From Vermamoeba vermiformis (Eukaryota): a DNA stretch of 64,000 bases. Below are positions 1 through 64,000 of the stretch, one piece after another (the first letter of the stretch is position 1; every line of letters begins with the position of its first letter). Both the position numbers and the translations under genes were made by a program. The stretch lies in assembly GCA_045837725.1 (NCBI GenBank), contig JBEWZL010000227.1, positions 62,001 to 126,000 of the forward strand, written 5' to 3'. Under the pieces are notes generated by a model. That model did not search any database. It was not told the origin of the DNA and saw nothing but the letters and a program-made list of their open reading frames with translations.

Positions 1-801
1 GTCTTCGTCATCTTCAACCTCGTCTTGTTGACTATTGTCCTTTTGATCCTCGCTATCTTCAGCGTCATCCTCTTCAGGTACATCCAGAGCAAAGAACAGC
101 GGAGGTAAGTTTTCTAGCTTTCGTGCCTTCATCAATTCCTTCGCTTTTTTAGTATCGTCGAATTGACACGATGCAAATCCGTTCCATTTCTTAGCTTCCC
201 AAGCCCATCCACGAGATGTGAGTTCTTGTTCACGTAACACGCACCAAAAGTAAGTTTTCTCGACGAGTTTTATCGATGGATCGTCCGCATCAATTCCACC
301 TGCCATAACTTCGCTCCATAGCTTATAGTCAACGCGCTTTTTTTTCTTCTCTATCTTCACGGAGAACTTTTTGTATTTATGGTAGATCCATCCGGTTACT
401 GTGTAAGACAGACTCCATTCGCGGTACTCTAAATAGTTGCTGAATATCGAATTTGTGGAACACTTCATTAGGAATAACTCTTCATTGGTTAGAAGATGCT
501 TGGGTATTGACAATAAATAACGAGATGAATCTGTTTGAATTTGTATGTTGCAAGCCGTCAAGGCGGGAATTCCGTATTTTTCTCTGACGTAAAGAGCTAT
601 GGCACGGGTTTGAGAGGATATCATAGCAAATAGCGCCACAGTTAGCGTTTGATCTTGAAAAGTGACAGCGGATTTCATGATATGTATCCATAATTCGTTT
701 GGAAGTGGGTCGATGGCTTTAATATAATTATCTATTTTTTGTTTTTTATTTTCTTTCTCCTCACTAACGTATTCGAGCTTTCTTTTATTGTTTTGGCTCA
801 T
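1..801 (-). CDS. F-box-like protein, intronless, running off the window start (3' end missing)
   Basis: Open frame from ATG 801 to position 1: MSQNNKRKLEYVSEEKENKKQKIDNYIKAIDPLPNELWIHIMKS...; the LPNELWIHIM motif is F-box-like; basic NLS-like N-terminus; acidic stretch at the window edge. Absent from the ORF track, probably because there is no stop inside the window. Confidence 0.6.
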   Translation of the reverse strand, partial: MSQNNKRKLEYVSEEKENKKQKIDNYIKAIDPLPNELWIHIMKSAVTFQDQTLTVALFAMISSQTRAIALYVREKYGIPALTACNIQIQTDSSRYLLSIPKHLLTNEELFLMKCSTNSIFSNYLEYREWSLSYTVTGWIYHKYKKFSVKIEKKKKRVDYKLWSEVMAGGIDADDPSIKLVEKTYFWCVLREQELTSRGWAWEAKKWNGFASCQFDDTKKAKELMKARKLENLPPLFFALDVPEEDDAEDSEDQKDNSQQDEVEDDED

Positions 802-1149
802 CCTAACACCCGCGTACCTTCGAAGCTAAGCTTGTATTAATAATAAAGTATTTAATAAACATGTTCTAATCGCTGCAAGCTGTTGCACACGACAGAAAGT
901 TATGAAAAAGAAGTAATTCGAGACACTTTTTCCGTAGCCCCTGGTCCAAAAAAACAAGCAGCTCAACTTCAGAGTTTAATTGGCCAATCGAATCGTATTA
1001 TTTAAGTCGGTTCCTATAATTATCACCGCAGTTGCGTTTTTTCTTGGCCTGACTTTCAAATAAAAGCAAGCAACGTCAGCGTTAAGGCACAACACGCTAA
1101 AAAAAAAATCTGACGCCTTATTAGTATACACTAGCACTATTGAACAATT

Positions 1150-3283
1150 ATGGATGACAACAGCAATTGGAACGACGGTGGGGAGGAAGTGAATTTCCGT
1201 AAGTCCACATCCCAAATTTCAATAGTCCCAATTTATTACTCATGATAGTAATTATTTAGTATAATAATATTTATAATAAAATTTACGAAGGTGTTAATAA
1301 TTTAAACGGTTTTTAATAAAGATAACTATTTTCTAAATTATTTTTATCCTTCGCTTCTAACGATTAACTACTAGAGAGACTTCCTCAAGATGAGCCTAAA
1401 GATGAGGTTCTAGTGTCAGATCAAATAACATTGGATCTGGCTAAATTGTATCATTCACAAAAATGGACCGACGTAACCTTAGCCGTAAGAGATAGACGAT
1501 TTAAAGCTCATCGCTTGGTACTATCTTCAAGAAGCACATATTTTAACAACCTGTTTGAATCGGAGCCAGACAAAGTGCTCTTCGATTTGGATTCAGCATT
1601 CAATCCAGATGCGTTCGAAATTGTCTTGGAATACATTTATAGCGCTAACATTGTTGTTAATCGAAAGTTAGCGGATGATATTGCAGATATTGCGGTGAAA
1701 TTGGACCTCAAACAGGTAAGATCCTTTCTATCTGAAACGCATCCGGAAATTTAAATCAATTTCTGATTCTAACTAAATTGATTTTGATATGTAATGGTAT
1801 AACTAGTTACTAATGACTCTTATTTTAGCTTTCAATTTCGTTGGCAGGCTTTTCGGGAACGAAATTGAGCAAAGAGAACGTGCTGCAAGAAATTCAGCGC
1901 TATTATGGCAAAAACAAAGCGGCGCTCGAGCACTGCTTAAGATTTTTAGACCATAATATCAAGACAATAGGCGTCGATAATCCTCAATTATTGACGATGC
2001 CTTTCGAGATCATGAACGAGATCGTCAAAAGACAAACCTTAGGCATTGAAGAGGTGGATCTGCTGCAAATTTTGATCAATTGGAGACGCGAGCAGGAGTT
2101 AAATAATGATACCGATACGGTCAAGCGACAAGCTACTCAATTAGCCCAACATTTGAAACTACATCTGCTACATCCAGAAGCGTTCTTTCATACCCTCAAA
2201 CCGACTGGCTGGTTCGCTACGGAAGTATTATGGGACACATTGAACGAAATGATCAACTCCAACAGAGGCTACCCAATCAGAGATAGGCAGGACGGTGATC
2301 CAAGATACACACCTCGCAAACCCGGCCCAAAAATACTTAAAAAACGAAAAAATGCAGCTGGACCAACACCAGCGGACGTTCCTATTGCCATATTAGGAAT
2401 GGAGGCCAGCGGAAAAACTGTTATGTTGTACAAGCTTAAGCTGGGCGAAGTCGTTACTTCTATTCCGAGTAAGTCCCGTTGAATTTTGATGTTATGATCA
2501 AATTTACCGATCATTTTATATTAACAATATCGTATTATTGTTATATTAATCAAATTCGAAATTGAAAGACAAATTTAGATCCGGATTCGTTTTTTTTAAA
2601 CAAATTCAAAATGTTTCTTTGGCGCTTAAATAATTAATTTATTATTTTTCAGCAATTGGATTCAACATTGAAGAAGTTACATACAAGGGTACTAATTACA
2701 AACTCATCGATTGCGGTTACAAAGTTAAGAACAACTGGATGGATCTAGTTTCACCGAGAACAGAGGCGTTAATATGGGTCATAGACTCGAATAATAGAGA
2801 CGTCGATTTGCTAGTCGAGGGCGTTGAGTTGAAGGAAACTTTTGACAAATTTAACAAGCCTTCCATGCCTGTATTAGTCATTGCGAACAAGCAGGATATG
2901 CCTAACGCTAGATCTGTTAACGAGATCTGTGAGCTGATGGGGTACGTAGTGTTTACTTATATTAGTATAATACGATGATATTATTGGATGTCTAGTCAAT
3001 CCAGACGAAAACTATTTTTTTTCTGGATTCGCATCCAATACGTTCGCTCCAGATCTTGCTTTATTTTTCAGACTGCTTAAAGCCATATAATAATGGGTAC
3101 ATTTAGATTGAGAGATTTGGGCTTGAAGTTTTGGTTCATTCAAGCAGCGTGTGCTACAAGCGGCGACGGATTATACGAAGGTACGACTACGCTCAAATTC
3201 ATTAATTTTTCGATTTATACTGACTTATTTAATAATTAGGACTTGATTGGATTCATAACCAGTTAGGAAGAGATGACGAGTAA
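1150..3283 (+). CDS. BTB-BACK-like domain fused to a C-terminal Arf-family G-domain (copy 1)
   Basis: Exons 1150-1198, 1375-1715, 1829-2468, 2653-2941, 3107-3180, 3240-3283 join in frame through GT-AG introns. BTB motif [26 protein letters not shown]; Arf motifs [36 protein letters not shown]. Confidence 0.85.
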
Positions 3284-3366
3284 TTTCAGATCCGCGTTTG
3301 TACCGGTACAAACAGTAGCGATAAATATGTGGCCTTTTAAATTGATAATAAATAATTTACTATGAA

Positions 3367-5972
3367 TTAAATATGCGTTTTCAAGACGAAAGGAATGTAT
3401 ATCACTCCAATGAAGGTGAGCAAGAAATTGAATCCGATCGAGTTGGCGTTCGCGTTGGATGAGGCCTTAGAAGGAGTCGATTGAGAGCTGGGCGACTGAT
3501 CTGCGATGGGAGATGCCGAGCCAGAGGGAGGCACGTCAATAGGACACTCTGACAAGCCAATTGAAAAGAGCGGTGCTGAAATGTTGAGGGAGTTGTACAC
3601 TGTTGGAAGTGAATACGCACCCCACGCGTAGCGAATTTGAACAGCTGATTGGCTGCGTAAGATAAAATTCAGTCAATAGTGAATAAGAGAGTGTCAAAAG
3701 CCTCAAATATGAGCTCGAATATCTGAAGTGACATCCAGATTTAAAATGCGTCAAAGTGTCAAAGTGTCATTTGAAGAAAGTAGAGTGTTTGAGACGTCTC
3801 TTTAGCAATGTGAAAGATATTACGTGTCAAAGTGTCAAAAGTGTCAGCACAAACGTACTTTGAAATGGAGTAATCACCGCTCAGGATCACTTGAGTTTTG
3901 TCTTGACTGAGTGCGTACGAAGCAGTGTACCACGCACTGCCGTTGTAGACTCGCCAGGGCCAGCCGCAGTTTGTTTCGTTGAGTCCGACAGGACATGCGA
4001 TCGCTTCTGAAAGCATGAGTCCCTAATGAATGATCGATCTTTAATTACGCCGTTCATGAACGCTAATAATCAACACTTACATCGCCAATCGTATCTTTCA
4101 CGAATGAGATTGCAATGTCGCTTGATCCGTCATTTGCAGAGGCACACTAGAAAATGTCAGCGAGTCAATTAGCGAGATATTGTACAATTCGTACCGATGG
4201 AATAGGTCCGTTCCAAGTACCACTCAGGCCATACACAAGTCGTCTTGTGCACAAATAAGCACGATAGCCCACTGGCTCTTTGTAACGCGGGTGCTGAAAG
4301 ATGATTAGAATGTGACTATAAAGCGTATTTATAACTTACAATAGAGCCAAAGGGCGAAGTAACGTCACCGAGTTCAGTGGTGCTAACGAGGCAAGAGTTT
4401 TCAATCGAGTCTCTGAACAGATCGAATTGCACCGCTCGGAATCTTGGCCAGTTATCGCCGTTCTCATTTAGCGGTGCCAATTGGACAAAAATAAACGGGA
4501 AATCTGGCGTCACGAGCAGTAATTAATTAGAAATTTCACGAAAATGACGCATGTCAATTTTTTCAAGCCAGAACTTACTTGATTGGAAACGAGTGCGATA
4601 GTCTTCAACAAATTTGGGTAAAGTGCATGCGTAAAAAGTATCAAAACCGACATTAGCTTCACCTTGGTACCAGATCATGGATCTGATCGCCATAGGCAAG
4701 AACGGATAGACCATTGCGTTCCATATTGCTGATTGGCCAGATACAAATTTGCCACAGCCAGACGAATTGGCGACTTGAGGACTGACCCAACTTTCAATAC
4801 TCGTTCCAGGCCAGTGATTCGCGACCAATCCAATCGGCACTCTGTTGTTCAGTTCGTTGGACATGTGCATGGCATTCCACCAACACACAGCGCTCACTCC
4901 GACAGTGGAACTAACTCCGGCTCGAACCCAACTGATGCTGCCGTTGATGACTGGATTAGGCGTCCAAGGGTCCTATTGAAAATTCGGTCATTTAACTAAG
5001 TCTTAGTGACGTACAAAAATATCGCCTGTCGTGGGATGAAAAAATGAAAATTCATTAAATAATAATTATAATTCATTAATTCGAGGGGTAGTGAGTATTC
5101 GTAATGAAATTTCAACTGGCATAGAATATTTTGATACGTATTCATTATCAATACTTCTGGGACTTCTTATTTCATTTATAGAAATAACATAGTGCCCGAC
5201 GATCAACGGAGTTAACAATTATAGAGGGGGGACTTACATAAGGAGAAGCACTGCTAACTTTAGGCACTTGAGCGATTCTAATGTGCGAGTAGTTAACTGC
5301 AGCTCTAATTGCATCGCCACCGCCAAATGCGCTGTACAGAATGAACTGTTTATAAAAAAGTGACACGTGTCATTATCAAAGTGTCAAACATTGAATCGTA
5401 TAAATCGAATGACGTACTTCCATATTTGACTGTCCCGAGCAGTAATACACGTCACCGAACATGACGTCTGTCAAATTGGCGAAATTTCCGTTGGCTCCTT
5501 GAACCAGAATGGTGTAGGGACCTCCAACAGGCTTTGGAGGTAAAGTAATGAGCCATCTAATTGAAGTACATGTTTTGTTAATATTAATAGACTCTATTAT
5601 GGTTTATCCTGAAAAAAGTCGTACTTTCCATCCGAATCTGCTGTCGCTTCGTAAGTTTCGCTTTGTTGGTTAGCGTCAATGAGATTCAGTTGCACTTTAT
5701 CAGACGCAATAGACCATCCCCATATTTTAGCACTAATATACAATTTAATACACGATTAAAAAAAATTATCGTTAGCGGATGTGCCCTTACTTCTGCGGTT
5801 CTCGCTGTAACACCATGCTAGAGCTGAATACATTTGATACTAAAGGCAGAGGAGCACCTATTTATTCAATTAGGACTGTTACAGTTAGAATTTTTTACGT
5901 ACTCCACGCTGCGGATTGAGCCAAAGCACCGCTTACGGCAAGCAATAAACACAAAGCTAGTGAACACTTCAT
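3367..5972 (-). CDS. SIAE: Secreted sialate O-acetylesterase (SASA/SGNH family) with Ser/Pro-rich linker and hydrophobic C-terminus
   Basis: Signal peptide MKCSLALCLLLAVSGALA; motifs SMVLQREP, FGDVYYCSGQSNME, GTSIESW, IWYQGEAN, FIFVQLAP, SIHPRYK; multi-exon. Confidence 0.88.
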
Positions 5973-6695
5973 TGATGCAAATTCAATTGGAAAATAATTC
6001 AATTTATGATTGATTGATTTTGTCGGCCGTATTGCGAGTTTGGGCGAGTCCCATGTGTGACACCAAAATGACATTTTTGACGTCATTGCGACATCATTGC
6101 AACAACAATGAGTATTTTTAGCCTTGGATGTACGTAGATATTTTTGCTTTTATAAGGCATTGTAATTCGTAAGGCCAGAGACTGCTGAAGGCTAGCTCGG
6201 TGAGCACAATAATAATGACTACCTTAAAAACTCAAAACTTCATTACCAGTTTGTTGCAGTACGTAGAAGGCTATCGAAATATCAATGCACGAGCTTTTGA
6301 ATTTTCTGTGCATTTAAATAGGAGATTGGATCATAAACGCTATTTTCGCCAGGTATTTTCTGCGACCTTCGGGCATAATTTTTGTTTATAGTTATCGTGT
6401 ATTAATTGTAGATAAGTGCAATTAATTATCTAATTATTATAATTTTGTAAAGATAATTGAGTAATTAATGAAAATATCTGAATTAATTATCTACCGCGAT
6501 TGTAGCCGTCTTATTCTAATAATGTTTGCTAGAATAGTGAAACTATTTTTATGTCAAGTAATTTTGCTTACGTGCGCTTCTTGTTTGCGTGCTTCGGACG
6601 GTCCACCGAAAAGATCTCGACGTCAGCAGAATTCTGGTCCTCTGTCTACAGACGATTTTTTCAATAATTTGCTATGTAGCATTTTATACACCAAC

Positions 6696-7750
6696 ATGGA
6701 CGACGACTTCACTCGCGAAGAGATAGCAAAAAGTAAGGCTTCCGTAATTTAAAGACTCGATCGAAAAAAAAAGCGAAATTTTGCCTCCTTTTTCTTTCTT
6801 TTTCTGATATTCTTTATAGGGAAGCATGTCATTATCTCAAGCAAAGGATTAGGCCCAGATTTTGTAGTTCTGTACCGATCTCAAATCAAAACGGATGTGA
6901 CCTTGGTTGTGCAGTCGAAAGAGTTCAAAGTTCACCGCTTAATACTATCCACACGATCAAAATATTTCTACGAATTATTTAACACATTTCCATCTCGGTC
7001 TAGAATCGAGCTAAATGAAGCTTTTGATCTGGAAACGTTCGATCGAATTTTGGAGTTTATTTACGGCGGAAAAATTCATATTGATGGATCAACTGATATT
7101 AAGGAATTAGTAAAATTAGAACGCCTGGCCAAAAGATTGGATCTGAATTTAGGAAAGGTAAAGATTAGAATTAAAAGTTTTTTTTAACTAGGGCAGATCC
7201 GACGCCAAGTGGAGCGAGGATATAATAATATAGTATACTATTACATTATAATCGTTATTCAATATTTGTTTAGGTGTTTGAAACGAAGAAAAAATGGCTG
7301 GAAGAAATAGATCAATTCGTGCATCGCAATATCGTGGTCAGCCAGCTTAAAAGAAGCTTTGCATTAAACAAGAAGCCTCAAATAGATCGGTGTATGCAAG
7401 TCATAGAGGACTATCTGCCTGATCTGTACGGACATCCGGAGATGCTGCAACTTCCGTTCAAAATTTTGCTCGCGTTTGTTTCTAAAGGAAATAGAAAATT
7501 CACAGTGGAAGACCCCCTTGTATTATATTTATTTTGTTGGTATTCTGCTCAAAAAGAAGAAGGCGTCGAAGAATTCGTTTTAAAGAAGCAGATGCGGCAG
7601 CTTTTTAAGCACATTAACCTAGAGCACGTTGAATTTAAGAAAAAATTGGATGTATTGCGACCAATGGATTGGGTCTCTGCTGAAGAACTGTGGAATAGTC
7701 ACTTAAAGCAAATTGAATTTTGCTCTCAATGGAGGGCAAATCAAAACTAG
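6696..7750 (+). CDS. BTB-BACK-like protein without GTPase domain (paralog of the BTB-Arf genes)
   Basis: Exons 6696-6732, 6820-7157, 7274-7750 in frame; TDVTLVVQSKEFKVHRLILSTRSKYF; same first two intron positions as the BTB-Arf genes; stop codon before any P-loop. Confidence 0.8.
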
Positions 7751-8003
7751 CGGCATAAAGCGAATAAAAAAATCAATTAAGTGCATCACTTAAGAAAATG
7801 CAGCGTATTCCATTTAAATTAATTTTCTAAAAAGCGACGCGTCATTTTTTGTTCGTTTCTGTTACGGATCTGAAAACTTGACTAGGAATAATAATGTGCC
7901 TTAATCATACAATATATTGTATACTTCATTGGTAAAGTGTATTATTTATAATACGTATAACAAGTACATACGAGCAAAACTCAGTTTATTAAATAAGTTA
8001 CTA

Positions 8004-11000
8004 TTACACATGCTGGAACACAGTTTCGTTGCCAAAACTAATTGCCTTTTGCAGCGCGTCACGTGATATCATGCCAGCAAGTTTACCATTTTTGGTAACA
8101 AACGCATTCTGCAACCGCAAAGTGATGAAAAACAAGTGGACTTGACTGAGCGGCGTATCAGGTTGGAATTGAATAGGCGCGCCTTGAATAATTTGCTTCA
8201 ATTTGTGTCTAATATCGAATTTTTTCTTGCGCTGTTTCTCTAAAAATTCAGCCGTTGATTTGCCTTGTGCAATTAACTCGTCTATCTTGGCCTGTCTCTT
8301 TTCTTTTTCTTTGTTAATCTCGTACTGCAGGGACGTTACAAAGCCTAATAACGCTTCGTAGTTTGTCGTGCCAACCAGCGTCTTATTTTCTATAATGAAA
8401 AAAATTGTTAGCCGAGTTGCTGGGGGCTACTAATTCGTCAAAAATTTTCAATAAAATGTTAAAAAAACATTGAAATTAAAGCAAAGTTTCCTTAATAAAA
8501 GATTGACTATTATAATGTGGAGTACTCCACATAAAATTTTTGTGAGTGGATATGGCCGAGTTGTGATAGGTAAAAAAACATGACAGATCCGTCGTCATTA
8601 AAATTTTGACAGGTGTCATAATCACTAACGTACCAGGACTATCAACAATAGGAATGCTATGCGTTCTAAAGTTCTCAGTCGTAGCCCAACGTTGCAAGAA
8701 CTGTTTCATGTCTCGCAGCGAGGTCTTCATCGTCAAGAAATTGTCAACGCGTGGCTCCATGATGTCACGTGCTGTCTTTGATACCGTTCTAAATTTGGCA
8801 TTCGTTAGAATATTCGCAATGATAGGCAGGAAAGTTTTAAAGTCGTTAAAAGCGAATAAGAAAAAATGATTGATTTCCAAATATGGTAATGGTTTTGATA
8901 AGTATCGCGTACCCTAAGCCCAAATCAGGCAAGAAAGGCAAGCCTCTGATCAACGAAATGCTGTCGAAGATTGACACGGACAACTTTTGCGAGACACCTT
9001 GGGCAATTACGACGACCAACTACAGCGAATGAGTATTGACTTTTTCATTACCATATATGGTAATATGGTACTTACGATGACAGGCAATGCAAAGTTGAGT
9101 TGACCAGTGATCTCGAACATGATGACACTCATGCTCAATGTGTGCGTGATACCCGCACCTATCGCTGCTGTCCCGACAATTGCATAAATTCCCGGACTCA
9201 GGGAATTTCCGCCCGACCCGAAGTTGACAGCTTCACCGACCATGCGACCAAATGACGCGCCTATCACGAGCACTGGAATGACGACTCCGAGAGGTAAAGG
9301 CATCGACAAGGCGAGAATGAGCAGTAACATCTATTAAATATGTATTAGTATCGCATGATACACTTGTTAAAACAGATTTCAATGAATTCTTCGTAAAGTG
9401 TCAAAGTGTCAAAAATGTCATTTTTAAGGGTCAACTTCAAGTGACACGTAAAGAGTTTGTAATATCAATAGTGAAGTAGTATTTGGGGTGTATGTTAAAC
9501 TACGTACTCTTATGAACATGAACATAATGAGCGAGAAATAGACGCTAATGTCACTCCAGTCCGTGTTCAATTTGCCCGGGGGATACGGCACCAGTGGACT
9601 GCCTTGGTACAAATCTTTCAACGCTGCAAAACTGCCCAACTATAATAACAGTTAAAGTTAATCATTATATTTGCATATATATGTTAATGATTTTAACGCA
9701 CGCCAATAGGATCGTCGATGGCACCAGGGAATGTTATCAGAGCTGTAACAATGCCTGCAACAAACGTGTACGGATACGGGCTGTATTAATAACGTTAATA
9801 AAGGTGGTTATTGTTATATATATATTATTAAGACCTTACTTTAATAGCGGGTATTGAGTCGCATAAGCTCTTCTGAACTTGATCCACTTGGAGTTAACGA
9901 AGATGAAACAAGCCGATAAAGCTCCACCAGCAACACCTATTCGAGCATTAATGGTTAATATGAGTATAGTATAGTCTAATGTTCAAACGTACCCATGGCA
10001 ATGAACACAAGAAATTCCCAAAAATTCGCTTTTGCAATCACGTCGTCATAATCAGTTGGCAAATAGGCACGTAACAACGCTGGAAAAAAAACGATTAAAA
10101 TGAATATTATAAATACGATAAGCATAGATAAAGCTAAATTTGGCTCTTACGATATCCAGCGATTTGATTGGTCAAAATTTTGAACAATGTGCCACCAGTA
10201 GTTGCAGCGACGAAAGCAAACCAATAATTACGCAACGGATAATACGTCGATGTTACTTCAATACTGAACAGCACGCCTACCAATGCTACGTTAATATTTC
10301 CTTATTTGGTAACAATGGAGTGAAAGGCCGTACCTCCAATAGGACTGCCAAAGTTGGATGCGACACCACAAGCTGCAGCTGCTGCGTACATTTGTTGTTT
10401 TAACGATGGATTCTATTTGTATAATATGTAAGTATATGTAACATTGGGTATTTTATATTAATAATGCTCGAATGTAGTTTGGAAATGAAATTTAGATCGA
10501 GATCCGAATCCGGATCTTCTCGTAATTAAATTTGCACAAATATAATTATGACTTACTTTTTTAATCTTTCTGAAGAATTTCAATTTGGACAGCTGATTGG
10601 CAATAATACTCGAGGTGTGCACAAAAGGACCTTCTTTGCCGACAAACAGACCGCAGCCGATTGCCGTTGACAGACCGAGAATTTTGCTGAGCAGTGTTTT
10701 GAGCGACAAATACTGGCCTAGTGTCACGCCTGACAGCACGCACTTCATCTCGGGAATACCCGAACCTAAAAACAAAATCGTTAGCTCACTCAACGAAACT
10801 ATCATTTGCATAATTATTCAGGATAATATATTATAATGATAGTGTTAACTACGAGGTTATTTGATTGCTGTAGATCCGGTCAAAACTTATCGGATCTAAA
10901 AGTCTCGTTGGATTGCGTTGACTTGCTTAAAAATAATTTTGGCAAAGTGCCAGTATTTGGTTTAATAATATTATAGTGATATATTACTATGATAAAGCTA

Positions 11001-13082
11001 ATGAAGTAATATTAAAGTGCGTGACTTACCTGCAGCATTTGCACTAATAACTTGTGTGAAGAAGAGAGATAGACCCAAAAATGTTAACATGTGTGAGACC
11101 CAAATAAAGTATCGCAAGTAGAAGTCTCCTGTGAGTGTCAAGAGGAACGAGCGTACTATAAATAGAAAGAGCGATGAGTATTACTATAAAAGGAAATTTG
11201 GTCAAAAGTTAGGTACTGACACTCCAAAATGTAAGAAATAAAAGTATCCATAGCCACTCCGACTAGCGCAGCAATGACTCCCAAAATAACCAAAAATACG
11301 ATTGAAATATTGGCCTCGCTAAGAAGATTCAAAAATCGCGAGAAAACGTAACGGATCTTCCTTCGTGGCGTATCTGGTGGATAAACTATTGTTCTTCGCT
11401 TGCTCGCCTAAAGACAAATTTATTAGTATACTATTATGATACTAGTTATAGGATACATACCTTTCGCTTCTTACGCTTCAACTCTTTCGCGATCTCAGCC
11501 GCTTGACTTTGTAGCGTGGATTTGAAGTGGCCAAAAATTGTTTGTTCGTAGCCATAATCTCCCTTTTCTGGCGGCTCTATACATATTCGTTAATATACTT
11601 ATCACAGATATCAATCAAGACGACAAAGAGTCTCAAAATTGTTGCAGTTCCGATTCGGATCGAAATATTAAAAACTGTAATTCTCGATAAATACGTACGA
11701 TTAGGATCCATGCCCTCGGGTGGCTGAATATCACTACCACTATCGCTCAAGTTCAACAGATTGCGTTGATTATCTTGACTGTCCTGATTCTCGTCAGCGT
11801 ATTGTCCGTGATGGTTTTCCTCCAACATTTTGCTGTCCAATCGAGGTACCGTACCAAATCTGCGCAAGTCAAATTCAGCGCGACTGTCCATTGTTTGCAG
11901 GTAGTCTATACAGAAGATGAAACGGTCAGTACAAATAGAACTATTTGTGGATCTATTTAACGCCCTTTCATTATCCGTGGTGTATTGGGTACATAAATTA
12001 ATATCAATAAAATATAGGATTATTATGATTTTTAAAAAGCAATTGTAAGCCATTATATAAACGGATGTGACTCGATTCTTAAAGAGGCAAAATTAAGCAC
12101 TTACCGCTGCTATTATTAGACCTCGGAGAGTCAGATGAGACTTGATCGTCCATATCTTCAAATATACGAGGTGGTTCGGGCTTTTCAGGTCGTTTTGGCT
12201 GATCGCTTGGTGGCGCGAACAACGAAGACGGACCATTACCAAATATAGAAGCCAGGGATGATGGCATGTCAGATGGGGGTTGCATACGATTAATAAGGCT
12301 ATTGTTGCTCGGCAATTGTTGGTCTTCATATTCGTCTCCTTCGCTGATCGCTTCGTCTAAACCAGATTCGAGCCCAGATTCACCTGTGAATAATAAAATT
12401 TAGCTTGTGTAACTAATTTCAAAATAATACAACGATAAATAAGCGATTATTTAGCGATAAATAAGTGCGGCATATCAGTTTGTTCGGGATCGGAACTGGA
12501 TCAAATTACTGTTGCATTATTTTGTACTGTAAATAATAGAATAATGTTTCAATATAAATATTATAACTACAAAATTTATATTAATCTATTCCTAAGGATT
12601 GTTATTAAAAAACCCTTCGATCGGATTTCATTTTTTCGGTTTTAAAATATTTAAGCGAATTCATCGCTATGAAAAGTCGGGCACATTAAATATACGATAT
12701 ATTTGCATATTGTACTGCAAAATAATTTGAGCTGAGTTTAAACGCTGAAAATACAATATTTTTACGAAATACCGCGCGAATACTTTCATAACGAAAATAT
12801 TTAAACAGCAAGCATAAATGTGATTAATTAATTTAAATATAATCTCGTAAATTTATAATATTGATATCGGACTTTAAGATCCCGTGTATTTAGTATGAGC
12901 TCACCTCCAGAGTCAATTTCAGGGTGATTAGCGCCATTAGAAAATTCATGATTATGAGGCACATAACCGTCAATGGGCTCGTGATCCAATTGCTGGTCTT
13001 GGTGCGTTGGATTCGCATCGTGATCGATGTTCGACTCCTCGTCTGTGTCTTCCAATCTATTCCACGGGTTCTTGTCAGCCAT
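8004..13082 (-). CDS. CLC chloride channel (ClC-1/2-like) with C-terminal CBS domains
   Basis: Motifs [60 protein letters not shown] repeats ([22 protein letters not shown]); long disordered N-terminus; start ATG 13082 inferred. Confidence 0.92.
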
Positions 13083-13371
13083 GGGAATATTAAAATTATC
13101 AAATAAGGAACATTAAATGCACTTGTTGTTTGCTTCGAACGCTATTTCAAAAATAGCCGTTGGACAATACTGAATTCGCTTGGCTCCAACAGTAAGAATT
13201 TATTTGAGGAACCATTAGCACATATCAACTTATATTCACCACTGTTTAAGGTTCCTAGGGCTTTAAGGGCCGCCTTAGTAATTGCCCGGACAAACAAGCA
13301 GTTTTTCAGATCTAACTCCGAAATAGCACAACAATTGGTTGAATTGGTATTTCAATAATTGTAGCCTCAAT

Positions 13372-15812
13372 ATGACGACGGAGTACCCATTGTGCCCTTC
13401 GTTTACTCCAGCACAAGTTAGTACTGGTAAGAGATACTAAAGATCTTCTTTAATTTATTTAACACGAGCAAAATTAGGGTTCGAAGGAATAGAATATTTT
13501 CGTGGTGAAATTCAGCTAGCTGCGACGATAATTATCGTTGGAACCATGATGATTTCACAAATCTGGTTAGGGCTTTTGTTTTTGCCTATCCCACAGCTTC
13601 CACAATTTATGAAAAAATTGGATATTGAGCTTAATTTTGAGGAGATATTGGAGAGGAAAAAATCACAGCTGAGTGAGGAGGATAGTTTATTAGGAGAAGA
13701 AGAAAATGGGAAGATCGAAAAAGAAAATCCGAAACCTCTATTGATTATTTACAAGCGTGGCTGTTGTTTGAAAAACTATCCACGCGTAATAGAATTAGAG
13801 AATTTATCTGGTCGGCACTAAATAATAACCTTAATGTAAATGCAGTAATCTCTCACTTCATTGCAGGAGTCACAAGCAAATGTCCTCTATGCCCGGGCAA
13901 AGAGACTGTTAATCATCGAATTATCACATGCGACTACACAGCAGATATCACACGACAGTTCCGTACATTCTGGCATACATCCACAAACAAAAATTTACCT
14001 GAAGACTTCAACTTAATGAACGCCCACAACATTAAACAACGACAGCAATTGCTCATTAACTTATACAGCATTGTCCTTTATTCAATCTGGATAGTTAGAA
14101 ATAACAAAGTGTTCAACAACAATTTAGTCCCAATATCGCAGATTATAGAAAGAGAACTGAGAAGATTCTACGCCAAGATTTCATTTCGTGCTAAATTAAG
14201 TATCTCACAAACACAAAACACTCAAAAGCTATCAATCATCGATAACACTAGAAGGAAATGGTCAAATACAATGTTCGACTTTGATCAAGACGCAAATGTA
14301 ATTGTACAATATAGCTTCAACTGGCAGTAAAGTGGACAAATTCAAAGATTGCTCTCTCTGGTGCTTGGCAACCCCAGGGCTGGAGATCAATATAAGCAAT
14401 TCAGTCGGGCATTCGGCGACCCCAGATGCTTGACTGTTGCTTGGATTTGTTTCGCTTGATTGATCTACTGTAATCAAACGACGCTTTATGCCAACGTTTT
14501 TACAATAGTGATATCAACAGTTGTTGGTCTAATAAATGGAGATTTAAACAAAAAAAATAAAAAAATAAAATAAAAAAAAAAAAAAAATCCGAAACGACCA
14601 AGAAGAGCATCTGGAGGCGTGGCAACGGTAATAATAGTGGTTATATTGATTATAGTGAGCACTACATCGTTTGTTGTGACGAACGAATCAACAGGATCCA
14701 TTAGTTTCCAAACTAACCAATTATCGACGACCAATTTGTTATCAGATCAACGAATGCAAGCAGGCCTCTTATTCAATTTTGGAGAATACAGTTCTTCTGG
14801 CGATGCATATATTATGTTCAAAGATCCTCGAGACAGCAATCCTAAGCGGCAATTCGGCTGTAAATTACAAGTGGCGTACCAAGAGCGGCCTTATCTAACT
14901 CCGTTACCAATTTTTCCGTTAGATTTGGCTTCTTTACGACCTATCAAGGCATTTAATGGTGTTCAGCTTTATGCGACGGTTTGCAGAGCAAATTCAAGCC
15001 GATCTGTTTTGGTGGATGTGAGTACTCCCGTAATACCCGCTTTGGAACACTATCCTCCTCCTGGAATATTCACGGATAAACCTCTTAAATTGCAAATGTA
15101 CAGGGACTCAGTTAAGGAGGTCAGTGTTATCAATCTGACTTGGACTTGGGTGGAAATGGTTTCGACATCCGTGCTGGATTTGCTAAGTCCGTTGGTAAAT
15201 TCGAGGAAATTGCAGGCAAAAATTGGATATCATCTTGATACGAGATCAATAGCAGATAATTTTACGTATACTTCTCCCGCCGGCTGGACGGTCAGCACAT
15301 CTTGGCCGAACTGCACAGAACTTCCTAATTCAGCCTATGAGCCAATATTATCGTTTATAGTGTCAAATGTGGAGCAGGATCCAAACAACCAATCATACAT
15401 TGTGTCGGAAAAATCTTTGTTGTCGTGGGCCTTTGCAACACTGGTAACACTTGGTAGCGTTATTGCGCTAAAGCCAACTATTACAAAATACTTAGAAAAG
15501 TTGTCGAATTATTGGACGATGAAGGCGTGGGCGAGATGGGTGTTATTTGCGATTTATACGGTAATTATGCCGTTGCCACTAACCGTAGTGTTGCTTAAGT
15601 TGGCGAAGTTCCAAGAAGAAAGGGTTAAAATTCGCGGGGCTACGTACGATTATTACGCTTATATGGGATTATGGCTCATAATGCTTTGCATTCTCGAGAT
15701 CATAATGTGGCTCGCAGTTCTCCTCCGTCAAATCCACAAAGTTGTGACTGACTGCCGAAAACGCCGTCAAGAACAACTAGAGATAATTTATATGGGGACC
15801 GAAGATATATAA
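13372..15812 (+). pseudogene. Multi-pass membrane protein gene (509 aa when reconstructed) interrupted by a retrotransposon insertion
   Basis: Exon 13372-13426, intron, then exon 13478-13735 joins in frame to 14596-15812 once the insertion and one TSD copy are removed (…KENPK|RPRRASGGVATVII…); 1530 nt open frame; about 5 hydrophobic segments. Confidence 0.8.
13736..14583 (+). mobile_element. 5'-truncated non-LTR retrotransposon (L1/Tx1-like): ORF2 C-terminus, 3'UTR and poly(A)
   Basis: Frame open 13737-14330 with zf-RVT-like CPLCPGKETVNHRIITC and SIWIVRNNKVFN; AATAAA at 14531; A-rich tail about 14546-14587; flanking direct repeat AAAATCCGAAAC at 13724-13735 and 14584-14595. Confidence 0.9.
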
Positions 15813-15986
15813 TAAATATCGGAATGTTAATCACGGGTTTCCACGTAAGCAACTTTTTCAAATAAAAAACGACGTTGCAGTTCAAAAACAGACGTGCACC
15901 AGATACAATGATATTATTTAATTTCCGAAGATAGTACGGAAGCAACCGCTTGGTAATCTCATCATTACCTTTACAACAATCAATCT

Positions 15987-17955
15987 ATGGATTCTTTCGA
16001 AGATCTTGATCCTTTCAGTAAGTTTGAATCTATCGTAATTAAAGGCAATTTTTTTTAATATTACCAAATAATAATTGATACTCCTCGTTAGGGGATTTCT
16101 TTAGTTGTCGAGTTATTTTACAATTTTTTCAAAATAATTTTTATTATTACTGACGATCATTGATCTTACCAGAAAATTCATCATCGAACCCAGCATACGA
16201 CATGTTGTCGCAAGGAGATCAATTAGTGCACGACCTTTTATCCCTGTATCGATCTCAAATCAAAACGGATGTGACGCTGGTTGTCCAATCAAAAGAATAC
16301 AAAGTTCACCGCTTAATACTATCCACACGATCAAAATATTTTAGCAAATTATTCGAAGAGCATCCAGATCAACATAGAATCGAGTTGGACGAACCATTCA
16401 ATTTAGTTGCGTTCGAACACATACTAGAATATATTTACGGAGGCCAAATCATGGTTAATACAAGTAATATCGATACATTAGCAGCAATCGCAGAGAAATT
16501 TCGCTTAAAAAAGGTAAAGTCGTTGTAAGATCTGATCTTTGGTGCGGAAATTTTATTAATATTTTATCTCTAATTATTTGATTAACGATTTATGAATAAT
16601 ATTAAATTTTAGCTTATTTAATTGTTATTATTATAGTTATGCAGACTTTTGGGAAGTTTCTACGGCACAGAATTGACCGGTGACAACGTCGTTAAAAAAT
16701 TAGTCCACTATCATAAGACAGAGAACAAACGAGCAGTCCAACAATGCTTATTATACATCGATCATATATTTACTACGAATTACAGATTAGAAAAGGAACT
16801 TTTAGAGTTGCCTTTCGAAATTTTGATCCAGATCGTGCAACGCAAGACGCTGGATTCGACCGAATCGAGGATCTTAAAGCTGTTAGTTGAATGGCATAGC
16901 CGTCGTGTAGACGATTTGGTTGATTCGGATATATTGCAGAAACAAATGCAGCAGCTGTCAGCACATCTCAATCTATTTTTATTGTGCTTAGAGGATCCGA
17001 TGCCTTTGTTCAACGTTCTTCGGCCTAATGGCTGGGTCACCGATGTAGAATTATTATGGAATGCTCTTACAACTAGGGTCTCTGCGGGAGATATTGGAAT
17101 CGGAAGAGCAGAGACAAATCCGATGTTCATGAAGCGCAAACCTGCACCAAAAATTTCTAAAAAGAAAAAAGAAGCGTTCAAAGTGGCTATTTTGGGCTTA
17201 CCACGTGCTGGCAAGACTTCGGTCATGAAGTACTTCTTGCGTAAAACACATCCTGATCTTCAAAGTAAGTTCGTTTGGCAAATCCAGTTCCAGTTAGGGC
17301 TCTTCACGAAAAACGATCGTATTAATAGTATTATTATTTATAGCAACGACAATTATGGTGGAGGAATTTGAATTTGAAGGCAACACCGTTCAATTACGCG
17401 ACTTCAATGCCGAAGATGCTCAAAAACTATGGTATTCAGAGGTCAATAAGGGCATTGATGGACTAATATGGGTGATTGATGCGACAAATCTATTAGAAGA
17501 GAATATCGACGCCATTAACAACATCATGGACTTCGTTGGCCAGAAAGATCTTCCAGTCCTGATCTTAGCGCACAAGAGTGACATCAATACTGCCCGAACG
17601 GACGACGTAATTAGCTTCTTAAGGTACTTTAATATTTTTGATAGAGCTGTTCATAACTTTCAATCCGTTACGTTTTTCCTAATTTGGAAATTCTAACACT
17701 TCTATATAGAATTACAAGGAGCGTGTATTTTAGTCTCGCTAAACGTACTATACTGGACACATGGCATATAGTTTCAAGTAACATGAACACCCCAGGATCG
17801 TTAGATGACGGTAAGCTCGACAGATCCGTACAAACGTCGCCACATAGGCAAATTAATTAACGAATTAATTGCTAGGCATGAAATGGTTATTAGAGAAGAT
17901 GATAGAGAACACTCTAAAGAGGAAAAAGCACGGTGTAATTAGTCGAGCTAAATAA
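15987..17955 (+). CDS. BTB-BACK-like domain fused to a degenerate C-terminal Arf-like G-domain (copy 2)
   Basis: Exons 15987-16017, 16173-16513, 16637-17264, 17344-17623, 17710-17810, 17876-17955 in frame; BTB motif; P-loop GLPRAGKT, GLIWVIDA, LILAHKSD, SLDDGMKWL. Confidence 0.82.
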
Positions 17956-18064
17956 ATCTTCCGCCTTGGATCTGCCCTAAGACAGCTTTTCAATCAAAAA
18001 TGAGGTCCTTATTATAGTATTATATTATTATACTGCTATGAGTCTTTGTTATGCTATTTGCCGT

Positions 18065-18958
18065 TTATTCTCGCACAACGGTTATAGTGCACGGACATTC
18101 TTTGACGGCATGTTCAACAATGGCTGACGAATGTTTAGCTAGGGTACCTTTAGGACTATAATACCATAATATATTATTATTAGTACAATAATTGATATTC
18201 GAATGCTATTTCGGTCAGATCTGACACAATGAAAGTACGTACATAAATCCTGTGTTTCCTAACACAACCTCTGCTCGTTCTCTTGTAGCTACTTTGCATA
18301 TTTCTTCGGCAATATGTAGAGGACCGCTCCATGATCTATATAAAAGAGTGTTATTCGATGGCTTAATCAAGCTGGATGCGATCCGATCTCGAGATTCGAC
18401 TTGCTAGTAATTTTAAGTAGAAAAAAGCATGTGATGCAAATTATTATGATTATATGCGATAGTTAATTATTTAGCTACGTACTCTACGCCGACGACTTGG
18501 CCCGTGCAATTTCGTCCAAGTTCTTTGCACTTGTTCAAATAGCTCGATAATATTTCGCGGCCCTTCTCTGTGCTCTTTTTGTTCTCTTTCATAATTTCTT
18601 CGTTTGCGGAGGTAAAAAGTGATTTAGCTTTGTGTTCTACGAGCGTAAGAAGTATGATCTGGTCTTCTGGCCGACTATTTCGAATAGCATAAGCAAAAGG
18701 CTGATAAAAATATGCTATTAATTTCGGCGTAAATATTAGTCGTAATTTTCGAGCACGAGTAATCAATAATAAATAACAAATAAAATAATAATTAATTTCA
18801 AATTGGTAGAGGGCTTCTTTTTGCGTAATTTTGCCACTTGATATTTTAGTACACTAGCGTTGCGCATTTTTAAAAATTACGAGTTGATTTACCTTCAGAC
18901 TGAATGGATTTGCATCTAGCGCAACCAAAAAGTTCCTTTTCTCCGGTTGAAATGACAT
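18065..18958 (-). CDS. Universal stress protein (UspA-like)
   Basis: NFLVALDANPFS…FAYA…IILLTLVE N-terminus; IAEEICKVA…VVLGNTG; C-terminal VEHAVKECPCTITVVR; 4 exons. Confidence 0.8.
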
Positions 18959-19204
18959 TATAATACGAGTAATACTTATAAACAAATGTTTAGTGGTCTT
19001 TTGGCGTAGGATCCAACCAGTAAAAATAAAAAACACAAAAAATTCAGCGTTCCTTTGATTGTGCAAGCACGTGGCAATTTTTGTGCGCGATAACAATGGC
19101 TACGTTAGTCCTGGGCAATTATTATTTAACAAACTGCTATAATGAGGCTATTTACAAACTTCGTAAGTGAAAACTCGATGCTCTACCAAGCAACGAGGCT
19201 CTAA

Positions 19205-20151
19205 CTACGAATTTCCAGTTCCAAATATCTCGGTGACGGCTGTATCATCACCAGCAAACTTTCTATAAAGTTCGTACCATTGATTTCGAATTTCCTCTGC
19301 GGAGATTGTTAGATCGGATTCGGATCTGACGGTATTTTTGATATTTACCTCGCTTGAGCTCTAATTTGGCACAAAATTGCTTATATTCCTCAGATTCCTT
19401 ATTTACAGTAAATTTCAGTTGCTGGTACAGCACGAGTTGTTCCCTAAATCCGCTATTTGGATAAACGACCGATCGTTTTGATTTGACGAGCGCCAAAGCT
19501 GCTTCAAAATCCATCTGATTCGTTTTCATAACATATCTATAATAATAAAACCGTTAGGAATGTGGAGAAAGCAGATTCCGTTTTGAGAACATCACTTACG
19601 CGATTACAACTGAAGCGCTACGACTAACTCCGGCGGCACAATGTACTTTAATAATAAAATAAGTATGATATTAACATGCGAACGTATTCCCTGCCGTTCT
19701 TACCAAAGACTCGCCCTTGTTTTCGCGCCTCATGGATAAATTCAACCACTGCCGCAAAAAATAAAGTTTAGTTTAATATGATAATAACATTTGAGTGGAT
19801 TTTACCTTCGTCAAAGTGCTGCAATAGGTTTTCATCTTCTCTATCAAGCGCTGTAATTTTCTTTGGAAAAAACACAAAATCCTAGGCAGTTAATGAGTGT
19901 TAGGCAGTACTCATGGTATTATACAAAATAATATTAATACGAGGCCGATAATTTTTGGTTTTAAATTGCGCACCATACGAAGAAGATAATTAATTTCTTT
20001 AGATGCAGTTTTTTACCTGGTATTTGTCCTCTTCTAAGCTTTCTCCAACGGAGATAATATGAGTAATTTTATACTCTCGTAAGTGTTGCACGTTTCGCGC
20101 TTGTATTATGTCTCCAAGAAACAAATTTGGAATGATCTCGTCAAGCGACAT
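19205..20151 (-). CDS. Atypical dual-specificity protein phosphatase
   Basis: EIIPNLFLGD, ITHIISV, ENLLQHF, catalytic VHCAAGVSRS, AYVMK, YPNSGFREQL across 6 exons. Confidence 0.92.
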
Positions 20152-20362
20152 GATAATTGCTTGGTGGTAACTTGTATTTGCTTAATATGGAATGAATTTA
20201 ATGAAGAAGTGTGGTGCTAAAAGCAGCTTTGTTCATGAAAAGTAGCGGTTCACAAAAAACAAAAATTACGTGCTCCGTAGATCTTGCCAATGATGAATTT
20301 GCTATGTACATTTACTCTATTAATATTAAATTACAACATCTTTTAACACGTGGTAAATCTTT

Positions 20363-21685
20363 CTAATGATCTTTGAGCTCTTCTGAATCGGAATCCAGAT
20401 CTTCGCTGTTACTTTCATCAGATCCTGACTCGTCCTTCCTAGACGGTTTTGGCGATGTTTTTCGTTTAATTTTGAACAAATTCTTCAGTTTGTTCGTGAA
20501 GCCCTTCTTATCCCTATCATTAGGCGATGAACCAAGTGAATTTTCTTCGTCGTCAGTCGCAGTTCGTTTTAGCCTCAGAGTACCGAAGCCAAAGAATCCT
20601 TTCTTCTTCTTTTTAGCCTTGCCGCTATCTCCTCCTAGATACATCATATAAAATTAGCCTTATTTAGTAATTGACACTTAAAAACGCGTGCTTTATGTAT
20701 TTGCTCGTTAATTTCAAGATCGCTAATTAATTTCGAAATTTATGTCATTGCAATGGCCTAATTAAGCAATCAAAAGACAAAAATTACCTTGGTTTATCGT
20801 AGTATCGAGTGATTCGAGCGATTTTGTTCGTTCAAAACTTAATTGGGAAGGATCGAGTGTTAATTGTTCAAAAATCGATGATCGTAGTTTATCCAGCTCA
20901 CAACGGACGAAATTAGCTACAAAATATTATTAGTTAATGTTTGGATATTCATTAATAATATTTATCTCCTTGGTAATATTTCAAAACCCTTGTGATCCGA
21001 TCGGAATCTATTTCGATTACTTACTCATATCATCTTCGCTAGTAGCCATTATATGATCGAGCTCCTCTTTGTCGTGCTTAACTAATATCATTTCATTATG
21101 CAGTTCAATTACTGGATCCGATATGTCAGCGATACAGTCCTCTTCAAATTCAAACCAGTCTTGTGTAAATATCTCTGCGATTTCTTCAACATAAACTTCC
21201 ATTGGAATACCATTAGAGGCATTGCTTCTATATATACAAGAGTTAATAAGCGTGGACAGTAAATTTCGGGAACAGATCCGAACAATAAATAAAAAGCGAG
21301 ATTACCATGGCTTTTTGTTTATAAATCAGGATAAAATAATAATATATAAATGTATTTGCGGAATAGTAGCATTAGAGCACTTAATTAAACGAAATAGAAT
21401 CTTTGGCCATCTAAAAGCGAAAAAATATCTTGTATTTTCAATCGTGCAGTGATAAATAATATCACAATTAGAATATATATAATTTACATGATTTTTAGAG
21501 ACTATTTTTAAGGCACTTAAATCAAAAAGAAACAAGTACTCCTGCCGGTTGAATCCAGCAACAAAATAACTAATGTACGGCGTACTTGGCAGTTGCTGCC
21601 GAAGTAACTCTGGTTAAATTAATAATAATACAGGTTATACGTACATTGGATTCTCTAATTGCGCTGAGGCGCGTTGATCTGACAT
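20363..21685 (-). CDS. Hypothetical low-complexity (acidic/basic) protein
   Basis: Putative exons from ATG 21685 (MSDQRASAQLENP…) through MEVYVEEIAEIFTQDW… to the Lys/Ser/Asp-rich last exon 20363-20637; no recognisable domain; start uncertain. Confidence 0.5.
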
Positions 21686-22357
21686 TGGACGGTTGGATTA
21701 GATTCTTGGTCAACCCTCCTTGGCATAAACGGCCGTTATAAGTGTGCAGTGTGTATTTCGCGAGTAAACACAAAGATTTTATCGCTCTGCGAAATTAGAT
21801 TCTGCGCGGGAGGAAATCAAACCGATTTAAATTAAAAAGTTAAAATTGGAAAAAAGTTATAAAATCTACCAGCGAGGCTGTCTGACTCGTCAAATGAGAT
21901 TACACTGTATTATTAGCGTCTTCGCGTATCATCAGCAAATCTTCAATTTCATTGGCCAATAATGGATCTTGCACGCCGCATCATCTAAACCTAGGACTTG
22001 GAACCGGGTCTCAAGCCAGATCTGCTTATTAATTGAAAATTACGCCTTATAAACAAGCGAGAGCCCACCATAGGAGTGATTTGAATCATCATAGGCGAAG
22101 TTTCATCGATTAAACCTAGGAAACGAAATCGTCCCAAACCCCGAGTTCTGGAGATAGTCTGGGAATGAGATAAATTTAAGTTAATTTTGGGCTTTTGTTT
22201 CTGTAATCATGAAATTTTGCTGGTCTCTGTCATTTTTCTAAATAAGGAGCGATCTGGGGTGAAATCTTGTGGTGTGTATCCTTGCTGACATATTTTCGCG
22301 TTCGAACATCATCATTTCTCATTCAAGAATTTGACGTCAAGACCACGCATAAACAAA

Positions 22358-22974
22358 ATGTCTAAGCAATTAGAACGCAAGCAAAGCAAGATGCAGATCA
22401 AAACGCTCAGACTGTCGCCTTCAAAGGTGATTCAGCGAAACGATTGGACTGTTCAAGAACTTGTTACTAGGTAATTATCTAGTCGCGGTATTAATTGCCT
22501 TGATTCAATATGCATTCTATAATTTTTATGCGAAAGCGAAATCCGTTTTTGATTATACTTATTCCAAAGAGTCTTCTCTAACCTTTCGATTGTAGAAAAA
22601 TCAAGGTCCAAGTGAATATTATTAGAATTCAAGCCGTATTATCGTGCTCGAGCTCAGTTAACTTCAACCTTTTGTGCGATGAAGAATTTGCGATCAACGC
22701 ACCTCAGATTTGGCTTAAGGATGCCCTGAAAGACCTCAAGTCCACTAGTTTCCTGCAAGCAGAACTGATATCAGAATTGTTTAACTTCTACCAAAAGCTT
22801 GGCTTCTTAGATCGACTGATCGAAGTCAAAGAAGCGCAAGAACGTGCGACCCAAACACATTTTGACTGCTCGGACCTGCCCCCGTTGGTCAACTCGCCAA
22901 CTTCTCGAAAACTATTTACTCATAAGCGACGAAGCCCGCCTAAACAATCACTAAGCCCAATGAACAGCCATTAA
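22358..22974 (+). CDS. Hypothetical protein (2 exons)
   Basis: ATG 22358 exon joins in frame through a GT-AG intron (about 22471-22595) to ORF 22612-22974; AATAAA downstream. Confidence 0.55.
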
Positions 22975-24167
22975 GGCCTGAATCTGGTCTTCATTCGATG
23001 TAAATAGTTGCGGAATAAATGTACATAGCCTTGTTTCATAATACTACGGTCTACGTTGCGAATGGTGAGCTCGATGCCTCAGATATGCACGCGCAGATCT
23101 GTTTTAGGAAAATCTCCCGATAATCTCTCAAACATAATATTGCTATTATTCGTTTTCTCTGGGCGCGAACTGATTCTCATGGTGTTCTAGGGTTCTAAAC
23201 CTCGTTAAGCCGTCCAGTAAGCTCCATCTAGCTTCGGACTGTTTCCGAGGTGAACATTTTGGTGAGGATCAGTGAACGATTTTCCAGACACCGTAGTCAG
23301 ATTCTCATATTCAGACGTAGAACAGCTACATATCTCATTAATCATTCGTTTTAACGCTTGTTCTACCGATGCAAGCGACATCCGAGAGAATTTTGACTTG
23401 TCGGGTCTCTGAGTCGATAGAAGTTTATCGCTTGCTCAAGTTTGGTGCGTGAGTTTGACCAATGATCAACTGCGTCGCCCAGTGTGGATCATGTATTCGG
23501 TAATGAGCTTGTAAAGGAAAACACTTTTCAACGGCAATCGCGTCTTAAAACTCTTCTGACCTTTCTCATTGGTGGATCATTCATAATTGTAACGTGTTTA
23601 GTCTCGAGGTGATAGCAAATGCACGATGGATAAGCCTACATAAATTGTCGTTGCATCGCTCGGCTTTCAAGAATGGAAGTGGCATCCGTTGAATTATCTT
23701 CTGTATTTCGTAAACCTAGTATTCTGAGATAGAATATATATACCACAAGATTTTTAATTGCAGTAATAACATGAAACAATTAAAATCTCGTGCGGGGTGA
23801 TTAATCCAGCTCATACTTTAGCGGTGTAACGGTTATGCAGTATGCTCTTGATAAATTTTATTCCTTGCGGTAATCCGCGGTGCTAATTAATATACTACGT
23901 GTGAAATGATATTCTTGCGTAAAAATAAGCCAAAAATAAATATTAATTAGGTCGATCAGAAAGTAGATGAAATCTAATCCGAGTGACTGAATGCCCGAAT
24001 TATTCTCCAATCCAGCCAATATAAAACTATTATTTAAATTTAATAAATTACCTCATTCGTGTTTTACTGATTAACGGAAACGGAAGACAGAGAATAACCG
24101 CCGCGCCAATTTTTTTTATTCGATCTTTTCTATTGCACATAATACCTATATATCTATATATTTATAA

Positions 24168-27100
24168 ATGGGGCTATTACGTTGGGTTCCTTTAATATAC
24201 ACAGCCATATTCACAATTGTCTTTGTGTTTATTGGATTGCGAAGTGCCCTTGTTGATCTGGAACCCAACAACTGCAAAATGACGTACATGTGGCCCCAGT
24301 ACGTGCCTGTTAGAGGAATGAAGCACCTTAAATACGACCTGTATTTTTATCGAGAGGGGGAGACCAAGGTAATTACACGCATCCCAATTTTTTTTCCTAC
24401 CGCTTGATCCGCTCGAACTTTTAGTGTTCTGTAAATATATATCGAGCAATAAAGCGATCAAAATATTTGAATAAAATTTGACAAAATATTCGAGCATCTG
24501 ATATTTTTTTCAATTAGTGATTTATTACTAATTTTAATTTTATAGCCTATGAGCTCGATACCAAAACTATATGGTGTGCCCGTTCTATTTATACCAGGCA
24601 ATGCAGGCAGCTATCGACAGGTAATTATTATTAATCAAATTTTGACTGGATCTGCTCGGATAAATTATGCCAGCTTGAACATATAAAGCCCGATGCATAT
24701 ATTATTGCCCAACATTTTTTTCATAAAGAAATACGCAGTGATTGACTCCGTTTCAATTTTATCAATTTCATTTTCTGATCCACGCCAGAAATACTTTCCC
24801 TTAATAATTTGTACTTAAAAATCGAATGCCATAGTATAGTACCAATACAATTAAGCCGTTTTGCTTAAATTTTAAAGCACAATTTTGTTCGAAAGATCTA
24901 TACCTGGATCTCACTAGGCCTAGACTCAATTATAATACTATCAACTAAAAATAGCATAGTGCGAGTTAAATTTCAGCTGCTTTAATCTCGAGTTATAGCT
25001 AAAACTAACCATTATTACTGTCTTACGTTTTTCCGGGATCAGATCCAAACCAACATCACCAATACAAGATTATCTCTATTTACCCGTGCAAACACTTAGT
25101 AACGTAATTTATATTATATATAGGTTCGGTCGTTAGGCTCAGTGTCTGCTTGGACTCACAGCTCGAGAAATTTGAGTAATTTGCACGACTCAGATCTGTC
25201 ACATATCGTATGTACTCTATTAATTGCTTATAATCCATATAATATAGCAACATGGGTATATTATATAATGCTAACAAAGACGCATGACTGATAATATAAC
25301 AAAAAAATTGGACCGAATAATTCACATATCGAGCCTTTTGTCGCTCATTAAAATTAATTACCTCAGTGCATTTATTATTGCGTTATTATATTAACGATAT
25401 TTATTCCTATTATAGAAGCTGGAGGCTCCGCCAGTCCGTGGCAAGAAGTTGAATGAGTTTGACTTTTTTACGGCTGATTTTGATGAAGAGCTGACAGCGT
25501 TGAACGGAGACCTATTGTTCAATCAAATCGATTTTGTGAATGATTGCATCAAACATATTTTATCGCTCTATCATGGCGAGAAGGGACAAAAGGTATGAAA
25601 ATTTGCAAAAAAATATTGTAAAAATTCAGAAAAATTCGAATATTGCGCAAAATTCGATATATTATCGTGCAGATAATTATATGCGCCTGAATTTTGCTTT
25701 TGGTGCCAGCGGAACATTTTTAAATTTATAATTAATTCTTTTTTTATGTAGCCCACTAGCGTTATCCTCGTAGGCCATTCTATGGGAGGTCTTGTTGCTC
25801 GTGGAGCATTTACCGCTGCGAACTACAATCCTGGCTCAATTAAGACGATAATCACAATCAACAGTCCTCACCGAGTAGATCCGCTCTTATTTCACCGTTC
25901 TTCGGGCAGATCTTATAGAATAGTTAATGGATTTTGGAAGGAAGAGCTATATAATCCCGACAAGCTTGCCAATAGTAAGTATTTTCAAAATTTCTCGTCG
26001 GTACTCGCGATCCGGATGCTGTCGCAATTTTTCCTTATTAAAATAAGAACTGAATATTAACAATATGCGATATTAGGTGCGTTGAAGGATGTTGCAGTAT
26101 TGTCGATTGCTGGTGGTAATAGGTAAGAGAATGCACAATTTAATAGTATTTTTTTTATTATATATGAACGAACCATAGACGAATGTATTATATTTAAATA
26201 GGGATATTCAAGTGAGCAGTGACCTCTCTTCGCTTGAATTAATCGCTCCTGAGACGCACCAGTTCTCTACTATTGCTACCTCAGTTCCGTACGTTTGGCT
26301 CTCGACTGATCACTTGGTAAGTCTTTAAATTTCAATACAATGTGATATTTAGAAATAATAGTTACCAATGCACGTATTATATCACATATAATCATTAATG
26401 TAATGTTTTGAAACGACGGTTGGATCACATCTGCAGCACAAAAATTAATTGAATCAATATTGAATAGAGATATTATGGACTTATATTTATATCGTTTTTA
26501 ATGCATCGTATGACTCTAATGCTTTTTTTTTGCGGGATCTAGTCGAGTGTCTGGTGCAATCAACTCGTTTACGTCCTCAGCGAGACTTTATTCGATTTAA
26601 TTGATCCAGCGACGAAACAAGACACTTATCCACTCGAAGAACGTATGAGAATATTTAAGCAGCAATTCCAAAGCAAATTACCCGAAGCTTTGAGTTTTGT
26701 GGATGCGCTGCCCGATCTGCACCGCGGAGCCGTTCAAGACACCGAGAAGTGGATTGGAAGACCTTATGCTGAAGCATTCGTACATCATCACACGATCACT
26801 CAAACGAGGCACATGAAGTGGCATATTTCTGAGTAAGTCACCGGATCTCGCATCTCATCATTGCCTCAATAGTATCGTAGCATAGTAAATTGCCTAAATA
26901 TCAAATTAATGCACGATATATAATATATTTTCTACTAAACAGAGGCTAAATTGAGATCCGATCCGTTACAAAACTAACTTAATTTTGTATTTATTTAGAA
27001 ATTACCATGAATACAAATTTACGATGGTAACTGGTTTGCCCAAAGAAAATCTCACTGCTAAGCTCTGCAAAGCCGATTTTGTTGATTGTTTAGACTTGGA

Positions 27101-29742
27101 CGACAAGATCACGCCAGTGCTTCACTCAGTTGAGCCTGGAGTGCGCGAATTCGACACGAAAATTGTTCCTATGAACATATTGGTGCTCATGCCCGAGGCT
27201 CTTAAAGGTAAGATTTCATTCTGTAGTACTATTTTCAACTTTTCAGTTCGATCCAAGCAAATCCGTTACTTTGGCGCACTCAATAATATATATGTGCATA
27301 TAATTAATATGCTATTATAGGCTACGACTATCTACTCGTTGAAGTTCAGCCTCCCAAGAACAAGGAACCCAGCTTCTTTATTGCTCAATGGTACGGCTTG
27401 GCCGAGTCAAGAATTGTTGTGGACCCTCCTATGTTTAAAGGTAATGCATAATTATATTTACTTAGGGCATTATTCGATTAATTTGAAAGACGAGATCGGC
27501 TACCGTCGATTGCGGATCTGATCTCTTAGTGTCGAATATATATTTACTAGGCATTTGATGCTTATTATAGTACTGCTAGTCTTATGTAATTTTTAACGAT
27601 CGTTTGCTTTATTTAGAGTACATGATTACCCTGCCTAAACAACATCCGATCATCGTCGACTTTGTGTTCGAAAATTTGAGCAAATTCCAAGCACTCTCGT
27701 TCAAAGTTGCGCGCAAAGAGTGTTCTACGACCATTAAACAAATCGCAGATGATTTGAAGTCGGTCGTGGTGCAGCTGAACGAAGAGACCAAAGAAGAAAA
27801 GCACTCTAGCTTGCCAGTGACGGTGATCAAGTACGAGATCTGTTCGCAGAACAAGACACAGTGCTTCAACAATATTCATGCACTGTTGTTCTCGCATCCT
27901 GGCTGCGAGTACGAGGTACGTACTGGATAATAATCCAAAAGAAATTCTTCGAAAAGTCATATTATTATTATTATTTTCTATTGTCTGTATTTATTCTCCT
28001 CACAAACTCTTTAATTCTTTCAATTTTAACCACATTTGTACTCAAAATTTAATCTCTTCGTCGAATCGAGTTCGTTGGTTTAGAGCTCTAAGCTGGATCC
28101 GGCACTAATATACTTATTTCTCATATAGATTGAGATTAGCCCGAATATTTTCGAATCATTAGGTCAAGTCTTCCGTGGCTATTTAATGCTCGGCATTGCG
28201 TGTTGTTTTGCCGCAACATTTTTCATCATGTTCCAACAGTTCAGAAGATATCGAAAGACAGGTACGACATTCGTATTTATAGACAGTATACATATGTTAC
28301 ATATACTCGATAATCAGGAGTAATCAGCAAATCTAAATTTGTTGAGTTTTTTTCGTGCTTTGATCTAGATCCGTTTTTGACATTATTTTGTGGCAGGTGT
28401 CTATCCCTCGCTGTGGGAAAGTCTCCGTGACGTGCATTACAACTACGTGACAGTAATCTTTGTCATCATTTCATTCGTGGACATTGTCATCGGACCGATT
28501 TTCACTGAAACAGTCTTCACGTTGACTCAAGAATTCTTGCGCCACGGCTTATTGACCTTGCCCTATCCTTGGCCCAACTTGCCTATTTTGTTCATGTTGC
28601 ATTTCTTGGCCATTTCAATCGTGGGCATTTGGTACATGGCTGCATCGTTGTTGTACTTTGTGTTGACGTTTAGAGTCGGATTTAGAGCTGAAAATGACAA
28701 GCCAAGGTACGATATATATAGAATGAATATCATTACTAAATTAGCTCTTTTTGCAAAATTATTTTTTATTGCGATCTGATCTTGCAAACTTAGAATCTTA
28801 TCTTATCTTATCTTCTTTCGAAAAAGAATCAGTACTAATAATATTATCTATACACTAGCAGGCCCGAAAAGTTCTCGTTCTCATTTGTGTTCGTGCTGTA
28901 CATGCTCATCGTGTTCGGCAGCTTCTTTTTCTTGCACTACTCGGTCACACTCATTGTCGCACTCGTCTATTTCTTGCTCTCCATGAAATACTATCAGAAT
29001 AAGGTACGCATTTATCATCCTATTTGTAGCAATATTACCCCTAAATTACTACTTAATTTTTGTCGGGTCACACCACTTCCGGTTCGTTCGTACTCATTTA
29101 TTTTTATTTATTGTAGAACAAGTGGCACTTTGCACAGACGCTATTTGTGCTGTATTCGTTCTTGCTAATCATTGTCATTCCTTCTTTGGTCATTTGGGTC
29201 AAAGGTAAGTCCGAGTAACAGCTGCGACTTTTTGGTGGATCTGAATCCGTTTTGGATCTGAGCAACTATGCTTAAAAATTATTATTTGAAGTAGTGTAGC
29301 GCGTATATCTGTAACAATACGAGATTATATTCGAAACAGTTGATCACGATTCCTAATATTTTTAAATGCAGATCTGAAGTACGGCTGGAAATGGCCCGAC
29401 ATGGAATTTGCAGTGCTACTCATTGCTATTCACGTCTATATAGTGCGATTCTTGGAATTACCGAAAGGCAAATCAATCAGCTATTTAATGCTGCTCGCAT
29501 CTGCTGCAGTCGAATTGGCGTGCTTGCACACAGTTTACAGAATGATGAGCGTATTAATTGGCGTGACTTTAATATTCATCACGGTGCCGTTGTTTAATAA
29601 GCCAAGTAATAATAAGGACGATAATTGTAATAATAGAAACGAAAAGAAATTGAGCGCGAAAGAAGACAAGAAAAGCAATGACAGCAAAAAACTTTTAAAA
29701 TCGAAAACAAACTCGAAACAATCTGCAAAAAACAACAAATAA
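24168..29742 (+). CDS. PGAP1: GPI inositol-deacylase (PGAP1/Bst1)
   Basis: N-terminal TM, CKMTYMWPQY, VPVLFIPGNAGSYRQVRS, lipase motif GHSMGG, GGNRDIQV, VWLSTDH, multiple C-terminal TM segments. Confidence 0.92.
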
Positions 29743-30005
29743 AACAGTTTTGTTAATACTCGCTACGAACAAACTCGACGTTATAAAGTTGGATTCAAAT
29801 TTCGAAATTTTAGATCCTCATTAATTTTATCCAATAAACTGACCAAGAAGACGCTTTAATAGATAGATCTAGTTCATATAGCATAATATGCGCTCTGGTT
29901 GTTGATTTATTGAGGTTTGAATCTTCGCAAGAAAATTCCAAGCCCGCTACAATTTTCTTGGCGTAACAGTTACGCTTGTTTTGTTCGTTAGTACAACAAA
30001 CTAAG

Positions 30006-32068
30006 ATGAAAGTCTTGATTGTCTTTGCGGCCTTGTTGGCTGTGGCTTTTGCCGGAATTACTTTCCCCAACATCACTCAAAACTACGGTTACATCAACGC
30101 CAACAGGTAATCAGTCGCGAGATCCATCGATCTACCAACTAGATTTTGTTCTTGGCTTATTATCTTTATTAATCCTTCTAATATTATAGCCAATATGGTG
30201 TCAACTTGTTCTACTGGGAGTTCGACTCTTTGGACAAGCCCGCAACTGATCCTCTCGTTGTTTGGTTGACTGGTGGACCCGGCTGCTCTTCTGAAGTTGC
30301 TATGTTCTTCGAGAACGGCCCTTATACTGTCAACGACGACTTGACTCTTACTTTCAATCCTTATACGTAAGTGCGGAGAATGCGGATTTGGATCAAAAAA
30401 ATATTAAACGGTTTCAATGAGGCTTAATTTTAGGAAAAATTAGTGCTATATGAAAATAGCACTAAAATATCATTTTTAAGTATTTTAATCGATAAAATTC
30501 TAATACGTTTGTATTCCATCCTCGATCTGCTACCGTACAGCAAAGAGAACCATGCTTTCTCTGCTTATATCTATACCATTATATGAATCTAATAATTGAT
30601 CGCACGACTACGATGAATCTAACGATTGATTACACAGTTGGAACTCTCACGCCAATTTGCTCTACGTCGATCAACCGGGAGGGTAATGTTTCGCTGCGAC
30701 TGATCGTTCTAATAAATAGTATACTAATATTCGCCAATGTAGCACTGGCTTCTCTTACGTCAACAACCCTTCTGGTTATGTCCATAGCGAAGATCAAGTT
30801 GCCGATGACTTCTACACTTTCCTCGTTGGTTTCTTCAAGAAGTACCCCAAATTCGTTGGTCGTGACTTCTATATCACTGGTGAATCTTATGCTGGAGTAA
30901 GTGTTTGAACCTTCACCACTTGTTGAATTATCCGTTACAAATCCGCGAGTTTGAACTTGTTGTTTTACTGCTGAGACTGACTCGCTTTGTTTAGCACTAC
31001 ATTCCTGCCATCGCCGCTAAAATCGTTGATATGAACAAGAAGAGCAGCTTCAAGATCAACTTGAAGGGTAAGTAACACCAAATCCGCGACCGGATTCACA
31101 TCTGAACTCGAAGCTAATCCTTATTTTATCGCACAGCCGTTGCTATTGGTAACGGTTTGGTTGATCATCTCATCCAAGACAAGTCCTATGCTCCTTACTT
31201 GTACGCCCACGGTTTGATCGGCCAAGACGTCGTTCAACAAATGAACCAAGCCTACGCTCAATGCCAACAAGATATTGAAGCTGGTGAATATACGAACGCC
31301 TTCAGCGACTGCAGCTTGGTTATCCAGATTGGTCGTCAAGCCGCTGGCAACATCAACGTTTACGACATCCGCAAGCAATGCGACGGCAATTTGTGCTACG
31401 ATCTTAGCAACATCGAAAACTACTTTGCTCAATCCTCCGTCATTAACCAGCTCGGCGTTGGTAACGCTCAATGGACTCCTTGCAATGAATACGTTTACCA
31501 ATACTTGGTTAATGACTTTGAGGCCTCGTACAGATTCGATCTCGTCAAGTTGTTGGCAAACCAAGTCCGCGTTCTCATCTACAACGGTAAGTATTAATAT
31601 TTGGAGAATTTATCCATATTTTTGGAATTACTTGGCGGGTTTTTTGGACCATTTTCGGATCGAGGTGGATCGCATACTTTGAACAACTTTCTGACATTTG
31701 TTAATTCAAGGTGAATACGACTTCATCTGCAACTTCTACGGCTCTGCTGAGATGGTTAACACTATGCAATGGTCTGGTCAACAAGCTTTCCTCCAAGCCC
31801 AAAACACCACTTGGAACTACAACGGCCAAGCTGTTGGTAACTCTCGTACTGCCAACGGTTTGACTTTCGTCGTCGTTTACAATGCTGGTCACTTGGTTCC
31901 TCACGATCAAGTAAGTACTGATAAGCCTATCATATCATTTTGAAAAGTTAAAGCTTTTTGGTGTCTGGATGTGGCTCCACGTACTGACCTTTTTTTTTTT
32001 CTTTCTTTCAGCCCGCCGCTGCTCTTGACTTGTTGACTCGCTTCATCAAGAACAAGCCTTTCAACTAA
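30006..32068 (+). CDS. Serine carboxypeptidase, peptidase family S10 (copy A)
   Basis: Signal peptide; [52 protein letters not shown]. Confidence 0.95.
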
Positions 32069-32930
32069 ATAGCTTAAATTAAGTGACTTGGGCATGGGCT
32101 CTTTCGCTAGATCTTGCTCATGTCTCCGTAAAGACGTGCGACTAAGCCTTTCCATTTATATTCATCCGACTTCAATGACCTTGTTCTATTGGTCTTAAAT
32201 AAACAACTTTCATCTCATATCGAATCGTTTCATTGACGAAAAGTATGCGTATTGGCTTTCTCTGACATCGTGTTTGGACTCATGTGCATCCGTACAACTG
32301 CTGCCAAACACGTGACCGATGGCAAGATATGTTAGACAAAGGGAGTCTTAGTGAATGATCGTATGATATAATAGTGCCTGGTGATGTATAAGGGCAAGGT
32401 ATCGTCGTGAAATGTAACCCTCGCACGTGTCATTAACATTGGAAGACGATCAGCTAAGTCAACAAAAATTAAACGATAATTGTTAATATACTGCAAATAT
32501 ATTTATGGCTTACCGGTAAGTAGTAATAGCGTCTCCAAGCAAATCCAGGGTTTGTTGCAATTATTTGAATATTTTGAAACACTTCGCTTGCCAAGCTTCA
32601 CAGCCGTCACAATATTTTTTAGATAATAACGTAATATTTTTTGGCAATAGATTGTCGTCAACATGCGAGAATACCAAGATCCCAGGTAAAAGAACTAAAT
32701 CTGTTTCTGGCAGTGCGTAAATCGCTCCATACTCGTGTTATATACAATATGGAATATAATATTATATAATAGGCCATTAGTAATATGATTTGTGGTACTG
32801 AACGCAATAAAAGGATGCGTTAATTTTTGCCGTCATTTTGATTTTGAACTGCAACGCGCGAAACATCTTACAAAAAAGACAAATAGAATATTTATACATT
32901 ATATTGATGATATTTAATTAATATTGGCAA

Positions 32931-33928
32931 ATGAACGCGTCTTTGATAGAATTGTTGCCGTTCGAATTAATTGAATGGATTCTGTTGCACTGCCAGGACC
33001 AACTAGTCGCTGTAACTTTGCCTAGAGTATCAAAATATTTTAAACGAATTACTGGCGAAGATGAAATCATTTGGAAATCAAAATGTGTCAAACAAGATTT
33101 GGATGTAAAAGCAAAATCTTCGGATCAAACTTGGAAGCATTTTTATTTTGCAAGTAAGTATTTATTATTTTATTTTAGCCCCTTTATTATTTATTTTTAT
33201 TCTAATTTTAACTTTTATCTGACAGTTGAGCTCAAATTATTTCCACTGTGCGGATTAACGCTCGGAGAATTTGGTGATTTCAAACAACTAGGAAAAGTGC
33301 GCACTGGTACACCAGGAGAGACATATTATAAGACTATAAACGATATCAGATTCTGGTTTAACAAGGATCAGATCTTCAACACGCTCTATCTTGTTTTCAA
33401 CAAAACAATTTTGCCCAAGTAAGTCCTATCAAATAAAGTGTTATAATTATAATAGTATGACGCTAAAGCGACTTATTCTCGATTAGTATTAGCGTTGAAA
33501 TTGATTTTTAATTTAGTTTTTAGACTTCGGATCTGCTTGGCTAAATTTAATATTTTTTTATTTTTAGAGCTTGGGAGGAACAAGGCCTAACATTCGATTT
33601 AAATATAGAAGAATGCAAGGATTTAATGCGCTTCAAGTTCCGAAACTACAGCGTAATTGCAAAAGATACCCAAACGAGGCTGATCTCCGTTGCCAAGTTA
33701 AAAGCTGATTCATTTTATACTATAACATTCGTATTTGATCCATATACTAGGAGAGGTATGGCCTAATTGTTTTTTAAATATAATCTGATTTAATTACAAT
33801 TATAGTTTTCTAATTTAAAATTTGCTAAAGGCTCGGATTATATATTATACAGCATTACCTTGTTATGGCTACCAAATCCTACTATTGAAGAGTTAGAGCA
33901 GTATTATAATAAAATATGTCGAGGTTAA
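32931..33928 (+). CDS. F-box protein with uncharacterised C-terminal domain
   Basis: LIELLPFELIEWILLHC…LPRVSKYFKRI…IWKSKC…WKHFY; 4 putative exons ending TAA 33926-33928. Confidence 0.7.
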
Positions 33929-34046
33929 GCGAAACAATCAACTGTTTTTTAATACAGATCTGTTACAATGTTCTTTACAGCAACAAATCTTCCGACTAAT
34001 ATGTACGTTGAATTTTACAATAAATTTTCTATTGATTTGCAATATA

Positions 34047-34909
34047 TTAGCTTTTGTCATCAGCAGCTTCAGAAGCCTGAGTGGATGTGGCGTCAGATTC
34101 AGCCGTCGAATTGGTTTCAGCCTCATCATCTTGATTGACAGGGAATGTGCATTGAAATAGCTTATGTCCAAATTTGTTACAATTAGGGCACGTGCCTTTA
34201 AAGGGCCAATGAATTTTAAGTCTTAAATTTGGCAGATCCAACCGCCGAATTCCTGCAATGCTTTCAGGAAGTGCTTTGAATAGAACAGAAAAACCGCCAC
34301 TATATATTATTGCACTTTTGTACATCATTCTATGCCGCCACATGTCGTGAAAAGGCTCTTTTACGAGGTTAGCCAAGGCCTGGATCCCTTCGTCGGACGT
34401 CCATCCAGAACCAGTCCATTGAAAATCAACTTTGAACCCCTTAACAGATACATCAGGTGTATAATAACAATAATGTCGTTTGGATGCTACATTAATCGTT
34501 GTTAATCCGCGCAAAGGTTCGAGTGAGCAATTGAAGCGAACAGATGTACCAGCTGAAAACTCTTGTGTGCCGACTAATTTGTCCGCTAAATCATCTTTCA
34601 ATCCTTCTTTTAGTGCTTCTAGTATATTCTCGGTGCATAACTTGATTGTGGAATTAGGATCGTTGAATACAAACAGCTCTGAAATGAAATCTTTGGATGT
34701 GGCCGTTGAAAAATTCTTTGGCTCTGAAGAAGAATCGTGTAATGATCTATACTTATAATATATTATTACAATGGCACAAAACAATTATTTAGAATTATTG
34801 GGCAAAAACTGAATCCGTTTTTGCGATCCATCTTTTTTTATACATACAAATTATCCAAAAGCTGTTCGGTGCTGGTTATATCATTAGTACTGATACTACT
34901 CGACGACAT
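34047..34909 (-). CDS. CCHC zinc-knuckle protein resembling LINE ORF1p/ZCCHC3
   Basis: Two exons (short exon from ATG 34909; in-frame phase-2 GT-AG intron about 34748-34847); CPNCNKFGHKLFQC matches CX2CX4HX4C; acidic tail. Confidence 0.65.
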
Positions 34910-35128
34910 GGTGCAAGTATCACATGAGTTGAGGTATTTCTTGCGGGGTTTTTTTGTTGCAACAAATCGGACGGCATTTTTTTTTTGACGCATGTCAACT
35001 ATTATTGCATTGAGTGTCAAGTTTGGCATTATTTATTATATTAACGCACACTTGCATTCATAAGCAACTTCTTTATTGGAATAATATCAATAGAAACAAG
35101 ATCCGAAAACAAATACTCAGTCTATTGA

Positions 35129-38100
35129 ATGGGAGACACTGAAAGTAAGCAATAATACTATATATTTGTATAATACTGCCAAAATATTTATATGACAGTA
35201 TAATATGCAAAATACTCGATTATTATAGTAGACGTAACGGTCCAGATCTGTGACATCTAAAAATCTTAATTAAATAAGCCACTCATTGATTTTTATTACA
35301 TCAATAATGATATAAATATTCAAAACAAATTAATTTTAATATTTACGCTGAAAATCTGATTGAATAACAAAATCTTTTTTGGTCCTGATCGGATTCACAA
35401 GAACATAATTTAATTAACATGTACATAATTATTATGTAGAAAAAACCAATGACTATGGTCGATTAGCACAATCAAGACCTGCCAATACGACAAACGGACC
35501 CGAGCAAGTTCCGAAACAGAATCCACTTTCGTTATCTTCAGGAAGCATTCCTAATCCTGAGACTAGTAGTGTCGATAGTAATGATGATAGGGTATGATAT
35601 TTAGACTGGTCTTATTGAATTATCTTTAAACTCTCGATAAAATAATTAATTATTATTTTTAATTTTTAAAACGACTCGTTTCGTTAACATTAGCCCATAT
35701 TTCTATAAATAGATGTTATTATTAATAATATTTTATTTCGTTTTTAGTCCGTCGAAGCGCTGGATCCGGAGTCACCAAAGAAAGGCAAAAAAGGAATTAA
35801 AAATTGTAAGTGCTTGATATGCTGCTATTTTAGGCCTTTTTATTATCGACAATAATGGTGCACCCTGCAATATTTTATCTCAACAAAATAATGCTCTCTA
35901 ATATCTGCATCCGAAAAATTTTATCCTTAATTTCGCTTTGTTTTAAATATATATCATTCATATTAATATCTTTATAGTCTTTTCCAAAACAGTGCCTAGT
36001 ATATTTACATTTGGCTTCAAAAAGAACAACGGTCCCAATGCCAGTAACAATTCTGGACCGACCAGCGATAAATCTGGCGAAGAACAAATGCAAAGTAATA
36101 ACAGCGCGACAGTACCAGCAACATTGCCTAATATGGCAACTGCGATTATGAAACAGGCCAATGCTGATTTGACTATTTGGGGCATGCCGTTGCAAATTGC
36201 AGCCAGGCGGAGTGATCCCCGAGGATTAGTGCCACTACCGATTTCAAAGGCCATTTCATTCGTGGAAGCACATGGATTGGATGTACGTATTGCCTTATTA
36301 GGAAATATCGTGGACGCAGTCCTAAAAGTAGAAAAAATTATGCACTTAATTTTTAAATACACATCCGCTTTTTTTCGAACGAAAAAGACTTTCATACTCT
36401 AATAGCAAACATATATATAACAACTATATATATATATTAATTTTTGGTATTAATTATAGGTAGAAGGCTTGTACAGAATTCCAGCTAAGAAATCGCGCAT
36501 TGAAGAAATACGAGATCTGTTCGATAAAGGTTTGTTGCTAATATTTCATGCAATTATACCATATATAGTAATAGTACCGCGATATCATTTAATTTTTTTC
36601 TTAATTTAATCAGGCAAAGGAGACTTTGTGGTGTTCGGTGAACACGGCATCCGCGAAGCAACAGGCACGCTCGTGAATTACATCAATAACTTGCCCGAAC
36701 CTATTTACACTCGCTCTTTATCACCGAGTCTTCACGCGGCTGCTGGTACGTTCAATTTAATCGAAATTAATTCGCTCAAAATTTCCAAGAAATAAGATCC
36801 GTTACAAAACTCTTTTAAAGCTTCATTTAAAGCCCTCTAGGCAACTATATGAATTTAATATAATATTTATAATATTTAGCGTAATTAATCGTATCGATTT
36901 GTAGCTCTCGGAGATTTAAAGCAGATCCGCGAAGTTTTGAAGCAATTACCAGCTCCAAACAAAGAGACACTCAAGACATTTTGTGCCCACTTGAATAAAG
37001 TGTCTAAGGTAATATATATATATATTAGTGCTTTTATAATAGTCTAATTACCTCTTTTAGTCCTCAGAAATGAATAAGATGAATATCGAAAATTTAGCGA
37101 CGAGTTTTGGACCTGATTATAGCAAAATATTGGCTATTCTCGTCAACAATATAGAAAAGTAAGTGGTTCGATGCAACAATCGATTAAATTACGCTATTTT
37201 TACGGTTTTTGTACTGGATCTAACAGCGGATCTGACGTTTTTTAGTGTATTCGCAGAGACAATAGTATTTGGTGTTGCTCTCGACAAAGTATTACAAAGA
37301 AGTGTATATGAAGTCCCTGAAGTGCTCATAACCTGCTTTTTATTAATTGAAACGTACCGTAAGTAACAACAACGATCGTTGTTGGATGTAGTTCGCGAAC
37401 CACATCCGCTACAAAACCTTTTGAATCATTTAGTCCTCAATAATAAGCTTAGATTCGTGCGTATTATTAACTAAAATAATTTTTTAGCGTTTGATCGGAG
37501 GTACATTTACTATCAGAGCGGAGATCTGAATCGAATCCGGCACCTTAAAATGCAATTCAACAGCGGTGAAATAGTCGCCTTAGAACCAACGGATATATAT
37601 AATGCTGCTGGAATAGCCAAGGTATTTATCCGTAATAATATATTTAATATTCTCGTTTGAAAAAATACGAGATCGAATTTCAATTATTATAAACAGGATC
37701 TAATTTACGATTGCTTTAGATGTTCTTTTCAGAGCTGCCAGAATCGGCATTTACGTCGACGTTAGAGTCATACTTCGTTAAAGTTAAAGGTACGCGTAAT
37801 AGTTTCTCTTTCAAATTTTATCAATTTTGTTTTCCAGTACGCGACTCATCGATTAACGCTTGTTTATCAAACAGACCTGCCTGAACTCGAACAAATTAAT
37901 AGATTACAGGTAATTAAACGTATTCTAGGATACAGAACGTTGCTACTTTCCTCATTCGAAAAATAGATCTAAATCCGCTGAAACCAGAATTTACTATTTT
38001 CGGTTTAATTAATTATCCTATCCCGCAAGTGTATATTAGTACTTATTCTTCTATTTATTAGTATCTTGTCCCGAAACTGCCACCCACGCATTTGAAGACC

Positions 38101-38310
38101 TTGAAAATGTTGTCGCACCACTTCTACATCTTAGCGCAAGACATTGAATGCACGGCAATGACCGTACAACTGCTCTGCGATAGTCTAGGCTACCCGTATA
38201 ACAAGGCACTGCCTCCCTGCGTCATCCACTACCAACGAATCTTCGCCAATAACGAAGCTTATCAGATCGAGCATTGGGACATTACACCGGTCAAAAAGAA
38301 CGCCAAATAA
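35129..38310 (+). CDS. Protein with two tandem RhoGAP domains
   Basis: GAP1: IWGMPL…VPLPISKAISFVEAHGLDVEGLYRIP…LPEPIY…NKMNIENLATSFGP; GAP2: VFGVALD…VPEVLITCF…ELPESAFT…LKTLKMLSHH; ATG 35129 inferred from an in-frame splice. Confidence 0.85.
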
Positions 38311-38850
38311 GCTTGATTGTGTATTACTAGTAATAGTTTCAAATGTAAATAGTATTGCCACATGTCGTAACTCAAAGTTGGACTACAAGGGTAAGCCCGA
38401 ATCATCAATAACACTTAAACATTATGCCGTGCTCATGCAAATCGGATTCCGGGCTGCTTTATGGTCAAACGTGTCAGATCACCGATGCCACCCTCGCACT
38501 TCTCGTGGCCGAAGAATTGCGTAATACACTTGCAAACATTCATTGGTTAATCGCAATGCGGTGCTATATCAAATGTGGACCCATGAATTTGGTCGCAAAT
38601 GCTGAACGCGGCAAGTTTAAGTACTTTAAAGGTATTTTAGCGCTGTGATATTTACGGTTTAGAAAGCAGATCACGGATCTTTTTTGGATCCTAAAAGATC
38701 ACGATCTGTCAATAGATCCAAACGTACTTTGTGCACGTTTTCGCTAAAATATTAGCAGTATAGTAGTGTTTACCGTCTCAAGTCCAATTCCAATAACAGA
38801 TCTGTTGTTAATACTATTTACTTCGATACAAAAAATACGCTATAAAGCCT

Positions 38851-39719
<869 letters not shown>

Positions 39720-40011
39720 TGTACCGAAATAACTGTACTGTGGTAATTAAATACAAATTTATAACTTCCTGCGCTTACGTCGGCATGCAATTTCACGTAA
39801 CGGAATAATTGCCTCCCACGAAAAAAAGGGAGGAAATTCAAGCCAAAAATTCCTGCGCAAAAAAAGCGAGCCAAGTTTTAGCGAATCGACGTAAGCACGC
39901 AACATGTGCAATTTCTCTTAAAAGAACGAGTTAGGTTAAAAATATCTTTTTTGTTCTGCAGGAAGATCCACAACACCATACAAGTTTATTTAAACGTACT
40001 CCAGCAAACAG

Positions 40012-41671
40012 ATGGCGCTCTCGATAATCCAAGGCCTCGTGGACAACGGCGCTTCGTGAGTACAATAATTTTATAATTCAGAAATTCCAAATTTATTTGT
40101 CTTCAAGTAAAACTCTTTAAACTAACGGTGGATGTAGGTCACTTCGAAGCTTGCATAACCGCTTCAATAAGTTCACTGACGAGCTGGACGAAAAGTTGCC
40201 TACTCTATTCCACAACTTGGTTCAACCCTCGCGTCGCAATAATAACGGAGATCAAATAGAGAATCAATTTCACGAGCTAATTTGGGATCTACCGCAAAAA
40301 CAAAAGTCGATCCTGATTACAGAGGACAGTTTGCCCGAAGAAATTTTGATATTGATATTCAAGTACTTGGGTCCTAGTCCTAAAGAACTCTTAACTACAG
40401 CAGTTGTATCAAAGTAAGTGTTAGAATTCTGCACGAGAAAACGTTTAAAAAGAACTAAAATTTGAATTATTTTTCAGGCAATGGTACAGATTATCTTTCG
40501 ATCAAGAAGTATGGGAGACCTTATTCTACAGACAAGAGTCGCATTGGGACAGCTTAGTCTCGATTCACGACGAAAAGCAAGATCTCGGCAAGAAACTTTT
40601 GGACACGGGATCTAAGATCCTGCAATCAATTTTCAAGACCTCAGACACTCCTACTGAAGAAGACGAGGCCCTTCAAGTATATGACTGGCGCAAATCATAT
40701 ATCAAGCAGTACATCCACAACACCATTGTCGCCAAACGCATCCACTCGCACATCCAGTCAATCCGCAAGAACGTCGTCGATAATGAAAATTACGCATTTG
40801 TTCAGCCGTTAATGAATCCGTGGGAAATGAAATCACCCTTCGCTGAATCAGTGCGAAATCCGTTCACGAAGAAAGTCTTTCGAGTTCCAATGTTCGGCGA
40901 GGTAAGTTCATGATTGAAACTTGACACGTGTCATTCACAAGACCCTAACGATACTTAACTTTTAAGGGTCTCGAGACTAGTGCTAAAAAGCTAGTGTACA
41001 ATATGATGTGGGGTGATAAGTCACTGTTCAAGATCAGCAATTTGTACCCTGGTGTCGAAGGCATCGGATCCGGCGTAGGCTTTGAACTGATCAACGGCGC
41101 AGAGATTAACCTTGCAGTGATGCATCGTTATGAAGACAGAAAAGTGTTTGAATCCGTCAGACCCAAATGGCGCAAATTTTTCAAGAATTCTGAAGGCTTC
41201 ATTTTCGTCATGAGCCACGAAGTCGATATTGCAAAGACGAAGAAAGAAATGGACAATTTCATTAACGACCAGTGGACACGACCTGATGCACCACTATTGA
41301 TATTATTTGATCCTAATATCACTGGTCCCGTGCCTGACGAAGGTGAAGAGGATCCGATTCTTCAGAATAACAACACCGAGCCTGCCGTTACCGAGAATAG
41401 AGACATGTATAATGATCTATTAGGCGAGCAAGCTGATGCCGACAATGCATCGGAAAACTCCGCGGAAAGTTTGCAATCTTCGACAAGTTCAGCGGATGCA
41501 CCTCCGACCGAAGAAAAGAAAGTGAATTATTTGGCGGGAAAACGACCAATTGATATTGTCAAAGAATTAGGCTTGGAACATATGAAGCGAAAATGGTGCG
41601 TTAGAAGATTTAACGCGAAGAGTTTGGATGGAGTTTATGAAGCGTTATTGTGGCTTACCACCAATAACTAA
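40012..41671 (+). CDS. FBXO4: FBXO4-like F-box protein with C-terminal small-GTPase-like domain
   Basis: F-box SLPEEILILIFKYLGPSPKELLTTAVVSK; VPMFGEGLETS and EGIGSGVGF resemble the FBXO4 MFGPGLE/DGIGSGV motifs; Arf-like GFIFV and DGVYEALLWL. Confidence 0.8.
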
Positions 41672-41842
41672 ATGCTCCTATTATCTTATTTAACTGTATT
41701 ATATTGTAAATAAACCATATTAACGCATCAATGTATTAAATTTCAAATTCAAAATTTTGGTCGTTGGATGTAGATCCAGAACTTTTTCTTTCGAAAGCTA
41801 ATTTATTGATTTAGTATTATTTGCAAAGCACGCTTACATGCT

Positions 41843-43968
41843 CTAGTAATATAGCTTGATCAATTCGTCGGATACAGCTGAAGGTGTCAAGACGCCCAGA
41901 TCCGTGAACAAAAGTGTAATGTACTGCGGTGGTGTGTAATCCAACATTGGTGTCTCCAACTATATAACACGCCATTAATATACTATACACTATTAATATA
42001 GAATATGAGCGACCTACCTTCAAATTGTTCGAGTCGTCTTTGCTCAGATCAGCAGGAATAATATTTTTCAATTCTTCGCCACGATTCGGTGCTGCGCGAT
42101 TGGGAATTTCGAGTTGAGTAAGAGGATACAAACTACGTTACAACAGCTATTAGTATCCAAATATAGAACAATTTCAATTATTGAATTGTTAATCGTACCG
42201 AGTAAATTTGAAGCTTTCAGCGGCCACATAGCACGGTTTGTTCATTGCTTTCGCCAAAATACCGATTTGATAAGTACCGACCTAAGCATTAATATTATAT
42301 TAATTCATTATTTAAAGCTTGAAGACATCGTGGATTAAGCACGTCCAACAGCGTCTTTTCGACCAAATAAAAATTAACTCTAATTATTCGAAGAATTTAT
42401 AATAGTTAATTGAGTTTAAACGGTTAGTGCCGTAATTACCTTATTAATGACACCTCCGCTTTCAACGACGGCTTCGGCACCAACTAAAACCATATCGACC
42501 TGATAAATTGTTAGTATTATTATTATTTAGGTATTTAATACTGATATTAAACGTACTTGATTCATAATATACGCAGCGGTGCTGTCAGGAATAATTGTAA
42601 TGGGAACTTTGTTCTTCAATAGCGTATCAACTGCCTTCTTACTAAATAAGGAATATCCTATGTCAATACCGACGCTCTAATAATCCAAAAATAGCATTAT
42701 ATTACGTACACGTTAGTCTCGGGCTTGGACTCGGTCAAAATCACTCTGAATCGTTTCTTCTTCTCCAACGCTGCCATTAACACTGACAACACTACTCGAC
42801 TGTAACCGTGCGTCAACACGATCTAAAAATAGGTTCGTTAATGCTATTACCAAATAAGGAAACTAGAATTTATCATCAATTTAGTGCAACAAAACTCGGA
42901 AATAAAAGTCCCAACAAAATTGATAATGAATGCAAACAGATGACATTTCCTAATAAGGAAAGTCGTAGTTTGATGCGTACCATGCCGTCTTGAATAAAAG
43001 TCTCGCCCAATGTACTGATGCGCATTCGACTCGTCTGTGTTTTCTTTGTGAATTGTTCTCCTCGATTAATCAGCTTTTGTTTGCATTGTTCAAAGTCCTA
43101 AATGTATTATCCAAATTAGGAAACACTTGCCACATATAGTAAATCAAAATAATGAATTGTTTTATGGTTGTTAAGTTTCGATAAAAAGCGGATCTGGACC
43201 ATAATGTATATGATAGATATGTATGGGTCATATATATACTTACGGGGATGTCGAGATAAGTGCGTGTGACATAACGTTGAAATAAATCGCAGCCTGATTT
43301 GAGCGACAAAGAGCTGCTAACTTGACTGATCGCTTTGACAGCTTCTTCGAGTTCAATTTGCAAACCCATCATTGTTTCGGCTATAAAATTATTAGAAATA
43401 AGGATGATAATTCATTTAATATGATTTCTATATTAATTCGTTTCGAAGGACTACAAATAATGAATGAATTTTTGAATTTTCAGATCCGGCATTAAAAATC
43501 ATTTTAACTTGTTAATTTACGCTTATTCCGGTTAAATATGACAATTAAAATACCTTTGCTCGATCGCACGACTTCTGTTAAAGCTTTTACGCCAGCCATT
43601 GCTTCAGCAAGATTGTGATCCTCTTGCAACCAAGAACGGAATTTCTCGACCACTAAATAATGATTTAATATTAGTATTGTATTAGTGTTACAGAATTAAA
43701 TATTATTTTGGCGAGTAGCGTTCAATTAAAAATCAAAATAATAATTAATTAGTGCGGAATGGTTGTATTGCGCCCAAAATGTTATTCAGTTCGCTAAATA
43801 CGCATAATATGCGAAAAAATAATTATTGGTAATTTTTGAGGATTATTCAGATGATTCTAACAAAAAAATTAAATGGATCGAAAGATCAAGCTTTCTTGTC
43901 CTACAGGCGTATCAATACTTACATAATTGAGGCGAAAATGCGTTTCCTCTAGCTTGTGTATCAGACAT
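41843..43968 (-). CDS. EIF2B1: Translation initiation factor eIF2B alpha subunit
   Basis: [32 protein letters not shown]-like [61 protein letters not shown]. Confidence 0.95.
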
Positions 43969-44207
43969 ATTGACTACTATAAACTGCTGTTATGGTCTAT
44001 CGTGAGATCGAGAACAAAAATGACGTGGGCAAGAAGGAGATCGTAAGCAACACCCCAATAACGTTATTTAAGATAGAAAGCATAGTAATGCTAAACGAAG
44101 TCGGAGTACGATGAAAATCGTTTATTGTAACTTGATACTGTAACAACTAATTCCACCTCGAACAGATCGATCAGCTGTTTAAATTGCACAAGAGCATGCA
44201 AAACAAT

Positions 44208-46303
44208 TTAGTTGAAAGGCTTGTTCTTGATGAAGCGAGTCAACAAGTCAAGAGCAGCGGCGGGCTGAAGAAAGAAAAAACAAAGGTCAGTACGCGAGCC
44301 ACATCCAGACATCCACAAACAAAAAAAAATCTTTAACTTTTCAAAAATGATAGAATTGCCTTATCAGTACTTACTTGATCGTGAGGAACCATGTGGCCAG
44401 CGTTGTAAACAACGGTGAAGGTCAAACCGTTGGCAGTACGAGAGTTACCAACAGCTTGGCCGTTGTAGTTCCAAGTGGTGTTTTGGGCTTGGAGGAAAGC
44501 TTGTTGACCAGACCATTGCATAGTGTTGATCATCTCAGCAGAGCCGTAGAAGTTGCAGATGAAGTCGTAGTTACCTTGCATTAACAAAAGTCAGAAAATT
44601 GTTCAAAGTACGTGATCCACCTCGATCCGAAAATTGGCCAAAAAACCGCCAAGTAATTCCAAAAATATATATATGTAATTTATACATATAAATTATCCAA
44701 ATATTAATACTTACCGTTGTAGATGAGAACACGGACACCGTTGGCCAACAACTTGGGGATGTCGAATCTGTAAGAGGCCTCAAAGTCGTTAACCAAGTAT
44801 TGGTAGACATCAGAGTTGCAAGTAGTCCATGAGACACCGCTGACGCCGAGCTTGTTGATGACGGAGGGTTGAGCCAAGTAGTTGACGATGTTGTCAAAGT
44901 TGTAGCACAATTGACCATCGCATTGCTTGCGGATGTCGTAAACGTTGATGTTACCAGCGGCTTCGAGACCAATCTGGACAACGTTGTTGCAGTCGTTGAA
45001 GGCATCAGAGTAGTCACCAGCTTCGATGTCTTGTTGGCATTGAACGTAGGCTTGGTTCATTTGTTGAACGGTGTCTTGGCCGATCAAACCATTGGCGTAC
45101 AAGAAAGGAGCATAAGACTTGTCTTGGATGAGAGGATCAACCAAACCGTTACCAATAGCAACAGCTGTACGATAAAGCAAGGATTAGTCTTGATGAGGTC
45201 GGAACAGATGCGAATCCGGTTGCGGGTGGGCGGATTTGCTGTTACTTACCCTTCAAGTTGATCTTGAAGCTGCTCTTCTTGTTCATATCGACGATCTTGG
45301 CAGAGATGGCAGGAATGTAGTGCTAAACAAAGCAAGTCAGTCTCAGCAACGAAACAACAAGACTAACTAAAGCAATCCCGCGTGATTTGTAACGGATAAT
45401 TCAACAAGTCGTGAAGCTTCAAATCAAACACTTACTCCGGCATAAGATTCACCAGTGATGTAGAAGTCACGACCAACGAACTTGGGGTACTTCTTGAAGA
45501 AACCAACGAGGAAAGTGTAGAAGTCATCGGCGACTTGATCTTCGTTTTGAACATAACCGTTGGGGTCAGTGACGTAAGAGTAGCCAGTGCTACAAATTGG
45601 CGAACATTAGTTTACTAGTTATTAGAACGATCAGTCGCAGCGAAACATACCCTCCCGGTTGATCGACGTAGAGCAAATTGGCGTGAGAGTTCCAACTGTG
45701 CAATCAATCGTTAGATTCTTGTTTATTCACTACGCGTAAAAAGATGCATTGCGAGTTATAGATAAAAGCTCCGTTCTCAAAAGAGAATCTGATCGACAAA
45801 GGAAAATGCCAACGAAATTTTTAATCAAATAAAATTATTTAACCTATTTATAAAGATATTCGCATAAATATAACCATAATCCTCACAATTTACCATCTTT
45901 AAAGCCAAAACATTTGAATAAAAATAAAAGATATTTGTGGATCGTAATAAATCTGGTGCGAGAACTTACGTGTAAGGGTTGAAAGTAAGAGTCAAGTCAT
46001 CATTGACAGTGTAAGGACCGTTCTCGAAGAACAAGGCCATTTCAGAAGAGCAGCCAGGTCCACCAGTCAACCAAACAACGAGAGGATCAGTTGCGGGCTT
46101 GTCCAAAGAGTCGAACTCCCAGTAGAACAAGTTGACACCATATTGGCTATAATATTAGAAGGGTTAATAAAGATAAAACGAGCAGATCTCGCGACGGATT
46201 ACCTGTTGGCGTTGATGTAACCGTAGTTTTGAGTGATGTTGGGGAAAGTGATTTGGGCAAAAGCCACAGCCACAAAGGCTGCAAATACAATCAAGACTTT
46301 CAT
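44208..46303 (-). CDS. Serine carboxypeptidase, peptidase family S10 (copy B, inverted paralog of copy A)
   Basis: Same exon structure and catalytic motifs as 30006-32068 ([23 protein letters not shown]). Confidence 0.95.
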
Positions 46304-46592
46304 CGTTGTTTGTTGAAAGGATAACAAAACTAAAAATAAAAAAAGCTCGTTAAAAAATCGAGCGAAAGAATTTTCTGACGAAGATTCTAACTTCGGAGAA
46401 GGTGATCGCAGCTACTAGAACTCCTAATTTTAGGCAACCTTAATCTAACTTGACTAAACGCACAATCAGTATCTTTCGCAGGTTTTTCGGTTGATTCATA
46501 AATAATAAACAAGGTTTGGTCTTCCTTGTATTTTAGTCGATTCTCGAGCACCAAACACGAAAATTATGATCTCACTGTAAAGAATTATTACG

Positions 46593-49054
46593 ATGGATGG
46601 TGACTGCCTTCCCACAGAGGTTCTGGAGGCGATCCTACGTTACCTTGACGGTCTTACTTTAATTTCGGTTCTATGCGTTAATAAGCGTTGGAATAATTTC
46701 AGCTATTTATGGGAGGTAATTACTTATTCAAATGATAACTTGCCAGTCCCGGATTGAGCCAAATTATTAAATTTGCTCTACTTAATTGTATTTGTATATT
46801 GCTTTCTTATCGGGTATATACATTCGTTTTGATGTATAATGAAAAGATTATTATTTGATTTAACACCAATATTCCAGAACGCAATGCGGATTTCGAAAAT
46901 CCCGTTTGACACCTACCGAGGAAACGCTAAGAGATGGCAGCAGGTTAGCCAAGCCTTTGTTAACGCCATTAAATACTTAGAAGATGGCAAGTAGGTCGAA
47001 TCAAGCATTAAAGGCATGATTTTCTGTCTAGATCTCTCTAACTCGTACCTGAACAGATGTGTTTTTAATTACCTCACAACTTCTACAAAAGACAGTAGTA
47101 TAAGCAAGATTGCGCGAGTTACGTCTGTATGGCAAAATTACATTTTGATGAAGAGAGCGCGGGTCCATTTGTAAGCAAAATGTTAGTGATATCGCCTAAT
47201 TTTTGGACATACGACTCATCAATACTCCGTACAGAAACGATAAAGCTAAATATTACCAGCCCGAGATGTTTGTTGAACTTTGGGATCTCGAAAGTAAGAA
47301 ACCGATTTGGAGCTGCGAGGGAGTCAAAGTGGCGTTTATTGCCAATGGATACGCGTTTAAGGACGATTTAACCGAGTATTATGAATATATGCCTAGTTGT
47401 ATTCTGCCGTACAAAAAAATTGGATCCGATTACAAATGCATTTTTGGATCAAGTAAGGCCCTTCGCGCACAAATGCCAGCTAATGCCAATGGATGGACAA
47501 AGCGTACGGTGTTATTCAATATCGTACATTATTTAACATTTAATTAGGTAAGCTAACTCGAGTGTTAAACCTTGATCCAACTTCAAATCTTATTGGCTTG
47601 CAACATGAAGAAGTAGATACGTATGTAAATTTATTTGTAGTGATATTAATACTAACTTCCAACGCAGTCCAAACATAGAGGTTTTTGCGTTCATTTTTGA
47701 CCTGGATCAGGAAAAACTAATTCTCAAAGTCGAGTACCATCGAGGTTTTATTCCCTTATTATATGGACATAAGATGTTCTTTAAAATAGATAAATGTAAG
47801 TATGATGGTATTCGAATAGTACCTGACTAACAAAATTCCAGATCTTTACCAAACTGACGTTTACACGGGCCAACGCGAACTGCTGGCAGATGATTTTGAC
47901 GTGCTAATAGTTAAAGGGAATACGGTACGTATGTTTAGGGCGCTTATTGTCCTAAATACTGACGCTACTAATAGGCATTTGGAAAATATGATGGCAAACT
48001 GACGAAATTGGATCTAACAACGAGAGAAAAAACCATACTTAATGATTTGAACCTCCATTCGGTATTGTTCTTAGTGTTATATTAGTACACTAGCTTTGTG
48101 CAATACTAACATTTCCAATTAAAAGGATGCCGTACTAAGTTTTTGTAACGGGTTATTGGTGCTAATACAGCGCCGAGCAGAGCTTTCCATTATCGACCCT
48201 AGAGATGGAAAATTACTACGAAGATTTTCATTCGAAGGAGAGTATCCCTTGCAGTGCAGCGAGGTACGATCTAGATGCCTTTTCTCTCCGAATTAATTGA
48301 GTTAAAAGTTATACAACGGAGACCTATTACTATATAATGAAGTCATGGTCGGAGTGTTTAGCTTGAGAAAAGAGATCGTAGAACACGAAATGGAGTTACT
48401 CGCAGTTAATTCAAACGGAAAAACTGAGGTAAGCCCAACGGCTCAAGACGCTTTCAATATAAACTTTATAATAATATTATTATATTAGGCATTCAAGATC
48501 GTGCAAGGAGACCTTCACAAGTTCTTAAAGTTGCCGCGCTTTACTTCAAAAATATTTTTGGAAAATGACAACGAACGGTAAGTCATTTGGCTGCTTAGAT
48601 AAAGAATTGATTTATCATAAGCATATTATATTATTAATATCCCATAATAATGTCTTTTGCTACGGAAATTGTAACGGATCTGGAGCTCCACCTATATTTA
48701 CTTTGACACTACACGTGAACTTACCTAGCCATATTAATCAATGCACTAATTTATATTCGCAGGTACGGAATAATATTTGCCAATTTGGAGTTCGGAAAAC
48801 AGCCGCATCCGTTCGCCGAAAAGCTCTTCGCGGCGAGTAACGTTAACCTACCGCCTAATGCTATAGGCAGGTTTGATATGGACTTTGAAGAAGAGCGAAG
48901 CATGCTCACATATTGTTATAACAATACTAAGGCTGCTGCGTCCTTTCCAGTCTGGTTGTTCTACGAGCAGTTAATTGCAGGTCAATTTGTAAAGAGCGCG
49001 CCTAGTGATAAGTGGCAAGGAATTAAAGCGATAATGGCATCCGGTAATAAATAG
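46593..49054 (+). CDS. F-box protein with long, probably beta-rich C-terminal region
   Basis: MDGDCLPTEVLEAILRYLDGLTLISVLCVNKRWN F-box; many short GT-AG introns through to TAG 49054; internal exon boundaries uncertain. Confidence 0.7.
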
Positions 49055-49487
49055 TAGTTAAATTAACTATAGGTGAGACTCGGTGACCATTTACTATTTA
49101 TTTTGAAGAGCGTTCTTTTGTTGTAGCAAACTGCATCCGACTTATTCGTTGAGCTTCGACTTCTGCGTCCATATTAAACCATGTTCGATTATATTATGTC
49201 CACTTTTGTATTTTCTAGCCGATCAATGGTCTTTCGGGAACCGTACGGAAAGTAAGGAATGAGATCGAGATCGATGTCCCCATGAGGATTATCAATTGCA
49301 ATGTTAGAGTTGATTAATGAATCTTTAAACCATAGAGCTTAGAGAAACCCCTCTATCGTATTACGTGTGGATTTTAACCCTCAAGCTCGAAAATTGAATA
49401 ATTTAATATTTTCGGCTAGTATGACACAGCACAAACACGAACAATACGAGTAATTTTAGCCATATAAATAATAATATTAACACAATA

Positions 49488-50829
49488 ATGTGGGGTAACA
49501 AACGGGAAAGTACGGTGCCGTTAACGACCGAACAAAAGGTAAAAAGATCTGATCAATATTTCAATCTACTATTTTATTAATTATTATTTATAGATATTTT
49601 CGTTTATATTTATAATAATATTTCTCTCTTAGGATGCAATTAAAAGGAGAATACTAGCCCGTCAAGAATCCGAAGAAATTGAAATTGATGGTATCCAAAC
49701 AGTTAATTACATTAACGAAGTGCTCAACGAAGCAAAACAAATTAATAGCGACGAGGTTATTATTCATAAAGCTAAATTATTTCGAGGAAACCTAGATCCT
49801 TTGTTGGATCTTTTGACCTCACATCCGTTCATCAAGCTTCGCGGATTAACAGTTTATCCAAAAAATGGACAATTTAATAGTAATGATAGTAATAATAATA
49901 ATCTCGAGCTAGTATTAGAAAATGCCAAACGGATCGCAGATGTGATCACAAAAACTCCTTCGTTAACTTACTTGGACTTGTCTGATAACAGAGATATCGG
50001 AGATGGATGGACTTATATATTGGATGCTATTAAGAGCCATACAGCCTTGCAAACTTTGGTTCTGAAAAGATGCGATCTGTTTGACCTGACAAATCCGGAT
50101 CTAACTCTGACATCTCTGAACGAAAACAAATCAATAACCGACATAAATATAAGCAATAATATATTTACAAATAGTAGATGGAACATAGCCAACTTAATAC
50201 GAGGCAACAAGAGGTTAAAGGTGCTTCAAGCGAATCTGGTACGCGGCGGTTCTAAAATTGACTTAAAAGAAGTTATAGCGGCATTAAAATTCAATAATAC
50301 ACTCGTTAGTATAAAATTAGATAAATATTCAGATGCGTGGAAGGATATGAAAGAAGTCTTAGTCGGATCTAATGCGAATACGACATTGGAAGCAGTTGAT
50401 TTCTTCGAATTTTCAGCAGCCACATTAGGCACGCCAGAAGATCAAACAGCGGTTGAAATTCTGAGAAAAAATCAATTTTTAACACATATTTCAACGGATA
50501 CGATGTGGCGCTCAGCACATTGGTTGTTACGTCAAAATCGGCTTCGAAAAATAGATGCAAAGAATGTATTTATAGCGGCGCAAGTTATTTTATTGCCACG
50601 TGATCGCGGATTATTCGATTTGCTCCCAAAAGAATTACTTCTGCAAATATTTAACGAAGTACAATATGGCGAAAACTCTGGTGGGGATGAACCCGTCTAT
50701 TTGTTGACTATGAGCCAAATAGAGAAGATTATAGCGATGGCACAGGAAAGAGAAAGATTTTTGAGCGGAGTGGATGATACTAGTGCACGACGACAACAGT
50801 TTTTCAAGTCCTTTTTAACTTGTACCTAA
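49488..50829 (+). CDS. RNI-like leucine-rich-repeat protein with C-terminal F-box-like motif
   Basis: Exon 49488-49538 plus 49633-50829; repeats SLTYLDLSDN, ALQTLVLKRC, SITDINISNN, TLVSIKL; C-terminal FDLLPKELLLQIFNEV. Confidence 0.78.
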
Positions 50830-51200
50830 TTATCGATGCTGTAAATAAAAAATTGTTTCAAACACTCGCAAGCCCACTTCGCTTTGACGTTGGGTCACTT
50901 TTTGCCGTATCTACTGCGAATGATCTTTTCTGCGACACTTAGCTTCTTTACACCGTTGAATAAAATAAGAAATTGCTATTTAGTCCTACGAATTTTGGTA
51001 TGTTAGTCGGAAAAAAGCTGGTTATTGTAACCCGGTACTTAACAGCGTAAATAAGAAATGTAAGGAATGACGGGCAAAACATTTATATCAAACCCTAACC
51101 CTCGACGCGAAAAAAATTGATTTTCTGATTCAAATTTTGAGTACCAGTAAGTTAACTTTACAATCGAGTATTTATTATTTCACATTATTGTTCGTTATTC

Positions 51201-53679
51201 CTATAATACAGCATTGAAATCGTACGAGCGCACTAAGCAATCAAATGACGCCACATAAAAATGATCTGTAACAAAATCTAACGTTAGTCCGAGTCTTCTA
51301 ATGCTTTCAAATAGTATTATTCTAATACATACCATAATCTAGGGCAACTCTAGTCAATCGGTTGTTGCTCACTTTGATCTTGCTTTGCAATCGACCCATG
51401 CGCAAGTCATGCACATGAACTTCACCAGAGAACGACGCCGAGACCAAGCGATGATTTTGGAAGTCAGCGCTATGAACGATACATTAGATATATAGATTAG
51501 GTGCCCGAAAGTAGTTGTATTGCAGCAGCAAAGCGAGTACTAAACTGTCGTACTGAAAGGGCCTATTAACTATGTATACTTACGTTATTCCTGCAACCTC
51601 TAATTGATGTTCTTTGAACGTTGTAATTCCTAAAAAGGAAAGTCAGTTAAAAAAATCATTTCGAATTTTGACGGATCTGAAACGCCTTCAGAAGCTTTTC
51701 GATGATTATAAGGGTTGATAATGAGTATATGTGCTTGTATATATTTCTACGTACTAGTACCGCTTTTCATGTCCCACAAGAAAATTGTAGCGTCAGTGCT
51801 GGATGTGGCCATCAAACCAGTCTCTTCATTCATAGTCAGGCCCCAGACCCAACCACCGTGTCCCTTAAACGTCTTCAACACTTCGCTCTTTTCAGTGTCC
51901 CATAATTTTGCCGTGTAATCATTCGACGCTGACGCCAACTTTGTTCCGCTGTCGTACAAATTCACGCAATTAACGCCGTTATGGTGACCCTAAATATAGA
52001 TCATTATTAATCACATTAATTCATAAGAAAAATATTATTACTATATATAGTAATTCGTACCACCAATTTTTTGATAAGTTTTCCGTTGCTCAGATCCGTC
52101 AAACCAATCACGCTGTCACGGGCTGCACTTGCCAAAATGTTCTTATACGAGTGTAGACCTAGGTATTGCCTTATTAGGAAAGTTCATTGTAATCATTTGC
52201 AGGTCATTTTCTTACCGATTACAGTGCCGTAATGAGTGTTGAGAGTGTAAACCGGATCTATCGTTGGTAATGCTCGCGAGTTCAAAATTTTTGTTACTAT
52301 ATGTATAATAAGCATTATAATAGGGGCTTCATATAATACTACGTTTAGTACTAAAGTACTTACTCAGATCTTGCTTTTCGAAACAATCAGCAAAACTTAT
52401 GTTTTTTGCTTTCAAAATGTCTTTTAATTCTCTAATGCTCATTGAACTCAATTGACTTCTTCGTTCCATATTAAGCCTCCAAACCTAATTCCAAGTCGTT
52501 AGTTCCTTGTGCAAGATCCACCTGCCAAGATCCGATCTTGACTTAGGATTGATTAGGTTAATAATATTTACCTTAACAGTGCCTTGATAATCACCACCAA
52601 TGATCATTTGGTTCTCGGGCGAGTAAGCTAAGCTCAAAAATCCATATTCATTGCCTTCTATATTGTACTCGAGTTGTCCTTTCTGCACATCCCAGATCCT
52701 GTCATAGAATCGAATTAATTACTTGAATTCGATTGGTACGTATTTAATATGGCATGTTATTGCCTCAGTAAGTAAGATCTCCGATAACAACAATTGCGGA
52801 TGAAAATTGCGGAAATTTCATAATCCGATCTATTCATAAACGAGCTGCAGCGTTCATGTAACGGGCGTATTATACAATACAATAGTGCGCTTATCATATA
52901 GTATGTATATAAGGCTTACTTGATAGCTCTGTCATCACCAGCTGTCGCAATCTGGGTGTTTTCTTTTAGCAGATTTACACAAAACACAGTTCCATTGTGT
53001 CCACGTAAAGAAGTGACCTAGGTACATTAAATATGACAGATTAGATATTGATAGTTGTGTACTGATTTAACGCCACGGTAAAATGGAGCTTCAGGTCCGC
53101 TCCGTTTTTCCGTCTCCGGATCGGGATCTGAGGAAAATTCGTTCGAGTAAATATGTTACATGAATAAAAAGCTATATTATAATGATGTATTACGGGTGTT
53201 ATTGTGCTTAAAGAAATTTCAAGCAAGATGCGGTAGAAAAGTTGTTACGAGGAGTTTTTCAGATTTACCTTTGCTTCTCCTTTTTTCCAGTTTCTGTGAG
53301 TTAATAGTCTATTCTTGTATAATGATTTCCAATCGACGTCCGCTGAAACTTTCAAGTTTACGCTCGGCTGGATCTCGTGACCGAACTGATGCACAGAGAA
53401 AAATCTCCAAAATGACCTATCTTGTGCAAGATGGTACCACTAAGTAGGAATAATTAGTTAGCATATTTTTAAATTATTTTCGGAGCAATAAGACGCATCC
53501 AATTCAGATTTGTTTCGGAAACATTCGAACGACGCTAAAAAACTCGTCCCAAATTCCTTTCCTATTAAAAATTAAATACTAACCTTTTTACAAACCAAAG
53601 AAGCCACTAATAGGTCCTTTGGCGACAGCGATGCAAATACAGTCAAGCAAATCTCTTCTGGCAACTCCTGCACGTTCAT
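51201..53679 (-). CDS. F-box/WD40-repeat protein
   Basis: MNVQELPEEICLTVFASLSPKDLLVASLVCK F-box; WD repeats GHNGTV…ATAGDDRAI, GHHNGVNCV…SASNDYTAKLWD, GHGGWVW…DATIFLWD. Confidence 0.9.
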
Positions 53680-54019
53680 AATTCTGCTCCGAATAATTCA
53701 AAAAAATATGTGTTAATTCTTCTCTTGTGTTTGTATGTTCGTGAAGGAGTTTCAACTGGTTTCGGAGCTCGAATTTTGCCTGGTTTGTAATTTCGCCGTC
53801 GGAGAAATGTTACTATTTTTGGATCCTCCGTTACACCGCGGAGGAAGGAGGCAAAATCTACTGTCGCTTAGAGCATATAGTATAGCCATCCCCCGACGAC
53901 CTAAGTATTCGAGTAGAAAGCCACATGAGCGGAGATCTGCTTCTGATGTTGTGGATTGTCGTCTTCTAGAAGGGTTGAAAAATTCTTTAAGGTGCTACTG
54001 TTACTATAACGCGTCGTAA

Positions 54020-57000
54020 TTATTTATTAGATGTCGTTCGTTGTAAAGGAGCGCTAGGACTCGTCGCCTGGACACTTTGAGAGCTCGTAACTAAGTTATT
54101 CCCGTCCCCATTATTTTGCGCTGAGTTTGATTCACTCGCGTTGACAACACTAGGAGTGGTATTAGGCGCGGTAATACCTCGAATTTTAGCGACTTCTTGC
54201 ACAATAACTTGTTGTGGCGAAACTTTTTGTAGTTCCTCTTCAATACTGGTAATAATAGCAATTAATATTGATACATATATTCGTTTAATTCATATATTGC
54301 GCGTATTAGTAATCATATTGTTAATATTTTGAGTCTAATTGCTGCATTAAGATTCGAGTTAATTTTAAAGACAAGCTAGTTTAAACTAAACCAAATCATA
54401 TATAATTGCCATTCCTTAGTATAATACGCATACGTCTATATATAATCAATATTAAGAATAAATAACTTACAGTTCTTTCGGTTGCTTGCAAAGATTTTGG
54501 ATGGTGATTAGCGCGTCGTCTGCCTCCATGCCCAAAACAGCCAAAATATTGAATAAGTGAGCTACGAATACATTATATTAGTACAATATATATTAATAGC
54601 TAATTGGTATAAAGTAATCTGAGATTACTGTTTCTATTTTTAGATCTTATTTGTAAAGGTCCAGATCTCGTTACCTATATCAACGCTCAATTGATGACCG
54701 CCGAGAATAGTTAACTTAGGTATATTGAATATCTGGTTGACATAGAGATTCATTGTGGCTTTCGACAGTAAGCTGATCCACATAAGCGAATAATTTTCCT
54801 CGGAGCTTAATGCATCAACTGATACGAGTTAGTAAAACAATATACTAACACATTGCATTGAAGAATTATATGGTAGTCTTACCTCCGACGTCGTCGTTGG
54901 AATCAAAATCTTCCTTTTCATTTTGTTTTGCTTGATCTGGCAAAAAATTATTACCAAAATTCTGTTATCTTGTTGGTGTTATATGCCTTACCATTGCTAT
55001 AGGCTTGAATTGTAGGGTACTTCATGCCTTCAAAATTGGCAGGCAACGCAAACACTTTGCTCGTGCCATAAGGCTCTAAAAATTGAGATACGCTCAAGAA
55101 ATGCTCTACTATCAGCTTAATATAGCCCTATTAAAATTTATCGTTGTTAATTAATTGAGTCGCGCGATGAAAAACAGAACACCTTCGTACTCCGGATGGC
55201 GCCAAAAATATTTGAAACAAGATGTTTACCTGTGCCGATAAGCTAAACTGAGGTACTGTTTGAGCGTCAGGTAATTCCACGCGCCATTCCTCGAGCGATG
55301 GGACGGTTAATAGCTTGTCGCGGATGTAGACAAACATCGAGTCAAATACGAACTGCTTTGCTGCAATTTGCAAGTTTGATACTTGATCCATCGCCTTCGA
55401 TAATATATTTGTCGAATCTTAATAATAAACCATTATTACTGAATTCTTTTTATGAAACGCATCCGCAACGTACCGTTATTCAAGTGGTTCAAAAATGATA
55501 GCAATCGCATGGCTTTCTCTGATTCCTCGCGCAATTGCATTACTGAAAGGTCGCGCACGCTAAAGAATAATATTTAATTAGGAATACGATGAAGTAACAG
55601 AAAGTACCAAATGAAACGTACTTTAGTTCGGCCGGATCTGTTTCTTCGCCATAAATATAGACTCTTTGATGCCTTAACGATGACTGCAAGTTCTTTGTGA
55701 AGGCTTGAAGTTTATCCGAGAATTTTGATAAAATCTCAACGAGTTGTAATGCTCCTTGGAAGTAGCTCTAAATAACAATACGTAAACAATTCAGTGGTGC
55801 CCGAGGAACATGCCTTTGTATTATAGTATAGTGCACTAACCTCTTGCCAACTATGGAAAGATTGCGCATTTGAATCTTTCTTTTGCTCGACCGGGCGCGA
55901 GTAATCTAGATCTGCTAAGTGTGCCAGTGAACGCAAGTGCTGTAGCACATTGAAGAGTGACTTGAGGTATTCGATGATGACTCCCTATAGTGCTCGAGAT
56001 TAGCTATGCCACCAAGCATACTATCGTACTTACATTTAATATATTACAGTAGCCGATTGCCTCAGATCCCTCAGTGAACTGGATCAGCCGTTCAATAGAT
56101 CCTTGAAGCACGGTCATAATCTTAGGTACTGCTGATGCTACATTTTGAATTGAGATGCTGAAACCTTCAAGTGTCTAAAGAGAAAGTGACTGTTAGACTC
56201 GGTTTCAGGTATGGATGTGCGCACGTACCGGTTTGACCTGGTTAAGTTGGTGCAGCAAAAATTCTTTTTCAGCCTTTGGATAGGCAAGTTGGAAACCAAA
56301 ATAAGGCTGAATAATACTCTTGGAGGCGTGCGTCTTCAGCGTATCTACAGAACGGTTAGTTACAGAGTATGAGCGCAGATGCTGGAAAGACAGTACGCAC
56401 CTTCAGTTTTTAAGAAATTCTCGACGGAGTTGGCAAAACCACGAGACACGGAGTAGCACGATATCAGCAACGGCAAGTCACGAAGCTTCTTCAATCGATC
56501 TTCAAAAGACTTCCGGATCTCGTTATGGAGCTCGACAACCAGTACCACCAAGATGCTGTGTGGATCGTCAAATATTTCCTGTATCCACTCCAACTAAAAA
56601 AAACAGGGGTAAGCAACGGAAGCAAAAAAAAATCAATGTGCCAACCCCTGGAATTGAACCAGGATTTTTGGAGCCACAATCCAATGTTCTTCCGTTGAAC
56701 TAGGTCGGCTGGTTTGGTCCGACGGAGCAAAAACAACGAAACCCGAGCCCTCAGTTCGGAACGCCTTTAACCACGTCCTTGCTCTGTGGTTTTTAAAACA
56801 AACTCCTCCAGAGAAGTACGTAAAAATGCAAAAATTAATATCGCTTGCCCAGCCTCCTTTTCGCGCACTATAATTATGCGATATAGTAAAACAAAAACGA
56901 AAAAAGCAATTGTAGTAAGCGCCAAAATAGCACATCGTCAAGCCAAAAAAAAGTGAGGGCAAGCCGAACGAGCGATTTGCCAGGTACCTGTCGAGGATAA

Positions 57001-58495
57001 AAGCAAAAAAGTATTCGACGTCGATGGGATTCGAACCCATGCGGGACAAGCCCAATGGCTTAGCAGGCCACCACCTTAAAACCACTCGGTCACGACGTCT
57101 TGGTTGATCCGACGTTTTGAGAATTTGGTGAAACGACCCGTACGGAAACAATAAAAGCCTCGCTCCAGCCAGATCTTGCTTACCTCTGAATTCAGCACGC
57201 TCAGGACTTCGTCGTAAAATGAAGAAAGGTAATCTAAGAACGCGTCTGGCTTCTGTTCGTGTTTGATTTCGCCTGGGACCGCAGGTTTCTTCTGATCGAA
57301 GGAGTTCCAGTACTCGGTGAGCGACACCAGCCTGATAGGAACCATTTAGCTCGGATAATGTCAAATGCTGCTGACTTACTTGCACTTGTAATAGGACTGC
57401 AAGAACTGGTCGTACATGTTAATCCGTTTGTATATTTGAAGATACTTTTTCGTCTCCTCTGTACGCGCAATCAATTACAAATTATTCATCATCAAGTTTG
57501 ACAGCCAATCAGTGAACTCACCTCGATTAGATTGCTTCAGTGACTGTAATAGCCTCGGCTTTAGCATGCCTTCTAAGCGCTGCTTGTAAAAGTTGAGTTT
57601 TTCCTGGCTGTTTTGATACTCGGGGATATCCTTCAAAATTGTTGCGCTCTTTTCCATCTCCTCGATAACTTTTGATATCTATGGATCATATTTAGCGTAA
57701 ATACTATATTCAACCCGAACCGCTATTGTACGTACTTCATTTTCTTCCTTCTTGTCAAAGGCGCGTTCAATAGAGCCAATATAAGAGGTAAATTTGGATG
57801 ATTCTTGGATGATTTGATTACAAATCTCCATTCTTGATTTAATTTCGTCTAGTTCAGCGAGGACATCGATAGATTTTTGAGTTTGGGTCTCCATCTGGTT
57901 ATGAGCTCACCGTTAATCAGATGCTGATATATATTATTTAAGTATATTACCGTGGACAGTTTTGTTTGTATTTCTGCCACGCGCTGCTTCAAGTGCACTG
58001 CGTCTTTCTTTATGAGCTCGATCTCGCGCATTGCTCTTCGATTGATGATTAAATTATGCTCGCCATGCTATTAAATCATTATATTGCTTACTTGGGAATA
58101 CGCGAGACGCATTTTACACTCAGTTCATCCAACGAGGCGCTAAGTTCTGACGATAATAATTGAAGTTTGACACGCAGCTCTCCTGCTTGGCTCTAATATT
58201 TGAATAAATTATTAAATATTACATTGTGTTCATATTGATAAATGGCACTAAAATTGAGTGCTGTGGCTCGTGTAACAATTTTGATCCAAATTTTGCTGAC
58301 GTCAATATAATCTTTTATTAGTAATGTTTGCTAACCTCAATAGCATCCTCTGTGGTGCAATTTTTTAATGCCTCATTAATCCAATCTTTTACATTGAAAT
58401 CGTCAGCTAATCCAAAGTTCGCTAGATCCTGTAAAAAGGACTGAGTTGAGTAAATTACGACGCGAGATTGCATAGTTAAAACTTACTAAGGACAT
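54020..58495 (-). CDS. COG7: Conserved oligomeric Golgi complex subunit 7
   Basis: DDFNVKDWIN, KLQL…IPRAMREIE, SIDVLAELDEIKSRME, RLEGMLKPRLL, VLNSE|LEWIQEIFDDP, VPQFSLS, GHQLSVDI. Confidence 0.88.
56639..56709 (-). tRNA. tRNA-His(GTG), inside a COG7 intron
   Basis: GCCGACC…GGTTGGC-A acceptor stem, anticodon arm TTGGA-TTGTGGC-TCCAA, T-loop GGTTCAATTCC, downstream T-run; no genomic G-1, as is typical of eukaryotic tRNA-His. Confidence 0.93.
57016..57099 (-). tRNA. tRNA-Ser(GCT), inside the same COG7 intron
   Basis: GACGTCG…CGACGTC-G acceptor stem, anticodon loop CTGCTAA, long variable arm GGGCTTGTCCC, GGTTCGAATCC, downstream T-run. Confidence 0.95.
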
Positions 58496-58640
58496 TATAA
58501 TATGTACAACACTGACAAGAATAAATAAATAAAACATTGAAAAAACGGTCAAATTCGCCTAGCCACGCGGAACTGCATTTTAATATGTCAATAGAAGAGT
58601 CGTTCTTAAAGGCTTTATTTGTACAATATATTTACAAGGA

Positions 58641-59750
58641 TTACTCTTTATCGAGCTTGATGTGTTTAGCGATTTCTTTGTCCTCGAAGTGATAGACACG
58701 TTCTCTTGGCACAACTAAGCTCTTTAGATCTCCTATAAACATACCAAGTTAATGGAATGTTATTTTATATATAAAGATAGACAGGCTCTTATTTATAGTT
58801 AGCACTAGTATTAGATCGTTAGTAGTAGTCCCTACCTTTCGTTACGAGCGCGTACTGTTGCGCTACAAAATCAGATATGTCTTCTATCTTCACGATCATA
58901 TCTCCATTCGTGAACTCTTCGATGCCTTTCAAACCAATTTGAATGGCACGTCTTACTGTCTAGAGAGCAGTAAGTTAGAAAAACGGCAATAAAAAAAAGC
59001 AACTTCAATCAACAGGTTATATTTGAGTTTGTAATAAGGACTTTTGTGATGTTTTTACGTACCTCAGAACCGTCAGGCCTGTGATCTGGATCCCATTGTA
59101 ACCGCACGGTGCCACGAGCTCCTTTTGGCTTCTTATACTTCTCTCCGGACTTCAACTCCTCGTGCGATTTGTTCACCACAGCACGCGACAAGAGTTGCTC
59201 GAAAGAAGATCGGTTAATCCACACTGCTAATGTGCGCTGTTGATCGTGTTTGGTGCCCCACTTGGAGCGGTACATCATCCACAAGAAATTCGTTTTAACC
59301 CACGTCATACGTGTAGTATTATAGTCAGGGCCTATCAAATGATATATTAAATGTTGTTTTCATATAGCTAGCAATAAGTACGCAGAAAACAAAGTGTAAA
59401 GTTAGCAGGATGCATTTCGAACTTACCTCCGAATTTTTGATTTGCAACCGCCCATTGAGCAATACTTGGCTTGAATGCTTGATAAACGATAATTGTGTCG
59501 TCGTCATATTGCGCTAGAACGTGTTGGCCTTTTTTCGGCCAGATCTGACATTTAAATATTAATAAACTGAGCTTTATCTCTAATTAACAAACGTGCTCGA
59601 TCATTATTGTTTGCCATTTTTTTGGAATTTTCGGCTGCGTTAATAATGAATAACACTTGCCTCTAGTTGATCTTCGTATCTTTCCGTTAATAAAACCTTG
59701 CCAGTTGCTTCGTTGGCATTTTCATTACTTTCACGTATGTCGTGTTCCAT
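58641..59750 (-). CDS. DUF4291 family protein
   Basis: Family motifs IIVYQAF, RMTWVKTNFLWMMYRSKWG, VRLQWDPD, RRAIQIGL; 5 exons. Confidence 0.88.
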
Positions 59751-60683
59751 TGTTGATTTAGTGCGATTGAAATGGACATGAGTTCGTGGACTTTACCCCA
59801 GAACGGAGGAAAACTGAGAAACATGTGAGATTAACATATGCAGGCGACTTTTTCTCATCATTGATGGTACTTTGTTAAATTTTGGGTGCTGCACTGCGGT
59901 CACTAATCATCAAAAGCAAAAACAATCAGCTTTCCGATTTTACGCGCCAAACAAAGCGCTTTTACACGCCTGCTAGTTAGCTAAAACTCACGCCTCACAT
60001 ATTTTAGAAGGCACTCATAGGCTTGTTGTCGAACAGGCAAGCTATTTAAAATTGAAACGGGAAGAATCACACGCACGTAAAAACGTAACAATAAAGTTAC
60101 GCTATCTATCAAAACATTGCTTATGGCGTAATAATTATATCTTTAATGCTTGAAACTTCATAGGCATTTTACTGCTCTTATTTGAATTGCCAGGAAATAA
60201 TTAACAAGCTTGCAATTCACAATAATAATTGGTGTACCCACCGTACTGCGGCATTATCGCCGCACTAATTGCTGAAAATTACCATTATTATTGGTATCCA
60301 GAAATGGTTGGTGTTGGTTTGTAGACGGCGAGGTATGAGATTCGTACTGCGAGATTCACGAATCTGCACTATTAAGTGAACGACGAAAGCGTTTGAGAAA
60401 GGTAAGTGCCACGTAATCTTAACAAGTGATTTCACTTTTCGAAAAATAAAAAAATCTCCTTTTCTCCTTCGGGAGGTTAGGAAGATCTTAGTTACGCGCA
60501 GGGAACAAAATTGTCCACACAAACCGGTCAGAAAATCAGTCTGCTTTTTGTTGTCACGCGAGCAAGTGGTACCCACACAAGCTTGTCATTATTATTATCC
60601 TTGTATTATAAGTGGTGTTAGAAGTTTTTCTTACTGACACGCAGCATTCTGTTACTGGATTGCGTCAAGGATAGCAAAACAAA

Positions 60684-63600
60684 ATGTCGGTTATAGCGGC
60701 CGAGCATCACCCTGGTATCCTAGAAAAAAATAAGGTAAGGATTAAGCGAAATAAAATTTACTTGTCAAGATCGAAAATGAACTAACGCGGATCAGGATCT
60801 TGAAACTCAAGCCTCATTTGTCAAAGGACCGGCTCTTAGCGATACCTCAGGAGACCGTATATTTTTTACACCAGCTGGAGATTTAATTTCAAAGGGCTGG
60901 AAGAAAAGTTTGACCCAAGATGAAGTTTGGCGCTTGGATGAAGAAAATACAGCTGAAAGAATTTGGGACAAACTTCAACCAGTCTGGGAAGAGGAGAAAA
61001 AGAAGCCTAAGTAAGTAATAAAATCTACCAAGTGACCGTTATTTTTTTCTGGCTCGATCTCCGTTCCGTCGCTCACAAATGTCTGACGTATATACTTTTA
61101 GGCCTAGTCTCTTCCGTGCTGTCTTAACAATTTTTAGACGCCCACTTCTTGGTGCGTTGGGCGTCATGTTCGCTTATGGTACGTTAATTAGAATTGATCC
61201 GCGTCGGATGTAGTCTGGATCTAACCAAAATTATTACAGGCGCTTTCTCATTCATCAATCCGATTATCTTGCCTTTCCTTATTCTCTACGTCAATGACTT
61301 CAATGTCCCTGCATACGCTGGCTTTATTTACATCTTTTGCATCATTATATCTCAAATTGCCGGATCGGTCTTCTACTACTACGGTAAGTTAACTTTTGCG
61401 GGGATCGGGATTTCATGGATCCGCATCCCGTCCCATCTCTTACATGTTCCTGGTAATTAATCAATGATTGAACCTTTAGGTACCTTCCGTGCGAATATCA
61501 TGGGTATGAACGTAAGTACACGCGCACTGATACTTATTTGTGATTGCGATACTAATGCAAATATTAAATAGATGAGGACAGCTTTGTTGCTGGTGAGTTT
61601 AATGTGATCCGAAAATGGATTTGTTTTTGCTAACGGAAATTTAGTTGGTATACCGCAAGAGTTTGACGATTGCACCCGCCAAGGACTCGAGCTCTGGTCA
61701 AATTGTCAATTTGATTAGTAGTGATGCGTTATTTATTGCGGATTCGATCTCGTTGGTATCTCTCGGTGTTGTTGTGCCCTTGCAACTCATCAGTAAGGCT
61801 TAAGAATTGCGTCATATTATAGCAATGATTTAATATTATTTTTCTTTTAGTCGGTATCATTCTCTTGGCGATTTACATCAACTTCTATGTCGTGATCGTG
61901 GTTGGTTTGATGATCCTTTCGTTCCCTATTACTGCAGTATTGGGAAGACGTTTCGGATCTCTCCGTTTGGCGCTCCAATTGCAAGGAGATAAGAGATTGA
62001 AGCTTATCAACGAACTTCTTGCTGGTAAGTAACAAAAAAGATCCGCGTTCGAACTTCCTATTTTGTATAGAAATCTTAATGCAGCAATAATAACGCTTTA
62101 TACCAACAGGTATTCGTATTGTCAAGTACTACGCTTGGGAAGACGCCTTCTTTAACAATATTGACAAGTACCGCGAGCTCGAGTTGAAAGAACTCAAAAC
62201 TTTGTCCAACAACAGAGCCATTTTGCTTGCTTTGTTGCAAAACGTTATTTCCGTCGCTCTCGGAGTCACTATCGTAAGTAGCGAGCCTATCGAGCAAAGT
62301 TAATTAATTCGTCCACCGGGATGTGGATTCAATTTGGGGTTTTTTATTCGTTGAAAATGAATTAACTTTAAAGTTTAGATTCTTTGGGGTCTGTTCGAGA
62401 ACTTCAACCAATCCATTGTCTTCACCGTCATTTCCATCTTCTCTTTGATTCGTCAAGCCTTCCTTTTGTTGCCAATTACCGTTGCCGTGTTCCCTCAATA
62501 CGTCAATGCGTTTATGCGTGTGCAGACTTTCATTGCGCAACCTGATATCGTCCCTGTTGAGAAGTCTGAAGCCGCTGACACCGAGATCCGTCTTGAAAAC
62601 GCTTCGTTCCAATGGCCTGCTGGTACCGAGCCTGTCTTGAAGAACATTAACATGAGAGTAAGTATAGAGCTCTATATAATACTATTTAATAATCATAAGT
62701 CACCATCTTAACTTTTGCTAATATTTTTCTGCAGGCCAAGAAGGGAGATTTGGTTATGATTGTCGGTCCTGTTGGTAGCGGCAAATCATCGTACATTCAA
62801 TCCGTTCTCGGAGAGCTTCCTAAAGTCTCTGGCAACTTGACCGTTGGAGGCGACATTGCTTACGTGGCTCAAGAGGCGTTCATTTTCAACTCAACAGTCC
62901 GCGAGAACATTATCTTTGGCAAACCATTCGATATGGACAAGTACAAGAAGGTGTTGGAGACATCAGCACTGATGCCTGACTTGTATCAGTTCACTGCAGG
63001 AGATAGTACTGAGATTGGTGAACGAGGTGTCAACTTGTCTGGCGGTCAGAAACAAGTAAGGATTATTCTTAATAAGTAGCCATTATATGGACTAACTATA
63101 ATATTTTTCAGCGTATTTCCATCGCTCGTGCATTGTACAGCGATGCAGACATCATTTTGTTGGACGATCCGTTGTCAGCAGTCGATGCACATGTCGGCAA
63201 ACACCTCTTCGAGAAGGCTATCAAGGACTACTGGAAGGAGAAGCTGGTCATTTTGGCTACTAACCAACTTCAATACTTGCCTTATGCCGACAACATCATC
63301 TTCTTGAGTGACGGTGAAGTCGTTGCTACTGGCAAGTTCGACGAGTTGATGAACAGCTCTGCTGCCTTCAAGGACCAGATGACCAAGTACGGTGTTACTG
63401 GTGCTAAAGAAGAAGAAAAACAAGAAGAGAAGAAAGAGGTCAAGCCTGCTGCTGCTGAGAAGGCTGGTCCCGAACAAAGTACGTCCATTAGTAATTGTTT
63501 CTATCCGAGCATTTGACTAAGAAAACATTGTAGGCGGCACCCTCATTAACGACGAAGAGAAACAATCCGGTTTGATTGGCTGGAACGTGTACTGGTACTA

Positions 63601-64000
63601 CTTCAAGAAGGGTAACGCCGCTGTTTTCGCCATCGTCACTCTTTTCTTCGCTATCTCTGTCGGTTCTCGTGTTACTGGTACTTGGTGGTTGACTGAATGG
63701 ACTACTGGTGGCCGCCAATCTGGTGTTGTTACTACTCTCCCAGTCTGTAAGTTTTTGATTCATTGACACGTGTCAAAGTGTCAAATTTTAACTCTTTAAC
63801 TATCAGACGCTGGTGTCTACGCTGCCTTTATTGCCGGTGAAGTTTTGTTCAACACTCTGGCGTACTTCATTGGTGTTACTCACAACATCAAGGCCTCACG
63901 CAAGTTGCACCAAGACTTGCTCGCTAAAGTCATTCGTGCACCTACTGCTTTCTACGACGTTACTCCTCTTGGACGGTAAGTATTAATTTTAATAATGCCC
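60684..64000 (+). CDS. ABCC/MRP-type ABC transporter (short form without TMD0), partial at the window end
   Basis: TMD1 (GQIVNLISSD, GIRIVKYYAWE), NBD1 Walker A GPVGSGKSS, TEIGERGVNLSGGQKQR, IILLDDPLSAVDAHVG; TMD2 start with FYDVTPLGR. Confidence 0.95.

Follow-up and report, generated by a model that had tools for sequence, protein, structure and literature searches.

BTB-BACK-Arf fusion genes of Vermamoeba vermiformis: candidate CUL3 adaptors with an Arf1-derived G domain

In known proteins the BTB-BACK module dimerises and docks on CUL3. The locus described here raises the question of whether this module has been joined, in one polypeptide chain, to an Arf-type G domain, and what such a protein might do. 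We analysed a stretch of 64,000 nucleotides from Vermamoeba vermiformis (hereafter the window, i.e., the whole stretch at its full length), in which three related genes, all on the forward strand, carry BTB and BACK-like domains and two of them continue into an Arf-type or Arf-like domain.

Gene structure, transcripts and relatives

Gene 1 (1150-3283) has six exons (1150-1198, 1375-1715, 1829-2468, 2653-2941, 3107-3180 and 3240-3283) in an open spliced frame of 478 amino acids, with the stop codon at 3281-3283. Its product consists of a BTB domain (1443-1715; PF00651, E 1.8e-21), a BACK-like helical domain (1829-2251; PF07707, the Pfam BACK match itself covering 1922-2194), a linker with an RKPGPK motif and a basic run, recognised by conservation of the motif (2252-2377), and an Arf-type G domain (2378-3280; PF00025). 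The last of these was aligned to Arf1 and the canonical Arf encoded in the window; it contains three internal introns, and its P-loop lies at 2396-2419, an altered switch II (DCGYK) at 2709-2723 and NKQD at 2886-2897. Gene 3 (15987-17955; exons 15987-16017, 16173-16513, 16637-17264, 17344-17623, 17710-17810 and 17876-17955) encodes 486 amino acids in an open spliced frame, with BTB, BACK, linker and a degenerate Arf-like domain whose P-loop lies at 17195-17218. Each spliced model is complete with six exons, all ten introns of the two genes are bounded by GT..AG, and intron positions and phases (1,0,1,2,1) are identical between them. In both genes a single exon holds BACK, the basic linker and the P-loop (1829-2468 in gene 1 and 16637-17264 in gene 3), and the linker combines RKPGPK (gene 1) or RKPAPK (gene 3) with a Lys/Arg run. 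Gene 2 (6696-7750; exons 6696-6732, 6820-7157 and 7274-7750) encodes BTB-BACK only (283 amino acids); its stop codon, at 7748-7750, stands immediately 3' of the BACK region, and a tblastn search of the window with the relative P0002 (E<=1) found no Arf remnant 3' of it.

Pfam was run on 10 exon translations of genes 1-3. BTB (PF00651) was found in all three BTB exons (E 1.8e-21, 6.5e-19 and 6.2e-22 for genes 1, 2 and 3), and BACK (PF07707) was matched in each of the three exons that come next, at 25.9, 17.4 and 18.5 bits, respectively, gene 1 alone passing the Pfam cut-off of 20.9. Arf (PF00025) reached 54.8 bits on the frame of gene 1 exon 4 (2634-2978); the P-loop piece within the gene 1 BACK exon scored 20.6 bits, slightly below the cut-off of 22.3, and the gene 3 exon frame 17298-17696 scored a marginal 23.0 bits against the same cut-off. 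Pfam matched nothing in the two short C-terminal exon frames. Across the exons and the relatives P0001 and P0002, Pfam found no Kelch or other classical C-terminal substrate-binding domain, Arf being the sole C-terminal domain. The first-pass annotation had proposed two genes fusing BTB, BACK, a basic linker and Arf, with BACK and P-loop in one exon, and a third paralog without the G domain; Pfam and the open spliced frames bear out the fusions, the shared exon is present in genes 1 and 3, gene 2 ends right after BACK, and the gene coordinates it had given are exact in the spliced models.

That annotation had also called for the spliced fusion to be confirmed in RNA. In cDNA-like contigs from the public runs X1 and/or X2, which we presume to be RNA (a guess), the predicted introns are skipped exactly: all five gene 1 joints (1198|1375, 1715|1829, 2468|2653, 2941|3107 and 3180|3240) are spliced as predicted, and two gene 3 joints (16513|16637 and 17264|17344) were seen. 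Depth is zero in the intergenic bins 4426-6709 and 14704-15845, which fits a cDNA origin of these contigs. A contig from run X2 covers 7272-7781 and thus continues without splicing beyond the stop codon of gene 2. Please note that no single listed contig covers gene 1 from the BTB domain through to the G-domain end; coverage breaks off at 2303 and starts again within the same exon before 2468. Two labelled RNA-seq runs, X21 and X22 (same species label), gave 0 reads on 1000-18100, with only ~6% of each run read.

Two intron-free relatives, P0001 and P0002 (471 and 474 amino acids), have the same architecture as gene 1 and share 70.3% and 68.8% identity with it; their source contigs, 1616 and 1537 nt long, are too short for five introns. 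Pfam gave 133 and 131 bits for Arf and 67 and 77 bits for BTB in P0001 and P0002, respectively, and the BACK cut-off was passed in P0002 (25.7 bits) and not in P0001. Domain by domain, the identity of gene 1 to P0001/P0002 is 75%/73% in BTB, 76%/75% in BACK, 51%/48% in the linker and 72%/69% in the G domain, i.e., the G domain is conserved as strongly as BTB and BACK. The RKPGPK-type linker motif is kept in gene 3, P0001-P0005, P0007, P0008 and P0010. Six of these are further database fragments (P0003, P0004, P0005, P0007, P0008 and P0010), in which BACK-like helices and/or the linker are followed by the P-loop in one frame; in P0003, P0004, P0005 and P0010 the frame leaves the Arf sequence after the 'IP' position and continues with unrelated residues, the pattern expected of exons that end at this same intron and were left unspliced. 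A homologue search with P0002 (259-825 amino acids) gave 346 matches among 6526 candidates, and among the best 120 of the 346 that are listed BTB and Arf occur together only in P0001 and P0002, the others being tandem or mis-fused Arf proteins. No BTB-Arf cluster turned up near P0002 among the ESM Atlas clusters of 50 or more members, a blank that does not speak for novelty. Taken as a whole, the data support a fusion that is real, spliced, expressed and conserved.

The fused G domain and the neighbouring Arf genes

Against the PDB, the G domain ranked Arf1 first (155 bits), followed by Arf6 (132), Arl1 (110) and Arl5 (91). A canonical Arf gene of 181 amino acids lies on the reverse strand of the same window (38851-39719; exons 39719-39578, 39457-39095 and 38891-38851; PF00025 E 7e-53 in exon 2), and both of its introns match introns of genes 1 and 3 in position and phase. 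Based on this ranking and on the shared introns, the fused G domain, as judged by sequence, derives from Arf proper, and a gene like the canonical one is its likely parent. The canonical Arf has Gly2 and the N-terminal helix; in genes 1 and 3 the G domain begins ~6 residues N-terminal of the P-loop, after the linker, and neither Gly2 nor an N-terminal amphipathic helix precedes it. These absences and the PDB matches agree with the earlier description of the domain as Arf-derived and free of the myristoylated helix.

The nucleotide-binding motifs divide the fusions into two types. The P-loop GxxxxGK[ST] (G1) is kept in gene 1, gene 3, P0001 and P0002. Gene 1 and its relatives keep the P-loop, switch I, NKQD and CAT motifs (G1, G2, G4 and G5), where G4 is NKQD and G5 is C-A-(T/V/A) in gene 1, P0001 and P0002. 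Their switch II reads D-C-G, then a conserved two-residue deletion, then Y-K; neither the second Gly of DxxG nor the catalytic Gln of DxxGQ is left after this deletion. In gene 3, G3 is D-F-N-A, G4 is HKSD and CAT is absent, so that only the P-loop is left and G3, G4 and G5 are lost; genes 1 and 3 therefore cannot act alike. Switch II is usually part of the surface by which Arf meets its effectors, GEFs and GAPs; since it is remodelled here, the partners need not be Arf partners. The first-pass idea that the domain captures Arf effectors, GEFs or GAPs thus needs qualifying, with switch II remodelled, the catalytic Gln deleted and, in gene 3, G3-G5 lost.

In the model, the G domain superimposes on Arf6 with Z 21.9 and an rmsd of 2.1 over 159 residues. 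Its distance from GTP-form Arf structures (rmsd 2.5-2.8, TM 0.82-0.85) is smaller than that from GDP-form structures (rmsd 4.7-7.4, TM 0.61-0.74), which, as a feature of a model, is weak evidence.

A second Arf-like fusion stands close to the canonical Arf gene. On the forward strand at 40121-41671 (pieces 40121-40413, 40478-40901 and 40967-41671, with splice sites predicted from sequence alone and the 5' end undefined), an F-box (PF12937, 27.6 bits) is combined with an Arf-like domain with a dead P-loop (PF00025, 30.3 bits), each score being above its own cut-off; its likeness to Arl16 is only a lead. To our knowledge, the F-box has no role besides SKP1 binding. This fusion, 23 kb away from the BTB-BACK genes, points to cullin ligases as a common theme. 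An open reading frame on the reverse strand at 1-825 looked F-box-like by eye and was dropped, Pfam giving nothing at E<=1. For another neighbouring gene, an S10 peptidase exon, the best relative with a name is from Balamuthia mandrillaris (49% identity), whereas unnamed JGI transcripts attain 76%.

Fold of the BTB-BACK module and its proposed function

The P0002 model has a mean pLDDT of 84.4 and a pTM of 0.53, a value that leaves the arrangement of its domains undefined. Residues 24-272 match residues 76-336 of KLHL11 in its Cul3 complex (Z 17.9, 242 residues aligned) and KBTBD2 in CRL3 (Z 16.2, 238 aligned), in keeping with the first-pass view that the helical region is BACK-like, which the Pfam profile also favours. 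On these fold matches, a role of the fusion proteins as CUL3 adaptors is plausible. The window holds no CUL3 gene. In a complex prediction, two copies of P0002 residues 1-275 scored 0.07 against a mark of 0.32, a value that counts neither for nor against BTB dimerisation.

The reading we prefer, to which we give about an even chance, is that these proteins are lineage-restricted, single-chain, dimeric CUL3 adaptors whose Arf1-derived G domain is the partner- or substrate-binding end. A BTB-BACK module of KLHL/KBTBD type would carry, via the basic linker, an Arf1-derived G domain instead of the Kelch propeller. The gene 1-type domain would bind guanine nucleotide and would neither hydrolyse GTP nor couple to membranes; the domain would thus present a permanently 'on-like', soluble Arf surface, and proteins recognising this surface would be brought to ubiquitination. 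In gene 3, which keeps the P-loop only, the fold would be a nucleotide-independent binding module. Gene 2 may have arisen from a gene 3-like copy after loss of the linker and G-domain exons.

A possible but rather doubtful alternative is a scaffold independent of CUL3, in which the sole task of BTB-BACK would be to bring soluble Arf-like domains, devoid of the N-terminal helix, together as dimers or oligomers that bind or sequester partners bivalently in membrane traffic or signalling, without ubiquitination. The docking surface speaks for it: sequence and model suggest that the alpha3/beta4 loop of the BTB domain is shortened, to ~5 residues (helix 65-73, strand 79-81) with no alpha3.1 helix, and that it holds no canonical phi-x-E motif. 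At the phi-x-E columns of alignment A1, two ordinary BTB-BACK proteins have F-V-E and T-N-E, and the same columns read E-P-D in the gene 1 type, H-P-D in gene 3 and F-P-S in gene 2, within a gapped loop where the alignment is uncertain. In KLHL3, it is the large hydrophobic phi-x-E residue that buries more surface than any other, and Cul3 binding is lost in the E85A mutant (PMC3616122). An L-F-E terminating alpha3 could stand in for the motif. The polybasic linker beside the G domain could target the membrane or the nucleus, and many BTB roles outside CUL3 are described in the passages found of Stogios et al. (2005; PMC1257465). However, the best fold matches are solved CUL3 adaptor complexes with BTB and 3-box/BACK (KLHL11-Cul3 and KBTBD2-CRL3), and the F-box-Arf-like fusion of the window likewise argues for cullin ligases.

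Less probable still, and in our opinion improbable, is a regulatory G domain in the manner of RhoBTB, which would fold back on BTB-BACK or sense nucleotide and so gate ligase assembly, substrates being bound elsewhere (e.g., by the linker or BACK). The linker block at residues 281-290, with the RKPGPK motif, is modelled at a mean pLDDT of 87 between flanks at 62 and 47, which may suggest docking, and the ESM Atlas clusters nearest to P0002 by features are RhoBTB (0.87-0.88, where values below the threshold of 0.9 are a lead only). At a pTM of 0.53, on the other hand, the model shows no confident contact of the G domain with BTB-BACK, a nucleotide cycle is unlikely for a domain lacking the catalytic Gln and, in gene 3, G3-G5, and Pfam reveals no other candidate substrate-binding domain in the protein. 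Finally, we hardly credit an artefact, i.e., adjacent BTB-BACK and Arf genes merged by reading, or decaying pseudogenes: gene 2 is a stand-alone BTB-BACK form and the gene 3 G domain is degenerate, but in genes 1 and 3 alike a single exon, read in one frame, encodes BACK, linker and P-loop, spliced contigs connect that exon to the Arf exons, full-length intron-free relatives exist (P0001 and P0002), and the frames are intact with ~70% conservation in every domain.

Returning to the CUL3-adaptor reading, a bolder version can be formulated, which we consider unlikely: the Arf fold would have become, in this lineage, a general degradation receptor. Mounted on a CUL3 adaptor (and, as Arf-like folds, on an F-box adaptor), an Arf surface that is hydrolysis-dead, lacks the helix and stays permanently GTP-like would mimic active Arf as a decoy, capture Arf effectors or GAPs for ubiquitination and so provide a ubiquitin-based brake on membrane traffic, tuned by the paralog without a G domain through heterodimerisation. 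If the adaptor reading is true, the neighbouring F-box-Arf-like gene suggests that one organism arrived at such a solution at least twice, and the conserved switch II deletion would offer a natural 'locked' Arf for study. The immediate value is in annotation and in a candidate for biochemistry, from a poorly sampled microbial eukaryote without genetics.

Comparison with known systems

The first-pass annotation had treated BTB-BACK-Arf as a combination with no characterised member. The proteins are indeed uncharacterised, but the novelty was overstated, as the combination is already in print. The passages found of Vargova et al. (2021, Genome Biol Evol, PMC8358228) list BTB + ARF and F-box + ARF fusions as uncharacterised, lineage-specific architectures and read them as recruiting ARF proteins into ubiquitin circuits. 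The same passages report a Rab-BTB-BACK-Arf protein of Malawimonas californiana, which shares the order of BTB-BACK and then a C-terminal Arf with the present proteins and differs by an extra N-terminal Rab domain. For the plain BTB-ARF examples that text, as far as available, names no taxon, and the present family is compared with it on text alone; those passages say nothing of two subtypes, of an RKPGPK linker or of a switch II deletion. Our literature search found no paper on a BTB-Arf or BTB-ARL protein under such a name, and the passages found of Stogios et al. (2005) contain no BTB-Arf architecture. The genes are, then, new, uncharacterised cases of an architecture already listed by comparative work.

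Among better known systems, KLHL/KBTBD proteins (KLHL11, KLHL3 and KBTBD2) share BTB followed by 3-box/BACK and a C-terminal domain in the substrate-receptor position. This position is taken by a Kelch propeller in KLHL/KBTBD, whereas the present proteins have an Arf-type G domain there; they also have a short alpha3/beta4 loop with apparently no canonical phi-x-E, and identity is only 15-19%. RhoBTB1/2/3 likewise combine, in one chain, BTB with a Ras-superfamily G domain of defective GTPase chemistry, and they are described as CUL3-linked, class I pseudoGTPases in the passages found (PMC12722892, PMC4931677). In RhoBTB, however, the Rho domain is N-terminal, with two BTB domains and no BACK, in contrast to the C-terminal Arf-type G domain with one BTB plus BACK of the present genes; the two arose independently. 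TRIM23 (ARD1), which the passages found (PMC12722892, PMC8358228) place in the ARF family, likewise joins an E3-ligase module to a C-terminal Arf domain. It is animal-specific and, with its RING-B-box-coiled-coil, a ligase in its own right; Pfam scans of the gene 1 exons, P0001 and P0002 gave no RING or B-box family, and the module described here is a putative cullin adaptor, with a switch II that lacks the catalytic Gln. If the proposed function is true, this would be the third independent case, after RhoBTB and TRIM23, of an E3 ligase that incorporates a small-GTPase fold, and the first GTPase fold at the substrate-receptor place of a cullin adaptor.

Gene structure, splicing and surroundings of the BTB-BACK-Arf genes

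The window has a G+C content of about 38% and short GT-AG introns and is thus eukaryotic in character. Gene models were built from stop-to-stop frames, the raw sequence and scripted exon joining. Genes 1 and 3, both complete, follow a common six-exon plan: gene 1 (478 aa) with exons at 1150-1198, 1375-1715, 1829-2468, 2653-2941, 3107-3180 and 3240-3283, and gene 3 (486 aa) with exons at 15987-16017, 16173-16513, 16637-17264, 17344-17623, 17710-17810 and 17876-17955. All ten introns have GT..AG ends, and the five positions and phases (1,0,1,2,1) are the same in the two genes. Pfam assigns a BTB domain to gene 1 (E 1.8e-21), gene 3 (E 6.2e-22) and gene 2 (E 6.5e-19). The BACK score is above the cut-off of 20.9 bits in gene 1 (25.9) and below it in gene 3 (18.5), and the Arf match of exon 4 reaches 54.8 bits in gene 1 and 23.0 in gene 3, barely over the cut-off of 22.3. 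The first-pass annotation had placed the BACK helices, the basic linker and the P-loop in a single exon and frame, which is true for both genes. It had also described a third paralog without the G domain. This is gene 2 (exons 6696-6732, 6820-7157 and 7274-7750; 283 aa; weak BACK match, 17.4 bits), whose stop falls exactly where the linker of its paralogs starts, and no Arf remnant was found downstream of it. The nearest paralog of gene 2 is gene 3, at 40.4% identity across 267 aligned residues and, at the DNA level, with a 132-nt stretch at 83% identity.

Twenty public runs contain part of 1100-3400, and in four runs sharing one organism label about half of the sampled words are present, approximately the exonic share. 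Contigs of two of these four, X1 and X2, whose RNA nature is a guess, were compared with 1000-18100. They skip exactly the predicted introns of gene 1 (joining 1198 to 1375, 1715 to 1829, 2468 to 2653, 2941 to 3107 and 3180 to 3240) and, among the joints listed, two of gene 3 (16513 to 16637 and 17264 to 17344), as well as several CT..AC introns of a minus-strand ClC gene between genes 1 and 3. Since introns are skipped and depth is zero in bins 4426-6709 and 14704-15845, the contigs behave as cDNA would, and, with the proviso on the nature of the two runs, the spliced fusion expected at first pass is borne out. No single contig among the pieces listed spans all of gene 1; the break is at 2303, resuming within the same exon. 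Of two runs labelled RNA-seq, about 6% each was sampled and gave no read in this region, an absence that carries no weight.

The multi-exon ClC chloride channel gene (about 8004-12400, minus strand; Voltage_CLC E 4e-13, CBS domain weak) has many CT..AC joints in the same contigs. It converges with gene 2, and about 250 bp separate its 3' end from the gene 2 stop codon. An ORF at 13686-14327 (plus; zf-RVT match, E 4.4e-7; low X1/X2 depth) is probably a retroelement fragment. After an A-rich tract (14545-14588), an uninterrupted 412-aa frame at 14574-15809 (plus) has hydrophobic stretches near its end, no Pfam family and zero X1/X2 depth across 14704-15845. Single exons match SASA carbohydrate esterase (4526-4972, minus), serine carboxypeptidase S10 (31118-31594, plus), DUF4291 (59012-59359, minus) and ABC transporter ATPase (62699-63076, plus); among named relatives, the S10 exon comes nearest to one from Balamuthia mandrillaris, an amoebozoan (49%), with JGI transcripts up to 76%. 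This is the sole pointer to taxonomy, and a weak one.

Relatives and breadth of the family

The databases contain two relatives of gene 1, P0001 (474 aa; 70.3% identity) and P0002 (471 aa; 68.8% identity); both carry BTB and Arf, and BACK passes in P0002. Their source contigs, of 1616 and 1537 nt, are too short to hold the five introns, and the two proteins are independent support for expression as a fusion. The BACK-linker-P-loop exon, run through HMMER against 1.84 billion representatives, matched no more than 30 proteins at E<=1e-3 and seven at E<=1e-10, P0002 being the only full-length fusion. The fragments P0003, P0004, P0005, P0007, P0008 and P0010 have BACK-like helices and/or the linker, then the P-loop, and sort into a gene 1-like and a gene 3-like group. 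In P0003, P0004, P0005 and P0010 the sequence after the Arf 'IP' position is unrelated, which is the look of an exon left unspliced at this same intron. When P0002 was the query in a search restricted by length, BTB occurred with Arf in two of the 120 matches listed, of 346. With so few matches in both searches, the family is rare in these collections, and its range is probably a single, poorly sampled clade. The linker motif (R/K)(K/R)xPGPK, followed by a stretch of basic residues a short way ahead of the P-loop, is common to genes 1 and 3 (2252-2377 and 17100-17180), P0001, P0002 and all six fragments. It may act as a nuclear localisation signal, as a membrane patch or in docking.

Origin of the G domain and an F-box-Arf-like gene

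Against solved structures, P0002 scores highest with Arf1 (155 bits), followed by Arf6 (132), Arl1 (110) and Arl5 (91). A canonical Arf gene of 181 aa, with Gly2 and the N-terminal helix, lies at 38851-39719 (minus), and the gene 1 G domain is 44.9% identical to it. Of the three introns within the G domain of genes 1 and 3, two coincide in position and phase with the two introns of this Arf gene, which lie after 'TIP' and inside 'YEG' (both phase 1); because of this coincidence, a resident Arf gene is the most likely source of the fused G domain.

A second cullin-adaptor/Arf-fold fusion is predicted at 40121-41671 (plus), 23 kb downstream of the BTB-BACK-Arf genes, with splicing predicted from sequence. 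It combines an F-box-like half-domain interrupted by an intron (PF12937, 27.6 bits) with an Arf-like domain (PF00025, 30.3 bits) that has a degenerate (dead) P-loop and is without NKxD; no start codon was found for this gene. In the ESM Atlas the protein is nearest to Arl16 clusters (0.92), an affinity that we take as a lead only.

Predicted fold, motif states and candidate function

The AlphaFold2 model of P0002 (27-row alignment) has a mean pLDDT of 84.4 and a pTM of 0.53; the linker-motif block is at pLDDT 87, with low-confidence blocks on either side. VIA-align against 48,161 chains matched the G domain to Arf6 (Z 21.9, rmsd 2.1, 159 aligned residues), residues 24-272 to the KLHL11 BTB-BACK of a Cul3 complex (Z 17.9, rmsd 6.8, 242 aligned) and residues 25-290 to KBTBD2 of a CRL3 complex (Z 16.2, rmsd 6.1, 238 aligned); the high rmsd to the latter two suggests a different BTB/BACK angle in the model. 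In Foldseek, GTP-form Arf structures (rmsd 2.5-2.8) rank above GDP-form ones (4.7-7.4), a weak hint that the helix-less G domain may prefer the 'on' shape.

The best-supported reading, to which we give about an even chance, takes the proteins as KLHL/KBTBD-type CUL3 adaptors that act as dimers; the BTB would dock onto CUL3, and the Arf-derived domain, replacing the Kelch propeller, would capture partners. Two features count against it: in the model the alpha3/beta4 loop of the BTB domain is shortened, with alpha3.1 missing, and where ordinary BTB-BACK proteins have phi-x-E the aligned columns hold E-P-D in the gene 1 type, H-P-D in gene 3 and F-P-S in gene 2. The alignment of this gapped loop is uncertain, and an L-F-E closing alpha3 might stand in for the motif, which in KLHL3 is central to Cul3 binding (PMC3616122). 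A dimeric Arf-like scaffold acting independently of any ligase is possible, at roughly one chance in four by our estimate.

The gene 1 type retains G1, the switch I/interswitch sequence, NKQD and the CAT motif and, as anticipated at first pass, is without the myristoylated helix (neither Gly2 nor the amphipathic helix is present). A two-residue switch II deletion in gene 1, P0001 and P0002 removes the second Gly of DxxG and the catalytic Gln. Gene 3 keeps only the P-loop, with D-F-N-A, HKSD, no CAT and an insertion ahead of the last G-domain strand. Under the CUL3-adaptor reading, the gene 1 type would bind nucleotide but be hydrolysis-dead and uncoupled from membranes, and the gene 3 type would be nucleotide-independent. 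An autoregulatory G domain like that of RhoBTB seems unlikely to us, and an artefact or a pseudogene is highly improbable. When gene 1, P0001 and P0002 are compared, the G domain (69-72% identity) is as conserved as BTB (70-75%) and BACK (71-76%), and the linker is lower, at 48-56%; the altered G domain is therefore under constraint and not decaying.

In a curated set of over 2,000 ARF-family genes, Vargova et al. 2021 (PMC8358228) count 75 that are multidomain. They report ARF domains fused to BTB or to F-box, the second being the architecture of the gene at 40121-41671, and read both as ARF proteins drawn into ubiquitin circuits; they also describe a Malawimonas protein ordered Rab-BTB-BACK-Arf, so both the idea and the architecture are already in print there; no functional study of the BTB-BACK-Arf architecture turned up in the literature. 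To this the present analysis adds exact models of both fusion genes, backed by transcripts, the division into two subtypes, the switch II deletion and its conservation, the linker motif, the intron positions shared with the Arf gene nearby, and the paralog that lacks the G domain. KLHL/KBTBD adaptors carry a Kelch propeller at the C-terminus, whereas in the proteins described here an Arf-derived domain stands in that place.

Follow-up and report, generated by a model that had tools for sequence, protein, structure and literature searches.

The 64,000-nucleotide stretch of DNA from Vermamoeba vermiformis that we analysed (hereafter the window) carries, at 1150..3283 on the + strand, a gene that encodes a fusion of BTB, BACK and Arf-type domains (478 aa), which we refer to as copy 1. 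The spliced model has six exons (1150-1198, 1375-1715, 1829-2468, 2653-2941, 3107-3180 and 3240-3283, the stop codon being 3281-3283), its translation is open across all of them, and the five introns all have GT..AG borders. These introns are found as joints in the RNA contigs of two runs (5/5 in X5, 4/5 in X6), and the RNA contig pieces over 2653-2940, which include the codons of the IDCGYK motif discussed below, show no mismatching letter. Copy 1 is a real, expressed and conserved gene.

Pfam recognises three domains in copy 1. The BTB domain (PF00651, E 9.6e-21, 74.5 bits) is in exon 2 (1377..1715, +), and its sequence matches in the PDB are the BTB domains of ZBTB17, Kaiso, BCL6, SPOP and KBTBD proteins. 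The BACK domain (PF07707, E 1e-5, 26 bits versus a cut-off of 20.9) and a basic linker occupy 1829..2379 (+). The Arf-type G domain (2380..3283, +, with introns 3-5 inside) matches PF00025 in exon 4 (E 4.7e-14) and, more weakly, in the P-loop end of exon 3 (0.00099). No RING, B-box, coiled coil, F-box or GAP-like domain was found by Pfam. The succession of BTB and BACK/3-box is that of Cul3 adaptors, and the C-terminal slot, which in these adaptors holds a protein-recognition domain, is taken by the Arf domain. The Cul3-contact motif phi-x-E has no obvious counterpart in the LFESEPDK of copy 1. The linker residues R-K-P-G-P..L-K are identical in 5/5 aligned copy-1-type sequences; copy 2 (see below) and its ortholog have a motif much like it.

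A second BTB-BACK-Arf-like gene, copy 2 (486 aa; 15987..17955, +), lies at about 16-18 kb, not adjacent to copy 1. Its model (exons 15987-16017, 16173-16513, 16637-17264, 17344-17623, 17710-17810 and 17876-17955) is supported by Pfam, by RNA contigs, in which the introns 16513|16637 and 17264|17344 are joined, and by an ortholog, P0152. Pfam returns BTB (2.7e-21), BACK (0.0017; 18.8 bits, under the cut-off) and Arf (7e-5), and no F-box. The G motifs of copy 2 read GLPRAGKT (17195-17218), LRDFNAE (17394-17414), HKSD (17571-17582) and SNM (17777-17785), all on the + strand. The sequence-only reading had arranged the two copies in a graded series; since their Arf domains are 24% identical and each copy has its own ortholog, this is just a descriptive ordering of old paralogs. 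The same reading had also made copy 2 a pseudo-GTPase scaffold, yet P0152 keeps GLKGAGKT and HKHD, and also a DxxG (DFTG). The retention of GxxxxGKT and HKxD in the ortholog leaves the idea of copy 2 as an empty scaffold unsupported.

A third paralog (6696..7750, +; exons 6696-6732, which is inferred, 6820-7157 and 7274-7750), detected by tblastn and modelled by alignment, consists of BTB and BACK only and stops just short of the position of the basic linker. RNA contigs are present over 7272-7781, and tblastn finds no Arf-like sequence downstream. A canonical stand-alone Arf, with WDVGGQ and an N-terminal MG, is encoded on the - strand at 38851..39719 (coding exons 39719-39578, 39457-39095 and 38891-38854, then the stop codon); two of its intron positions, with their phases (IP|T and YE|G), recur in the Arf domains of both copy 1 and copy 2. 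Head-to-head with this gene lies a predicted F-box gene (40012..41671, +; Pfam F-box-like 2.5e-6, Arf 3.8e-7), in whose degenerate C-terminal Arf-like domain every G motif is lost (GLETSAKK, MHRYED, DPNI, NAK). In the window as a whole, introns are short with GT-AG borders, the GC content is about 38%, and Rfam finds two tRNAs only and no taxonomic marker. A long ORF at 49633-50826 matches LRR/RNI-like clusters, most often of arthropods, which is a weak lead.

Nucleotide motifs and switch II of the copy 1 Arf domain

The Arf domain of copy 1 is 45% identical to the canonical Arf of the window and matches Arf1 in the PDB with E 1.5e-10. Every motif that the sequence-only reading had quoted for copies 1 and 2 was found on the + strand, and its proposal that copy 1 retains the nucleotide motifs and lacks DxxGQ is borne out by alignment and by conservation in four family sequences (copy 1 and three relatives). 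The P-loop (G1) of copy 1 is GMEASGKT (2396-2419), of which G..A.GKT is kept in 4/4 sequences. The switch-I Thr belongs to PTIG (Pro codon 2464-2466, Thr codon split by intron 3 between 2468 and 2653-2654, Ile and Gly codons 2655-2660). The G4 motif NKQD (2886-2897) is identical in 4/4 sequences, and so are the first two residues of the G5 motif CAT (3150-3158), with T, V, S or T at the third position. The G1, switch-I Thr, G4 and G5 features of the ARF family are thus all present. On the contrary, its G3 feature, DxxGQ, is not: IDCGYK (2706-2723) stands in place of WDVGGQ, with no Gln and one Gly lost. Copy 1 also lacks the myristoylated Gly2 and the N-terminal amphipathic helix of Arf proteins, its Arf domain being internal and preceded by the basic linker.

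The whole of switch II is remodelled (2706..2759, +), with 18 residues in place of 20. Between the conserved Asp and Trp there are 8 residues where 10 would be expected; none of them is a Gln, and just one of the two Gly survives. HMMER and MAFFT both need a 2-residue gap in this region, and pair the Lys of IDCGYK with K73 of Arf. The Lys had been taken as the equivalent of Q71: it is correct that there is no Gln, but the Q71-to-K equivalence hinges on where the gap is placed, and the alignments do not place it so.

No + strand frame of 1100-3400 encodes a DxxGQ exon; the two D..G matches in this interval are out-of-frame or intronic strings beside stop codons, and the sole WD.GG in the window is that of the canonical Arf at 39 kb. 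A splice form restoring DxxGQ, which would have contradicted the earlier reading, is neither encodable nor seen among the RNA contig joints listed, rare isoforms being beyond the resolution of the contigs. Samples of about 6% of the raw RNA reads of each of two further runs, X21 and X22, which carry the species label of X5, gave no aligned read.

Conservation of the copy 1 family and predicted fold

The copy 1 family appears to be lineage-restricted, and its members are few. The homolog search with exon 3 retained 2 proteins among 836 candidates, that with exon 4 alone gave P0001 as the sole relative among 40 candidates, and 3 of the best 150 matches to P0001 in the representative set span the BACK/linker part. 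A metagenome scan returned 92 pattern matches, with one locus confirmed (L001). No NCBI or UniRef record for the family was found among the cluster members examined, and a literature search by fusion names or by the DCGYK motif found no paper on it.

Three relatives, 62-70% identical to copy 1 in the Arf part, have the pattern DCGYKVK..WM..VSPRT, and all four family sequences have GxxxxGKT, PT followed by Ile or Val, and CA followed by T, V or S. Between copy 1 and L001 the overall pN is 0.22 and pS is about 0.75; because synonymous sites are saturated, we compare pN with pS, and use counts, and give no dN/dS ratio. Switch II itself, 18 codons long, has a pN of 0, all changes being at third codon positions. 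Identical columns among the four sequences make up 14/18 of switch II and 63/137 elsewhere (Fisher one-sided p = 0.010). As judged from these comparisons, copy 1 is under purifying selection. Switch II is not decaying, since three relatives share the motif and no amino-acid change separates copy 1 from L001. Describing switch II as lost is therefore half right: DxxGQ is absent, but its place has been taken by a motif with stronger conservation than the remaining domain shows.

The structural information comes from an AlphaFold2 model of the copy 1 ortholog P0001. The Arf domain is predicted with a pLDDT of 80-95, and a helix begins at the Tyr that directly follows D-C-G. The linker (284-299) has a pLDDT below 50, as does most of the BTB region, where there are at most 6 informative rows. 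With this model, Foldseek ranks GTP-form Arf1/Arf6 structures (1o3y, 1j2j, 2j5x; rmsd 1.6-1.7 A, TMt 0.90-0.92) above the GDP forms (1r8q, 8sdw, 5uf8; rmsd 4.2-4.8 A). That the model resembles the GTP form may, however, be due to the AlphaFold training set and to the missing N-terminal helix.

Comparison with known GTPase-ligase fusions

Fusions of BTB or F-box with Arf have already been published (Vargova 2021, PMC8358228). They include NgrArf1j, k and l of Naegleria gruberi and McaArf1f of Malawimonas californiana (BTB-Arf, Rab-BTB-BACK-Arf), and were interpreted as ARF members recruited into ubiquitin circuits. Like copy 1, they carry an Arf1-like G domain behind BTB (and BACK). The alignment in the supplement of that study shows NgrArf1j, k and l without the catalytic Gln (DFGGL, DVGGA, DIGGN) and, unlike copy 1, with DxxG retained; the main text uses none of the terms glutamine, catalytic and switch II. 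Divergent stand-alone Arf paralogs of Naegleria in the same supplement lack the Gln too, so its loss also occurs outside ligase fusions. The Naegleria fusions are also longer (617-665 residues according to run lengths in the supplement, versus 478 for copy 1), with long N-terminal regions. None of them is found as a match outside the Arf part among the best 150 matches to P0001, and a common origin with copy 1 is therefore unsupported. Two features are specific to the copy 1 family, its DCGYK switch II and its RKPGPK linker.

RhoBTB1/2/3 are atypical Rho GTPases fused to BTB domains, and act as Cul3 adaptors. As in copy 1, BTB is joined to a small-GTPase domain unlike a normal switch; RhoBTB clusters are the nearest neighbours of copy 1 in a language-model search (score 0.86-0.88), which we use as a lead only. 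The order of the domains differs: RhoBTB begins with a Rho-type G domain and continues with two BTB, whereas copy 1 has one BTB, then BACK, and ends with an Arf-type domain. The resemblance is convergent and does not make copy 1 a RhoBTB. The pockets differ too: a passage of PMC12722892 lists RHOBTB1/2 as class I pseudoGTPases, which neither bind nor hydrolyse nucleotide, whereas the pocket motifs of copy 1 are conserved. The class II pseudoGTPases defined in the same passage (Rnd1-3, RhoH) bind GTP without hydrolysing it. They share with copy 1 the retention of the nucleotide motifs and the replacement of catalytic residues, and differ in being single-domain, lipid-anchored, Rho-family proteins. 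Copy 1 has the class II combination, pocket kept and catalytic residue lost, at the level of sequence only, and its biochemical class would follow from that.

TRIM23/ARD1, like copy 1, combines an E3-ligase module with a C-terminal Arf domain that has no free myristoylated N-terminus. The module is RING-B-box-coiled-coil instead of a BTB adaptor, and the switch II is of normal length and keeps DVGG; it reads WDVGGK, with a Lys at the position of Arf1 Q71 (supplementary alignment of PMC8358228). According to a passage of PMC12075517, wild-type TRIM23 shows GTPase activity and the K458I substitution, termed GTPase-dead, abolishes it. As TRIM23 hydrolyses GTP with a Lys at the Gln71 position, the loss of the Gln alone does not prove the loss of hydrolysis.

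The sequence-only reading had compared copy 1 with FBXO4. The G domain of FBXO4 is not known to bind nucleotide. A passage of PMC7086354 describes FBXO4 as a cullin-RING adaptor whose G-fold domain binds the substrate, and copy 1 would resemble it in outline, but with BTB in place of the F-box (SCF) and with all pocket motifs kept. RhoBTB and TRIM23 are closer analogues of copy 1, as are the BTB-Arf fusions, and the parallel with FBXO4 better fits the F-box gene at 40012-41671. Orthology of the latter with FBXO4 is unsupported: its G-like part matches Arf in the PDB with E 1.8e-9 and FBXO4 with just E 0.066-0.2, and its linker exon has no FBXO4 match.

Role of the Arf domain of copy 1

We favour, with a probability of about one half for the reading as a whole, the view that copy 1 is a functional adaptor of the Cul3 type whose Arf domain holds a nucleotide and no longer hydrolyses it in the canonical way. 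From its architecture, the protein would most likely present substrates to a Cul3-type ubiquitin ligase, or at the least oligomerise through its BTB domain. The Arf domain, presumably derived from an intron-containing Arf gene, would sit where other adaptors have Kelch or MATH, attached via a linker predicted to be disordered and devoid of a myristoylated N-terminal helix. It keeps all contacts to the guanine nucleotide and Mg (GKT, switch-I Thr, G3 Asp, NKQD, CAT), while its rebuilt switch II is shorter and strongly conserved, with neither the catalytic Gln nor the second Gly. Such a domain would bind guanine nucleotide constitutively, with a GTP-like conformation being probable, and canonical hydrolysis, intrinsic as well as ArfGAP-stimulated, would be absent. 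Its fixed switch I/switch II face would then be the recognition surface; rather than switching, the Arf domain probably serves as a fixed module for recognition. The Tyr beside the gamma-phosphate site could, however, disfavour GTP and leave the domain GDP-bound or empty.

It may be instead that the Arf domain is a working GTPase switch, in which the switch-II Lys or another residue provides a non-canonical catalysis like that of TRIM23, perhaps assisted in cis by the BTB-BACK part or by the basic linker. We regard this as possible but unlikely. The precedent of TRIM23 and the conservation of all nucleotide and Mg contacts in the copy 1 family speak for it, and a catalytic element would show strong switch-II conservation just as a recognition surface would. 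Yet TRIM23 retains DxxG whereas the second Gly and two loop residues are missing in the copy 1 family, both alignment programs put the Lys at K73 and not Q71, and no GAP-like domain is detected in copy 1 by Pfam.

We find it harder still to believe that the Arf domain is a nucleotide-free class I pseudoGTPase scaffold of the RhoBTB1/2 or FBXO4 kind, in which G1, G4 and G5 are kept for folding. In canonical GTPases, the Gly of DxxG contacts the gamma-phosphate, and a bulky Tyr in its place would suit a scaffold. RHOBTB1/2, the best-known GTPase-BTB fusions, belong to class I, and within the ARF family ARL14 and ARL15 were purified nucleotide-free, as stated in passages of PMC12722892. Against this, 4/4 sequences have the same GKT, switch-I Thr, G3 Asp, NKQD and CA despite saturated synonymous sites and variation in half of the columns. 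The same motifs have all decayed in the paralogous F-box gene of the window, whose Arf-like domain can serve, as far as sequence goes, as an internal control for an unconstrained nucleotide pocket; a G-fold scaffold evidently needs none of them.

Last, the idea that copy 1 is a pseudogene in decay, or owes its switch II to a wrong exon choice, and that a normal DxxGQ isoform exists is so improbable that we discard it, considering the open frame over six exons, the agreement of the spliced transcripts, a pN far below pS, the sharing of the motif by three other sequences and the absence of a DxxGQ-encoding frame at the locus, the sole WD.GG belonging to a separate canonical Arf.

Small GTPases fused to ubiquitin-ligase adaptors, such as RhoBTB and TRIM23, are poorly understood. 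The copy 1 family offers a natural case where an intact pocket is combined with a new, strongly constrained sequence in place of the catalytic and conformational element, which argues for the gain of a new surface and not for the loss of a function. Under the reading that we favour, and if the domain is GTP-locked, copy 1 would be the Arf-family counterpart of Rnd/RhoH within a CRL3 adaptor, and also a tool to find what such a module recognises.

We also put forward, as a doubtful generalisation, that Arf domains captured by ligases (BTB-BACK, F-box, TRIM) have recurrently been turned from switches into fixed recognition modules, with several stages present in the window. These stages may be represented by the canonical Arf, by copy 1 (intact pocket, rebuilt switch II), by copy 2 (eroded G3 and G5) and by the F-box gene (no G motif). 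If this were true, the F-box gene would make it plausible that G-like substrate domains of the FBXO4 type descend from Arf. In a bolder version of this idea, an Arf domain that mimics the GTP form may be a bait that brings Arf-GTP-binding proteins, be they effectors of the host or of microbial origin, to Cul3 to be ubiquitinated. In any event, the canonical Arf, the two BTB-BACK-Arf genes, the BTB-BACK-only gene and the F-box Arf-like gene form a compact series for the study of pseudoGTPase evolution. The catalytic Gln is absent from 8/8 ligase-fused Arf domains with a readable switch II, namely those of TRIM23, NgrArf1j, k and l, PpoArlX5, the copy-1 type, the copy-2 type and the F-box gene of the window.

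The copy 1 gene and its transcripts

The window, which has about 38% GC and short GT–AG introns, is eukaryotic DNA. The copy 1 fusion gene, at 1150–3283 on the forward strand, consists of six exons (1150–1198, 1375–1715, 1829–2468, 2653–2941, 3107–3180 and 3240–3283), with GT..AG at each intron and a spliced frame that is open over 478 codons. Pfam detects a BTB domain in exon 2 (E 9.6e-21), a BACK domain in exon 3 (26 bits, for a cut-off of 20.9) and an Arf domain in the end of exon 3 and exon 4 (E 4.7e-14). The stretch 2380–3283 (+) is exactly the Arf part, three introns included, and all the motifs that the sequence-only reading quoted for it are there: GMEASGKT (2396–2419), PT|IG, which is interrupted by intron 3, IDCGYK (2706–2723), NKQD (2886–2897) and CAT (3150–3158).

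All five introns are joined in contigs of the public run X5, and four of the five in those of X6; these contigs contain spliced joints and we presume that they are RNA. The pieces that cross exon 4 show no difference from the window. X5 and X6 hold at least 16 more joints beyond those considered here, and contigs lose rare variants, so that a minor isoform may exist. A splice form that restores DxxGQ is encoded in no + strand frame of 1100–3400, and the window's sole WD.GG is that of the canonical stand-alone Arf gene (38851–39719, − strand; MGAW..., WDVGGQ, NKQD, CAT).

X21 and X22 are two large runs of raw RNA reads that share the species label of X5; about 6% of each was sampled, and no read fell on 1000–18200, a 17-kb stretch well covered by X5 and X6. 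Either the species label spans different organisms, or the 6% sample missed these genes.

A rebuilt switch II in an Arf fold

Copy 1 codes for an expressed and selected BTB–BACK–Arf protein, in which the nucleotide pocket is conserved and switch II has been rebuilt and is itself conserved. The alignment with Arf1 from the PDB (HMMER, in agreement with MAFFT) needs a two-residue gap directly after D-C-G(-Y): between the conserved Asp and Trp, Arf has ten residues (VGGQDKIRPL) and the fusion has eight (CGYKVKNN). The catalytic Gln is missing; as for DxxG, its second Gly is either deleted or replaced by Tyr. Regarding the proposed change of Gln71 to Lys, the loss of Gln stands, while the equivalence of Lys is one possible reading only, because the placement of the gap decides which Lys, if any, occupies that position. 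In the AlphaFold2 model of P0001, a database protein that is the ortholog of copy 1, the Asp ends strand β3, "CG" is the sole loop and the Tyr starts the helix.

The Arf parts of the window protein, of P0001, of P0002 (a second such protein) and of the metagenomic locus L001 are 62–70% identical to each other and 41–48% identical to canonical Arfs; G..A.GKT, PT[IV][14 protein letters not shown] and CA[TVS] are common to all four. Of the 155 columns present in the four sequences 77 are invariant, namely 14/18 in the switch-II block versus 63/137 elsewhere (Fisher one-sided p = 0.010). Between the window and L001, pN is 0.22 over 285 codons, for a pS of about 0.75 at which synonymous sites are saturated, and pN is 0 over the 18 switch-II codons (pS 0.75). 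This invariance, together with the pN of 0, indicates that the constraint is stronger there than in the rest of the protein. On these comparisons, the new switch II is a replacement and no ruin.

The protein has an Arf fold that lacks the N-terminal membrane helix. In the P0001 model, built from a 56-row alignment, the pLDDT of the Arf domain is mostly 80–95, with drops to 54 over the switch-I block and to 79 over the switch-II block; the linker (284–299) stays under 50, and the BTB region is poorly modelled. Arf1 and Arf6 rank first in a Foldseek search of the PDB. The model fits the GTP forms (1o3y, 1j2j, 2j5x, 4kax) with an rmsd of 1.6–1.8 Å and a TMt of 0.90–0.92, compared to 4.2–4.8 Å and 0.70–0.75 for the GDP forms (1r8q, 8sdw, 5uf8, 4y0v). 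The better GTP-form fit would agree with a domain that has no N-terminal helix and a GTP-like interswitch register, or it may come from model bias.

The copy-1 family is rare across the databases searched. Against 5.8 billion proteins (longer class), exon 3 matches only two of 836 candidates, P0001 and P0002 (71–72% identical), and exon 4 alone again gives P0001 as sole match. P0001 itself has 12,759 matches at E ≤ 0.001 among 1.84 billion representatives; similarity beyond the Arf domain is seen in only three of the best 150 (P0002, P0005 and P0010), and 12 more that we inspected are either Arfs in tandem or Arfs whose N-termini are unrelated. A metagenome scan gave 92 pattern matches and one confirmed locus, L001, a genomic contig whose intron places equal those of the window. 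The cluster members inspected are JGI/IMG, Logan or ENA entries without an NCBI or UniRef accession, and we found no publication under the names of a BTB–BACK–Arf family or a DCGYK motif. Neither the family nor its conserved DCGYK switch II has been described; the class to which it belongs (ligase-adaptor-fused Arf, pseudoGTPase) is known.

Possible mechanism and known systems

We propose that the Arf domain of copy 1 would bind guanine nucleotide and be devoid of canonical hydrolysis, that the BTB–BACK part would dock onto Cul3, and that the Arf face would recognise a partner; we give this whole package a probability of about 0.5. The main rival is that the Arf domain is a working GTPase like that of TRIM23, which has WDVGGK in the supplementary alignment of PMC8358228 and shows GTPase activity, its K458I variant being termed GTPase-dead (PMC12075517); we consider this unlikely, if worth keeping in mind. 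It is less likely still that the domain is a scaffold devoid of nucleotide, as RHOBTB1/2 are reported to be (PMC12722892), since the pocket of copy 1 is conserved and, unlike copy 1, the F-box Arf-like paralog of the window has decayed. That copy 1 is a pseudogene or an artefact is highly improbable for a gene with an open frame and spliced contigs.

This F-box gene is a predicted model at 40012–41671 (+; Pfam F-box-like 2.5e-6, Arf 3.8e-7), whose Arf-like last exon (40967–41671) matches Arf in the PDB with E 1.8e-9. All its G motifs are lost: GLETSAKK stands for the P-loop, MHRYED for WDVGGQ, DPNI for NKQD and NAK for CAT. Its Arf-like part matches FBXO4 in the PDB at E 0.066–0.2 only, and no FBXO4 similarity was found for its linker exon. 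It has no intron at the positions common to the other Arf genes, and it lies head-to-head with the canonical Arf gene, about 290 bases separating the start codons. Two gene fragments of the serine carboxypeptidase S10 type, at 31118–31940 (+) and 44336–45183 (−), flank this pair in inverted orientation; their Pfam match patterns are near-identical, and a segmental duplication with inversion may have produced them.

According to Vargova et al. 2021 (PMC8358228), BTB or F-box domains occur in some lineage-specific ARF proteins, which they interpret as recurrent ARF recruitment into ubiquitin circuits. The table of that paper lists NgrArf1j, k and l with BTB and one Malawimonas Rab-BTB-BACK-Arf, and the BTB–BACK–Arf architecture is therefore not new. 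In its supplementary alignment, the three Naegleria BTB fusions have DFGGL, DVGGA and DIGGN, and PpoArlX5, a Physarum-type F-box ARF, lacks DxxGQ. Divergent stand-alone Naegleria Arfs in the same supplement also lack the Gln, so its loss is not exclusive to fusions. Glutamine, catalysis and switch II are nowhere mentioned in the main text of that paper.

The closest functional counterpart of copy 1 is RhoBTB, whose clusters are the nearest in feature space (0.86–0.88, a lead only) but whose G domain is of another type and whose domains are ordered differently. The atypical small-GTPase domain described for FBXO4 (PMC7086354) is a looser parallel.

Copy 2, origin of the fusion and neighbouring genes

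Copy 2 (15987–17955, +) has the motifs GLPRAGKT, LRDFNAE, HKSD and SNM as first quoted, and two of its introns are covered by RNA contigs. An ortholog of its own, P0152, is 50% identical over exon 3; it shares with copy 2 GL..AGKT, RDF, LW[YF]SE, IDGLIWVID and LAHK.D, and even has a DxxG (DFTG). There is no conservation at the CAT position. In the P0152 model, strands and helices alternate much as in a G domain (pLDDT 60–80). The sequence-only reading took copy 2 for a pseudo-GTPase scaffold; this label is not established, because the P-loop Lys-Thr and HKxD are kept in P0152, and such conserved residues sit poorly with a scaffold that is purely empty.

All five intron positions and phases are common to copies 1 and 2, as is a basic linker motif, [RK][KT]P[GA]PK..K, between BACK and the G domain, which implies that a single fusion predates their split. 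This split is old, the identity being 24% for the Arf parts and 40% for the N-terminal parts. Of the three introns within the Arf part, IP|T and YE|G recur in the canonical Arf gene 36 kb away, with positions and phases common to both BTB fusions; this points to the capture of an intron-containing Arf gene, not a retrocopy.

In its longer form, (P)RKPGPK.LK.[KR][KR], the linker is present in all copy-1-type and copy-2-type sequences (2317–2352 and 17133–17171 in the window, residues 287–300 in P0001). It is disordered in the P0001 model and looks like a nuclear localisation signal of the classical type or like a polybasic membrane patch. A third paralog, BTB–BACK only (6696–7750, +), ends right before the position of this linker. 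Over the common part, its identity is 40% with copy 2 and 30% with copy 1; it is transcribed (RNA contigs cover 7272–7781), and we found no Arf remnant downstream of it in the window.

The copy-1-type proteins P0154 and P0161 (cluster 1) and the copy-2-type proteins P0167–P0170 (cluster 3) have longest contigs of identical lengths, 404,327 and 477,798 bases, which suggests that genes of the two types are linked in another species too.

Between the BTB–BACK-only paralog and copy 2 lies an ORF with a reverse-transcriptase zinc-binding domain (13686–14327, +; zf-RVT, 4.4e-7), with loose ends of RNA contigs at 13736 and 13954; this ORF may be what is left of a retroelement. The − strand carries a sialate O-acetylesterase-like gene (4526–4972; SASA 4.5e-8), a tRNA-His(GTG) and tRNA-Ser(GCT) pair (56638–57099) and a multi-exon CLC chloride channel gene (8000–12900), which has spliced RNA support.
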